A stretch of DNA of 64,000 bases from Ylistrum balloti (Eukaryota). The DNA is taken from NCBI RefSeq assembly GCF_031769215.1, contig NW_026782361.1:1178001-1242000 (forward strand), given 5' to 3'. Below, in pieces: positions 1 to 64,000 of this stretch. Position 1 is the first letter of the stretch, and every line of letters starts with the position of its first letter. The translations under genes and the position numbers were made by a program. The notes beneath the pieces were generated by a model. The model did not search any database. It saw only the letters and a list, made by a program, of their open reading frames with translations, and had not been told where the DNA came from.

Positions 1-341
1 GGAAGGGCTTAATTGCAAGCAACCCTCATGTTCCTGGAACACCTACAAAAGTGGTGAGGGAGATTATTTGTGGTAACTCAAAATATGATGTTGTTAGGTG
101 CCAATCTGAAACATCTGAACCTTTGATATTTACATTGATCTTAAAGAGGAACATAAAGTTCCAGTCAATGCAGTTTGTTAATGTCTTCAAATTAGAGGTA
201 TCCTTTGTTCAACAAAACATCCTAGCATAATTCCTTAACCAATACTTTCATTTCTTAACAACAACAGATAAATATTGCTGTAGGATATATGCCATATAGG
301 TCGAATTTTTTCAAATAGATGACTGTAGTATAACCACTCAC

Positions 342-2433
342 CAGGTAGGAGAGAAGTTCATCACGGTATAGGTTCCAGGGAGATTCACCGACATGTAGGC
401 GATGACGCTTCAGTGCAAGCTTCCAGTGGTGGTCACCATGGATGTCCTAACAACAAAAAACTTTAAACTTACATCTTGAAATGCTTTTCTTTAACAAAAA
501 TAGGCATTCTCTGTGTCTGGTATTGTAGTTGTGAAGTTATAGAAGAACCATCTTCATTATAAAATGAAGTTTCACAAATTCTGATTGCTTGAATCACCAT
601 TGATTACCTTCACATCTGCGATAGGTTCTCCGAAGTCGCCTGGGAGGTGATGCCACCGAATTGTACCATCAATGCCGTTAAGCGCAAATGAGGAGAAGTG
701 TGTCAATGTGTTGTCTTCTGTAGTGTGTTCTGTTTCATTGTCCGTCTCACTGTTAACAATGTAATTTACTCTCTCATTTACTAAAGGCACAATGTAATTA
801 ACATCTACTAATAACATGGTGAGAGGAAGAAGCTGCTAGTAATTATAGGGTTGGTTAATGACTTAAAATCATTACAAAGTTTTAAGGTATAAACAAAACA
901 TTCCAAGTAGTTACCGGATGAAGTTACAAAGTAACAGTAATTTCAATACAAAGTTAAAAACTCCTGGTAATTAAAAGATAAAGTTATAAACAAACAGTAA
1001 TTACAAGACAAATTTACAGAATTACAAGATAAAGTTATAAACTTACAGTAATTACAAGACAAATTTACAGAATTACTTTTAAACTATATCAGAATGGTAT
1101 TCAAATGAATTCTATAATGAACTTGTAAAGAAGATAAACCTCCATGATTCTGATGTATATGTTACTGATAACAGAATTACTTTTAATCTATATCAGAATG
1201 GTATTCAAATGAATTCTATAATGAACTTGTAAAGAAGATAAACCTCCATGATTCTGATGTATATGTTACTGATCAGACAAATTTACCTTCCAGAGGATGA
1301 ATTTGACAACAAAATGTTACTGGTTCAAAACATCAAGGAAACAACAAGGAAACCAAGATGAGAGATAAAGTCCTTTTCATATTTTGTCATTCAACATGTC
1401 ATTCTTTTCATTCAGTGGTCTTTGCCTGATCTTGTTATTACTTACTTGTATGTAACAACTTTCCCATGTGTTTTGTGTGTAAAACTGCCCCCAATAATGA
1501 CAAGGCCATGGTCATCCTTCCTGACCTTGTGGGATGTGATGATGACCCCCATGTCCTTAACGATGTAAGAATCCTTCACATGACTTATATCCATTAACTT
1601 TTTCTTCCATAGCAACTGCAGTTCTGAGTCGTAGCACAAGACATGCCAATCATCAGTGACAATGACAATTATCTGTTAAAAACATGGTAAAAACTTGTGA
1701 CTAAACCATTTGTTTTTGTGTTAAAGCAATAATTATTCATCTCTACTTTGAAAATTTTATTTTGTTAATTTTTATTCAATGTTTCATTCTAGATTTAACA
1801 ATGTAACCAAAATTGAATTCTTTAGAAAAAGATTCTCAAAAACTTTCAGCTTAACATTACGTTCTTATTAACTTTTGTCCTGACATCAGTAAAGACAGTT
1901 TGAGTTGACACAGAATCAATGTACTAGTGTCTTTTTATTGTATACACACATCATTACCTACATTAAAGAAAACATAACTCTACCTGCTTTCGTATTTGCA
2001 TAAGAGACAAATATGGTACAGTGAATCCTGTCTCCATGACAACTGGTCTGCTCCTCCAACCATTGGCTTCATCAGCCAATGAGAGTGCAACCTTGTGTTT
2101 GACTATGACATGTGGGAGCGTTTGATCATCTTCATCTGTCTCTGTAACATTTGGGAGTGCCAGAGAGGAAAGTTTGAAATCACTTGATATGAGGAGGATC
2201 TCATTGACTCCATCACTTTCAAGATCAGTGATTACTGGAGGTGGAAGGCGGTCCCGCCTTGTAGGGAATTCTGAGTTAGCATAAGCCTGGGTCTCCACAC
2301 GTTTACGCCACACTGGCTTCAGTATATATGAGTCATTGGCGCGGAACAGGTATGCAATGATGCAGCATAGCACCACAAATATCACATTATTAGCATTCAG
2401 ACTTTTAATTCTGTTCCATAAAACCTCAAACAT
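342..2433 (-). CDS. FG-GAP/beta-propeller protein, NERD1-like (Arabidopsis At3g51050 family); 3'-partial, continues past the left edge
   Basis: Exons (minus): 2433-1984, 1672-1446, 1319-1287 (33-nt microexon), 749-608, 446-342; all GT-AG, phases 0,2,2,0,0 consistent. N-terminal hydrophobic anchor (VIFVVLCCIIAYLF). Motifs DRLPPPVITDLESDGVNEILL, IVIVTDDWHVLCYD, GLVIIGG and HFSSFALNGIDGTIRW match the plant NERD1 sequence as I recall it (DRLPPPIVADLNGDGKKEVLV, VVVVTSGWSVLCFD, GLVIVGG, HFSVYAFAGKTGLLRW). Probable non-coding exon at ~4330-4256 (donor GAAA|GTAAGA) spliced to the acceptor at 2456. Confidence 0.85.
977..1275. repeat. Local tandem duplications (~50-bp unit x2, then ~105-bp unit x2) in an intron of the NERD1-like gene
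   Basis: GATAAAGTTATAAAC...CAAGACAAATTTACAGAATTAC occurs twice. ATTACTTTTAA..TATATCAGAATGG...TATGTTACTGAT occurs at ~1072 and ~1177. Confidence 0.9.
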
Positions 2434-3487
2434 TCTTCAGAGTACATGAAGATGATCTAGAAATAAAACATGTAAAGCAATGGTCAACAACAATATCTTT
2501 TGTGAATCTCTGTGTCAATTACTTACAATAACTATGCTTGTGAAAAAGCCCAAGAAACTACCAACATGTCAACGTAATCATAATCCAAACTCAAATTCAA
2601 TGAAACCAGTTGAAAGTTGTTGCTGTTAGTTTTATTTGCAGGAAAAGATTAAGATAAGCCGCCAATGTCACAGAGGTCATGTTTTGATTTTAAAGAGTCT
2701 GCAGGGAATCGAACCTTGGACTTCCATTTTACTAGCCTCTGGATTATTGTCAACAGATAAGGTAAAGAGAAGATCTCTTGCCAACCAGTATATTTTTATA
2801 CCAACTGATGAACCATACCACTTGTCAAACTTGCCATTAATCACAATGTAATTCTTGGCTCAACTGATTAAACTCTCCTTCTGTAAGAAAGACTTCTTTT
2901 TATTTACTGCTGTAGATGGTCCATTCATAAGGAATTGTTATTCTAATGACTGAAATAAGCTGTTTAATCTGTATAGAACTTGGTAACAGACTGCAGGTAC
3001 CTTTCTAGGAATATGGAATGAGGGGTGTTTTTAATGGTGTTAATATTAAAGTTTACTCGAGTAAAAGCAAGATGAAAAGTTAATCCTAGGTATTGGTAAT
3101 TTTATTTGAGGGATAGCTAATCAATCAGTTACACAAATGCAGAACCATTTGAAATAGACAACACATCAAGTTCTTTGAACATTTGCAACAAAAAAATGGC
3201 ATCATATTTTTGACATGACCCAATAGCCAAAGCAACATTGTAAATTTTTACACAAAAATGTGAATAATTCATTTGTCTCCATGTTGGTAAAAATCACAAA
3301 CTTTAACACCTCAATTGCTCATAACGGGGCTAAACATAGAACACATGTATATTCATGCTGCACATTTGCACAAAATGTCCCCAATGATTATACACTTACG
3401 TCAATGGAGATCAAAATGAATTGTTATTTCAGCACATTGTTAGATAACAGAAAATCATAATTCTTATACAAATACATACAGTATAAT

Positions 3488-3880
3488 AGGAAGGAGTAAT
3501 GAAAAACCCTGCCAGTGCTGGGGTTTGAACTAGCTTGACACTCTACAGTTTAACTAAAGGGAAATTCCAACTAGGCAAGGCTTGTAAGGCAACCTTTACA
3601 AAGAACTTCTACACTACTCACTCCTTCACAAAGTCTTTGACTCAAAATTAAAGACAACTTCAACACATATCTCCATTGAAGTATCTCAATCCCCTATGGC
3701 TTCTACCTTTGGAGTGGTAAACAAAACCAAATATGTAAGGAAGGAGTAATGAAAAACATCCTACCACGGCTGGGGTTCGAACTAGCGACCTTTTGATCTC
3801 TAGACAGACACGATACCGCTCGGCTTACAGGAAATTCCCACTAGCCAAGGCTGGTAAGGTATACTCAATTTCTACAAAAG
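3488..3880 (-). mobile_element. Two diverged tandem copies of a short element with an internal tRNA-like (A box/B box) segment; SINE-like
   Basis: Copies at ~3488-3630 and ~3737-3880 share AAGGAGTAATGAAAAAC and GGAAATTCC.ACTAG.CAAGGCT.GTAAGG. The minus strand of copy 2 reads TAAGCCGAGCGG (A-box-like) ... AGTTCGAACC (B box), but has no acceptor stem. Confidence 0.55.
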
Positions 3881-4255
3881 TGTCAAATCGACTTTTTGGT
3901 CATGTTAAGACAGTGGCGTCTTTTTAGTTGCAATCATTTAAAAGAACTTCTTGTTTTTCTATTTCAAATGATCCTGCATTTGAGTAACGTATAGATTACA
4001 CAAAGCAGTAGTTATCTCTTAAATGAAGGACTATTACCAATATGCGGGGTTGTGCAAACCTGTAATAATGCATTTATTACAATGATTAGAAAATAGTTGA
4101 TCTGTAACTATGCAGTGAAATTTATCCAAATTTACAGCATGCCGCAAACAAATATGTTGCGATAACTTACCATTTATACATTTAACACTTGTGATAAAAT
4201 AATACGGGCCAGGAATAATCATACATAGGTAAAATACTCTCTACATAGGTCTTAC

Positions 4256-4460
4256 TTTCAAGTCGATATTCTTTCGCCGGTTCAACCGAAAATCCCAGAA
4301 CATAAAACGTCGTAAGTTATCTGCCCCTAGCGGAAGTAATAATTTCCAAGATGTCAGCGCCCATATATAAAAAGTGCGCGGAAGGCAGTTGTTAAGTATA
4401 AGGAGAGTTGATATCGTTAAAACATCAAAGGGTTGTTATTGACAACAAAATAAGATGGCT
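4256..4460. promoter_or_regulatory. Bidirectional promoter between the NERD1-like gene and NELFCD
   Basis: The minus-strand non-coding exon (donor at 4255) and the NELFCD ATG (4455) lie within 200 bp. The region is CpG-rich, with an ETS-like GCGGAAGT (~4331) and a YY1-like AAGATGGC overlapping the NELFCD ATG. Confidence 0.65.
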
Positions 4461-7400
4461 GACTACGATGATGACGATAACATGTGGGATGAAGCAGGTG
4501 GAGAGGTACAGTATATATTTTTTCTTCGTTTACATATTTCAACTGGTCACTGTTCAAATCTGAAAGTGCCACTGTCACTAGCACTTTTGTTAATGTGGAC
4601 CGAAAAAAAGTCATCTACATCTCCTGGAGCATGATCATTTAAAATTTGGTGTAACTGAACTTATTTATCCAGAGTTATTGCCCTTGAACTTTGAATTTTT
4701 TTAATTGGTTGATCAGTTTTTGCTAATTTTCTCAGAAATAAAAACGTTAAATGGGAAACTAAATTGATATTTGAGTGTAGTTTATAGTTAAGATATGATA
4801 AAAGCAAGTTAAACGTCATATTTTTGTAACAATCAACATATTGGTCACAGTAATTGCCCTTGGCCATAAAAAAAAACAATCAAGAAACAGAGTTAATGCC
4901 CTTGGACTTTAAAAACAAATCAAGAAACTCCACTCGCTTTCGAGGAAGTGGTTGGAACCGTTTGGATAACGGAACCTGCAGCACATACAGTTTCATTGGT
5001 CCAACCTGTCTGAATACCATTACTTTTCAGACATTTGCATTTCCCAAAAATGTTATATACTGTATAGAATAAAGATATTTAAGAAATTCCGAAGCACCTG
5101 TGTTTTCATTTTTATAAATAAAATTTCCAACATCGCATTCAGGTGTATTCATTGATAGTGAAATAATTCCATACCACCCACAGCCCCTTTCAGCTTGTTG
5201 ATGCAAAAGCTGCCTAAGTTACATATGGAAATATTTGGGGAAAAAAGATCTGCAGCAGTATTGCTTGCACAAAAACACCTTTAAGTAAGCTTTGGTTAAG
5301 TGTAGTTACTTAAAACTCAGGAGTTCACCTCTTAAAAAGCTGACAGCATTTCAAAATAATTAAAAAACCAAAACCAAAACATCTCTCTGTATGCTGGCAG
5401 GGGCATATGTCATAATCTGCTTTTCATCATAATCTACTTTATTATGCCCTGAAGTGTATTATTTATTACAAACATAATATACTAACCAAATTATATTACA
5501 TTCTGGGTTTTCCATAAGAGCCGGTTGCCGGCCAATTTGACCGGCTACTTCGATCATTTGGCCGCCAACACCAATCCAGTTCCGTAATAATGTTCTGTAC
5601 ACGACTGCACAGTCGCCTACTTTCACTACACAGCCTACTACTAACAAAATTATGGAAAACCCTGACATTGTATTTACTTGTTTTATGTGGTGCTAAAATT
5701 TACTCAGATACCAGGTCAATTAATGCACCTTTAATTTGCTGTTCATCTTCCTTTTCCCAGTCACCAGATTTAGAAGATGAAGAAGAAACTATGGCTATCC
5801 ATCAAGAATGCATTACAGCTTTTGAGTCTAAAGATTTCATCATGGAACCCGGTGTTTTTCAGTTTTTGAAAAGGTGACTGAAAGTCCAGCCATAGTCTGG
5901 TAGAAAAGTACCTGGTATTACAAAAGAGAAAAAGTGTTGTTCATTTAATCCCATCTCTGTAACAGAGATTAACAAAAAACAAGTGATAAATTTGTGCATA
6001 TAGAAGGTATATATAAACTTGGAATGATATTGGCACATCTTATGTAATCAATTCTAGTTATTAAGTATTACTGTTCCCTCCATAACTTTTTATACCGTGT
6101 ACTAAATTTCAAACATGAATCTTCACTACCTATATGTATTTGGGTGCCAAGTTCAAATGGAAGAGAATCTTGCAATGTCTTCAAACTTGTAATGCATAAA
6201 AAATCTTTCAATAATAACTGTTTCATGCCGCAGATTAATTTCAAATCTGGAATGCAATATGGCATTAACTCGAAACACATGATAACACCAAAGTTATCAG
6301 TAAGTGAATCAACAAGATAAAGAACTTGGAAAGAGTAATGGAGACAATGCAGTCTGATACAGTTTTATTTTTTGAATTGTCCACATTTCTGCACTAAATT
6401 AAGTTAATGTTTCTTTATGCCAGGTTTCTACAGGCAGGTGGCTCCCCGGAAAAGGTTGTAGAGATGTTATCTGAGAATTACACAGCTGTAGCTCAGACTG
6501 TTAATCTTCTGGCTGAATGGCTTATACAGGCTGGTGTGTGTTCAGATAATTTCACTAACAGTTACAATGTCTTCAAATAAAGTGTTATGAAAAATGTACT
6601 TACTGAATAAGTAACTTGATAAAGGTACTGATTTGAGTTTTCAACTGCTGAGAAATAATGAAACAAAAGACATTCAGTGAAATCTGAATTTTAAGTGTGT
6701 TTTTTTCTTACTTGTAGGTGTAGACATCAAAGTTGTACAGGAAATGGTAGAAAATCATCTCAAGGCTATGATCCTGAAACACTTTGATCCCAAAAAGGCA
6801 GATTCTATTTTCACAGATGAAGGAGAGGTAAAAAAAAACCACTTTCCTACTTCGATTATAATGGTCAACATCCTTGTTTTAGAATGAACTGTGAACATGC
6901 TTCCTGTACAAATGTAGCATTTGTGACATTTCATGATAGGCCAGTTGACATGATAAAATACATGATGGTGAAATAATTGAAAATCTCCATTCAATTTTGA
7001 ATCTCAAAGTCAATTTAATAACAATTTTGAAATCTAACCTTTTGTTTTGATTTAGTTCTCTTGTTAGAAGGGAAAGTGAACTTTCCTACAAAGTGATATG
7101 CTGTCTGTTCATTTGTCCTCCATTTTCATCACATTTTCCCTTTAAATAGCTCCTCTCAATAATCAAATAGTCCATGGTCTTTATAATAGGCCAGAAGCAT
7201 GCTGAACTGAATGGCTTTAAAGTTTGCAAATGAATGACCTTGTCTCACTGTCATTTGTCTTATCATCTCAAACAACTTCTTCAAATAACTAAAAGGCCTA
7301 GAATGATGATTTTAGGCAGTAGGAAGTTGAATGAGAGACTATATTATAAAATCAGAGCAATACAGATTATAACATACCAGTAGTTATTCAAAATGTGTTG

Positions 7401-10400
7401 TTCATCAAATGCAGCCACATGTTGTGTATTTTATAGACACCATCATGGCTTGCAGAGATGATAGAATTCCCTACTTGGAGAGAACTTTTCTATAAATTGG
7501 CTGAGGACTATCCAGATTGTCTCATGTTGAACTTCACAGTAAAGGTGTGTTTAAAATGTTATCAAACTGAAGGTGTTCTTATTTATATATCATTATATGT
7601 AGTGTTGACCTAGATTCAAACTGAAATTGTATGAAAAAATATACTTGAAATTGTTAAAATAAATACTCTGACAAGGTACTGGATATATATTTTCAAAAAG
7701 ACAGCTGCTGCCTTACTGATGAGTACAGGAACATTTATTGCAAATATGCTTACTTTAATGGACAAGTTTGAATATCTGTAAGATTTTTTTTTTTAATTTT
7801 AAGAATTACACAAGGTTTTGTTAATATGCTGTTCATTCATGTTTAGCTGATCTCAGATGCTGGCTACCAGGGGGAGATAACCTCAGTGTCAACAGCTTGT
7901 CATCAAATTGAAGTTTTTTCTCGTGTGTTAAGAACATCAATCACCAGTTTATTAGAAGGAGGTGAGGAGGCTGTCAAGAAAAACCTCCCAGAGTTTACAG
8001 TAAGTCCTAAAAATTAATAGATGCTGCATAATTCTTAACAATCCGTTGAGTGCATGATATATTAGCTCATTTTAAAGGTAATTCTGATAAGATATGTATT
8101 CAGTCAAGTTTATCATGGCATTCTGTCACCAAAAACAAAACAATCAAAAAAAATCTATGTACCTGGAAAGAAAAGATGATAGATAAGTTTTTCAGCCATC
8201 AATAATGATGTTAATTGCTTTTCCTCAGAAAATGGTTTGTCACGGAGAACATACCTACCTTTATAGCCAGGTGTTGATGCACATCTTGGCTAATGAACCT
8301 CGTGGGGGGTCCAACATTCGTAGATTGTGTCAGGAATTACAGAATGGAGCCAAGGACCGGTTAGTATGATATGCATTTATCAAACAGATATATGATAGTG
8401 TTTAATTCATTATTTACTCTTCTGTATCTTAATCCAAGTTGGTATAGAAAATTGCTATTCTGCATGTCTGTTTTACAATACATTTTATTACACACTCATT
8501 TTTCAATAAATCAGTGTCTTATTTCATTATATTTTGCCTGTAGTGATTATATTCTACAACTGGACAGTACCTTACCGTGTTATCTACAGGAATGTACTGT
8601 GTAGAGTTTGCTTTGTAACTGTCATCTTGGAGATGATATATGAATTTACTTGTATAAAAATTTGATACAAAAAGATAAATAGTATTCTACCTACATTTTC
8701 TTTGATGGAGATAAAAGGACTGATCTTTTTGTAACTAGAGGCCTTGATGTGACACCTATCACCCTAGCCCTCAGCGGAGCAGCAGCCTACCCACGAGCAT
8801 GCTCAGCCCTTTCCTCTATGTTGTCACGACATGCCCTAAATCCAGCAGATATCTCTATTGTGAGTATGTTTCTTGAAATTTTAACATTCTTTTACCTTAA
8901 CTTTTTCCATAACACAATTTTTTTATGAGTGGTTGATTTATCTTTACAAAATTTTGTTCATCAAACAGCTCTTCAATATGTACTCGGAGATGAACCCACC
9001 TCCTGTTGACCTCATTAGGGTTCCAGCTTTTCTAGGTAAGCTTTGCTTTTTATATTTGTCTGTTTTTCTGTAAGTTCAGAACCTTCATATTTGAATATTT
9101 TCTATATCTGAATACTACAAACAATATGGCTATTGTTTCAAATACGATTACTGAGACAGTACAGCTATTGCTTCAAATCTGATTACTAAGACAGTACAGC
9201 TATTGTTTTAAATCTGATTACTAAGACAGTACAGCTATCGTTTCAAATCTGATTACTAAGACAGTACAGCTATTGTTTCAAATCTGATTACGAAGACAGT
9301 ACAGCTATTGCTTCAAATCTGATTACGAAGACAGTACAGCTATCGTTTCAAATCTGATTACTAAGACAGTACAGCTATTGTTTCAAATCTGATTTCAAAT
9401 CTGATTACGAAGACAGTACAGCTATCGTTTCAAATCTGATTACTAAGACAGTACAGCTATTGTTTCAAATCTGATTACGAAGACAGTACAGCTATTGTAT
9501 CAAATCTGATTACTAAGACAGTACAGCTATCGTTTCAAATCTGATTACTAAGACAGTACAGCTATTGTTTCAAATCTGATTACTAAGACAGTACAGCTAT
9601 TCTGACTTCCTTCTGAAGATAAGGGGTTAATTATGTGGTAGTGTATAGCAATATTTTCCATTTCGTTGAAGATTTCTCTAAGGCAATAGAGTAAGTAATT
9701 TGATATATTCACCAGCTAATGAGCCGACCTGTATGTATTGTTGTTTAGTGTAATTGCAAATCATTACCATTGTCCTGTAATAAACCCACCCTCTGACTTT
9801 TGGGGAAGAAGTTCAAGTAGCCCTCTGTGCTTGAACAAGAAAAGTACAGTAATGATATCAGACAACTAGTAAAACATTACCATTTCTTCCATTTCTAAAT
9901 AGATCTACGATTTTCTGTTTTTCCATCAGATCTTCTCATTGAAGCATTATTTCGCCCATCATCACGCATCAACCCTGAACACAAGGCCAAGTATGTGTAT
10001 GTTTTGGCCTATGCTGCCAGTGTGGTGGAGACCTACAAGAAGGTAATTCTCTGTCTGTCCCTATTATGGCTGGAAATGACTTAATATTATGGTAACCTTA
10101 TTAGTCAATGCATAACCAGCCCTGACATAGAAATCAGTGTAAAAAGTGACATCCCACAAAAGTATCAAATCTGTAGAGTAATCTGTAAAAAAAATGATTA
10201 AGAAATATCCTAAATGGACTGTTACATGGTGATGGTTGAACAAAAATACCGAGCTTCTTATCTTGTTTTTTCTTGACATGAAACATGTAGGTTGTCCATT
10301 CAATATATCCAGATTTTACATACTGATCAGCTGCAGCAAATAGACTTGATTTGAAAGAAATACTGAAATATTTTCATGAAATTAAAGATAAGATTCCTCT

Positions 10401-13400
10401 CAGTTAAACTTTCATATAAACCATCAAGAATTCATGACCAAGTTTTCATTCATTGAGACTGAATATTGACCTGGCTAAGTTAAATAGAACTTTCATCATC
10501 AAAATTTATGATTAAGTTTGTGATTTCAGGGTCAGAGAAAGAACATTGACCGAGGTGAGCTGAAGCCGACTACACAAGCATTAGAAAAAGTACAGGCTTT
10601 GTGTGCAGAGAACAAAAGCTCTTCTGAACTTATAGCTGATGTTTCTACTCTCTTCTTAAACATAAAGTGAGTTGTTAATATAAAGCTTATAAAGCTCTGT
10701 TATCTCAGTGATAATTTGTTGGTATTACAGGATGTGTTTATATCATGTGACAGATTTCTTTTGATAGCATTGGTTAGTATTATGGGATATATTTATGTCA
10801 TGTGACAGATTTCCTGTGATAGCATTTGTTAGTATTATTGGAGATATTTATGTCATGTGACAGATTTTTTTGATAGCATTGGTTAGTATTATTGGATGTA
10901 TTTATGTCATGTGACAGATTTCCTGTGATAGCATTTGGAGTACTCAAGTGGGTGGATTACACTGTAACGGACACCAGTTACTTCAAGCTGAACACGGACC
11001 ACACACCCCTTCATCTTGTACTCATTGACGAGGTGAGTAGTGAGGAAGACTTGATATGCTGTTTGTACACTTGTGTTGTAGGTATTAGGTATGAGACAGT
11101 GATGTGTCACAATGATTCAGTATACATTACTATTCAGGATTTAGGTTATTGGAATTAACATTAGAATTTGCCTCTGAATCAACATCACCTGAAGTTTTGG
11201 TACAAATATTGAAATCAGTTTGATGTAATTTACCTGATAAGTAGTGATGTTTGATATATATGTCCCTAAAGATGTAACATTGATTCAAAGAGTATTAACA
11301 GCATTATCTTCACATGGTGAAACTGTTGAAATTACTGTCAGTATCCATTGTCAGTCACAACAGAAATCGTAGATGGAATCTAATAATGTTTCTTCTTTCG
11401 ATTTAATTCCTTTAAATTAAGTGACAAAAAGAGCTGTCATTTCTAGAGCAATTTTATTTATATGTTAGGTAAACATCATCTGCAAACCTGTTCCTTGCGT
11501 ATTAACCAGAATCCAATATGCTATACTATACCATACTTAACATGTACTTCTATAGTATAATTCCATTGCAAATTCATTTCTGTTTATGAAATGTTAAAGA
11601 GGGTAGGTCAACAGTTTACATACTTGAACCTTTTTGTTCACTCCATGAAATCAGCATCATCATATTCTGTGTAAAGCAGAATAGTCAGGGTTATAGATTT
11701 TCAAATCACTACTGTTTTTTTTTTCTGATGAACTGACATGGTTGTGTTGTAGATTGTTACCAACCATCACCTGCTGCACCTGAAAGCCCTGGAACTTCTA
11801 GTGAAACTGTTTGAGTCACAGTTTGAGGAGCTTGATGTTTTAGTCAGGGTAAGTCTTAGTGAGTGTGACAATGTAATTACAGACATTACTTGGTTGTGCA
11901 TATGAATTTGGCAGATAATTGTATCTGTTTCTGACACTACCTGATTGTGAGTGTGTATGCTCTCTAACAGATGATTTTATCTATAACTGACATTACATGG
12001 TTGTGTGTATGATAACTGACATTACATGGTTGTGTGTATGATAACTGACATTACATGGTTTTGTGTGTATGATAACTGACATGACCTGGTTGTGTGTATA
12101 ATAACAGACATTACATGGTTGTGTGTATGATAACTGACATTACATGGTTGTGTGTATGATATCTGACATTACCTGGTTGTGTGTATGATAACTGACATTA
12201 CATGGTTGTGTGTATGATAACTGACATAACCTGGTTGTGTGTATGATATCTGACATTACATATTTGTGTGTATGATAACTGACATAACCTGGTTGTGTGT
12301 ATGATAACTGACATGACCTGGTTGTGTGTATAATAACAGACATTACATGGTTGTGTGTATGATAACTGACATTACATATTTGTGTGTATGATAACTGACA
12401 TAACCTGGTTGTGTGTATGATAACTGACATTACATGGTTGTGTGTATGATATCTGACATTACCTGGTTGTGTGTATGATAACTGACATTACATGGTTGTG
12501 TGTATGATAACTGACATTACATATTTGTGTGTATGATAACTGACATAACCTGGTTGTGTGTATGATAACTGACATGACCTGGTTGTGTGTATAATAACAG
12601 ACATTACATGGTTGTGTGTATGATAACTGACATTACATAGTTGTGTGTATGATAACTGACATTACATGGTTGTGTGTATAACTGACATTACATGGTTGTG
12701 TGTATGATAACTGACATTACATAGTTGTGTGTATGATAACTGACATTACATGGTTGTGTGTATAACTGACATTACCTGGTTGTGTGTATGATAACTGACA
12801 TAGCCTGGTTGTGTGTATGATATCTGACATGACCTGGTTGTGTGTATAATAACAGACATTACATGGTTGTGTGTATGATAACTGACATTACATAGTTGTG
12901 TGTATGATAACTGACATTACATGGTTGTGTGTATAACTGACATTACATGGTTGTGTGTATGATAACTGACATGACCTGGTTGTGTGTATGATAACTGACA
13001 TTACATGGTTGTGTGTATAATAACAGACATTACATAGTTGTGTGTATGATAACAGACATTACATGGTTGTGTGTATAACTGACATTACATGGTTGTGTGT
13101 ATGATAACTGACATTACATGGTTGTGTGTATGATAACTGACATTACATGGTTGTGTGTATGATAACAGACATTACATGGTTGTGTGTATGATAACTGACA
13201 TTACATAGTTGTGTGTATGATAACTGACATTACATGGTTGTGTGTATAACTGACATTACATGGTTGTGTGTATAACTGACATTACATGGTTGTGTGTATG
13301 ATAACTGACATTACATGGTTGTGTGTATAACTGACATTACATGGTTGTGTGTATAACTGACATTACATAGTTGTGTGTATGATAACTGACATTACATGGT

Positions 13401-15170
13401 TGTGTGTATAACTGACATTACATGGTTGTGTGTATAACTGACATTACATGGTTGTGTGTATAACTGACATGACCTGGTTGTGTGTATGATAACTGACATT
13501 ACATGGTTGTGTGTATGATAACAGACATTACATGGTTGTGTGTATGATAACTGACATTACATGGTTGTGTGTATGATAACAGACATTACATGGTTGTGTG
13601 TATGATATCTGACAGAAAATTGTATCTATAACTGACATTGCCTGGTTTTGTGTATGATCTCTGAATAATGTCTGATGTCCTATTTCAGTTGGAACTAAAA
13701 AAGACAGTCCTAGATAGGATGGTTCATCTATTCAGTCGAGGATTTGTTCTGCCTGTAGTCACCTATGTCAAGAACTGTGTTGACAAACCGGACACTGACA
13801 TCTCTTTAGTACGACATTTTGTCACAGAGGTGAGCACTTCATCTTGCTTAAACATATATATTTCCACTTTCATGAAAAGGAAATTGAAAGCCATGTGGTA
13901 GAATAATCCTATAATATAAGAGGCCATTGTTGGCTTATATATTATCTGATGTTATTGTGCTAGCTGTGACTGGTAACCAGGCATAGACCTACAATTAGAT
14001 ATTAAAAGACCATAGCCATCATCAGATCAATTGGTCATATGATGATGGTTCATTGTTCGTCTGTCCAATGTCCAATAAACAATACTCGGAATTGCTGTTT
14101 ACTTATGAAGTACAAATTGGCTGAAAGGATTAAGATCTTGGATTTTGACAATGAAATATTGTTATTGCTATTTCTTGAGAAGTAAAGGATGAATCTTTCT
14201 CAAATTTCATATTTAGGTTCCACTAGGTCCCTAGGTGTGCTGTCTTGATTAGAAAAATAAAATGACTGACAGGCAGTCATCTATTATTTGACAGTTAAAT
14301 TTATCTTCACTATTTCTTATCAAGTACCTGGTCCTTAGTTGTGCCGTTTAGATTTTGGAACTAGTCAGAAAGCAAAATGGCTGATAGAAGCTATCTTGAA
14401 TTTGACTATGAAAGCTGGTAATTGCTCTTTTGATTTTGGGTTGATCAGGAAAAAAATGGCATGCATTTGACAGTTAAAAGTTTTTATCACTCTATAATTT
14501 TTCAATCTTTATCAAAGAGACATTTTCTAATTTCATATAATTAAGAGTAAAACAAAAAAAGTGGGAAAAAAAAGATCAAGCAATGGTTGGCATTAAGATC
14601 CTTCTAGGATCTCCATCTTATGTCATTATTATTGGTTCCTTCCGAAGTAGGAGAAATATTCATAATCCTCACCTCTTCACCTGAGACTATTGAAAGTTTC
14701 AAATAAGTCTAGGTTTATTGTCACCAAGTAGACATGTCTTGTTAGCAAAACTAACTGACTCACCAGTGGATTTATTGTTTCAGATCCTAGATATTATTGC
14801 TCCTCCGTACACACCAGAGTTTGTCCAGTTATTCCTCCCATTAATAGAGAACAAGGCCATCACAGGCTCCATCAGGACTGAAGACGGTAGTGATCCTGTG
14901 TCAGAGTTCATAGGTAAATTCTCAGTGTAAATGTTCAGAGGTCATCATAGATCATTACATCAGCACATAAATGCCATAAGAATGTATAGTATATGTAATT
15001 GGTTCATTATTGTTCCTATCCTAAGAAAGCCATGTTACATTTGTTTACATGCTTGTATGTAGTTTGTCGCTGCCCCAGCAATCAAGTCTTCCTCTAAAAT
15101 TTGTCTTTTGAGGACAATAAAATTTATGTTTATCCTACAGGCCATTGTAAAATGTCATCATACATATGAG
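4455..15170 (+). CDS. NELFCD: Negative elongation factor C/D (TH1-like), 16 exons, 574 aa
   Basis: Exons 4455-4505, 5761-5873, 6424-6533, 6718-6827, 7437-7544, 7847-7999, 8229-8359, 8739-8859, 8969-9035, 9930-10042, 10530-10666, 10918-11032, 11753-11848, 13689-13829, 14784-14913, 15142-15170 sum to 1725 nt, one open frame ending TGA. Hallmarks: [101 protein letters not shown]. Confidence 0.97.
9126..9601. repeat. 35-bp minisatellite, ~13 copies, NELFCD intron 9
   Basis: Unit GATTACTAAGACAGTACAGCTATTGTTTCAAATCT. Confidence 0.97.
10720..10936 (+). repeat. 54-55-bp tandem repeat x4 spanning the NELFCD exon-12 acceptor
   Basis: ATGTGACAG|ATTT ends at 10753, 10808, 10863 and 10917; only the last copy continues into coding sequence. 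Confidence 0.92.
11980..13660. repeat. 29-bp minisatellite (26-bp variants), ~55-60 copies, NELFCD intron 13
   Basis: Unit TTACATGGTTGTGTGTATGATAACTGACA. Confidence 0.98.
14010..14500. mobile_element. Degenerate non-autonomous element (Helentron/HINE-like), NELFCD intron 14
   Basis: Repeated degenerate AAAATG(A/G)CTGA..G..G.CAT.T motifs and a GTTCGTCTGTCC microsatellite-like head resemble bivalve HINE elements as I recall them; boundaries are uncertain. Confidence 0.35.
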
Positions 15171-18121
15171 GGGAATCCTGACATTTCAACATCAATGCAG
15201 ACAACCAAAAATGTCAAGAATAAGTCCACCCAGAGGAAATAAGTCCTCCAGCCAGAGGAAATCGCAGCAAGATGAACTCTGTTTATTGGAATAGAGAAAG
15301 ATCTCTACTGTGGACCAGAAATCTGGACTGGAGCAATACATTCCTTCTACCAAAGCAGGTCTTTGGTATGACCTGGTGTCAGCTGGAGGAGTGGTCCAAT
15401 CAACAGCATGCCAAGTGGTATAGTATCCACATGGTATGAACACTGCAATCTGAACACTTTCAATCAGTATTTTGGATGAAGGTGGTCTGAATTTCATGGA
15501 TTGTGAATACCTGTACTAGAATGTGATCAGGTGTGAAGAACCTTATCCAATCTGTTCATCAGTATAGGACATGCTTCCATACACCACTGCTGTGAAATAG
15601 CAATGTACACCAATTAAGGTACTAGGTGAAGATTTTTCTGTGACCAGATAGCAGGATTGAAAACTTCCTAGAAATGCTCTCAAACAGGACAACAAAAATA
15701 TCAACATGACAAAAAATGTTGCTTGAAGTTCATGAATGTCGTGTGTGTAAGGTACCATTCAGGCTTGTTATTATCTCAAAGTTCATTTATTTTTCTCTTT
15801 CATTGTCAGATACTGTAGTGCCTGTTTCCATGATATCATTGTCTATGTTTAATTTCCCTAAATTATATAGTATTCATCAGAATTTGGAGTTCAGTAAATA
15901 CGTTTAGTTAGAAAATATAACAAGTAATTCACATTTTATTGTAGATGTGAAGTATTTAGCATTAGGTAGTTTTTTTCTTTCTATTATTCGTAAAACCAGG
16001 GCCTGGTATTTGCCATCAGGTTTATTGAAGTAAATGTATTAATCCTACCTATCTATGAACTCATCAATGATGATGATGGACCATTAAGGATCACAAAAAC
16101 ATGTCTACTGACAACTTGATCCCAGTATACTTATAATAATACGCTGTGGGAAAACAAACGAGTACTATGTCATAGCAAAGCATATACTGCTTCCAGGGTA
16201 GAAATAAAGGCACCATGTTGGAAAAATAACAAGAAGTTCATTTCACAATATTTCTTCTTTTTAATTCATTATGAAATTATGTAATCAAATATTTTTGATA
16301 TATTCCCAGGGTTGGGAAATAAACTAAACTCATAAATATCTATAAAAAGTTATGGATGATTTTTATCTCACAGAGTAATGAATGGTAAGATTGTACAAAT
16401 CTTGCCTTAACTTAACACCCACAACAAGTATTGCCATAGAGATAATGAGTCATACGACACATAAACAGGTTTCTACGAAACTTCACCAGTAACTGTACAT
16501 AATTAGTACATTTCTATTTACAAATAAAACAAGTAAAACTACTTATATATATGGACTTGTGTTATTTTAACACATACTGGACATGTGGCTGAGGTACAAA
16601 TCTTATAAATAAATGTAGAATTCAATCCTTTACCTACAATACATCCACAGAGACACCAGTTACATAACACGCCTTCTGAACTATCTGCCTCTATAACTGC
16701 TCAGTTAAAATATACCAGTGTGCTTGGCACACATTCTCCAAGATTCTTGACTTCATATTTTCAAAATAAAATTTCCTTTCATGAAATCATGATGCAAAAT
16801 ATAATTATTTCATTCTGATTAATTGTTATCAAACTGGAAAGTGTAGAGATTTAAACGATTTGGCCTGAAATAAACTCTACAACAGTACTGGAGATCTGAA
16901 CTAATGTAAAAACTAACAAACAATATATCAAACTCCTTATTGATACAACTGAGTAACATTAACTGCATATGGAAAGAATTTCCCTGGCAACAATACTGTT
17001 CTAATAAACAACAATGAATGAGAAGATTGAAGTCTACAGGGTGTGTTGTGTTGGTTTTGCTGCTGATAGTTAACACAGACAATTAAAAATATAAAAACAT
17101 CAGAAATATGATAGAGCAAGGACACAACAACTGCTCCTGTGATAAATCTAGCTATATATAAAAACAACACTTCTGTATCTTATAGCACTTTAAGCAAACA
17201 ATTTTCCTAAGTTAGCAATACCTTGATTTTCCATACCAAATTTTTTTTTCTAAATAGAAGCCTAAATCAACACAATCTTATTGAAAATCTCTATACATAT
17301 ACATGATACCAGTTTGACACTGACATTTGTACATCAAAAAACACTGGACACTCAGTTCATCGGTCAAATATGGAAACTGAGCAGAGAACATTGACCATTC
17401 ACCTGTAATCATGTGAATTTATCGTTTGTATCGCAAACATGTATTATTGTGAACTTTGTCAAAATTCCGAATACAACATACTGATATGATTTTAAGCACC
17501 TTCAGTGAACATAGCAGATATCTTTGCTGTAACCAGTGGTAAATATACAGATCCTTATCATCTTTTATCACATGATTAGTATTCAATGAATATATCCATG
17601 TCATATGTTTGCGTATTACACAGGTGTAAAATAGCTTATTCTGACATCACTTTATAAAATGAAATGTCACACATTCTGATAGCATTGTGATGTGACAATG
17701 GAAATCAAAGATACAGAGAGGGAATGAATTAAAGTTTGATGTAAAAATTGTCTACCATATTTGATTGTAAAATTGATCATGTGATAACAAAGATCTCAGA
17801 TTTGCTTCCGTTTGATAGGTGATTAATAAAACATGTCGTAATTTTTTTAACTTCAGCTTGCTCAAGACTTGCTCAAATAAAATTTTTTAGACTAGTTTCA
17901 TAAATTTACTTATAAAATGGATACCCAGACAATATGCTGTAAGTTTCTGACCCTCTAAAATGGACATGAAACAAGGCATGCTTACCTTATACTGGAGTTC
18001 TTCAGTTTAACTGGTAAACAACATCAACAAACTTTAACATACCTTCAGTAAAACCTTATATAAGGCTTACATACCATTTCACTGTGACCTTTGGTAAGAT
18101 CTAGATGTTTTTCACCATCAT

Positions 18122-18288
18122 CTTCAGGGCTATTCCAGTAAAACATGAACTTGATACCAGGTCTAGAAAAAATTAATCACTGAATTCCATGGCTAAGCTA
18201 ATTTTCAAATTTTTGTGTGGTTCCTCTTCACAAAACTTTTAGTCCACAATTGGGATACATGGTAGATGTTTTACTGGAGTAGCCTGGA
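18122..18288. mobile_element. Small MITE-like element with GGGCTATTCCAGTAAAACAT inverted termini
   Basis: 18127-18146 GGGCTATTCCAGTAAAACAT versus 18266-18285 ATGTTTTACTGGAGTAGCCT (18/20 inverted match). Confidence 0.55.
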
Positions 18289-20029
18289 GTGCTTTTAAGG
18301 TGGCAAATATCATGAAGTATCATGTATTCTTAGTGACTGGAGATGCAGGTATCTATCTTAGTAATATACATGCATCTACCTAAGTAATGTCAAGTGTGAC
18401 CTTTGACCTTGAACTACAGATATGGACCTGAAATGGTAACCATACCTATATTTTATGAAGGCTATAGGAGCACACATCTCCACAGATACAAGCTAAATCT
18501 TGAAGGGCGACCTTTGACCCTGGATCAAGGATATTAATGTATTGACTAGTTCTGGTAAATGACCATGAACTCTGCAATGGTTCAGAAATTGGTCCTGGCA
18601 AGCAAAAACATGAACACCAGACTAAGTTGTATACAGCACACGTTGAACTATTAAAGTCTCCTTAGCTTTTTCAGAAAACGTTTTCATAATCATCTTGATA
18701 AAGTACTTCTAATGCATTGAATTAACACTAATCATAGCTTAGATTCTGGTCCAGATTATTGAATCTACATTATTGTACTTCCATCCTTTAATATCATTAT
18801 ATGAATATTTATACACATATCATAATCAAAGTTAATCATTGAAATGATACACAAGTAATGTTGCCAATCATGATCTGTACCAAACTGAACACTGCTATGT
18901 AAGTACATATACACTACAACAAAAATGTTTCAATATAAGAAAATTAAAAATTTTACCATATAAGAATACAAATTCTAGTAAATTACAAAGGAAAGCCAAG
19001 GGAATTTGCATATGTGTTAGTACTACCAAGAAAATGAGGTAGAAACAAACAGGTCAAGCTTAATAGTAGGGACAGAGCCAAATACTGTCCAGAAATTGAA
19101 GACTTACTTGCAGTCTTACAGTAACATCCCAATAATGGTTAAAACACTACAGAGATTCTATCATATGGATTACAAAAGAGAAGATAACTGGTGATGATAC
19201 AGGTTGACTTGTTTAATAGCACTTGAACACTATAGCGGTTACATTTTGTTTGGCTGTTGGTATCGCTGTCAGTGATTGAATGTGTGATGTTACAAGGATG
19301 GACCTGAACACAATCAAGATTTATGACCCAATTTTCATAATCAAACAGTCTACTCTACCGTAGGGCAAATATGAAATTAAAATTACCAACATGGTCCAAG
19401 GGAAACTCTTAAGATTGACCTGGATAATTAGCTAAAGTGTACAACATTCAAGTAAAAAAACAATCAACACTTACGATGCAAAATACAAGAAAGATAATGA
19501 GTTTGTGGTAATTCAACTGATCATCATGATCAAGTTTTAACAGACACTATTTTTCTGGACCTAACTTATGGTAGATATCTTCAGAATGAATATGCTGTGA
19601 ATGCATAGACACAATCAGTTCAATGGAAGTCCTGAGGTATGACAAGGAAACTATAAACAAGTCAGTGACACTAATGCATGTGCCACAAAACTTTTCAATG
19701 ATGCTGATGAGTGGCCTGTCTTACTCAAACATCATGTTGGTTGTTGTATTTTTGTTCAAAGTCATGAAATATACAACACTAAAAATATGTATTGTACAAA
19801 TTTACAGAGCCTTCATTACTTTGTGTTATAATGATAATCTGGGTACATCTGGAAAGTCATATTTCTGGTCACTATAATATGACCATTGAAAAGACTTTTT
19901 CTGTTAAAAATCAACCTCTCTATGTTGAGATTGATCTAGTGTTTCCCAGGAAAAGAAAAGATACTTATTCTAGAACTGCTAAATATGTCTTCAAAGAACT
20001 AGGAGAGATGTGTCTAGACTATAACAGAA

Positions 20030-20456
20030 TAATAATCATTAGATGTTACCGTACACAAGACAGATGTGATTCACCTTACAGTTATATCTCTACCATTAGA
20101 TGTTACTTAACACAAGATAGCTGTGATTCAATTTACAGTTATTATATCTCTACCATCAGATGTTACTAATCACAAGATAGCTGTGATTCAATTTACAGTT
20201 ATTATAACTCTACCATTAGATGTTACTAAACACAAGATAGCTGTGATTCAATTTACAGTTATTATAACTCTACCATTAGATGTTACTAATCACAAGATAG
20301 CTGTGATTCAATTTACAGTTATTATAACTCTACCATTAGATGTTACTAAACACAAGATAGCTGTGATTCAATTTACAGTTATTATAACTCTACCATTAGA
20401 TGTTACTAATCACAAGATAGCTGTGATTCAATTTACAGTTATTATACCTCTACCTG
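20030..20456. repeat. 60-bp minisatellite, ~7 copies
   Basis: Unit TGTTACTAAACACAAGATAGCTGTGATTCAATTTACAGTTATTATAACTCTACCATTAGA; the 60-nt display lines repeat almost verbatim. Confidence 0.97.
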
Positions 20457-23400
20457 TGATGCATGTTAGCAATCACTATGTAACTCTGATTATATGATTA
20501 AGGTTTTCTTTGTGTTAAAGGACAAATGTCAATAAACTGTGACTGAAACAATGCTTAGGTCAAAGGTTACATAAATGTTTTGAAGTAACCTCAAGCATAG
20601 ACCAAAATGGAGAGTAGTGAAATAATATAAAGCGCTGACCAAAAAAGTACACTAATTACATGTAGGGGTATTTCAGTCACTTTCAAACCATAGTCTGTTC
20701 TCATTTCTATTCTCAATAAAGAGGAGATTACTGTCAATTAGACTTGTGATTTGTTCAATATCAACATAATTTCTCAAGATATAGTCTGTCTTCTATTGCC
20801 ACTTTGCTTATTCACTGGGGGAAAATATAGATTTATGATACATTTTTTCTGCTGGAAATAATGAAAAAAATAACACCAACAATAACTGTATTTCCCTGCT
20901 GGTAGAAAAAAAATTCAAATAATATAAGAAATAAATCTTAGTATAATGAATGGAATAAAAAAAAATCCTCTAATTTCATCATAGCAAACAGTAAACAAAC
21001 TCTTCTTTCAGGTTTGAAATTATTTTGATACAATTGATTTGCATTATATGAGCTTAGATATTTGACTGGTGATGAAAGTCTGTAAAGTACTCTGGAGAAA
21101 ATGCACTAAAAGTGTCAGTACATACACTCAGTTCTCAAATTCACATTGATGATCTGAAAACTTCAATAGTGATTAAAAATGTTCAAGAAAAATAAAGCCT
21201 TTTAGCAGGAATAATAAAATAAATATATCTTTATAACAAAAACAGTGTTATGAGGCCAATATTGCAAGGTCCTGTGATTAAACATACCAACAAGTGTTTT
21301 GTAGATATGACAACAGGACATCCAAACATGATACTAGCTAGAAAACTATAGACCACAATGTGAAGCCCTGCTTTGTAAGAAAAAGTGACAAGTAATGATA
21401 AGCTTGGGTATGATTACAGAATGACAAAGTATATTCAGCATAAAGTTTTTTGTATGGTGACTGAAATACATATCTCAGTCCAATGATTACTGTTACACAA
21501 AAATGTCTGACACAAAGGTCAGTGTAAGTTTAAAGGTCAAACCAAGGCCATATGGTGTTAAGGTCACCAAAGGTCATGGTTGACTGCTGCCTTGCAGGGG
21601 TTAGGCACTGCCCTTTCCTGCTTAAACAAAAAGTGTCACATGAACATCTAATCCACTTCCCATTAATGTCACAAATTTACAGTGATACTAATTAATGATT
21701 TCCCGTTTCTCTTCTCACCCCAAGTCAGGTGACGCACCAATAATTCCAATGATACTGATACATCACTTTTGATTGCATTCTTGTTGCTGTCTAACTTAAA
21801 AGTTTCACATTCCTAGGTCTGCTGTTTGGGGTCACACCTTTCTCTAATGAAACACCAAATAACACGCCACATACACATTCACATACACAATGACTTGCAG
21901 CTACTTTTGATGGAATCATTTTACAGAACTCCTGCAAAACGGGTTTGGCACAAATGGGGTTTTCTTTAAAAATTTCAAAGCTCTGCCATAAAATACTTTT
22001 GGAGGTATATTCTTGAAATAAATAAATGGGGATTGATAACCACCCTCACCATTCATAATGATATTCTTCCTTGGGCTCACTTCAGACCTTACCCTATACA
22101 TTACCCCTATACATCATAATTCTACATCCCTGCCTTATGTTTCAAGTTCTGGAATAGCCATGATTTAGTTAGGACAGTAAAACATCTACCTGACCCCAAG
22201 ACTCCAAAATAAATTGCTTCTATCCATTGTTTGATTTTCATTTTATTACTTCAAAGAAAGTTATCAATTAAATTCTATGAGTGGTACCCTTTCACAAAAC
22301 ACATCGAGTACTTCGATGGGTTATGGGTTTACTGGAATGGCCCAAAGCAGATATCAGCTACTGAGGGTATACAGTTGATCTTGATTTCTCATTTATGTAC
22401 CAGATGAAAGCAGTTTGAACAAAAAAAAAAACTCAGACGATTTATAAATATCTGTTTCGAAAATAGGTATGAGATCAAGAATTCTATTTTACTATTATTT
22501 ACAAATTTTGAGCAAGGTCTGTGGTGTATACCTACTTTCCCCACTAAATATAGTACATAATAACTGGTTTTAGATTATGGAATGGAAGAGACAAGACACT
22601 TCTCACATCAGTTCCAAACTCACAGTCTACACACATGACCACAGCACATGTGACCTTCAACAACCTCATCACACATAAATAAATGAATTACAGACCCAAC
22701 AACCAACATTTATTATCTGACCCCTAATCTACAAGCAGACCCTTTTATCAATCAACAATTTGAGTACAAAGTTCATATCTCGGTCAGTTCCCACAGTCAA
22801 TTACCAAGAATTGCTCAGTAAATCTGTTTAGAACATTTACTTAACTTTCCAATCATAAAGCATTTGGAAACAAAACTAAAGCCTTCATAACTGTTTTTTT
22901 CACCATTGTCGTAAATTTCGTTACTTCAATTTTTTTTTCCTTTCCAAGTAAGAAAGTTTTTCAAAGCAACAAGCTTTAATACTGACATTCAACCTCAGCA
23001 GTGACCTCTTTGTTTTACATTCAATCCTTCAATCCTATTCAGTTATCCAGTGAAACAATTGGCAATTTCCTGTAACAACCATGATACTGCACATGTTTCC
23101 TTTTAATAGTATCCCAAGCTACCCGGTTACCAGTACCATCCATCACAATAGCAATAGGACCATTCCATTATTCCCATTATGTAGGAAATGTTTTTCCCTC
23201 AAATCACAGTCTTTGGTAAACAGTACACCTGAAGCGTCTCCTCTTGTAATAGTAATGCTGGGTTAGTGAAACCAACACCTGATATTCTTATCACAAGTTC
23301 AGCTTTTACAACATAAATATTTTTCCAGTACATCACAGTTACCACTTGGAACGTGTCTCCGAGCCACGTAATACCTGCACCCTCTGTATCTCATCATCAG

Positions 23401-23760
23401 GCTATCGCTCTAACTTTCCTTACATGTCAATCACTCTTGTTACAGTAGACATTGCAATAGACATCTCCTCTCCGTTAAAAACAGACTTGGCTACAGATAC
23501 GTCTCTAGTTCTCCTGATTTGACCAACGTAGTTGACAATCTAATACCAAGATTTCTGTCAGTGTTTTAAGGTCTCCTTATGAAGCCTACCAATTCTCTGG
23601 GGTAGTTTGGACTTAAAAAAGATATTTATGGGTCTCCTTCCTGTTACTTCCATTAAAATCTTCCTCAGAGCAGATGCTACTTTCCAGATATATTTTTCTA
23701 GCTCATTTGATGTGGCCATAACAAGCACACACAACCACAGCTTTTGTAGCCATCAGTTTC

Positions 23761-24230
23761 TCTGTTAGAGCAGATACGACTACATCAACATTTCTATCCT
23801 GCTGCAGCCTTCACCCTATCTCTGTTAGAGCAGACACAACTCCAGTTACCAACAGCACGAATACCTTCACTTTTTTCCTGCTGTAGCCTTCATTCTTCCT
23901 CTGTTAAGACACAACTCCAGTTACCAACAGCACGAATACCATGACTTTTTTCCTGCTGCAGCCTTCACTCTCCCTCTGTTCGAGTGGACACAATTCTGGT
24001 TACCAACAGCACGAATACCATGACTTTTTTCTCGTGTTGCAGCCTTCTCTCTCCCTCTGTTAGAGTAGACACAAGTCCAGTTACCAAGAGCACAAATACC
24101 TTGACTTTTCTCTGTTTCAATCTACACTCTCCATCTGTTAAGACACAACTCCAGTTACCAACAGCACGAATAGCTCAACTTTTCCCTGCAGCTGCAACAT
24201 CCACACTTCCCCTGTTAGAGCAGGTGTGAC
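23761..24230. repeat. Old degenerate ~60-81-bp tandem repeat, ~7 units
   Basis: TCTGTT(A/C)GAG/AAG anchors at 23761, 23821, 23900, 23975, 24056, 24134 and ~24211; shared core CACAACTCCAGTTACCAACAGCACGAATACC. Confidence 0.8.
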
Positions 24231-24822
24231 TTCCCAGATTTATCCCTCCAGTCATAGCCATCGATTTCTATGTAAAGGCTGACAGGCTGTCAGTTTTTTT
24301 AGGCAGGCAGCAGATCTGACTACCAGCACTCTCTAGACCACAGCCTGTTTAGAGTAGCTGTGACTTCCTGTACAGTTCAGCTCTGGATTCCATTCCAGAA
24401 AGCACAAGTATCCTACTTCTCCTCTACTGATCTGGGGATTTTAAGTGCCCATGCCTTCACAGAAACATCCCACTCAGGAACATGTGGATTCCTAATGCCA
24501 AGTGGACCTCTTAATCTGGTTAACTGGTTAAGTGTCTTTCTCCAGCAATCACCTAGGGAAACATGGCGATGTTCCCTTCTATATCTGTAGACCTTTCATA
24601 TGGTTGGCGAGCATTGACAGCTGTTGAGCTGACTGTGTAGAGACACAGTATATAAACAAGGTTTTACTCCTTGCCCAAGACAACTGTTCCACCATGTGTA
24701 AGCAGCATACATCTGTCTTTCTGTATACAAACCTGTACCTTCTAAAGCTTTACACACCTGTCTCTAAGAGACGGATAAAAAAGTTTAATTTGTTTTTACC
24801 AAGTGCTATCTAGGGTATCCCC

Positions 24823-27800
24823 TCATTTTAAAAATGTCTTATAGAGAACCTTAGATTTGCACATGGATCTTTCCTGTTCCATGAAGAAGAGAACATCCCT
24901 TAACGTTACTCTTTTAATCCTTGGTCTGGACGTCTACAACCACAAAAGAAAATAGCAACTTAAATATATCGTTTATGATCTCTCATATATCTGCTATAAT
25001 TAACATAAATCCAAGCCTATTTCTATATACAAACCAGGAAGTAGAAAGGGAGGAGTTTTAGTATTTGAAAATTGGGATTTATAGAAGACAAGACAGGAAA
25101 TTTGAAGTACTTACAAATCCAGATTTATAGAAGAAAGGAGATTCAGTGTACTTACAGATCTGGATGATGATGATCCTAAACCATTGGACAGATTCAATCC
25201 TCCTGAGCTTCCCTGTGGACAAAACATTTACAAGATCCAATATTCATTGGGATGAAACAAAAGCATTCACATTACCAGAAATAAGTAAGTGATGTGATGA
25301 AATTTAAAAAGTTAACTTTTACTTCTTAATGACTAAATGAAAAAAAATGTCATTACCACTTGTGTAGTACTAGTAAAAGTATTACATCCAACATTATCCT
25401 GGTCAATTGACCAGGCTTCTGTTGTACACAACTAGGATTCTTGTCAATCAACTAGGCTTCTGTTGTACACAACTAGGATTCTTGTCAATCAACTAGGCTT
25501 CTGTTGTACACAACTAGGATTCTTGTCAATCAACTAGGCTTCTGTTGTACACAACTAGGATTCTTGTTAATCAACCAGACTTTCACAAATAGGTTAGTAG
25601 TATACTGATGATGTCTATATAAGTTTCCAGATCCACTCTTGAGAAATAGTTATCAATGTTGAACATAATCAGATTATAATCCAAGTTTCATAATTCTTGA
25701 AAAAAAATTCCTTTGGGTAACAAGAATTGAACAGTTTGACAATGGAACTTGCATACATACCTGACTTGACTCCCCAAAATCAGTTTTCCGTTTCTTTCGA
25801 GGCCCTATTGCTGCTAGTGCTGTTAGATTTGCTTCCGCTTGTCTCATTCGTTCTATCTCAGCTTGTTGTAACTGTAAATACAGAGACACTTAAAGTGTAT
25901 AATTCATAATTACATAAACAAAGTCACCTTACAATATCTTTATATCTTATAAGCTAGAATTGTACTTTCATGCATTAAATAAAATACCGATAAAAAATAA
26001 TCCATGAAGCCAATTTCAATCTCTACCTCCATCCTTCCTCACCCACCACTCCTCACATTCGTATCCTTCATCACAAGTCATTAAAAGTAACAGTCTTAAA
26101 GACAGATTGTATTTGAATGATAAGAATAAAGAAGGAAACAAGAACAGAAAAAATAAATATAGCAAACCTCTTTGGCCTTTTGTTTAATTTTCTGCTGTTC
26201 TGGATCTTCATGTTTTGATCGGCTCTGTCAAAATTAGATATCATAATTACACATACTGACAAACATAAATCAAACACAACTATCTTCTAGACAAAATGAT
26301 TATTTTACATGATGATGCAAACAGCCAACAAAATATACATACCAGTTAAACTTTACAATTCATACCATGCACAAAAAGCTGAAAATGTTTTACTTTCAAA
26401 AGTGTATACAGATATCTCAACATAAATCATCTTTATATATATATCTCTCTTTATTATATTTATGGAGTTGAGTTGGTGTCAGTATACTAGTGAAAGCTTG
26501 TTGAGTCAGTAAGAGCTGGTGTTTCAACTGTGTCCAATAGTTGAAGGGACAGAAAACCAACACTGTGCAGGTGTTCAAGTACCACAACATTTGACCAGTA
26601 CATCATCAACACCCAACACTACTGTCACCATAACATCCACAAAAACCTTCAGAATTTATCTCCCTATCTCCATAGAACTTCATTCATGTACATACAACTT
26701 AATAATGTATATACAACTTAAATCATGCATGTTCTCAATTAAGTACATAGCATTTAACACCTTAATTTTGTACATAAACTAAATTCTGTATACAACACAG
26801 GAATCCTATATACACAACATAAATCCTGAGCATACACCTAAATTATATGGAGAAATATCCCTCTTACCTTGGCTGCCTTCATTATTTTTTCCCATTCTTG
26901 TTCCTCATGCCTTTTCTTTTCTAACTTGTCAAGCTCTTCTATAAACTTTAACTGAGACTTCACATCCTTTGTTACTTCAAACCTATCATTCATCTAAAAT
27001 AGAAACAGATCTAAAATTAGTAAAATGTGGTAGAGCATAAAGAGTCAATATGGTGAGAAAACTAAGCATCTATAAAATGAGTTTTAAATCTGCTATATGG
27101 CATTTGGGCCATAAAAAATGTATTCTACAAACAGTTATGCATGACATTTACCTTTTCATTACTTAAATAATTAAAAGAAAAATTACTCATAATCTCATCT
27201 GAATTTTGGCCTTGTCAGCAAATAAATCAACCATGAAATTCTTTGATAAAGTCATTATGATACATGATTAATGTTATTTTTTTTGTTTCTTTGGGTATTT
27301 TGAAGAAGAGGAAGTGGTTAGAGGTATTGACACAAGCACATGCAACACCTGTCAACTGCAGGATGAAGATATAAGTGTTTTACAAAAGACTATCAAGTCT
27401 ATTCGAGTAAAAAAATTTGATGGTTGACATCCCTTAATTTAGCCTGCAGTCCTGGGTGAGATAGATGGATTTACTGGAACAGTCCTCACGTATTCTGTAC
27501 ACCAAGGAATGGATTACTTCATAGAGTTGCTACTACAGACTTACTTTATATATTTCTATTCTATGTTCTGCTATTGTCGCTAACTTTTCTAAAACATCTC
27601 GCATCCGTTCCTGAGCAGCATGAGACACAAGATTAATCACATCTGTTGACACCTCGTCTACACCATGTTTCTTTGCTGGAAAAGAAAAGAGTAAATATAC
27701 TTCAGACATTTGTAGCTTAACACATTGTAAATAACAACATCACAATAGCAGTGATTTTAGAGAATTGCACTATTGTTATTTTACAGAAAGTAATGTTTCA

Positions 27801-30800
27801 TTTACAACATGCAACTTTGTTTTCTGCAGACTCTGAAAATCAACCCCACGGAAAAACTTTTGTTAAGAGGGAATGATATGTGATGGTGTGTGATCATCCC
27901 ATAGGAACAAGTGATTGTGCGTGTACTACAGTCAAACTTTTATGAATCAAACTTTGATATTTCCAAATTCTCCCTGTATCAATTTTTTATCGAGTTACAA
28001 AATTTATTCCTATATATCATTACTAACTTACCCCTTTATGAATCAAAATGTTATAAATCAAACTTTTTGACGTATCCAAGTTTTTTTATGGGCCATTAGC
28101 TATGATAACAAAGTCCTTGACACCTCCTTCTTCGAACAAACCGTTTACCTGTGTTAGTGTAAATGTATTTTCACCTCAAGGCAAAATTTCACACACTTCA
28201 TCAGAGTGCTACCTGACAATGGGATTATGATAGCATGCTGTCATTAGCTCTGTGTTAAAAGATTAATTAAAGACTGAACACAGATTAAAGTTTAATTGCT
28301 TACTTACAAGCCAGGACATTTAATCAAAGATAATGGGACGTTGTGTGATGTTCACACTGCCACTATTGCCATAACAGCTAATTCCTGAACACTAGTATGA
28401 TGATTTTACTCATTCCCAAAGCTTCACTTTCTAGTTTTAAGCATAAAACCATGGGAAACAGTGATTTATCAATCATGTGTTCTATTGATTCAGACTAACC
28501 GTTGTCTGAACATCTGGCAGACACTCTAATAATTTTTACGTCCTAACATGTGTGATGTTAGTAATGTCGTTTCTGGACAGAATACATTATGATGTTAATT
28601 TGCTTTCTTTTTAATTCATTAGTGCCTCTAATGTTTATGTATCAGGCTTAAAATAATTACTTTGGCAGGTGAAGACCTCTTTAGTGCTGCATGTCGTTTC
28701 ATTCTATACTGATCCATAAAATACATATCCGGTGTGACATGAATGCACAAATGTATACACAGGCACTCATTGATTTTTCATTGATTTTTATATACAGTTA
28801 TGTGTGTTTCTCATGAATAAAATGTTTGTCTTGAGATAAAACCCATTATGAATGATTCAAAACCATTATGTATCAAAGTTTTTTTGCAAGTCCCTTGAAC
28901 ATTGAAACATCAAAGTTTGTCAGTCTTTCTGCTTCCTGTAATAACTGTCAAATCCATCGATCAACTATGGAAGAGTCAGTTCCAGTAGCTACCTTACTAA
29001 CAGGCAGTCAACTGATTGTACTGCAGTTAAGTAGTTATCTTTATCACTGTAGCGATAAAGTTCACAGACATAAAGTTTTTTTCCACTTTTCAGTTTAAAC
29101 CACAAAATAAAATTTTTTTACACTGCAAAATTTCAAAACATATTTTCTTAGAAGTTTGTATTTCAAAAGACATTTTGTCATCTGGACCTGTAAGTCTCTT
29201 ACATGTTGACAAGCTGTTAAAATATTAATTTTTTTACCTATAGCACTAATCCGACTTTGTAAAGTTGCATGGTGAAGAAAGGCTTCATCTTTACATGAGC
29301 GTATCTGTGTGCCAATGAAATCTGCATTTGTGGCAAGGATATTTTTGGATTCTTCTGACAGGTTCACACCTCCCATAGTTGCTACATCATTGATGTCATC
29401 ATCATCTCTGTATAAAAACAAACAAAATAAGATAACCATACTAGCAAAACGTTTGATTTGCCTATTTACCATAACATCAAAACTTTTAAACATAGTTTTT
29501 TCCAATTATCAGTTGTCATAAAATCTTACTGAAATGAATATATCATTATAACTTGGTCAGTTTTTATTTTCATAAGAAAATCAAGAAGAGGTCCAAGGAA
29601 ATTTCAATATGACAGATAATTTCTGAAACAATTTCCCAACTAGGTTCCCATCTTGTGGTTAAACAGAAGTTAGATTCACCATTCATGAAATTTTTTTTAA
29701 ACCAAACTTCAACAGAAGAAGAATTTTTTTTAGAACATACATTTGTCCAATCGGGCCCCACCTCTCTTGACCCAAGGGGCCGGGATCCACTGTTGATTCA
29801 GAACTGATTCCCTTTCACCTAAGAATACATCAGACCAAATCCCGGCCATACTTACAGGAGGAGCAGGATTTTAAATGATTTACCCTATTTCCTATATTAG
29901 ACCCTACCCCTATTGCCCTTGGGGGCTGAGACCTAACAATTATACAAAACTGAATCCCCTTCACCACAGAATGCTTCAGTTCAGACCATGGGCTATATCC
30001 ATTCATTCCTACAGAAACTTACTTTATTTTCCCTATTGGGTCTTGTCCCTTCTGAACCAATATTCATATAAACATTCCCACAGGATGCTTTGGACAAAAT
30101 TTGGTAAAAAATCTATTCGGTCGTTCAGTAGCAATTTTTATCAAAACGTTGACAGACACCGGACAAATAACAAATGCTGCACCATGGCATAAGATCACTG
30201 GTCCTCAGACCAAGTGTGCTAAAAGGGACAAAAATAAATTTCACAAACCCTAATCACTTATGCACAAATTTTCTCTACAGTGTAGTGAAGGCGATTTGTA
30301 AAAAGAGATTTAATAACCCACAAATGAGTACTAACTTGAGGGAGTCATATTTCGGTTTTTCACGGTGACCCGCTGTGCTGCCATGTGACTTTGTTTGTCC
30401 CTGTACAGTGTTGACTGTGGGTAGTCCCTGGACCCCGTGAGCCCCATGAGCCCCTGGAACCCGTCCAGTAACCACTGTCTTTGGTATGCTGCCCCGGTTG
30501 TGTGCCACACTTTTCTGTATATGCTGCACCTGAATCATCCCTGGCTGACTTTTGGCTGTGTTTAAAAGCTAAATACAACAAAAGACATGAATTATGTACA
30601 GATTTATCCAAATGAAAATCATTTAATATCCAGTGAAAAGAAAGCAGATGACAGTGAGATACTTTTATAATCAAGTTGAAACAATAAATTCCTTCATTTC
30701 CTGACATTAATGCTGAACTCGGGCCTTTTTATTTTTTTTTAGACAAGTTTTACAGCCTACATATTAATATCAAACCAATTAATTGTGAATGACAACCGTT

Positions 30801-33800
30801 AATCATTCATATTTTGTCAGAATGTGGCTATAAAGTTTTGTACAGTCAAACCTGCCTAAACGGCCATATTCCCATTAAAGCTTCTTGTTTTGGTTCCTGG
30901 TGTAGTACTCTTAAAGTAAATAAATCTCTACATAAAAGCCACCTGTCTTCAAAAGCCATTTTTCTCAGTTGCAGTAAGACGCCTTCATAGACACATTTGA
31001 TGGTGTTTGTACAATGATTTAAACCATCACAGAGGATCAATACATACTTTTTCTGTGAGGGACTTACATGAGGGATCTGGTTTTGTACTTGGCCCACTGA
31101 TGTTGCTGCTGAGGGTATTATCACATTTTGCTGCAGGACAGACATAGGTGGTGCTCTTACACCTTCTATTGACATCTTGTTCTGTATCAGTGACTTACGC
31201 AAGAGAGGCAGACTTTTCTGGAATCACAAAAGTCACAAATATAACAGGCAGGTTATATCAACAAAGAGGATCAAATATTTATAAACAGAATGAATGATCT
31301 AAACAGTATCTTCATACCTGATCCAGTTAAGGACCTGCAATACCTACATACCTGACCCAGTTAAGGACCTGGAATACCTATATACCTGATCCAGTTAAGG
31401 ACCCGAAATACCTATATACCTGATCCAGTTAAGGACCTGGAATACCTACATACCTAATCTAGTTAAGGACCTGGAATACCTACATACCTGACCCTGTTAA
31501 GGACCTGGAATACCTATATACCTGATCCAGTTAAGGACCCAGAATACCTACATACCTGATCTAGTTAAGGACCTGGAATACCTACATACCTAATCTAGTT
31601 AAGGACCTGGAATATCTACATACCTGACCCAGTTAAGGACCTGGAATACCTATATACCTGACCCAGTTAAGGACCTGTAATACCTACATACCTGATTCAG
31701 TTAAGGACCTGGAATACCTACATACCTGACCCAGTTAAGGACCTGGAATACCTATATACCTGATCCAGTTAAGGACCCGGAATACCTATATACTTGATCC
31801 AGTTAAGGACCTGGAATACCTACATACCTGACCCAGTTAAGGACCTGGAATACCTATATACCTGACCCAGTTAAGGACCTGGAATACCTATATACCTGAT
31901 CCAGTTAAGGACCCAGAATACCTATATACCTGATCCAGTTAAGGACCCGGAATATCTATATACCTGATCAAGTTAAGGACCTGGAATACCTACATACCTG
32001 ATCCATTTAAAGACCTGGAATACCTACATACCTGATCCAGTTAAGGACCTGGAATACCTACATACCTGAAATAGTTAAGGACCTGGAATACCTACATACC
32101 TGGAGTAGTTAAGGACCTGGAATACCTACATACCTGATCCAGTTAAGGACCTGGAATACCTACATACCTGATCCAGTTAAGGACCCGGAATACCTACATA
32201 CCTGATCCAGTTAAGGACCTGGAATACCTACATACCTGATCCAGTTAAGGAGCTGGAATACCTATATACCTGCAGTAGTTAAGGACCTGGAATACCTACA
32301 TACCTGGAGTAGTGAAGGACCCAGAATATCTATATAACTGATCTTGTTAAGGACCTGTAATACCTACATACCTGATCCAGTTAAGGACCTGTGATACCTA
32401 CATATCTGATCCAGTTAAGGACCTGGAATACCTACATACCTGGAGTAGTTAAGGACCAGGCCCCACTTGTATAAAACATCTCAACTTGAGATTTCCTCAA
32501 GTCAAGATTTTCCTCAGCTGATATCTCCTCAAAAACGGCTTGTATAAAATTTTCTCAAGGAACAGGAGGAAGTCATCGGCTAGGATGTCCTGAAATTCCT
32601 TGAGGAATTTTCATACAAGATATTTTCAAGGAGATATCAGCTGAGGAAAATCTCGACTTGAGGAAATCTCAAGTGGAAATGTTTTATACAAGTGGGGCCT
32701 GGAATACCTACATACCTGGAGTAGTTAAGGACCCGGAATACCTATATAACTGATCTAGTGAAGAATAATGTTATGCAACATGATTCCGATGAAAATTAGG
32801 TCAATCTTCATACAATATCTCTCAGTTCATAGAAACATAGCCGAGTCAAATATTTCATTTGGTCCTGTTGACTTTGACTTATCCCTATTTTACTGTACCT
32901 ACATACATGGAAAAGATAAGTATCAGCTGTAGGATCAATCCTGTACAAGCATCCATCCATACATACATATGCTATACCATTGGTCTTACCTATTGTCAGT
33001 CAATATGACTTTTCAATGAACAAGAATGTTATATCCAAAGAAATTACTTCTTTTTAATCCAAAAGCAAAATAACTCAGATTTCAAATGTATAAAATCCTA
33101 TTTCTTAATTCAGATATTCTGAGTTTATTGCTTCATCATAACGATAAAATTTCAAAACCTTGATGACTGATAAAGCTGGATGACATGGTAATAGTGTTAC
33201 CTTTAAGAATGGGACTAGGTATGGCTGGGGGGATGACTTAAGTTCTGCCTGTAATCTTTCTGTAAAGGCCTCAGGTTCCACTTTACCATCCTGTAAATGT
33301 AGAAGATTAAAGTATCTTTGGAGTCATGGTAATTATACTAAATCCTCATTTCAAAGAATGAACTCTTTAACGCCAACTTCTTTGTCTCATTTACATATAC
33401 ATAAAGGTGATCATGGCAATGCTGGTATGATGTACAGTGTGGGACAGGCATATAAAAAGTACAAAACCCTTCAGTTCTTTAGAGATTCTACTGAATTTTT
33501 TATGTAACACTATCATAACATTCACCTTGAAGAATTCAAATTGCTATTTCTCAACACCAGCTAGTAATATCCAATTTCACAATGTAACTGGTGTCCTCAA
33601 TGAATTGATAAAATGCATATAATTCTGATGACAACATTGACCATGAAGGATAAAGTGTACAGCTTAATAACTGGTAATACTTTCATCATTAATCTTATTT
33701 AGTACTTGAATCTGCAATTTGGTAAGAAGGTATTCCTGCTTCAGATAACACATTTTCATGCAAAGAAATAGCAATTGTGAAAATTACAAATAGATAGATG

Positions 33801-36800
33801 GCATTCTTAAACCTGAAGCTTACAATGAGACCCTGGATGAGCTCTCGAACATTTTTGACAGTTTCTTTGGGTTGTCCTGCTGCAAGCTTCAACAATGTTG
33901 AGAGGAAATTTTTACATTTTTTCACATTATCTAGAGGCTGCTGCTGGACTTGACCAGAACTTTGGCCTGAAATAAGCAGAAAACAAAAATGTTTAACAGT
34001 ATTTTTTTCACATCTGTCAGTATATGTCATAATTGGCCTTAGTTATTGCATTTGAACAGTTAAAGATGTAAACAAAATACATTATATTGTGGAGTAGTGT
34101 TTTAAAGGAAAAGTTTATGGAAGATGCATGATAGCAATAGTTCATCATGACCCTTCTGGTCAGATCACCTAAAAAGAGCTCCTCAGCAAGAAATAATTGA
34201 AACAAAATATAAATTGCCAAACAGATAGACAGCACGATTCCAGTATACCCTACTGACTTTGTTTTAGAGAGGTATTAACTTGACCTGGCATCCTTGGGAT
34301 TTCTACCTTCTCTTGTATGGTGCCTATTCTAAACATACTAAAAAATTATATTTTTTAATCTATCATATTTTCCCAATTATAAGCCATGCAACGGTATACA
34401 GGATGATTTTAAGATTGAAATTTGAATAATATGCTTGTGGATTTAATAAATCGTAACTTTTAACATAATTCACAATAATATCTTATGAAATTCTGTTGTT
34501 GCTTCGGAAACCATAGTGAAAGTTTACAATAGCCTGTTGCATCATGGGATTGACAGGTCACCTGGTCAAATGCTAGAATGGCTGCCATGCTTGTTTACGA
34601 TAAGAATGGCTTTGTGTAACTCGCAAGAAATAATATGGGACTATAAGAATTTTGTCATCAAGGGCCTTCCACTAATATTTAAAAGTACAGACACCAATGG
34701 CGATATTGTTAAGTAAACCGTACGTAACGTCAGGCTTTATATCTGTGCATAGACAATCTTAGAAGGCTACCAAGCTAAACAATTTTGATAATTGCTATCT
34801 TACATCCTTCAAACACATCAATTAAATAAAGGACTACTGTGTATAATTGCAAACTTATATTAATATTAAAAGTTTCACTAACAACCTTGATAAAATGCCA
34901 TCCATTGTCGCTTATATCAACAAACTTTGGTCAACATAACAGTAACCATATCAGAAAGGGCGCAGGTTATATCCAGGTGCATCTTATATGTGGATCAAAT
35001 AATAAAAAAAAATTGCTACAATCCAGTCCTGCAGCTTATACTCATGTGTAGTTTATAGCCTTGAAAATACAGTAATTTCAACAAACTGAATATTTTTCAA
35101 AAGGGGAAGGGATGGGTATAAAAAGGTGATCTAATAGTAAACTTTACCTTAACTGGAACCACTTGTATCTCAAAGTGGTGCTCACTTCACAAACAATAGA
35201 CTTACTTGTTCCAGGAGTTGTTGAGGTGTTTGGTGCCATACTGGGGTTGGTTGCCCGAACAACAGTCTGAACCACCTGGCTTGATGCTGTAGACACAAGT
35301 GTTGGGGCTCCTGAGGAAGGGACGGTCTGACGGAGTACTGTCTGGTGTTGGCCAGCTATTGACGTACCAGACGGGTGTTGGATGGTGACTATCTGAGTCG
35401 TAGGAGGCCGTGCATGAGCTTGGACTGTGGTAGGAGGCTACGAACAAAACAATGATTTGCATAAATTCACACACAAAACATTTGAAATGACAAGACATAT
35501 CAAGAAAACATTTGGATCTTGAGGTCCTGAAAATAGGTTAAGCATTTGAACAAAACTAACAGACATCCTACTGGACTAGATTACCAGGTATTTGGAATTC
35601 AAATGAACTAATCAACTTTTGGTATTTCTATTCTGATATAACACTTCAAGTAAAGAGTGATACTTACCCTCACATACTGTATTCGGTGACCTGTTGTAGA
35701 ACTAACCATTGTTGTAGACACTGCCTGTTGTACTCCCCCTTGGTTAGCAGTGACAATCATAAACTGACCTTGTTCATTCTTCATCAACATCCCACCAGGA
35801 GGTAACATCCCCGTAGGCAATGTGATGGTTCCCTAAATATACATCATAACTGATTAGGGATACATTTAGCTATAACATGATGTTACATGTAAAGCTACTT
35901 TTTTTATCATCATTTTGTTTACCATCATATTCTAAGATGGAAACCTTTTGGCAGCCTAATGTTTCCTATGAAATACCTGTTCTGGACTGTGCATATGAAT
36001 ATTAAATCAGGTAATGTAATTTAACATACCTTTGAATCAAATACATCAACCCCTAAATACTAGTGTGCTGTAAAAGATGTTAAACATAAATGCAATTTTT
36101 CAGCCAACAGCATGAAACAGGCAATAATCCTTCATCAGACAATCAAATTACACTAAGACCAATGAACAGACACTGACGAGACAGATAGTAAATCTGTTCA
36201 CTGATTTTATATAAATGACAAATGCAAATTCCTTTCACGTTACTGAAGTTTACATTTCTCACCATTATAAATACTTAGTTCGTTTCCAAACAAAAACTAT
36301 CCTGATTACTATGAATTAATTCTAAGTTCTAGGTTTAATATGCAGACCTCATTGTTTCAAAGCTATTGGGGGACTAGACAAGGAATAGTTAATAGATTAT
36401 TTATTTGTACACTTAGAAAGATGGTACTGATGAAGCATTCCTTACAAAAACTTTTAGCAAAGTATAATCAGTTCCCTTTTAAACATGGTTACTAAATGCC
36501 CTGCTACTAGCACTAGCAAGGTGGTTAAACTAAAACATTATAACAACCTGATATGAAAAATATAGAATAAAAAAGGTAGAATAACTTTGGTCTTCAAAAA
36601 TTTAATCTGCAACTACAACATCTGACAAGTAGTTTTTTTTATGTAATTCCATGTACTAATGAAATAAACTGTCTACCGAACTATAACCCATCTCACATTC
36701 CTTTTGTAAGACATGCAAAATCCAAAAAGTTTTCAGCACATAGGTATATAGGTAAGTTTGTGTCTCCTGCAATTAAACCTGAACACAACGAAATGAGCGT

Positions 36801-39380
36801 TTCACTGCAGTGGAGTTTGATGTATCAGTAAGTATATATATAAAGAGAACGTCTGAATTAAAATGGCTCAACAAAAATTATATTTGTGGTGCTTCTTTAG
36901 CTCTCCTATAATGCCTGGGGATTACAATTGGAAACATTTCAGGAAATATATTCCAAAAACTGAAACATCATATAACCAATAATTACTGAAATGCATTGGG
37001 AAAAGAGCTGTCATTGACTTGTGACAGAAAACCAATTGATTGTTTGAAATGCAAAACAAGGACATTAATTGCAATTTGCCAGGAAAAAACTGTTACTCAG
37101 TGATGTTTACACCAACTCTATCATTGGACATTCCTAAGCCTAAATTAGGTCATTGAATACACTTATTGTTGGTAACAGCTTTAGCAAAATGTTAACTAGA
37201 TATTAACGATTGATCAAAACTGAACTTGAGTCTGTTACACTATGCTTTAATGCTCTATGCATGGTTTGGGAAATTTTCTGATGAATAATTTGCAGACTAA
37301 TGAATTCCTTGTCCCAACGAGTATTGGCCACTAGTCCATTGGTTAAGTTATTTGAAAGTTTTCGCTGGCCCTGATAAGCCTACCATGTTTCAATAGAAAC
37401 TGTTCAAAAACAAGGGCAATAACTCCTCAAAAATAGCCCAATCATAATACTATTGAGGAAAACACAACTTCATATCATAGCAATTTAGCCATCAACTATG
37501 AGATTGGCTGAAAACTACGGGAAATCTAGAAACCAGTAAACTGATTGGCAAATGACAAACATTTCAAAACAAACTTCTATTTTGTGAAGTAACAATTTCA
37601 TCTAAAACCTGAGCTTGCCTTACTAGTTATATACTGGTATTAACCCAAAAATTTGGGATTTCATTGTATTTTATTGATAGTGGAACTTCTTTTGGTTTAT
37701 AAATAACTTTTGTCAAAACATTTTTTGGGTTCTTTTTTTTTAAGATTCTGGAAAACAGCAGAAGGTAAGGCATCATCTAAATTCTTCTAAAAAGGATAAC
37801 TGTTTCACAGAAGGTGTTTATAATAACAGGTTAAAATACAATGAATTTTTTGTATTGGGCACATGCATTCAGTTGTGAAATATGACATCTCGCATAATGA
37901 AGAGTTTAGACTTCTGATGGACTTCCCATCACATTTAACCAAGACATCTCACAAATTTGAGTCAGTCTCAATATATCAAAATTCAAACATAATTATGATA
38001 CCGGTGATATTTATGCACATTATAACAAAAAATGTAGAAATAGGCCAACAACAATTTGCATATTTTAGCAACTTAAATACTTCTTACCGCTGTGGTTCCT
38101 GGCCGAGGTGCTATGTTGATTTGCTGTGGTCGTGCAGGTGAAGCAGTTGCCACCCGTGCTACTGCGCCTTTACTGTTTGTGAATCTTGGCACCACATTGG
38201 AACCACTGACACTAACCACATGCATAGGCACACCACTCGACTGTGGCGCTTGCTGACGCATCACAACCTGACCAGGCTGTGTATGTCCTGGAGTCCTCAC
38301 TGTAATAACACTTTGGTTCCCTGCTACACCACCTTTTATTGGTGCATTAACTATATGAACATTTGTTGCCTGTGTGATTTGACTACCAGCAACTGTAGGT
38401 ACAGATCCAGTTTGAATTTGTTGTGCTCCATGAACTGTCTGTATTGTCTGAATTGTCGGTGAGCCTTCATGTTTCACATTCGAGATGGGACTTCTCGTAG
38501 TTTGTTGATCATTTTTTATCAAAAACTGATTATGCTGTTGCGAGCTCATAGAGCCTTCTTGTTTGATAGTCGTTACACGCTCTTGTTTTAAAGCATTTAC
38601 ATTCCCAGAATTTACCTGGTCATGTTTCAAAATAATATGTCCTGGTTTTAACACTACATCCTGCTGACTAGAAAATTGTTGTGGAATGGTGATTCCTCCA
38701 GCACTTGATGTAACGTGTGGTATTATCACAGATTTCTGGTCAACTACTGTTTCACCTGGTTTTGAAATGACAATTCTTGTATTTACATTAGGAGAATGAG
38801 TAGTCCTGTTTAGATCTATTTGTGGCGAATTTGCACTCTGTACGTGGTTTGTATGCACTAAACTACTGGAATTGACTACTGCTTGGGGTAAAGGAGAACT
38901 TCTTGAATTCACTAGTGGCTGAGTGTTCGGTACTATTCTGACAGCATGCTGGTTGTTTACAACTCGGCTCGAGTTTGGTACAGGGGATTCCCTGTTACTT
39001 TGAGTATTGTTACTAGATGCTGCAACATTGTTTGAGTTTATTATAGAATTAATACCAATGATCTGGGGGTCTGATTGGGTCAGTTTCACCAATGGACTCG
39101 TGACAGAGTTCACAGTCACACTATTTGGTAAAGACAAACCTTTTAGTCCCTGTGTTACATTGGTGGTCTGTACAATGTTGAAAGATGATGCAGTACAAGC
39201 TACCGGAGTGCTTGCTGTAGTGATATGATTATTATTTATAGAAGACTCTGATATCGACTGTGAGTTATCCTTGTGTGTAGGGGAAGCCAATTGTCCTTCT
39301 AATGCACCAACTAAGGCACTAACGGCACTTTCATCTATCTCAGAGGTAATCAAATCGTCGATAAAATTGGCGGTCGCCAT
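24823..39380 (-). CDS. TAF4: Transcription initiation factor TFIID subunit 4, 14 exons, ~1022 aa
   Basis: Exons (minus): 39380-38088, 35832-35668, 35437-35206, 33966-33824, 33290-33201, 31217-31068, 30568-30336, 29407-29238, 27675-27545, 26993-26868, 26224-26168, 25871-25761, 25212-25156, 24933-24823; 3069 nt in frame. N-terminal IDDLITSEIDESAVSALVGALE; TAFH/NHR1 domain (NVKKCKNFLSTLLKLA...LQAELKSSPQPYLVPFLKKSLP); histone fold (DDDINDVATMGGVNLSEE...SCKDEAFL...VSHAAQERMR); EANLTALAAIGPRKKRK; C-terminal RIKRVTLRDVLFFMEQE. Confidence 0.97.
25408..25580. repeat. 41-bp minisatellite, ~4 copies (two CAACTAGG subunits), TAF4 intron 12
   Basis: Unit CAACTAGGCTTCTGTTGTACACAACTAGGATTCTTGTCAAT. Confidence 0.95.
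29584..30224 (+). mobile_element. Non-autonomous Helentron (HINE)-like element with degenerate internal satellite-like monomers, TAF4 intron 7
   Basis: Begins AAGAAGAGGTCCAAGG and ends CCATGGCATAAGATCACTGGTCCTCAGACCAAGTGTGCTAAAA, with a subterminal hairpin (CACTGGTC/GACCAAGTG) preceded by a GACAGACACCGGACA microsatellite remnant. Internal repeats of CCTT(T)CACC.A.AAT/GATGCTT. The architecture matches bivalve HINEs as I recall them. Confidence 0.6.
31316..32760. repeat. 34-bp minisatellite, ~35 copies, interrupted by a MITE, TAF4 intron 5
   Basis: Unit TACCTGATCCAGTTAAGGACCTGGAATACCTACA; the array spans 31316-32456 and resumes at 32702-32760. Confidence 0.97.
32457..32701. mobile_element. 245-bp fold-back MITE
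   Basis: Left arm CAGGCCCCACTTGTATAAAACAT..CTTGAGATTTCCTCAAGTC.AGATTTTCCTCAGCTGATATCTCCT pairs with right arm AGGAGATATCAGCTGAGGAAAATCT.GACTTGAGGAAATCTCAAG..ATGTTTTATACAAGTGGGGCCTG. An inner pair (CTTGTATAAAATTTTCTCAAGGA / TCCTTGAGGAATTTTCATACAAG) extends the hairpin. No ORF. Confidence 0.92.
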
Positions 39381-39578
39381 TTCCCCGCACAACACATTTC
39401 AGACTGAAGACCGCATGCGCAGAACGGAGGTCTATGGGTATGAATTTTGAACTTTAGCGCCCTCTGTTGGACTACAAATGATTTCGCCATCTTGATCGGT
39501 TCGTACCAGACCTGGGTTGGCGACTAACACAATCCATCGTCATCTTCCACACATTGGTTCCCTGTGGCATACACAGCC
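39381..39578. promoter_or_regulatory. 198-bp bidirectional promoter/5'UTR interval between TAF4 and LSM14
   Basis: Divergent ATGs at 39380 (-) and 39579 (+). Contains an NRF1-like CCGCATGCGCA (39411-39421), a CTCF-like CCAACAGAGGGCGCTA on the minus strand (39455-39470) and a YY1-like CGCCATCTT (~39485-39493). A second YY1-like AAATGGCG overlaps the TAF4 ATG. Confidence 0.8.
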
Positions 39579-42500
39579 ATGAGTGGGGGAATTCCATACT
39601 TAGGAAGTAAAATAAGCCTAATTTCGAAGGCTGGCATTCGATATGAAGGCATTTTGTATACAATCGATCCCAATGAATCGACTGTTGCATTGGCCAAAGG
39701 TATGTTTACAATGTAAAACAATAGGTTTCTTGCAGTGTACTTCGAGTGGGCTTCTTCAATTACCCTGAAATAACGTCACCAAAGACGGAGCATTCCCAAT
39801 GTTGTTATATGCATATACGTCTCTGTCCGATATCAATGTGAAAGTAGCCGGTCTTCTTGGGCTATTCACTTAACTTATCTTCAGCCTAATGAATTCAATA
39901 TCCGATAGACCTTTTCGTAACCCTGAGATTAAGATAAGTCCGTAGGGAATCCACTGACGTTATTGTAGCAATTAAAATGAACTGGCGCAAACGGTTTTAA
40001 TGTTTCAAACCTTCTTGTATGTCACTTGTGACGTTTTGTATTGTCATTGCATTGGCATTGTTTCTTTCAGTTTAATAAACTGAAGAGGGTATATTTGAAA
40101 CAGCAGGCTCAAGTTTGTTATTTTGAACTCGACAGAATGCAACATACAGGACATAAGTATTTGTGTTTAGTTATTTGCTTATATGATACGATAAATTCAG
40201 TTTAACTTGAAAGATTGCTGACTAATCACACCTCTGTAATCCTTTATTTACACAAATAAGAAGAGGGCTACAATTGGGTCTGATGGTTTTATGCCTCTAA
40301 TGACCTTCCATATTGTTTTCAGTACAATATCGCGATGCAAGGAATATTTTGTAGAAGCAGTTGGTCACAATTGGTGGCATTTTGCAAGGGTCTTGAAAAG
40401 TTCATAGGTGTGCAGTATGTGAACTTGCAGAATTATCTGTTGGCATCAAACCTTGCAACAACTGTTGAACCAAATTTACAAAGGCTGGCATGGCAGGCAC
40501 ATCTATTTACTGTACTTACTTACTACTCTACACTTCTTAAAAGGTGTAGACTATCCGTGAAATATCTATGATGGTCATTCTAGATAATTTAGTCAATTGT
40601 GTATCACCAGTAATAAAGAAAGTATATAAAGATCACTTCAAGTTCATAAGTTATCTTTTCAGTGAGATCATTTGGCACAGAAGATCGACCAACAGACAGG
40701 CCAGTGGCTCCACGCGATGAAATTTTTGAGTACATCATATTTCGAGGGAGTGACATCAAGGATTTGCATGTTTGTGAACCCCCTAAAGCAGCACAACAGC
40801 AGCAGCCGCAACACCAGCCACCACAAGACCCTGCCATAGTAAAAGTAAGTGTGATCACAAATGTTCGTATTGTCACGTTTTGTCTGATATGCTACACCAT
40901 GTAGTTTACAGAAAATCTAATTATGATCCTGTATAAAGACATCCTAAAAAAACTTCCTAAAAAGTCTTTCATCATAGTCATATATAGAAATAAAGTGACA
41001 ATCTGGATATCCTGTTTATTTTGTGCTCTTTTGTTCAGTCCTCTCAGCCTGTGGCTCCTCCCTCCTTTCAACAGCAACCAGCAGTGGCCCCAGGTTTTGC
41101 AGGCCCCTCGTACCAGCCCTTTGGAGGCCCTCCACTTTACAGTCAATATGGTCAAGCACCAGGAAATGCTCCACAGCCATTTTCCACACAGCCGCACCAT
41201 GGACATGGTTTGTTCTAACTTTGATTTGTTAAAATCTGACCTATTTGTTGTGAAGTCATATGTCAGCTGTAACTTGACATTGACACCTAAACTTCTTTCA
41301 CCGCTTTCAAGATTATGTTTTTGCTTTCATATGCATTCATTAAGTCAACATGATGACAAAACTGTTTTTCATATGGGACAACTTTGTTGCTTGCAAAGAA
41401 GATCATTTATGTTTTTTTAAAACTGGTAGGGAATAAAGGATCAGTATAAAAATTGAATGTATATTGATTTAATCGTAAGCTGAAATATTTTTGTATCAGT
41501 TTTGTTTCTGACAGATGTAGTGGAATACAGATGTAATCTGATTGGTTTTATTAATTTGAAACATTCCTCAGAACATGATAAAGGAACCTTTCTTTGATTG
41601 TTGCATTATATGATTTGGGGGAAAAAGACCACAAGAATTCTTCAGAGTATCCCAATGTAACCAGTTCACTTCAGAAATTGCCTTAATTTGCAGTCTTAAC
41701 ATGTAAATATTGTCTCTATGTAACAAATGAGAATATGCATCCTTATTTACATATGTGTTTTAAGGTATTAGTTTCTTTATTTGTTCTCATGCTTGATGTG
41801 TAATCACCTTTAGACTATCACTTGGTATATTAAAGGGACAATTTATGGACAAATACCAATATGTGCACATAACTCATTTGTTTAGTAGCTTTTGTTCTTT
41901 AAGAGGTAAGCAGGTGTTACTGTAATCAAAAGAAATTGGGCCTTTATGACCATGGTGTGAACTGATTTATTGCTTTAATTCACATGGAAAGACCTGATGA
42001 TTAACACCACAACTAGGGATTTCACAAGTATCAATTACAAAACATCAAACATTGACTTTTGGCAATATCCTTTGTGAATAATTCATACAGAGAAAATATA
42101 GTATGAAAAACACTGAATTGTCCCTTTAATTTCATAGGAAACTGCATGATGTGTTTAATTATATACACTGTCCAAATATCAACCAAACATTTGTGCCACA
42201 CTTTATAACATGCTATCTCGTGGCATATCTTATACAGGTATTACAAGAATATAGCTGAATATTTTCATGCAAGTTGGCAAATGGTGGTAGCACATGTATT
42301 TTACAGGTTATGCTCAAAACAATTTATAAAATTAAGTTATGAAAGTTCAAATAATTGTTAATGTAGTTTCTTTCCTTTTTTTTTCAAATAGTCATGGCAG
42401 GATTTCAGTTCATAGAAATATGTTAACTTAATGATCTGCAGGTATTGAAGGATGTCTCACTGAATTTTCTTCAATATTCTTGCAATTAGGTTCTCGTGGG

Positions 42501-45500
42501 CCATCACCCACTCTTAATCGAGTATCCCCTACCATGGACCAAGGTATACAGGTTGGCTCACAGCCTGCTGCTATAGGCGCTATCAGGAGACCTGGTGGGT
42601 AGTCAAATATCAGTGCTATAACTCATTTACTTCTTTTGCTGCTTTTGGTTTCCCTTGCAAAGTAAGCAACTGTGCTGCAAAACCTTGCACGTTAAGAGCT
42701 CATCTTGGCCGTCAATCACAGAAATAGCCTGACATCCATATAACTCTATGCAAATTACTAGCTTTTTTCTATAACATTTAGCATTAAGAGGTGGTGGACT
42801 GTTTGCATTGCACTTTTGTATTAGTTATTTGCATCCATCTGAAAACTTAATTCATAAGAATGAATGGTTGCAAAAGACTGATGAATAACACGAGTGAATT
42901 GCATGTCTCTTGTTAATTCTACATTTTTGGGTTATTCCAGTAAACATCTACTTGACCCCGGGACTTCTTTCAATGGTTCAGTTTTTTGCCTATTATTTCT
43001 ACACATTATGAATTGAACAGGCTGTCAGCTGATTTCTATATTCCTATATTTTGGTTTTAAAACCTATATTTTGAAAGACCTATATTTTCCTTCTTTTTTT
43101 TTTAAATATATATCTTGTAAATATTTCTTTGATACTGCTTTTGGCTTCTTATTTTAGAGAATTCCCAAGTCTTTAATAGCATCACCAGCCACCAGAAAAT
43201 GATTCAGTGCATCTCTTTATCACCTGTATGGGCACCTTGCAAGGCAGTACAACAGGATATTGGCCTTTTAGGTGCTCATTCAGATGATGATGATGATGAT
43301 GATGAGCTATGCAGCAGCTCTCTGTCTGGATTGTGATGCTGTTGAAGTGAATGGTTACTTTCAGGTAGTTTTTAATCATTGATTAATATAGGAACAGTAA
43401 GTGAAGGTAAGAATTGTTAGTATAATGCCTTTTAATGAAACATTTTTTGTTTTTGCCTCAAAACTAGCAAAAAACAACTTCTATATTTGTTGAAAAAATA
43501 TTCTTATATTTTGAAGAAGACTTAGTTGACAGCCTGATTGAATTTTAAGGGTGACAGCCCTCAACAACAACTGAAGTCTTGTAGTTGAAGTGATTTCTTT
43601 ACTGGAACAACTCCTGCATACATTCAGTATACAATATTTGCCTTAAGTAGTTCCCCTCCCCTTATTTGTGCTTGCCTTGCTTCCTCTGGCAATATTGAAT
43701 TATTTTAGCATCCCTATTAGTTGTTACACAACTTTTTAATTAGTTCAATTCTTCAGTGCTTCTGGCAGGAAATAACACACATATCAATCTTTCCTTCTGC
43801 CACAGAAAGTGAGAATTCTCGCCTCACAAATTTATCAAAAGTGTTGCTGTTTCCAGAATACAAGCCAGTTATATTGCTACCAACAATTCCTCCACCTATA
43901 TACATATGAGCTGTACTCACTATTCAAAGTATACATAATTTTTTAAGGGGATGTTGCAAAGCTAATGTTAGCAAGCAATATTTTCATCTCAGTTGATAGT
44001 GTCGTATGAACTTAACATTAAAGGTCTCTCAAAAACAATTTTTTAAACGGAAAGAAAAATGAAGATGATGATAATTATAAATGAAACATTGTACAAAGAA
44101 AATACAATGTTGATTTAAAATAAGAATTGTGTTATTCAGCTTTACATTGTGTAGAGGCTGGGTACTGGGTATAGGGTGAGATGACTAAGTCACAAGAAGT
44201 GCTGTAATTTTATTAAGGATAGAGACATTTTCTCACTGTCTTTATCAGAACTGAACTTTTTGTTTGTTTTAAGTATGTTTTGCTATCCTAATGAGTGTTT
44301 CCTTTGTTGCCTATTCTTTAGGGGTTTTTTGGTGTTAAAAACAGGGTGAATATGGTAATAACTATTGTATAAGCAGTATGTTGTGCTGTGTGTGTATGAA
44401 AATAGAAGTGCTTTAGCTGCAAACTTTTTCTTTCTTTCTTGTTTGTCAATGTACATGTACACAATGTTGCATGAACATCTGAAGATTAATTTTCAGTCAG
44501 GGAACATAACTCTTTACTTTCCTTGCCCAAGTAAAACTTGAAAGTCTATAAAGGCGAAATATTGGCAATTGAAGTAGTAAGAAAGAAAAAAATTATTTAA
44601 GAGAATGAATGAGAAAAGACTATATCCCAAAATTAGTTGCCTCTAATGCATTGACTTTCAATGACTTTATTCATGAATCAGAGCAACTTTCAAACAAAAA
44701 GTTGAGGTAAAAATGCAGCTTATTGATATGTGCTTAATGGTCAATGATGTATTACTATAAAGATTAAAGTATTCTTAATGTTTTGCCTGACATTTTTTGG
44801 GGGGAATGATGATAATTAACTCATTTAAATTGATGATTTGTTTACCATTTTCTATTGCTTATTGTTATGTATCACATTTTGGTTTCAGCTGGTGAACAAA
44901 ATAACAGTTGAAAGTCATTTTTATGTTGCCTATATATGCTTCTATGCATTTCTTTAATTTGCTGTGATGTAACAATTCTGAAGTGTTTCTTTTCCAAACA
45001 TATTCATATCATTGCTAAGAAGATAGTCAAACTTTGTTACCTCAGACTTTTATAACTTAAAGACTCATATCATTCCAACCATTTCTTCGGTCACTGTCTA
45101 ACTTTACGCAAACATTTGAGATAACACAGTTCGGCTGCATATTTATATTGTCTCATAACTTGACAGTACATGTTATACTCTTGGAAGTGAACATTACTAG
45201 TATTGTAACAAAAAACACTGAATGATGTTTGACACTGTTTAGGACAACTTTGAATCTTGTTGAATTCGTCTATCCTAACTTTGGGTAACAAAAATGAAAT
45301 TTAATGGATTTTGATAATAGGCAAAAATGCTTTAAAAAATGTTTGAGTTTTATTAAACATGATCAGCTCAGTCTCTTACAAAATGAACTTGTGAAAGTAG
45401 AATGTAACCTGTGAAAATATGGAAAACTGAGGTCCAATTTTGAGAGTGAATAACTCCTTTGTTGGGCTTCAATCACCTCTCTTTTCTCCGATGTGATTTT

Positions 45501-48500
45501 TGACTGCAAAATTCTTCATTGATCCATATTTGAGGTGTACATGAAATACGAAATTGAAAGACTCCAAAAATAATTTCATCTAAGGAAAAATTGTTTGCTA
45601 CATTGCCAAAGAAAACTGTAACTATTACTTCAACTGGCCTTGGTCTCTTTTCAGGTTCTCGTGGTCCCACCCCTCCACTGCCAAATAGGAAATCTCCAAC
45701 ACTTGACCAAAGCACCCAACATCCAAGTTCTAGTCCAGATAAGTCAGAAAGACAACAGCAGCAATCACATCAGCAACAGCAAGGCTATAATCAGGGTTTA
45801 CAGGAACGACGAGAACAACGAAGGGGTGCACCAAATCAGAGACCTCCATCAGCATCTTACTCGCGTGGAAGGGGACAGAGTCGTGGTAAAAGTGTACCTG
45901 GGGGAGGAGCAGCAGCAGAAAGAGGTATATCACTAGTCCTTGTCCTAACATCACAATATACACTCAACATGTAAAATATGCATGGTGCTTCATCAATATT
46001 AGATATGAAAAGCTTCTATCTGATTGTTCACATTTTAGTTTCCACAATATTATTTGCTTATGTGAAATATATACCAGGACAAAGATTTGAAGTTCATTAA
46101 AGTCTTTGCTTTCTGTCAATTGCTCTGTCAGTACTTTCGTGACCATAACCAAAACATAAAAATATTTTTTGTGCTGGCATTGTGAGGTGTACTATTATTG
46201 CACCCATACTTCACTATACACATATAGTAATAGATATTTGGTCATCATGTATTCCTTTGCTTTGTGTATATTGTTTGGTTTTAAAGTACTTCTGTTCACA
46301 TTTATATAGAGTATCATCTACCATCACTTCAGATCTACCAGTTTTATTGTAGGAGGCTTCAGTGATAGAGGTGGGAGAGAAACAAGAGGAGTTGGTCCCA
46401 GGGGACCCAGAGGAGGCAGTAGACCACCAAGGGGTGGGGGCAGACCTCAGTCTGGACGCCCCACAGAATCTCCACTCAAATTTGAAGGAGAGTTCGATTT
46501 TGAAAGTTCGAATGCTCAATTTGACAAGGAGGAAATTGAGCGTGAACTTAAACAAAAGCTTACAATTTGTAAGTCTTAATATCATTATTTTACCACTATT
46601 TAAGGCCAGTCATGATCTTGCTAAACATGACATAAATGCTATGATTTGTAACTTGTGGTTAGTATTTGGTTATCTCTAAAATGAATATAAATTTCAATTA
46701 ATTTTTAAATAATGTGAAAACTATAAATATGCTAATTGTGAATTCTGCATTTCTTTTTTTCAAAACTGTCTTTTCTGCTATAAGATTAAAAAATTTTGAA
46801 TGTTCAGTTATATTCATTTGAGAACTGATTTTTGCCATTGAAGCGGATAAAGTTCCAACAACAAACGGTGAAAAAGAAGGAAGCATAGAGAATGGTGGTG
46901 ATAACTCAAGTACCAATAACCCCCCAGAAGAGGAAGAAGATGATTTGTTTTACGACAAAGCAAAATCTTTCTTTGACAATATTAGCTGTGAAGCAACAGA
47001 AAGAGCAAAAGGGTACTAGACAGTGTTTCTTAAACTATATTTAAACTGTGAAATTCATTTGAACAATCTAGTTTCGGTACATGGCTCCCAATAGGGATGT
47101 CATCTCCAACATCGGGGTTCCTTTCTCCTATACTCCCAAACAACATCCATAATATATTTGATGTATGTAATTGTGAATAACAGTGAACTTGTCTTATAGC
47201 ATGTTAGATCAGAGTGAAATTTTTGTTTTATTCGGTGTGGAGTGATTGTCTAGTTCATATTCCCCAATGAGTTTAAGGGGGGAAGTTGTTGATAGTATAT
47301 TAGTTGATGCCATTATCTACCCTTGATAGATTCACTATATCACTCCATAGTCTTTTTTGCTTTCCTTGTCCAAAAGACCTAATGCATCTTCTATTTTTCA
47401 AGTTTTCAAATAAATTTTAAATTAAGGAAATAATTCATAGAGCAAGGATAGTAATTTACATTAAATACGTACAATGAAAGGTAAAGACAGTGATAAATAG
47501 CTTTACTTCAAATTGCATTTATTTCTTTATTTATTGCATATTGTTCCAATCACCATATGTGTGTAGTTTGAAGAGTAAATTAAACACACAAATTGTTATT
47601 TACAGATCAACAAGAACTAGTTGGAGAGAAGAACGAAAACTTAATGTAGAAACATTTGGTGTTTCTGATTATCCTCGAAGGAATTTCCGGGGTGGTCGAG
47701 GATATGGTAACCGTGGATACCGAGGAGGCCGTGGTGGTTATTTCCGGGGCCCGACAAGAGGTGGTCCAAGAGGTATGTTATATATCAAATTTGCAACTTT
47801 GCAATTCTTTTAAAAGTCTGAAAGAATCACTTTACCAATGTCAGATGTGAAATCTCCTTTAACCATCTTAGTAGTCTAAATGACAAAACAGAACTATAAC
47901 AGTCATATAAACTGCCATAGTAGGTGGGGTGGAACTTGTTGTAGAGGCTTTTGGCCTAAAGAACAGCATTATACTGCATATCAAAAGAACTGAATGTTTT
48001 AAGTTCAGATAATAAGATGTTGCTCGTATAATGACATTTATTGTTCATGCTCTTTTGCACATAACGCTATCTGAGCTGTAGGCTGCCCTCACCGTTTTCC
48101 TCTCCAAAGTGTGATGTTGATAATTGAAATTGGGTTTGATATCTTGAACAGGAGGAGGACGATGGAATAATGGCCCACAAAGGGGAGGAGGGAGAAACAG
48201 GAGTCAGGGTTGGGTGGATTATAACTATGACTATGAGGCAGCTGGTATCAACAGGCCAAGAGATGGGTCAGCTAAACAGGTAAAGGTTGGGTATGATGTG
48301 ACACAAAGACATTTTGGTTTTTCTTCCATTTTAAATGTTAAATTTGATTTCCATCTCTATAAAAACATGTACATCTAATGAAGATGTTATTGACAGTTGC
48401 TAAGGTTAAACCAAAGCTATAATAGAACCTGCACTATGGTACTACAGTGTTTAATTATTTTCAACTTGTTTACTATGACTTAGGAATTTTTGGGGAATAT

Positions 48501-48642
48501 TTCTTGACCTATTGACGATTACATCATTACTGGTCTGCTATCTATCTAAAGAGTTTCTCTACATATATACGCTTCACTGGCAACTCTTGACTTGTAAGAG
48601 TGTTTTTGTTTGTTTGTCCAGAAAGTACCAGCTCAGGCATAG
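39579..48642 (+). CDS. LSM14: LSM14 / RAP55 / Trailer hitch / Scd6 family P-body protein, 10 exons, ~502 aa (515 aa with the distal exon-5 donor)
   Basis: Exons 39579-39699, 40663-40844, 41039-41207, 42490-42594, 45655-45885 (alternative donor 45924), 46353-46568, 46844-47012, 47606-47772, 48152-48279, 48622-48642. Lsm domain ([46 protein letters not shown]...[14 protein letters not shown]), DFDF-type box ([16 protein letters not shown]), FFD box ([14 protein letters not shown]), TFG box ([11 protein letters not shown]), RGG repeats. The A versus B paralog distinction is vertebrate-specific. Confidence 0.96.
43283..43305. repeat. (GAT)7 microsatellite, LSM14 intron 4
   Basis: GATGATGATGATGATGATGATGA. 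Confidence 0.9.
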
Positions 48643-51600
48643 ATTCTTGAAGTGATCAAGTGCAAGGAACACCAAACACGCAATCCTGCCACATAAGTGA
48701 GAGATGTCGGACAAGATGATGCCACATATTCATGCTGTCAGTCTTCGGATGTGGGCTTGTTCACATTGTAGTGCTTGTTGAAGAAAAGATAACATTGTTG
48801 GTCAACAATACAAATGGAGAGAAAAAGATACGAACAAATATTTCTGATAACTAGTCTGAAATGTAAAGGTACAATACAGGTGCTGAAGGTCCTGTTAGAT
48901 TCGTCCTGTTCTTATTTTGTTTGTCCATTTTGTGTTTTATTTATAATTTTGCCACCTGAATAAGTTTTTAGTAAGTGTGGCGAAGTTGCTGAAGTGATGC
49001 GTGTAACTAGGTGGACTAAACAATGTTGGTTCACAAGGAAACATCATACTTTACGAACCACATGGATATAGTTTCTGTGAAAAAGGCAGAGAAAGATATT
49101 TGTGATCAATTCCCACAGACACTTGACAGAAATCTGTGGTCAGGGTCTTGTCTGTCAGTGTATTTAAAATGTGTTCATCATATTTGGTTTGTACGTCATT
49201 GTGATATCATTATACATTTGTGACAACTTCACCCCAGAATATGGGACATTTGATTTCTACAACTGAAAGGTGATGTTATGGAAATGTCCTTGTATTCTGT
49301 AGAACGAGGTGGGAATCTGTCGAATAATGCGTGTACATGTAAAAAGTCGACATTGACTTGTCCTCTACACAGATCAAGTTGAACTTGATTGACAGTTACA
49401 GATTGTTTGCACCTTTTTTTCTGTCTGTAAACTAGGATTCAGAAACTTAATTACTGGTGATGTAGTTTTTATTTAAGAACAATTTTGCTGACTTAAGCTT
49501 TAACTCACCTACAAAAGTGACAACATTGACTTCAATGACTACTTTCTTGTTACAACTGAATTTTTTACTTGAAAAAAAAACAAATCAAGATAAAGGTGTT
49601 TCAAGAATTTTACTTGAGAGTTTGAGTCCTTGTATTCTCTGGAAGTAGATTGTCTTTTTAATTCCAACTATAAAGCACTTATTCAAAATTTTACAGTAAC
49701 TAAAATCTCCGGGTTTTTCTTTTCTTTTCTTTTTATGTTGACATTAAATTTACTAGATTGAAACCATTTTGAAAATCAGTGCTCAAAAAATGTCATCTAT
49801 CAATAGCAGAATTTCCAGTTTTCCTGCCCAATATCTTATAATGTAAAATAGTGCAACCTTGTTAGTCCCCACTATTTTAAGCCATTGATGTCTTGTCATA
49901 TTACATATATATATAATTTAAAACGGTGTGTTGGTAATCTCAATAACACACATTATATGCAAGATCTATATAAACCTGAAATTAAAGCTGCTCAGTTAAT
50001 TGAATTGTTTTTAATCCAGAAGTAAAGTAACAAGGCTACTTACTTACTTCCAAACAAAAGAAAATCTTAAGTTTTAAAATTTCCTTAATCTTCAAAATCT
50101 GCTTATTCTATTAGATGATTTCAGCAGACTGATGTTTCTAACTTGACAAAAATGTTAACCATGACAGATTATAACTAGAAAAATAATTTTGTACTTTAGG
50201 ATTTTTTACACCAAGAATCATTTGATGGATCAATCGCTTTTTTGTGTAATTATCTTTGTGTCATTTGTCAGACTTGAATAAATCACAATTTAAATTTCAC
50301 AAATAACGGACTTGCATATTATAAGAGTGCTGGTGTGTTGAGAAATATGCCCATTGAGGACAGCAGCCAGGACTGCTGATATGTGGCTGTTATTATGCAA
50401 TATTAGGTTCTTACCACAAAAGGGACATCAGAAATCAATGGTAATAAAATGATGCAATGAGAGACAGCGTAGTGTTTTTTTTTTTTTATTTATTTTTTTC
50501 AGATTGTTGACGACATTATCAGTTATAGGAAAAAAAGAGCCTGGTACTATCTAGTACTACCAGGTAACAAGTCAGGTCTGATAGTATTCGTGGAGTAAAA
50601 TAAACACAATTTGCTTTGAAAATGAAGATTTATGAGTGTGATGAGGGAATGTTGTTTACTTCACCAGTTCTATTAATTTTATGAAAACCTACTTCTGCCT
50701 CTCAAATGAGCATAATGGGTAGAAGTAAAAAGGAAAAATTTATAACTGCATAATAAATGTAAATACTTGCATTAAAATATAATTTTAAGAGACAGAAATT
50801 TCAGTCACTGGCCAAGCATTCCCATAATTGTGTCCAGAAGGGCAGTAATAATGCTAACATGTCTTATTTGTATAGCAAGTATATCTAACAACCCACATCG
50901 TTTCAGGAGTGCCATTAGATCCAGATTTCCCAATCATCACAAACCAGACTCACTTTTATACTTAGTAGCTATTGACATGTGATACTGTCTGATTAGTGTT
51001 TGTTAACAACTTGCATGTGCATGGTTTTAAACTCCCTGGTGGGATTAAACTTGGTCTAACATTGTCTTTGATGTGTAAATTGGCAGGATTGTTTATGAGG
51101 CTAGTTGGCTAGTCAAAGTTCATTTGGCGGACTATAGTTTTAAGATTCAAACAGAACATGTGAAATTATGAACATTTTCCCTGGTTCCACAAATCCACAT
51201 CTGGAATAACCAAATTACGCCAACACCTTGAATTCTGCTTTACAGCATATCCCATATCCGTCAATGTTCTTTAATCTCAAGTCAAGTTGATATTCACCCT
51301 AAAGCAAAAAGGAAAACATATTAACGACTTGATCAATTAATTAATAAAATGGGTGAAATTATGACTACCTTTATTTGACAAGAAGAAATTTCTAATTTTC
51401 ATACATGTATTTTGACCATGGATTTGTCATTTGTTTTGTTTTGTTTGTTTTTTTTCCAACGTCAATATTGTTTGCTTTAGAAGTCTGACATGAGATATAA
51501 ACCAGTATATGAGTTGACCTTGAAAAGTGATGCAAGTTTAATTCGGAATATTTGCTTCTGGTTGGTAATGTCAATAGTTCTTAAAACACAACCAATAGAA

Positions 51601-51809
51601 CATTTAAATGTGAGGTTTGGATGACTACACTGTTGGCTTTATCACACAAATGACCAGTGTGAAGCGTACTACCACTGATGCAAGTATTGTGCAAGATGGC
51701 ATGGAATCGGCCAAGTTTTCAACTGTACTACAAACCTATGGACACTATATTTAAAGATAAAATGATGAGACAATAAATAGATTATAGAATGAATGTAAGC
51801 ACTCGCAGG

Positions 51810-51912
51810 TCTTGCTTTGGGAGGAAACTGGAGAATCCAGGGAAAACCCTGGAGATAAGGGAGGCAACCCATTACCTTTGCACGTCTGTTTCAGGAATCG
51901 AAACCCTGGGTA
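51810..51912 (-). mobile_element. SINE fragment (tRNA-derived head plus V-domain-like motif)
   Basis: The minus strand reads GGGTTTCGATTCCTG (B-box-like), then CCAGGGTTTTCCCTGGATTCTCCAGTTTCCTCCC, similar to the GGGTTT.CTCCGGGT.CTCCGGTTTCCTCCC central motif of V-type SINEs as I recall it. Confidence 0.5.
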
Positions 51913-52532
51913 TCTAAATGAAGATCTTGTGATAACATGAAAGTTATAAGATAAAGTGCCCTGTAATATCTTCTGTCGGCCACAAAAAGGTCTACTGAAT
52001 CTCTTTTTAACACAATTTCTTGTGATAAATCCTGAAATTTTTTACACGTACTTTCCCAGATCATTTCTGTGGCAAGCCGACCAGTGTTTATTCAATGTTG
52101 GTCCATATTTTATCTCGTTTAGATATATTGGATATTTCTCACATAAGATATCTTGTATAATTTGGTGAAACGTTGGATTAACATTACACACAGAATAAAT
52201 GTTATGTTATATAAGATTAGTTACCATATTTTCCGGATTATAAGCCACGGCTCCGTGGTCAATTATATGTTACATCTCAATTAAATTTGAGAAGATATTT
52301 CACTTATCATACAAGATATTTTAAGTAATGCAAAGGTTCGTCTTATATAAGACATCTTGTATAGGAACAAGATTTTAAAATGTCAAGATTTCTTGAGCAT
52401 TGTCACAAGGACAAACCATTATGATTTTATCGCACAATAAGACTAGACTCTTGTTCTACAGGACCAATAGTATGTTCTGAAGAACCATTACCATTGATTG
52501 GGAATAGTGTCGCCTCTCATTACTTTTTTTTT

Positions 52533-55500
52533 CTATCCTTTGCATACTCTGAAGCGCCCTAAATGGTTCTCGGACTGACTATAATATAAGATATCTCGAG
52601 AAGATATTTGATATCTATGTTCAAGATATCTAGTGTAATACATATGATACCTTATATAAGCACACAATAAATAACTATGGCATATATTTTGAAGTTGAAG
52701 CATAGACCATGTTATATTTGTGAACTTGGGGTAGAAATATAAACAACATATTAAACTAAGATTATACACCAGTAAACCATTTCCTACATACCGGATATGC
52801 ATTCAATGACAGCAAGTCAGTTAATGTATATGTCACTGTAACTGGTGCTGAAACAAAAAGGTGGGTTACATTGTAATTCATTGTGGAAAAAGCACAATTA
52901 TTCTACTATCGTAATAAAAACGAGCAACTAAGAAATGCACAAAGGAAAAACATTTAGTATAGATGCTGATGTAGAATGTTGCACTGTTGGCGGAGATCGG
53001 ACGCTGATTTAAGAAGGATTTACTGTTGGCGGAGATCGGACGCTGATTTAGGAACGATAAACTTGCTGTTAGTGGAGTTTGGACGATTATTAAGGAAAAG
53101 TATACTTACTGTTGACTGCTTTAGGATGAGGACACTTACTGTTGACTGCTTTAGGATGAGGACACTTACTGTTGACTGCTTTAGGATGAGGACACTTACT
53201 GTTGACTGCTTTAGGATGAGGACACTTACTGTTGACTGAGTTTGAACGCTGCTTTAGGATGAGGACACTTAATGTTGACTGCTTTAGGATGAGGACACTT
53301 ACTGTTGACTGCTTTAGGATGAGGACACTTACTGTTGACTGCTTTAGGATGAGGACACTTACTGTTGACTGCTTTAGGATGAGGACACTTACTGTTGACT
53401 GCTTTAGGATGAGGACACTTACTGTTGACTGAGTTTGAACGCTGCGTTAGGATGAGGACACTTACTGTTGACTGCTTTAGGATGAGGACACTTACTGTTG
53501 ACTGCTTTAGGATGAGGACACTTACTGTTGACTGAGTTTGAACGCTGTTTTAGGATGAGGAGATAATGATTTAGGATGAGTACACTTACTGTTGACTGAG
53601 TTTGAACGCTGTTTTAGGATGAGGAGATAATGATTTAGGATGAGAACACTTACTGTTGACTGCTTTAGGATGAGGACACTTACTGTTGAACGCTGCTTTA
53701 GGATGAGGAGATAACTGCTTTAGGATGAGGACACTTACTGTTGACTGAGTTTGAACGCTGCTTTAGGATGAGGACACTTACTGTTGACTGCTTTAGGATG
53801 AGGACACTTACTGTTGACTGAGTTTGAACGCTGCTTTAGGATGAGGACACTTACTGTTGACTGCTTTAGGATGAGGACACTTACTGTTGACTGCTTTAGG
53901 ATGAGGACACTTACTGTTGACTGAGTTTGAACGCTGCTTTAGGATGAGGACACTTACTGTTGACTGCTTTAGGATGAGTACACTTACTGTTGACCGAGTT
54001 TGGACGCTGCTTTAGGATGAGGAGATAATGATTTAGGATGAGTACACTTACTGTTGACTGCTTTAGGATGAGGACACTTACTGTTGACTGAGTTTGAACG
54101 CTGTTTTAGGATGAGGAGATAATGATTTAGGATGAGAACACTTACTGTTGACTGCTTTAGGATGAGGACACTTACTGTTGACTGAGTTTGAACGCTGTTT
54201 TAGGATGAGGAGATAATGATTTAGGATGAGTACACTTACTGTTGACTGAGTTTGAACGCTGCTTTAGGATGAGGAGATAATGCTTTAGGATGAGGACACT
54301 TACTGTTGACTGCTTTAGGATGAGGACACTTACTGTTGACCTTTAGGATGAGGAGATAATGATTTAGGATGAGGACACTTACTGTTGACTGAGTTTGAAC
54401 GCTGCTTTAGGATGAGGAGATAATGATTTAGGATGAGTACACTTACTGTTGACCGAGTTTGAACGCTGCTTTAGGATGAGGAGATAATGATTTAGGATGA
54501 GGACACTTACTGTTGACTGAGTTTGAACGCTGCTTTAGGATGAGGAGATAATGATTTAGGATGAGGACACTTACTGTTGACTGCTTTAGGATGAGGACAC
54601 TTACTGTTGACTGAGTTTGAACGCTGCTTTAGGATGAGGACACTTAATGTTGACTGAGTTTGAACGCTGCTTTAGGATGAGGAGATAATGATTTAGGATG
54701 AGGACACTTACTGTTGACTGAGTTTGAACGCTGCTTTAGGATGAGGAGATAATGATTTAGGATGAGGACACTTACTGTTGACTGCTTTAGGATGAGGACA
54801 CTTACTGTTGACTGAGTTTGAACGCTGCTTTAGGATGAGGAGATAATGATTTAGGATGAGTACACTTACTGTTGACCGAGTTTGAACGCTGCTTTAGGAT
54901 GAGGAGATAATGATTTAGGATGAGTACACTTACTGTTGACCGAGTTTGAACGCTGCTTTAGGATGAGGAGATAATGATTTAGGATGAGGACACTTACTGT
55001 TGACTGCTTTAGGATGAGTACACTTACTGTTGACCGAGTTTGGACGCTGCTTTAGGACGAGTATACTTACTGCGGACCTAGTTTGGACGCTGCTTTAGGA
55101 CGAGTATACTTACTGCGGACCTAGTTTGGGCGCTGCTTTAGGATGAGTATACTTACTGCGGACCTAGTTTGGGCGCTGCTTTAGGATGAGTACACTTACT
55201 GTGGACCTAGTTTGGACGCTGACTAAGTAGAATTAATTTACTAATGGTGGAGATTAGACGCTGAATTGGGACGGATACATTGATTGTTGGATGGAGTTAC
55301 GAAGCAGATTTGAGAAACATTAATTTACTATTGATGGAATTTGGATGCTGGTTGAAGAAGGTTTAATTTACTGTGGCGGAGATTGAACGCTGCTTTAAGA
55401 AGGATATACTTAATGTTGGCGGAATTCAGACGCTGATTTAGGAAGGATGCACTTACTGTTTTTGAGAACTGGACAATCAGTAAAGTGTGGCAGATACATT

Positions 55501-57961
55501 TGCACTGAGTTGAGCATTTCACAGGTGAAATCCAAGCGGTCCTGAAAAATTGGCTGATCCTCAACCTTAATTGTTACTAGTATAGTTCCTTCATCTATGT
55601 CAAAAGCTGCGACCCCAAAGAAAAGGAAAACATATTATGATCTAGATATAAAAGATTGTGGTATAGACTATTAAGAATATCTGACGTATGCGTTTTACAG
55701 TTTACCTTATAACGATTTTATGAGCGTAAGAGTAACGCCCCTTTTTGTGAATGATAAACAATATGAACAAAAGAAAGATTTACACGGCGACTCAAGAGAA
55801 AGTGCAATCAAAATAAGACCAGATGTTCTGGAAGAGTAAGCATTTTCTATTTCATCGACGACAAGCGCCATATAAACATATGTAAATACAAGTAAGAAAT
55901 GTCACGTTCTCCAATGAAAACAAGGTATACAACAACGGAACCAAAAGGCAAACTAAGTTGGAAGAAATCAGTTTAATTTTGTGACAAAAAATAGATAGTT
56001 TATTTACATAACCCGTTCATAAATAGTCGTTTGGTCAGAAAAAACACGGACATATACAAGATATTTACGAATTATAGACCAACACTTAAAGGTAATATCT
56101 TAATTGCGAAGACCATCATAAAATAAAATGTGAATCCACTTTATCAACACGACACATTTTATCTCAAAATCTGGGCTTCAATATAAAGATGTGTGGAAAG
56201 GGAATACTTACGCATATTGAATGAAGTTCCGAGTCGGATTTCTCTCCTGGGGTCTAGTGGACCACCCGGGCTCCAGTAGATGTGTGGACACACATGAGAG
56301 AATTCATACTCAATATCCTCTTGCTCTGGATAGTACAAAAGACACACAAGTAACAAACACATACTAACGTAATTTTACACAATACTTCTGTTCCGTCCTT
56401 CAACGACAATAGGGACTTACGGGGCGCCGTTGTAGTATGTATCGACGAAATGTGACACCATTAATTCAAATTATCTGTGAATAATAAATATCTTATTCAA
56501 TTATTACTGGGATCACTGAATGTCCAGAACTATTAACAGCAGTATTTCGAATTACTGATACCACTAATTAAAATTAAAGAAATCGCTCAGTGTCAAGACA
56601 GATATCATTAATTCAAATAATCGTCATCAGTAATAAGGAGTGTTCAATGATATCAATAATTTGAATTAGCGATATAAAGACTAAATCATTTAATTATTTA
56701 TTGATTTGAATAAATGATATCACTAAACGAATAAGTGATATCAATGATTCGGTTTAATGATATCAATAAATAATTGATATTAAATTTTGAGGATAAATAC
56801 TAAAATGGCGCCATATAATGACTAAATTGATGTACTTAACATATGTGAAAGGACAAACAAAATAGACACATCTGTCAATCATTGCATGTAAAATCTCCAC
56901 TCGGAGGAGGAAAGGGAAGTTCGTTTGTCAATACCGTTAGAATCACTAGCATACCTTCGGTATTCTAAAAGTTCTCAGAAGATACGGAACATTTTCTTCG
57001 TGCTGGTAGTATGAATCGAATAGATGTTCTATCATAATCAGGTAAAAATATGTGCTGTTTCGGTGACATACGCTGTCACCGTCAAACTAAACATTAAACG
57101 ATACAATGATTAAGTCACATGAGTTCATGTGTATCATAATCTTACACACACTAAAGTAGAAAGTAGGGATGGTGTACTTAATATCATACTACGGACGAAA
57201 AGTCTTGTAGGATAAATAGTGTGACGATATAGTGATGGTGTACCTGGCATCATACTACAGCCGAAAAGTCTTGTAGGGTAAATGGTGTGACGATATAGTG
57301 ATGGTGTACCTGACATCATACTACAGCCGAAAAGTCTTGTAGGGTAAATAGTGTGACGATATAGTGATGGTGTACCTGACATCATAATACAGCCGAAAAG
57401 TCTTGTAGGGTAAATGGTGTGACGATATAGTGATGGTGTACCTGACATCATACTACAGCCGAAAAGTCTTGTAGGGTAAATAGTGTGACGATATAGTGAT
57501 GGTGTACCTGACATCATAATACAGCCGAAAAGTCTTGTAGGGTAAATGGTGTGACGATATAGTGATGGTGTACCTGACATCATAATACAGCCGAAAAGTC
57601 TTGTAGGGTAAATGGTGTGACGATATAGTGGTGGTGTACCTGACATCATACTACAGCGAAAAGTCTTGTAGGGTAAATAGTGTGACGATATAGTGATGGT
57701 GTACCTGACATCATACTACAGACAGTAACTAGGGCTTGATGTTTACACCTTTGTCAATGATACAGATCACTTCTATTGATACGGCAATGTTCACTTTGAT
57801 ACAAAAACTGCATTAGACTTACCACACGGCTCTAGCGTCCCACTATCTGCCTCGTCATGTGCCCGACCCTCGGGCAATTTTTTTAAGAGGTCCTCTGGGA
57901 GGCAGTAGACAACAGTTATGACCACAGCCAGGCATACAAGTTTGTATATAGTAACCATCAT
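52533..57961 (-). CDS. Secreted ML-domain (MD-2-related lipid recognition; NPC2/MD-2-like) protein, 6 exons, 192 aa
   Basis: Exons (minus): 57961-57823, 56325-56212, 55606-55457, 52847-52792, 52724-52651, 52578-52533; all GT-AG, phases 1,1,1,0,2, 579 nt open. Signal peptide MMVTIYKLVCLAVVITVVYC (in-frame upstream ATG at 57997). Mature part: EPCEQEDIEYEFSHVCPHIYWSPGGPLDPRREIRLGTSFNMPFDIDEGTILVTIKVEDQPIFQDRLDFTCEMLNSVQMYLPHFTDCPVLKNTPVTVTYTLTDLLSLNAYPFTNITWSMLQLQNICHSYLLCAYISQSENHLGRFRVCKG. It shows an ML-like cysteine layout (N-terminal C, xC...CP pair, LxC near the C-terminus) and alternating hydrophobic strands. Family assignment is by eye; no HMM was run. Confidence 0.8.
52983..55460. repeat. 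Complex ~2.5-kb minisatellite (ancestral ~43-bp unit; 30-bp and modular derivatives) filling ML-gene intron 3
   Basis: The core combines modules GCTTTAGGATGAGGACACTTACTGTTGACT (30 bp), GAGTTTGAACGCT and GAGATAATGATTTAGGAT. Diverged 39-44-bp units lie at both edges; the first unit overlaps the exon-3 donor. Confidence 0.97.
56418..56815. mobile_element. ~400-bp MITE-like element with 29-bp imperfect TIRs, ML-gene intron 1
   Basis: Left GGCGCCGTTGTAGTATGTATCGACGAAAT versus the reverse complement of the right end, GGCGCCATTTTAGTATTTATCCTCAAAAT (23/29). AT-rich interior with repeated TGATATCA. Confidence 0.7.
57160..57722. repeat. 66-bp minisatellite, ~8.5 copies, ML-gene intron 1
   Basis: Unit TACCTGACATCATACTACAGCCGAAAAGTCTTGTAGGGTAAATAGTGTGACGATATAGTGATGGTG. 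Confidence 0.97.
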
Positions 57962-60449
57962 TCTGCATGTACTGGTGGCTTGCCTCGCTTTGAACATTTG
58001 TCATGTACGATTTGTCGACGTTTGAAAACCTTTAGAATATAAAAACTGTTGCTACAAAAATTAGTTATCTGACGGTGACTGTGGGGTACACTAATATATG
58101 TATCCGATGTCTCTTCTTACCCAAAGTCAAATTCCAGTAATTAAGATTCCTTACCAGAGACAACATTAATATGACAACTGCCATCTTACATGAACTTACT
58201 GTCAACAGATTCTCATTTACAATTGTTAATCTGTAACGAAAATTAAAGAAAGTAAGGAATTCTGACATCTTCCCAACAGAAAAACCTTTACTGGAGCACA
58301 AACAGGGGTGTATAACTTACAGGAGGTTACATCTCTCCATGTATAACAGAACTGCCAATGCAGGAAAGGGCAGCATTTCAAAGTTAAACGATACAATCGG
58401 TCATGGACTCAAAACAAGCAATTAGAGAAAAAGACAAGAAGAAGAAATGAAAAATGTTAACCATTGGTCCTGGCAAAAGCTGTACAGATTTATTTAACAC
58501 TGACCAACACCCGAAAAAAAACCGTAGCATTTATATACCGGGCAATTAAAGGTATTGGCCAACCTTCTTAGAGAATAAGTACTTACTGAAAAACGGACGG
58601 TAATATTACCAATATTCATGAATACCGTACTCCGTATATGAATACAGATATTCACGGATCACAAAGTTTCACGGAATTCGTGGTCCCTATCTACAGCAAC
58701 AGATATACATTTTCACAAATGTGACTTATTAAACACCAACGTTTGCGCAGCTGTATAAAGAGGTGTTTTGAAAGCACATCTTAGGGAGAAAAAGTGGTTA
58801 AAGTTTTAAGATAATGAAAACATTTTTTTTCAGAAATATTTCCTTCCCATACACTACAATACCAGAACTTCCATGACTTGCCGAATTTCAACACACTTTA
58901 TGTTATAGGAACACGACTCTTGAAATAAGGAAATTTGGGAAATCTTATAAAACAATTAAAGGCTTCGTATCATAAATAATCCCACCATTCGAAGCATCAC
59001 GGCGAAGTGTATAGCTCGGTGGCTTTGAAAAAACACTAAATAAACCTGTTATTGTGGGCACTATCTGGATCAGTATTAGTATTTCTGCTACTCAGAAAAA
59101 AACTTACTGGTTTAGCTATTCATTTGTTTGATATAAAAGAGTATATAATATTGTTAAGAGCACTTACTTTCAGAGTATGATTCTAAGAGTTGTTCATTTG
59201 TTTACTATGTTAAATGTCTTACTTTATATAAATATATGCTGATAGCTGGTAAGGTCGGCATTTAGGAGTTATCTCCCTTCGTCTCTTAGAGAAAAAATAT
59301 TTATACATTCGAGTGGAGATAATTTGTTTTAATAACATGTGAATCAAAATCTTTGTTACTAAGTTTGTTCCTAATTGTCACATTGTCGATCTTGTTTGTT
59401 ATCTATTACAAAGTGAGTCCAGTGTGAAGGCCTTACCTCTATTCTTATTTTATTGTTATCACATTCTGTAATTTTCAGAGCAAAAATACACGAAACATAA
59501 CCAAGATTCAGTCTAGTATCGTTTATTCAAAATATGAGCAAAGTTGCTAGAAATAATGGTGTTGGGTATGGTCTTTGTAGTGTAGACCAGTAGTCTCATA
59601 CCATGTTTATCAAATAAAAGAGAATCGACAAAAAATGTGTAACAAAAGAGGGTTTATATATATTGTTACAAAATGTAATTTCGATATTAGTGTATATCAG
59701 ATACATAAGTCAGTAATCTTTGACTGTCTGGTTGTAGGATTATTTTGGTCAATATGTACCATCTGGCAGACTGAGTGTAATTATGAAAGTACAGTGGACA
59801 GCACTGACATCTAATTCTCCCGGTTAACAAGTATTTGGCAGTTTAATGGCAGTCTAATAAACTAAAGTCCATCCTGATAAGAAACTCAACCAATGGGACA
59901 TTAGATCGTGGCATTTCCATGACGAGATCTTATAGAATAGGGATAAAAGGAGGGGAGTTTTTGGGGTGGGGGACAGAGCCCTATGAACAGACAGAGATAG
60001 AGAACTCACTAGCCCAATGGACACCATGATGAACTGTACGAGGAGTGGGTGTTTTAGTGTATACCTTAGAAGAACTGTTTTTAAACAGGGACAGTTCTGA
60101 TACGAGACACAACGTGAAGTACTAGTATGAGTATATGAACTCTGTTCGTTGATGAGATGTTGCTTTTGTACATGTAACATTATTATTATTCAACATGTAA
60201 TAAACATCACTATTGCCAACAAGTACGTGAGTTTACGCCTACTGTATTATATTGGTGACCGTGACCAAGGATTTCTTCTTAACATAATAACACTTCACAT
60301 TACTCTTCATTAAACAATTAAATTAATTTTAAAGATTGAAGAAACAAATTTATCTGGAAATTTCTGATACATGTGTTCATGTATGTAAGGTGTTTAGCGA
60401 ATCAATTGATATAAGCAGGGACGTATAATGCGTCCCTGATATAGGTGAT

Positions 60450-61085
60450 AACACTTACTGTTTACTGATGAAGATCGATCATTCCTGAAAGCGCCTTAAC
60501 GTGATCATAAAGCCAAAGTAACATGGCGGACTGAATGCCTCCAAACCAGGAAGAACATTGGTATTTGTATTTCAAGTTCCCTTGTAAAATTTAAAAAGCT
60601 TTGCGTGTTGTTATAAAAAGGCTCAAGATGGATCGAAAAGAAAAGAAAAAGTATGTTCTGCTTTTCTAATCTATTATCCCAGTCAAACTTAACAAAACTG
60701 ATGATAGTCTTTCAGTTTTTCTGTCAGTTTATTTTCAGACCAATTTACAAAATAAAAATAGTTTTGTCCTCGTCAAGCAGACTATGCTGTGATGCATTCA
60801 TGCAGTAAGGTAGGTGATTACTAACACAAGGAATCTTAAGCCACTTCCTCATTCTGTGAATCAAACTTTTTATTACTTCAGTACTGAATATATTGAAACG
60901 TTTATCATTCTTTCATAATGAAGCATTTTCTGAGTATTAAAATTGTTAATGTCATGGACGTATAATACATATGTATTATACGTCCCTGGTAATGTTTAGG
61001 CTCCAAAACGAAAGTAGATTGTAACCGGAAGTATCCCCAACAAAACCATATCCGGTTGTTATTGGCGGGTCGTTTAACAGAAAAG
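60450..61085. promoter_or_regulatory. GINS3 promoter region, possibly with an upstream non-coding exon
   Basis: YY1-like AACATGGCGG at ~60520-60529; plus-strand donor TG|GTATTT at 60560/60561; acceptor TTTAACAG at 61080; ETS motif ACCGGAAGT at ~61024-61032. A minus-strand donor ACA|GTAAGT at 60459/60458 points the other way. Confidence 0.5.
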
Positions 61086-63223
61086 ATGTCTGAAGGCATT
61101 GAGAATTATTTCAGTATTGACGACATTCTCTCTAGCCAGGAGCGTTTGCCATGCACCGTGGAAATGACCATCTATCGACTGGGTGAGGATCAGTAGAGTA
61201 TGACAGAATTGTCTTGTTTAACTTGTTTAACGGCAGACTTCTTCATGCCCAACTTGATCAGTTGATGTCCCCGGTTTTCCCGTTTCTTTTTTTCCTCCAG
61301 AACTCGCACAACATGACAAACCGTTGCGTGGATTTTTAATGTAACATTTCAGACTTAAATCGCATCGAACCTGACTATTATTTATGACAACCAATTACTT
61401 TGCCAATGCTTAACAGAAAGCGAAATAAAAGCATTATTGCAGGCCTAGCTAAGTTCTTGCGTATCACCCAGATTTAACCTGGGGTTCCTCGGTCTTATCC
61501 TTATTGTTACACCAGATGTAAACCATTTTGACGGATATTTTAACCTTTCATCAATAACTGAAATTATAAAAGACAAAAATCACATTTCTAGGACTTGTAA
61601 CCAACTAAAACTACAACAACTGCATTCATGCTTTTTGGATCAGTATTTGTTTAAGAATGAGAGGCTTGAATTCTGTATATCTGAATGCCTATGTAATAAT
61701 GATAAAAATAATTCTGTATTTGCAGAGGTTAACATAAGTACAAGTATACTAATATTCCACACTGCCCTCCTAAATATTTAATCATAAACAAATACTAACA
61801 ATCAATTGGGTACATTATCAACCGAATTGATATACGCATGTAATTTAAAATAAAGAATTACCCCTAAATCAAGTAAATCAAAGTCAGCAACAATAAATAT
61901 AATAATGAAATAATTAAAAGATTTAAGATCAGGGTTTGCTCTCAGTATTTTCTTAATAGGTCCTTCGGTAAAATTTAAATGGAGTTCCTTACCTGGTGTC
62001 CTTTTAATCTTTTATTCTTCAATTGTCTTTTGGGATGGTTTGAAAGCAAACTCAGATTTATGTGAACAAATTTAATTTTTTCATATTTTCTTTAATTAGG
62101 GTACATGGATTCAAGTTCTGAAAGTGAAGATCTACTACCAGGTACAAAGATTGAGATGCCATTTTGGATGGCACGAGCATTGTGTAGTCGCAAACGCCAC
62201 ATTGTAAGTGTCGAGATCCCCAAACAGTACAAGGAAAGTTATCGTGAGATCTTGACAGCAGATGCTACTGTTGTGGACCTTCACAAACTAGGCCCATTTT
62301 ACTATAACTATGGATGTCAGCTTCTTCGGTTTGAACTACCCGACAGTGGAGACATTTCAAAGTGTCTGCTCAAGGTTGGTGTACTTTTTCACACTCTTTT
62401 GCAGTGTTTTAGCTAACTAGCAGACAACATTGAACAATTCAACGCCATGCTTTCATTTTCAATGCCCAACTTTGTGTTTCTTACTATCGTTCTACATGTC
62501 CTGATTTTTCTTTTTAACCATTCTCATTTTTTTGTTGACTAGTAAAAATTTGCTGGTGGTCGTCAAATTTAATTTTAATACAGTGGCAAACAGCTATTAG
62601 TGGTTTAGGTAAGATTTCAAGTCCCACAGCACAGGAGAGCAAGGTGAACACATATCCAAAATATAAAGTTCCAGTGACCAGTAGTGTAGGAGAAAGAGCC
62701 CAGACAAAATTTTTCTTTGATGTTGGTAAAAATGTATGTTAGAGTGATCAACTTCTGATATATGACACACAAGCTTACCTGGGATAAACCATTCCTCAAG
62801 TATGAAATTTCAATAATGAGTGGTGTAGGAGAGCTCAGACAAGATAACTGAAGGACGGACAGAAAGACAAAAACATAAGGACAGATAGACACAATGCAGA
62901 ACTATAGTTCCCCCAGTCCCTTCAGGGGGACTGATAAGGACACCTGTTTATAATGTCAGACTGTGCATGATATTTTTGTTTATTTTCAGACTTTTCAGAC
63001 CCGTTTACGAAAAATAATGGATTCTTCACAGAATGCTTTGAATGAAGACACCACAAGACTTACAGAGAAGTTAGACGAGTCTGAGAGACTGCTGTTTAAG
63101 GCAGGACAGCAAGGCCTTAATGACTTTTTTAAGTGGGAAACAAGACAGATAGAGAAACTGACCACATCAGAAATGGTCAGACATCACCGCAAACGGAAAC
63201 GTGCTGCATTAGACGATGCCTGA
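61086..63223 (+). CDS. GINS3: DNA replication complex GINS subunit PSF3, 3 exons, 201 aa
   Basis: Exons 61086-61182, 62100-62374, 62990-63223 (606 nt). Motifs ENYFSIDDILSSQERLPC, LLPGTKIEMPFWMARAL, REILTADATVVDLHKLGPFYYNYG, TFQTRLRKIMDSSQN, KLDESERLLFKAGQQGLNDF..WE, basic C-terminal RHHRKRKR. Confidence 0.96.
62850..62937 (+). mobile_element. 3' end remnant of a HINE-like element, GINS3 intron 2
   Basis: GGACGGACAGA microsatellite remnant followed by ACTATAGTTCCCCC...GGGGGACTGATAA terminal hairpin. Confidence 0.45.
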
Positions 63224-64000
63224 TTAATGTTATAGATGTCTGTTAAATCTCTCCATTCTATCAGAAAGGAAGTCTCAGCTCTTTTAAAATTAATATTAAA
63301 GAAAGTCATTGTAACTGTAAATACTGTTATTCTGCAGATTGTGATTACTTAAGTGCGAAAGTTACAGTAGCTGTAAATTCTGACTTTCTTTCTCAGGAAA
63401 ATTGACAATTTTCATCCTCTTTATCACAAGAATTAATGGTAATTGTGAATGTTGTTGACATCATTTTCAAGGAGTGTGACAAATACTGTAAATCATCTGT
63501 ATTTCTACTGTATTTTAAAACCTGTGGGTATTGCCTTTATTTATTTGTATGAGTACTGTTTAACAATGAATATACGTCTGTGTAGGACTTAGTTTCCTTT
63601 TTGCTTTGTTACACTAGTAGCTATGAAATATACAACTTATTTTGTTTTTGCCACAAAGGTTACAACTTAAAACAAACAGACATGTTTTATTTGCTGTCTT
63701 CATTGTGTATTTCAAATGATAAATGAACTGAGTTGCTCTTGTGACAAACTTAACGAAATTCAAATATTTGTAATAATGTCATATTTTGATTTAATAATTA
63801 TTATATGTATTATTTATCTTTATCAATTTAAATTCTGTAAATCTGGAGCAAATTTGAGTACTTTTATTTAAAGATTGGCATCAAACATTTAAGAATTCTC
63901 CCCCTTACAGAATCTGAAAAGGATGTATTTACAAGTTCAGATCAAAGTTAATCTGGTCAAATTCATGGACAAATGAAATAGGCTAAATTTGGTAGTTTCA

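What the first reader, a model, noticed from the sequence alone, without database searches (positions are those of the whole stretch)
52533..57961. Hidden secreted ML-domain (MD-2/NPC2-like) gene buried among repeats
The ORF track shows only disconnected fragments, and exons 3 and 4 are absent from it in the correct frame. Six exons nonetheless splice into a 192-aa protein with a signal peptide and an ML-like fold pattern. It is divergent: only one Cys where NPC2 has a pair, an extra Cys before the LLC motif, and a C-terminal ...FRVCKG tail, which leaves an odd cysteine count (7) in the mature chain and so possibly a free thiol or dimer. ML proteins bind sterols or LPS (NPC2, MD-2), so this is a candidate lipid carrier or pattern-recognition co-receptor that automated annotation could easily miss.
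Basis: partly seen in the sequence, partly recalled or inferred. Interest (0 to 1): 0.7.

Follow-up and report, generated by a model that had tools for sequence, protein, structure and literature searches.

The report
Secreted ML-like lipid-binding gene, remodelled

Summary
A real minus-strand gene is present. Its last two (52724-52651 and 52578-52533) are false. The true last exon is 51298-51215, outside the reported span.

The corrected model has five exons, 543 nt and 180 aa. All splice sites are canonical. It has a signal peptide and six cysteines in the mature chain, including a conserved CC pair. The 192-aa length, the FRVCKG tail, the "one Cys where a pair is expected" and the odd cysteine count are modelling artefacts.

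Evidence for the corrected model:
- A family profile hits all five exons and neither false exon.
- The Mizuhopecten orthologue has the same five exons and the same neighbours, GINS3 and LSM14.
- dN/dS against scallop is 0.19.

The ML (NPC2/MD-2) assignment is supported but weak by sequence. Pfam PF02221 is below its cut-off in all four orthologues. Foldseek's best matches are NPC2, MD-1, GM2 activator and RhoGDI. ESM Atlas neighbours are ML clusters.

No RNA run exists for this species, so the junctions rest on homology. Orthologues are already annotated in three scallops. The scan had not found this gene on other DNA.

Verdict: new member of a known kind, low to moderate interest.

The parts
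57823..57961 (-). Exon 1. Starts at ATG 57961, with a second Met at 57958 and an in-frame upstream ATG at 57997. Encodes a signal peptide, an acidic linker, and the first conserved Cys (EPC). Donor G|GTAAGT, phase 1.
   Evidence: tblastn with Mizuhopecten P0007 aligns the signal peptide and the ...PC end. Family profile E 0.009. Mean Kyte-Doolittle hydropathy of residues 8-19 is 2.95.
57164..57721 (.). Tandem array of 66 bp x 8.5 copies inside intron 1. It gives a spurious 171-aa ORF and is not an exon.
   Evidence: TRF. ORF list. No family-profile hit.
56212..56325 (-). Exon 2, phase 1 to 1. Contains the EYEFSHVCPHIYWSPG...DPR.EI core and the second conserved Cys.
   Evidence: tblastn 67-76% identity to scallop orthologues. 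Profile E 1.9e-16. The exon borders are the same in Mizuhopecten.
55457..55606 (-). Exon 3, phase 1 to 1. Runs FDIDEG...DRLDFTC...DCPVLKN and holds the third and fourth Cys. Donor A|GTAAGT. Read-through of the donor would stop at 55412-55410.
   Evidence: (E 2.5e-18). Homology to the orthologues ends exactly at the donor (query residues 1-50/51).
52983..55460 (.). A 2.5-kb minisatellite with units of 30, 43 and 64 bp. It begins at the exon-3 donor and fills intron 3. It carries 48 GTAAGT copies on the gene's strand.
Evidence: TRF. Count.
52792..52847 (-). Exon 4. Phase 1 in, phase 0 out. Encodes (T)PVTVTYTLTDLLSLNAYP. Acceptor tttcag|CA, donor CCG|GTATGT.
   Evidence: (E 2e-4). The junction codon gives NT, as in the orthologues. 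The second haplotype has one conservative change, Y to F.
52651..52724 (-). Rejected as intronic sequence, not coding.
   Evidence: No hit to the family profile or the scallop locus. Two in-frame stops in haplotype X1.
52533..52578 (-). Rejected as intronic sequence.
   Evidence: No homology. It is made redundant by the true exon 5.
51215..51298 (-). True exon 5, the last exon. Encodes GEYQLDLRLKNIDGYGICCKAEFKVLA plus TAA. Acceptor ttgctttag|GG, phase 0. Holds the conserved CC pair.
   Evidence: Family profile E 9.3e-10. Sequence context. 67% identical to Mizuhopecten exon 5. tblastx collinear hit. No difference in haplotype X1.
61080..63227 (+). Neighbouring gene GINS3 (PSF3), divergent from the ML-like gene. 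Context only.
   Evidence: Pfam PSF3_N. 87-93% translated identity to the GINS3 side of the Mizuhopecten locus.
45615..50473 (+). Neighbouring gene LSM14, its 3' exons and UTR, convergent with the ML-like gene. Context only.
   Evidence: Collinear tblastx hits at up to 100% identity to the LSM14 side of the Mizuhopecten locus.

Best explanation
The locus is an intact, single-copy, five-exon gene on the minus strand: 57961-57823, 56325-56212, 55606-55457, 52847-52792 and 51298-51215. It encodes a 180-aa precursor. The precursor has an N-terminal signal peptide, a short acidic linker, and one beta-sandwich domain of about 135 aa of the ML type (NPC2, MD-2/MD-1, Der p 2, GM2 activator), held by six cysteines. 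It is the orthologue of the scallop genes LOC110449914 (Mizuhopecten), LOC117337365 (Pecten) and XP_069113018.1 (Argopecten), and sits in the same GINS3 / X / LSM14 neighbourhood. By analogy with the ML fold, the most likely mechanism is that the secreted protein holds a hydrophobic ligand (a sterol, phospholipid or microbial glycolipid) in the cavity between its two sheets, and either carries it or presents it to a partner. Shown here: exon structure, orthology, purifying selection, and an ML-like fold in an orthologue. Inferred only: secretion, disulfide pairing, lipid binding, ligand identity, and expression in this species.
For: Gene model. A profile of three orthologues hits all five exons in order and on the same strand. 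All borders are canonical and the phases match, giving 543 nt with no internal stop. Mizuhopecten has the same five exons with the same borders.
Orthology. The window is collinear with the Mizuhopecten locus, including GINS3 and LSM14.
Copy number. There is no paralogue in the window's own 648-Mb genome.
Selection. Summed over exons, pN is 0.30 against pS 0.70, and dN/dS is 0.19. A second haplotype leaves exon 5 unchanged and exon 4 with one Y-to-F change, while the nearby false exon gains stops.
Expression of the family. Argopecten members (P0001, P0005, P0006) and P0003 come from about 1-1.4-kb Logan contigs. For P0003 an uninterrupted ORF was confirmed on two such contigs. This points to spliced transcripts.
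ML assignment. PF02221 is the best Pfam family for all four orthologues and the only one for three of them; P0007 also gives a weaker DUF1091 hit. E-values run from 4.4e-4 to 0.026. On the AF2 model of P0007 (pLDDT 61.8, pTM 0.62), Foldseek ranks yeast, bovine and human NPC2, MD-1, GM2 activator and RhoGDI first, with E from 1.6e-4 and TM by target up to 0.62. VIA gives Z 8.1 to human NPC2 over 116 of 133 residues. In ESM Atlas, 27 of 30 feature neighbours carry PF02221 (score 0.95) and the best structural neighbour is a mollusc ML cluster with TM 0.61/0.64. hhalign against the ML exons of this genome aligns the CP...YP block in register (E 0.009).
Against: No RNA run of this species was available, so none of the four junctions is seen in transcripts here. 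Pfam finds no family in any single exon of the window, and the orthologues stay below the PF02221 gathering score (best listed 18.7 against 22.7 bits). A PDB sequence-profile search finds nothing. The structure model is of middling confidence and is of an orthologue that is 54% identical, not of the window's own protein. Generic Ig-like domains reach the same VIA Z of 7-8. hhalign probability is only 4.4%. The cysteine framework differs from canonical ML proteins.
Confidence: 0.8

Rival explanations
1. The reader's six-exon, 192-aa model is the true product. It ends in ...LLCAYISQSENHLGRFRVCKG and has an odd number of cysteines.
For: It is an open reading frame with AG/GT borders. LQNI...LLC loosely resembles the family's LKNIDG..CC block.
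Against: Neither terminal exon matches the family profile or the scallop locus, whereas 51298-51215 matches at E 9.3e-10 and 67% identity. The exon-4 donor is phase 0 and joins the 51298 acceptor to give AYP|GEY, exactly as in the orthologues.
Confidence: 0.03
2. The protein is a generic Ig-like (E-set) beta-sandwich that is not a true ML-family member and may not bind lipid. The ML signals would then be fold-level resemblance only.
For: PF02221 is below its cut-off in every member. VIA scores for GH2 Ig-like domains, Wzt carbohydrate-binding domains and transglutaminase barrels equal those for NPC2. hhalign probability is 4.4%. The canonical C2-C3 hairpin disulfide is absent.
Against: ML is the best Pfam family for all four orthologues, and the matches fall in the same C-terminal part of the model (profile positions about 46-129). 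ML proteins align over their whole chain, whereas other hits are single domains of larger enzymes. Foldseek and ESM Atlas both rank ML proteins first. The Cys-x(n)-Cys-Pro ... Tyr-Pro motif is shared with this genome's canonical ML exons.
Confidence: 0.12
3. The gene is a recently silenced or unexpressed relic in this species, despite its intact frame.
For: No RNA evidence here. No protein of this species for this gene is in the public collections searched. Intron 3 is swollen by 48 extra donor-like sites and intron 4 holds a very high-copy repeat.
Against: All five exons are open, with canonical sites. There is no disabling change in the second haplotype over exons 4-5. dN/dS is 0.19, although that averages over a long history.
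Confidence: 0.05

Closest known systems
Scallop orthologues: Mizuhopecten yessoensis LOC110449914 (XP_021352753.1, 181 aa; UniProt fragment A0A210QQ32, named an MD-2-related lipid-recognition domain-containing protein), Argopecten irradians XP_069113018.1 (182 aa), and Pecten maximus LOC117337365 (192 aa)
   Same: The five-exon structure and exon borders are the same, checked in Mizuhopecten. The neighbours GINS3 and LSM14 are the same. All six mature cysteines and the EYEFSHVCP, DRLDFTC, TD.L.LKAYPG and KNIDG..CC blocks are shared. Overall identity to Mizuhopecten is 54%.
   Different: Intron sizes and the repeat arrays inside them differ. Here the 2.5-kb array is in intron 3, whereas in Mizuhopecten a 2.3-kb 42-bp array is in intron 2. 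The linker after the signal peptide is not conserved. None of these proteins has been studied, and no paper cites them.
NPC2 (Niemann-Pick C2 sterol carrier; PDB 1nep, 5kwy_C, 6r4n)
   Same: It is a secreted single-domain protein of similar size. It is the best structural match, aligned over the whole chain (Foldseek E 1.6e-4 to 7e-4, TM by target 0.61-0.62; VIA Z 7.8-8.1 over 116 residues). The spacing from the N-terminal Cys to the Cys-x-Cys-Pro pair is about 66-67 residues. It has six cysteines.
   Different: Sequence identity is only 11-17%. The family lacks the local C23-C28-type hairpin pair and instead has one Cys in exon 2 plus a vicinal CC near the C-terminus. The loop between the third and fourth Cys is 15 residues with a predicted helix, against 5 in NPC2. 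Sterol binding is untested.
MD-2 / MD-1 (LY96 / LY86, TLR4 and RP105 co-receptors; PDB 3m7o, 3rg1, 3mtx)
   Same: The fold class is the same (Foldseek E 6e-4 to 2e-3; VIA Z 7.1-7.6 over 118-121 residues). An LY86 cluster is among the closest ESM Atlas neighbours (0.94).
   Different: There is no evidence of a TLR partner, of LPS binding, or of the MD-2 cysteine pattern.
Canonical ML-domain genes of the same genome (seven PF02221 loci on contigs C101, C117, C539 and C627)
   Same: The Cys...Cys-Pro-(I/V)...Tyr-Pro block is shared and aligns in register.
   Different: Those genes pass the Pfam cut-off exon by exon (24-47 bits). This gene does not appear in that search at all, so it is a separate, much more diverged lineage.

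Membership tests
ML domain (Pfam PF02221 E1_DerP2_DerF2 / MD-2-related lipid-recognition) | Sequence match to the family profile above the curated gathering score (22.7 bits) | tested here: not met
   Window exons give no hit and the locus is absent from the six-frame PF02221 search of the genome. All four orthologues hit below the cut-off: 18.7, 17.6 and 15.3 bits are listed, and the best E is 4.4e-4.
ML domain (Pfam PF02221 E1_DerP2_DerF2 / MD-2-related lipid-recognition) | Two-sheet Ig-like beta-sandwich of ML topology spanning the whole mature chain | tested here: met
   Tested on an AF2 model of orthologue P0007 (pLDDT 61.8, pTM 0.62), not on the window's own joined protein. Foldseek's top hits are NPC2, MD-1, GM2A and RhoGDI. 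VIA gives Z 8.1 with 116 of 133 residues of NPC2 aligned, but unrelated Ig-like domains score the same. The ESM Atlas structural best hit is a mollusc ML cluster at TM 0.61/0.64.
ML domain (Pfam PF02221 E1_DerP2_DerF2 / MD-2-related lipid-recognition) | N-terminal signal peptide and a single-domain secreted protein of about 130-160 mature residues | tested here: met
   Exon 1 has Lys7, a 12-residue hydrophobic core (mean KD 2.95) and V-Y-C before LPED. It aligns with the Mizuhopecten signal peptide. No SignalP run was available, so the cleavage site is inferred. The mature length is about 160 aa.
ML domain (Pfam PF02221 E1_DerP2_DerF2 / MD-2-related lipid-recognition) | Conserved cysteine framework: N-terminal Cys paired with a C-terminal Cys, a local hairpin pair, and a Cys-x(5-10)-Cys-Pro pair | tested here: inconclusive
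   Six mature Cys are invariant in the family. The N-terminal Cys, a C-terminal Cys and the Cys...Cys-Pro pair are present, the last with 15-residue spacing. The local hairpin pair is replaced by one Cys in exon 2 plus the second Cys of a vicinal CC. Pairing could not be read because no model coordinates were available.
ML domain (Pfam PF02221 E1_DerP2_DerF2 / MD-2-related lipid-recognition) | Hydrophobic inter-sheet cavity that binds a lipid | not testable with these tools
   This needs a binding assay or a liganded structure.
Scallop LOC110449914 orthologue group | Same exon structure, conserved motifs and conserved gene neighbourhood | tested here: met

The most novel reading that the evidence does not exclude
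This could be a bivalve-restricted, fast-evolving ML lineage. It evolves far faster than its neighbours GINS3 and LSM14. It has a rewired disulfide framework (a vicinal CC replaces the hairpin pair) and a helix inserted at the Cys...Cys-Pro loop. Such a protein might bind a ligand class not covered by NPC2 or MD-2, or serve as the missing MD-2-like partner of a bivalve Toll-like receptor. Its intron-3 minisatellite of 48 donor-site copies could additionally tune how much productive mRNA is made.
Probability: 0.15. Interest if true: 0.6.

Novelty: new member of a known kind. Interest (0 to 1): 0.27.

Why it matters
The result gives a corrected, homology-backed model for a gene that exon-by-exon domain scans do not see. 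It removes a false lead: an unpaired cysteine suggesting a dimer. It also shows that a small, unstudied ML-like lineage is kept at one syntenic spot in scallop-type bivalves. ML proteins are lipid carriers and, in vertebrates and arthropods, co-receptors for microbial lipids, so the family is a reasonable candidate for lipid transport or immune recognition in bivalves. Nothing here singles it out functionally. The case also shows how decoy splice sites and in-frame intronic ORFs near repeats can mislead manual exon chaining.

Tried and rejected
Searches that led nowhere:
- Pfam on single exon pieces gave no family for any real exon.
- A word-based protein search with the exon-3 piece found nothing, because of the length window and the divergence.
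- A three-exon model (E1, E2, then E3 read through to the stop at 55410) is open and gives 149 aa. I rejected it because homology stops exactly at the E3 donor and continues in exons 4 and 5. The old Mizuhopecten model OWF50860.1 makes the same mistake.
- I enumerated extra phase-1 exons between E1 and E2. Only repeat-derived frames and AT-rich chance frames turned up, and none matched the family profile.
- A weak hit at 56763-56713 (ISLNRIIDITYSFSDII, E 2.2) was rejected. It is in the wrong order and is AT-rich intron.
- A PDB sequence-profile search found nothing meaningful.
- A search for RNA runs returned only one DNA-like contig set, X1. I used it for polymorphism over 51000-52980 only.
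- A literature search for the orthologue identifiers found no paper.

Joined model: the 180-aa joined protein has no reference, so it was not sent to any search or fold tool. Only its length, stops, cysteine positions and N-glycosylation sequons were computed from coordinates in a script (the same summary for the three-exon trial). All family and fold tests used single exons or the orthologues.


Full report
WHAT IS THERE

The reported span lies on the minus strand of a repeat-rich stretch. It is six exons: 57961-57823, 56325-56212, 55606-55457, 52847-52792, 52724-52651 and 52578-52533. Together they give 579 nt and 192 aa, with Cys at 10, 20, 46, 59, 113, 129, 168, 174 and 190. So the observation as described is in the sequence.

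TESTING THE EXONS

Pfam finds no family in any real exon piece. A six-frame search of the whole 648-Mb genome with PF02221 finds seven ML loci elsewhere, but not this one. The gene has no paralogue in its own genome, and a word-based protein search found nothing.

The exhaustive phmmer search with the exon-3 piece gave three relatives of 139-171 aa at 41-52% identity. In each, the match ended exactly at the exon-3 GTAAGT donor, and two of them had about 44 more residues after it. These relatives are:
- Mizuhopecten yessoensis LOC110449914 (XP_021352753.1, 181 aa). Its truncated older model OWF50860.1 is UniProt A0A210QQ32, which UniProt names an MD-2-related lipid-recognition domain-containing protein.
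- Argopecten irradians XP_069113018.1.
- A transcript-derived protein of unknown species, P0003.
- Pecten maximus LOC117337365, added by a profile search.

A profile of three orthologues was run against every open fragment of window 40000-60000. Its hits were:
- exon 3, E 2.5e-18
- exon 2, E 1.9e-16
- a new fragment at 51298-51218, E 9.3e-10
- exon 4, E 2e-4
- exon 1, E 0.009
- nothing in 52533-52724

The new fragment reads GEYQLDLRLKNIDGYGICCKAEFKVLA followed by TAA. It is preceded by ttgctttag. It joins the phase-0 donor of exon 4 to give ...NAYP|GEY..., just as scallop has ...KAYP|GEY.

The corrected model is five exons, 543 nt and 180 aa. It has no internal stop and four canonical introns of 1497, 605, 2609 and 1493 nt.

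INDEPENDENT SUPPORT

Mizuhopecten has the same five exons, with borders at the same residues. Its gene lies between GINS3 (divergent) and LSM14 (convergent). The window has the same order and orientation.

One DNA-type contig set of the same species, X1, differs from the window at about 1% of positions. Over 51000-52980:
- True exon 5 is unchanged.
- Exon 4 has one Tyr-to-Phe change.

Nei-Gojobori counts summed exon by exon against Mizuhopecten give pN 0.30, pS 0.70 and dN/dS 0.19. Synonymous sites are saturated, but the direction is clear.

The Argopecten members and P0003 come from about 1-1.4-kb Logan contigs. For P0003, an uninterrupted ORF was confirmed on two such contigs. This points to spliced transcripts of the family in other species.

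With the true exon 5, the mature chain has six cysteines: 46, 59, 113, 129, 171 and 172. All six are invariant across the four orthologues, including the vicinal CC. The single Cys where a pair is expected, the extra Cys, the FRVCKG tail and the odd count all come from reading intron 4 as exons.

IS IT AN ML PROTEIN?

By the curated sequence test, it is not. PF02221 is the best Pfam family for all four orthologues, and the only one for three of them, but it stays below the 22.7-bit cut-off. Listed scores are 18.7, 17.6 and 15.3 bits, and E-values run from 4.4e-4 to 0.026. A PDB sequence-profile search is empty.

The fold evidence is more favourable:
- An AlphaFold2 model of P0007 has seven main strands and one helix between the third and fourth Cys. 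The shallow alignment included the window's exons as separate rows. pLDDT is 61.8 and pTM 0.62.
- Foldseek against the PDB ranks NPC2 (yeast, bovine, human), MD-1, GM2 activator and RhoGDI first, with E from 1.6e-4 and TM by target up to 0.62.
- VIA-align gives Z 8.1 to human NPC2 over 116 of 133 residues, and 7.4-7.8 to bovine and ant NPC2, Der f 2, Der p 2 and mouse MD-1. Ig-like domains of unrelated enzymes score the same, so Z alone does not discriminate.
- ESM Atlas places P0007 next to mollusc ML clusters by features (0.95; 27 of 30 neighbours carry PF02221) and by structure (TM 0.61/0.64).
- hhalign against the ML exons of this same genome aligns the Cys-Pro ... Tyr-Pro block in register, but weakly (E 0.009, probability 4.4%).

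Taken together, the protein works like an ML-fold protein and is probably a very diverged member of that superfamily. It fails the formal Pfam threshold, and its cysteine framework is rewired.

MECHANISM

The protein is most likely secreted. This rests on the exon-1 hydrophobic core (mean KD 2.95) and its alignment with the scallop signal peptide. It would carry a hydrophobic ligand in the inter-sheet cavity. Ligand, partner and any immune role are inferred, not shown.

LIMITS

No RNA run of this species was available, so the junctions rest on homology, phase and conservation. The joined 180-aa protein has no reference and was not submitted to any search or fold tool. Only its length, stops, cysteine positions and sequons were computed from coordinates. 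Earlier notes of this scan call the genome a scallop. I tested this only through the collinearity with Mizuhopecten.

VERDICT

This is a real gene. It is correctly recognised as ML-like, but wrongly terminated. Orthologues are already predicted in three scallops and one is already labelled ML by UniProt, and no paper mentions them. It is a new member of a known kind, of modest interest.

Noticed in passing
window 52983-55460 (minus strand), intron 3: The 2.5-kb minisatellite starts at the last four bases of exon 3. Its units repeat the donor context (AACAGTAAGTG), giving 48 GTAAGT copies on the gene's strand, 43 of them with the full 11-mer. Use of any decoy donor would include the TAA at 55412-55410.
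   Followed up: partly
L016 12024-12138 and 12407-14733 (Mizuhopecten orthologue): The scallop orthologue has its own unrelated arrays. A 57-bp x 2 duplication spans the exon-2 acceptor and the first bases of exon 2. A 2.3-kb 42-bp minisatellite lies in intron 2. Repeat growth at or near splice sites seems recurrent at this locus, but independent in each lineage.
   Followed up: no
window 57134-57649 (minus strand), intron 1: The 66-bp x 8.5 tandem array is open in one frame (171-aa ORF, GTPSLYRHTIYPTRLFGC units). Each unit carries AG and GT in the phase that would fit between exons 1 and 2. It has no homology to the family and is most likely a repeat artefact.
   Followed up: partly
window 51536-51736, intron 4: Contig depth in run X1 jumps from about 11 to about 10,700 here, and again to about 440 in the 51804-51870 bin. 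This indicates a very high-copy interspersed repeat inserted in intron 4, and helps explain why this intron is 1493 nt against about 295 nt in Mizuhopecten.
   Followed up: no
window 48144-50473 versus L016 19120-22186: Sequence downstream of the LSM14 coding exons, presumably its 3' UTR, gives tblastx hits to scallop in all frames. This means nucleotide-level conservation of non-coding sequence, far above that of the ML-like gene next to it.
   Followed up: no
window 57997: An in-frame ATG lies 12 codons upstream of the modelled start (MFKARQATSTCR-MMVT...). The orthologue alignment favours the 57961/57958 start, but the Pecten maximus protein also has a longer N-terminus.
   Followed up: no
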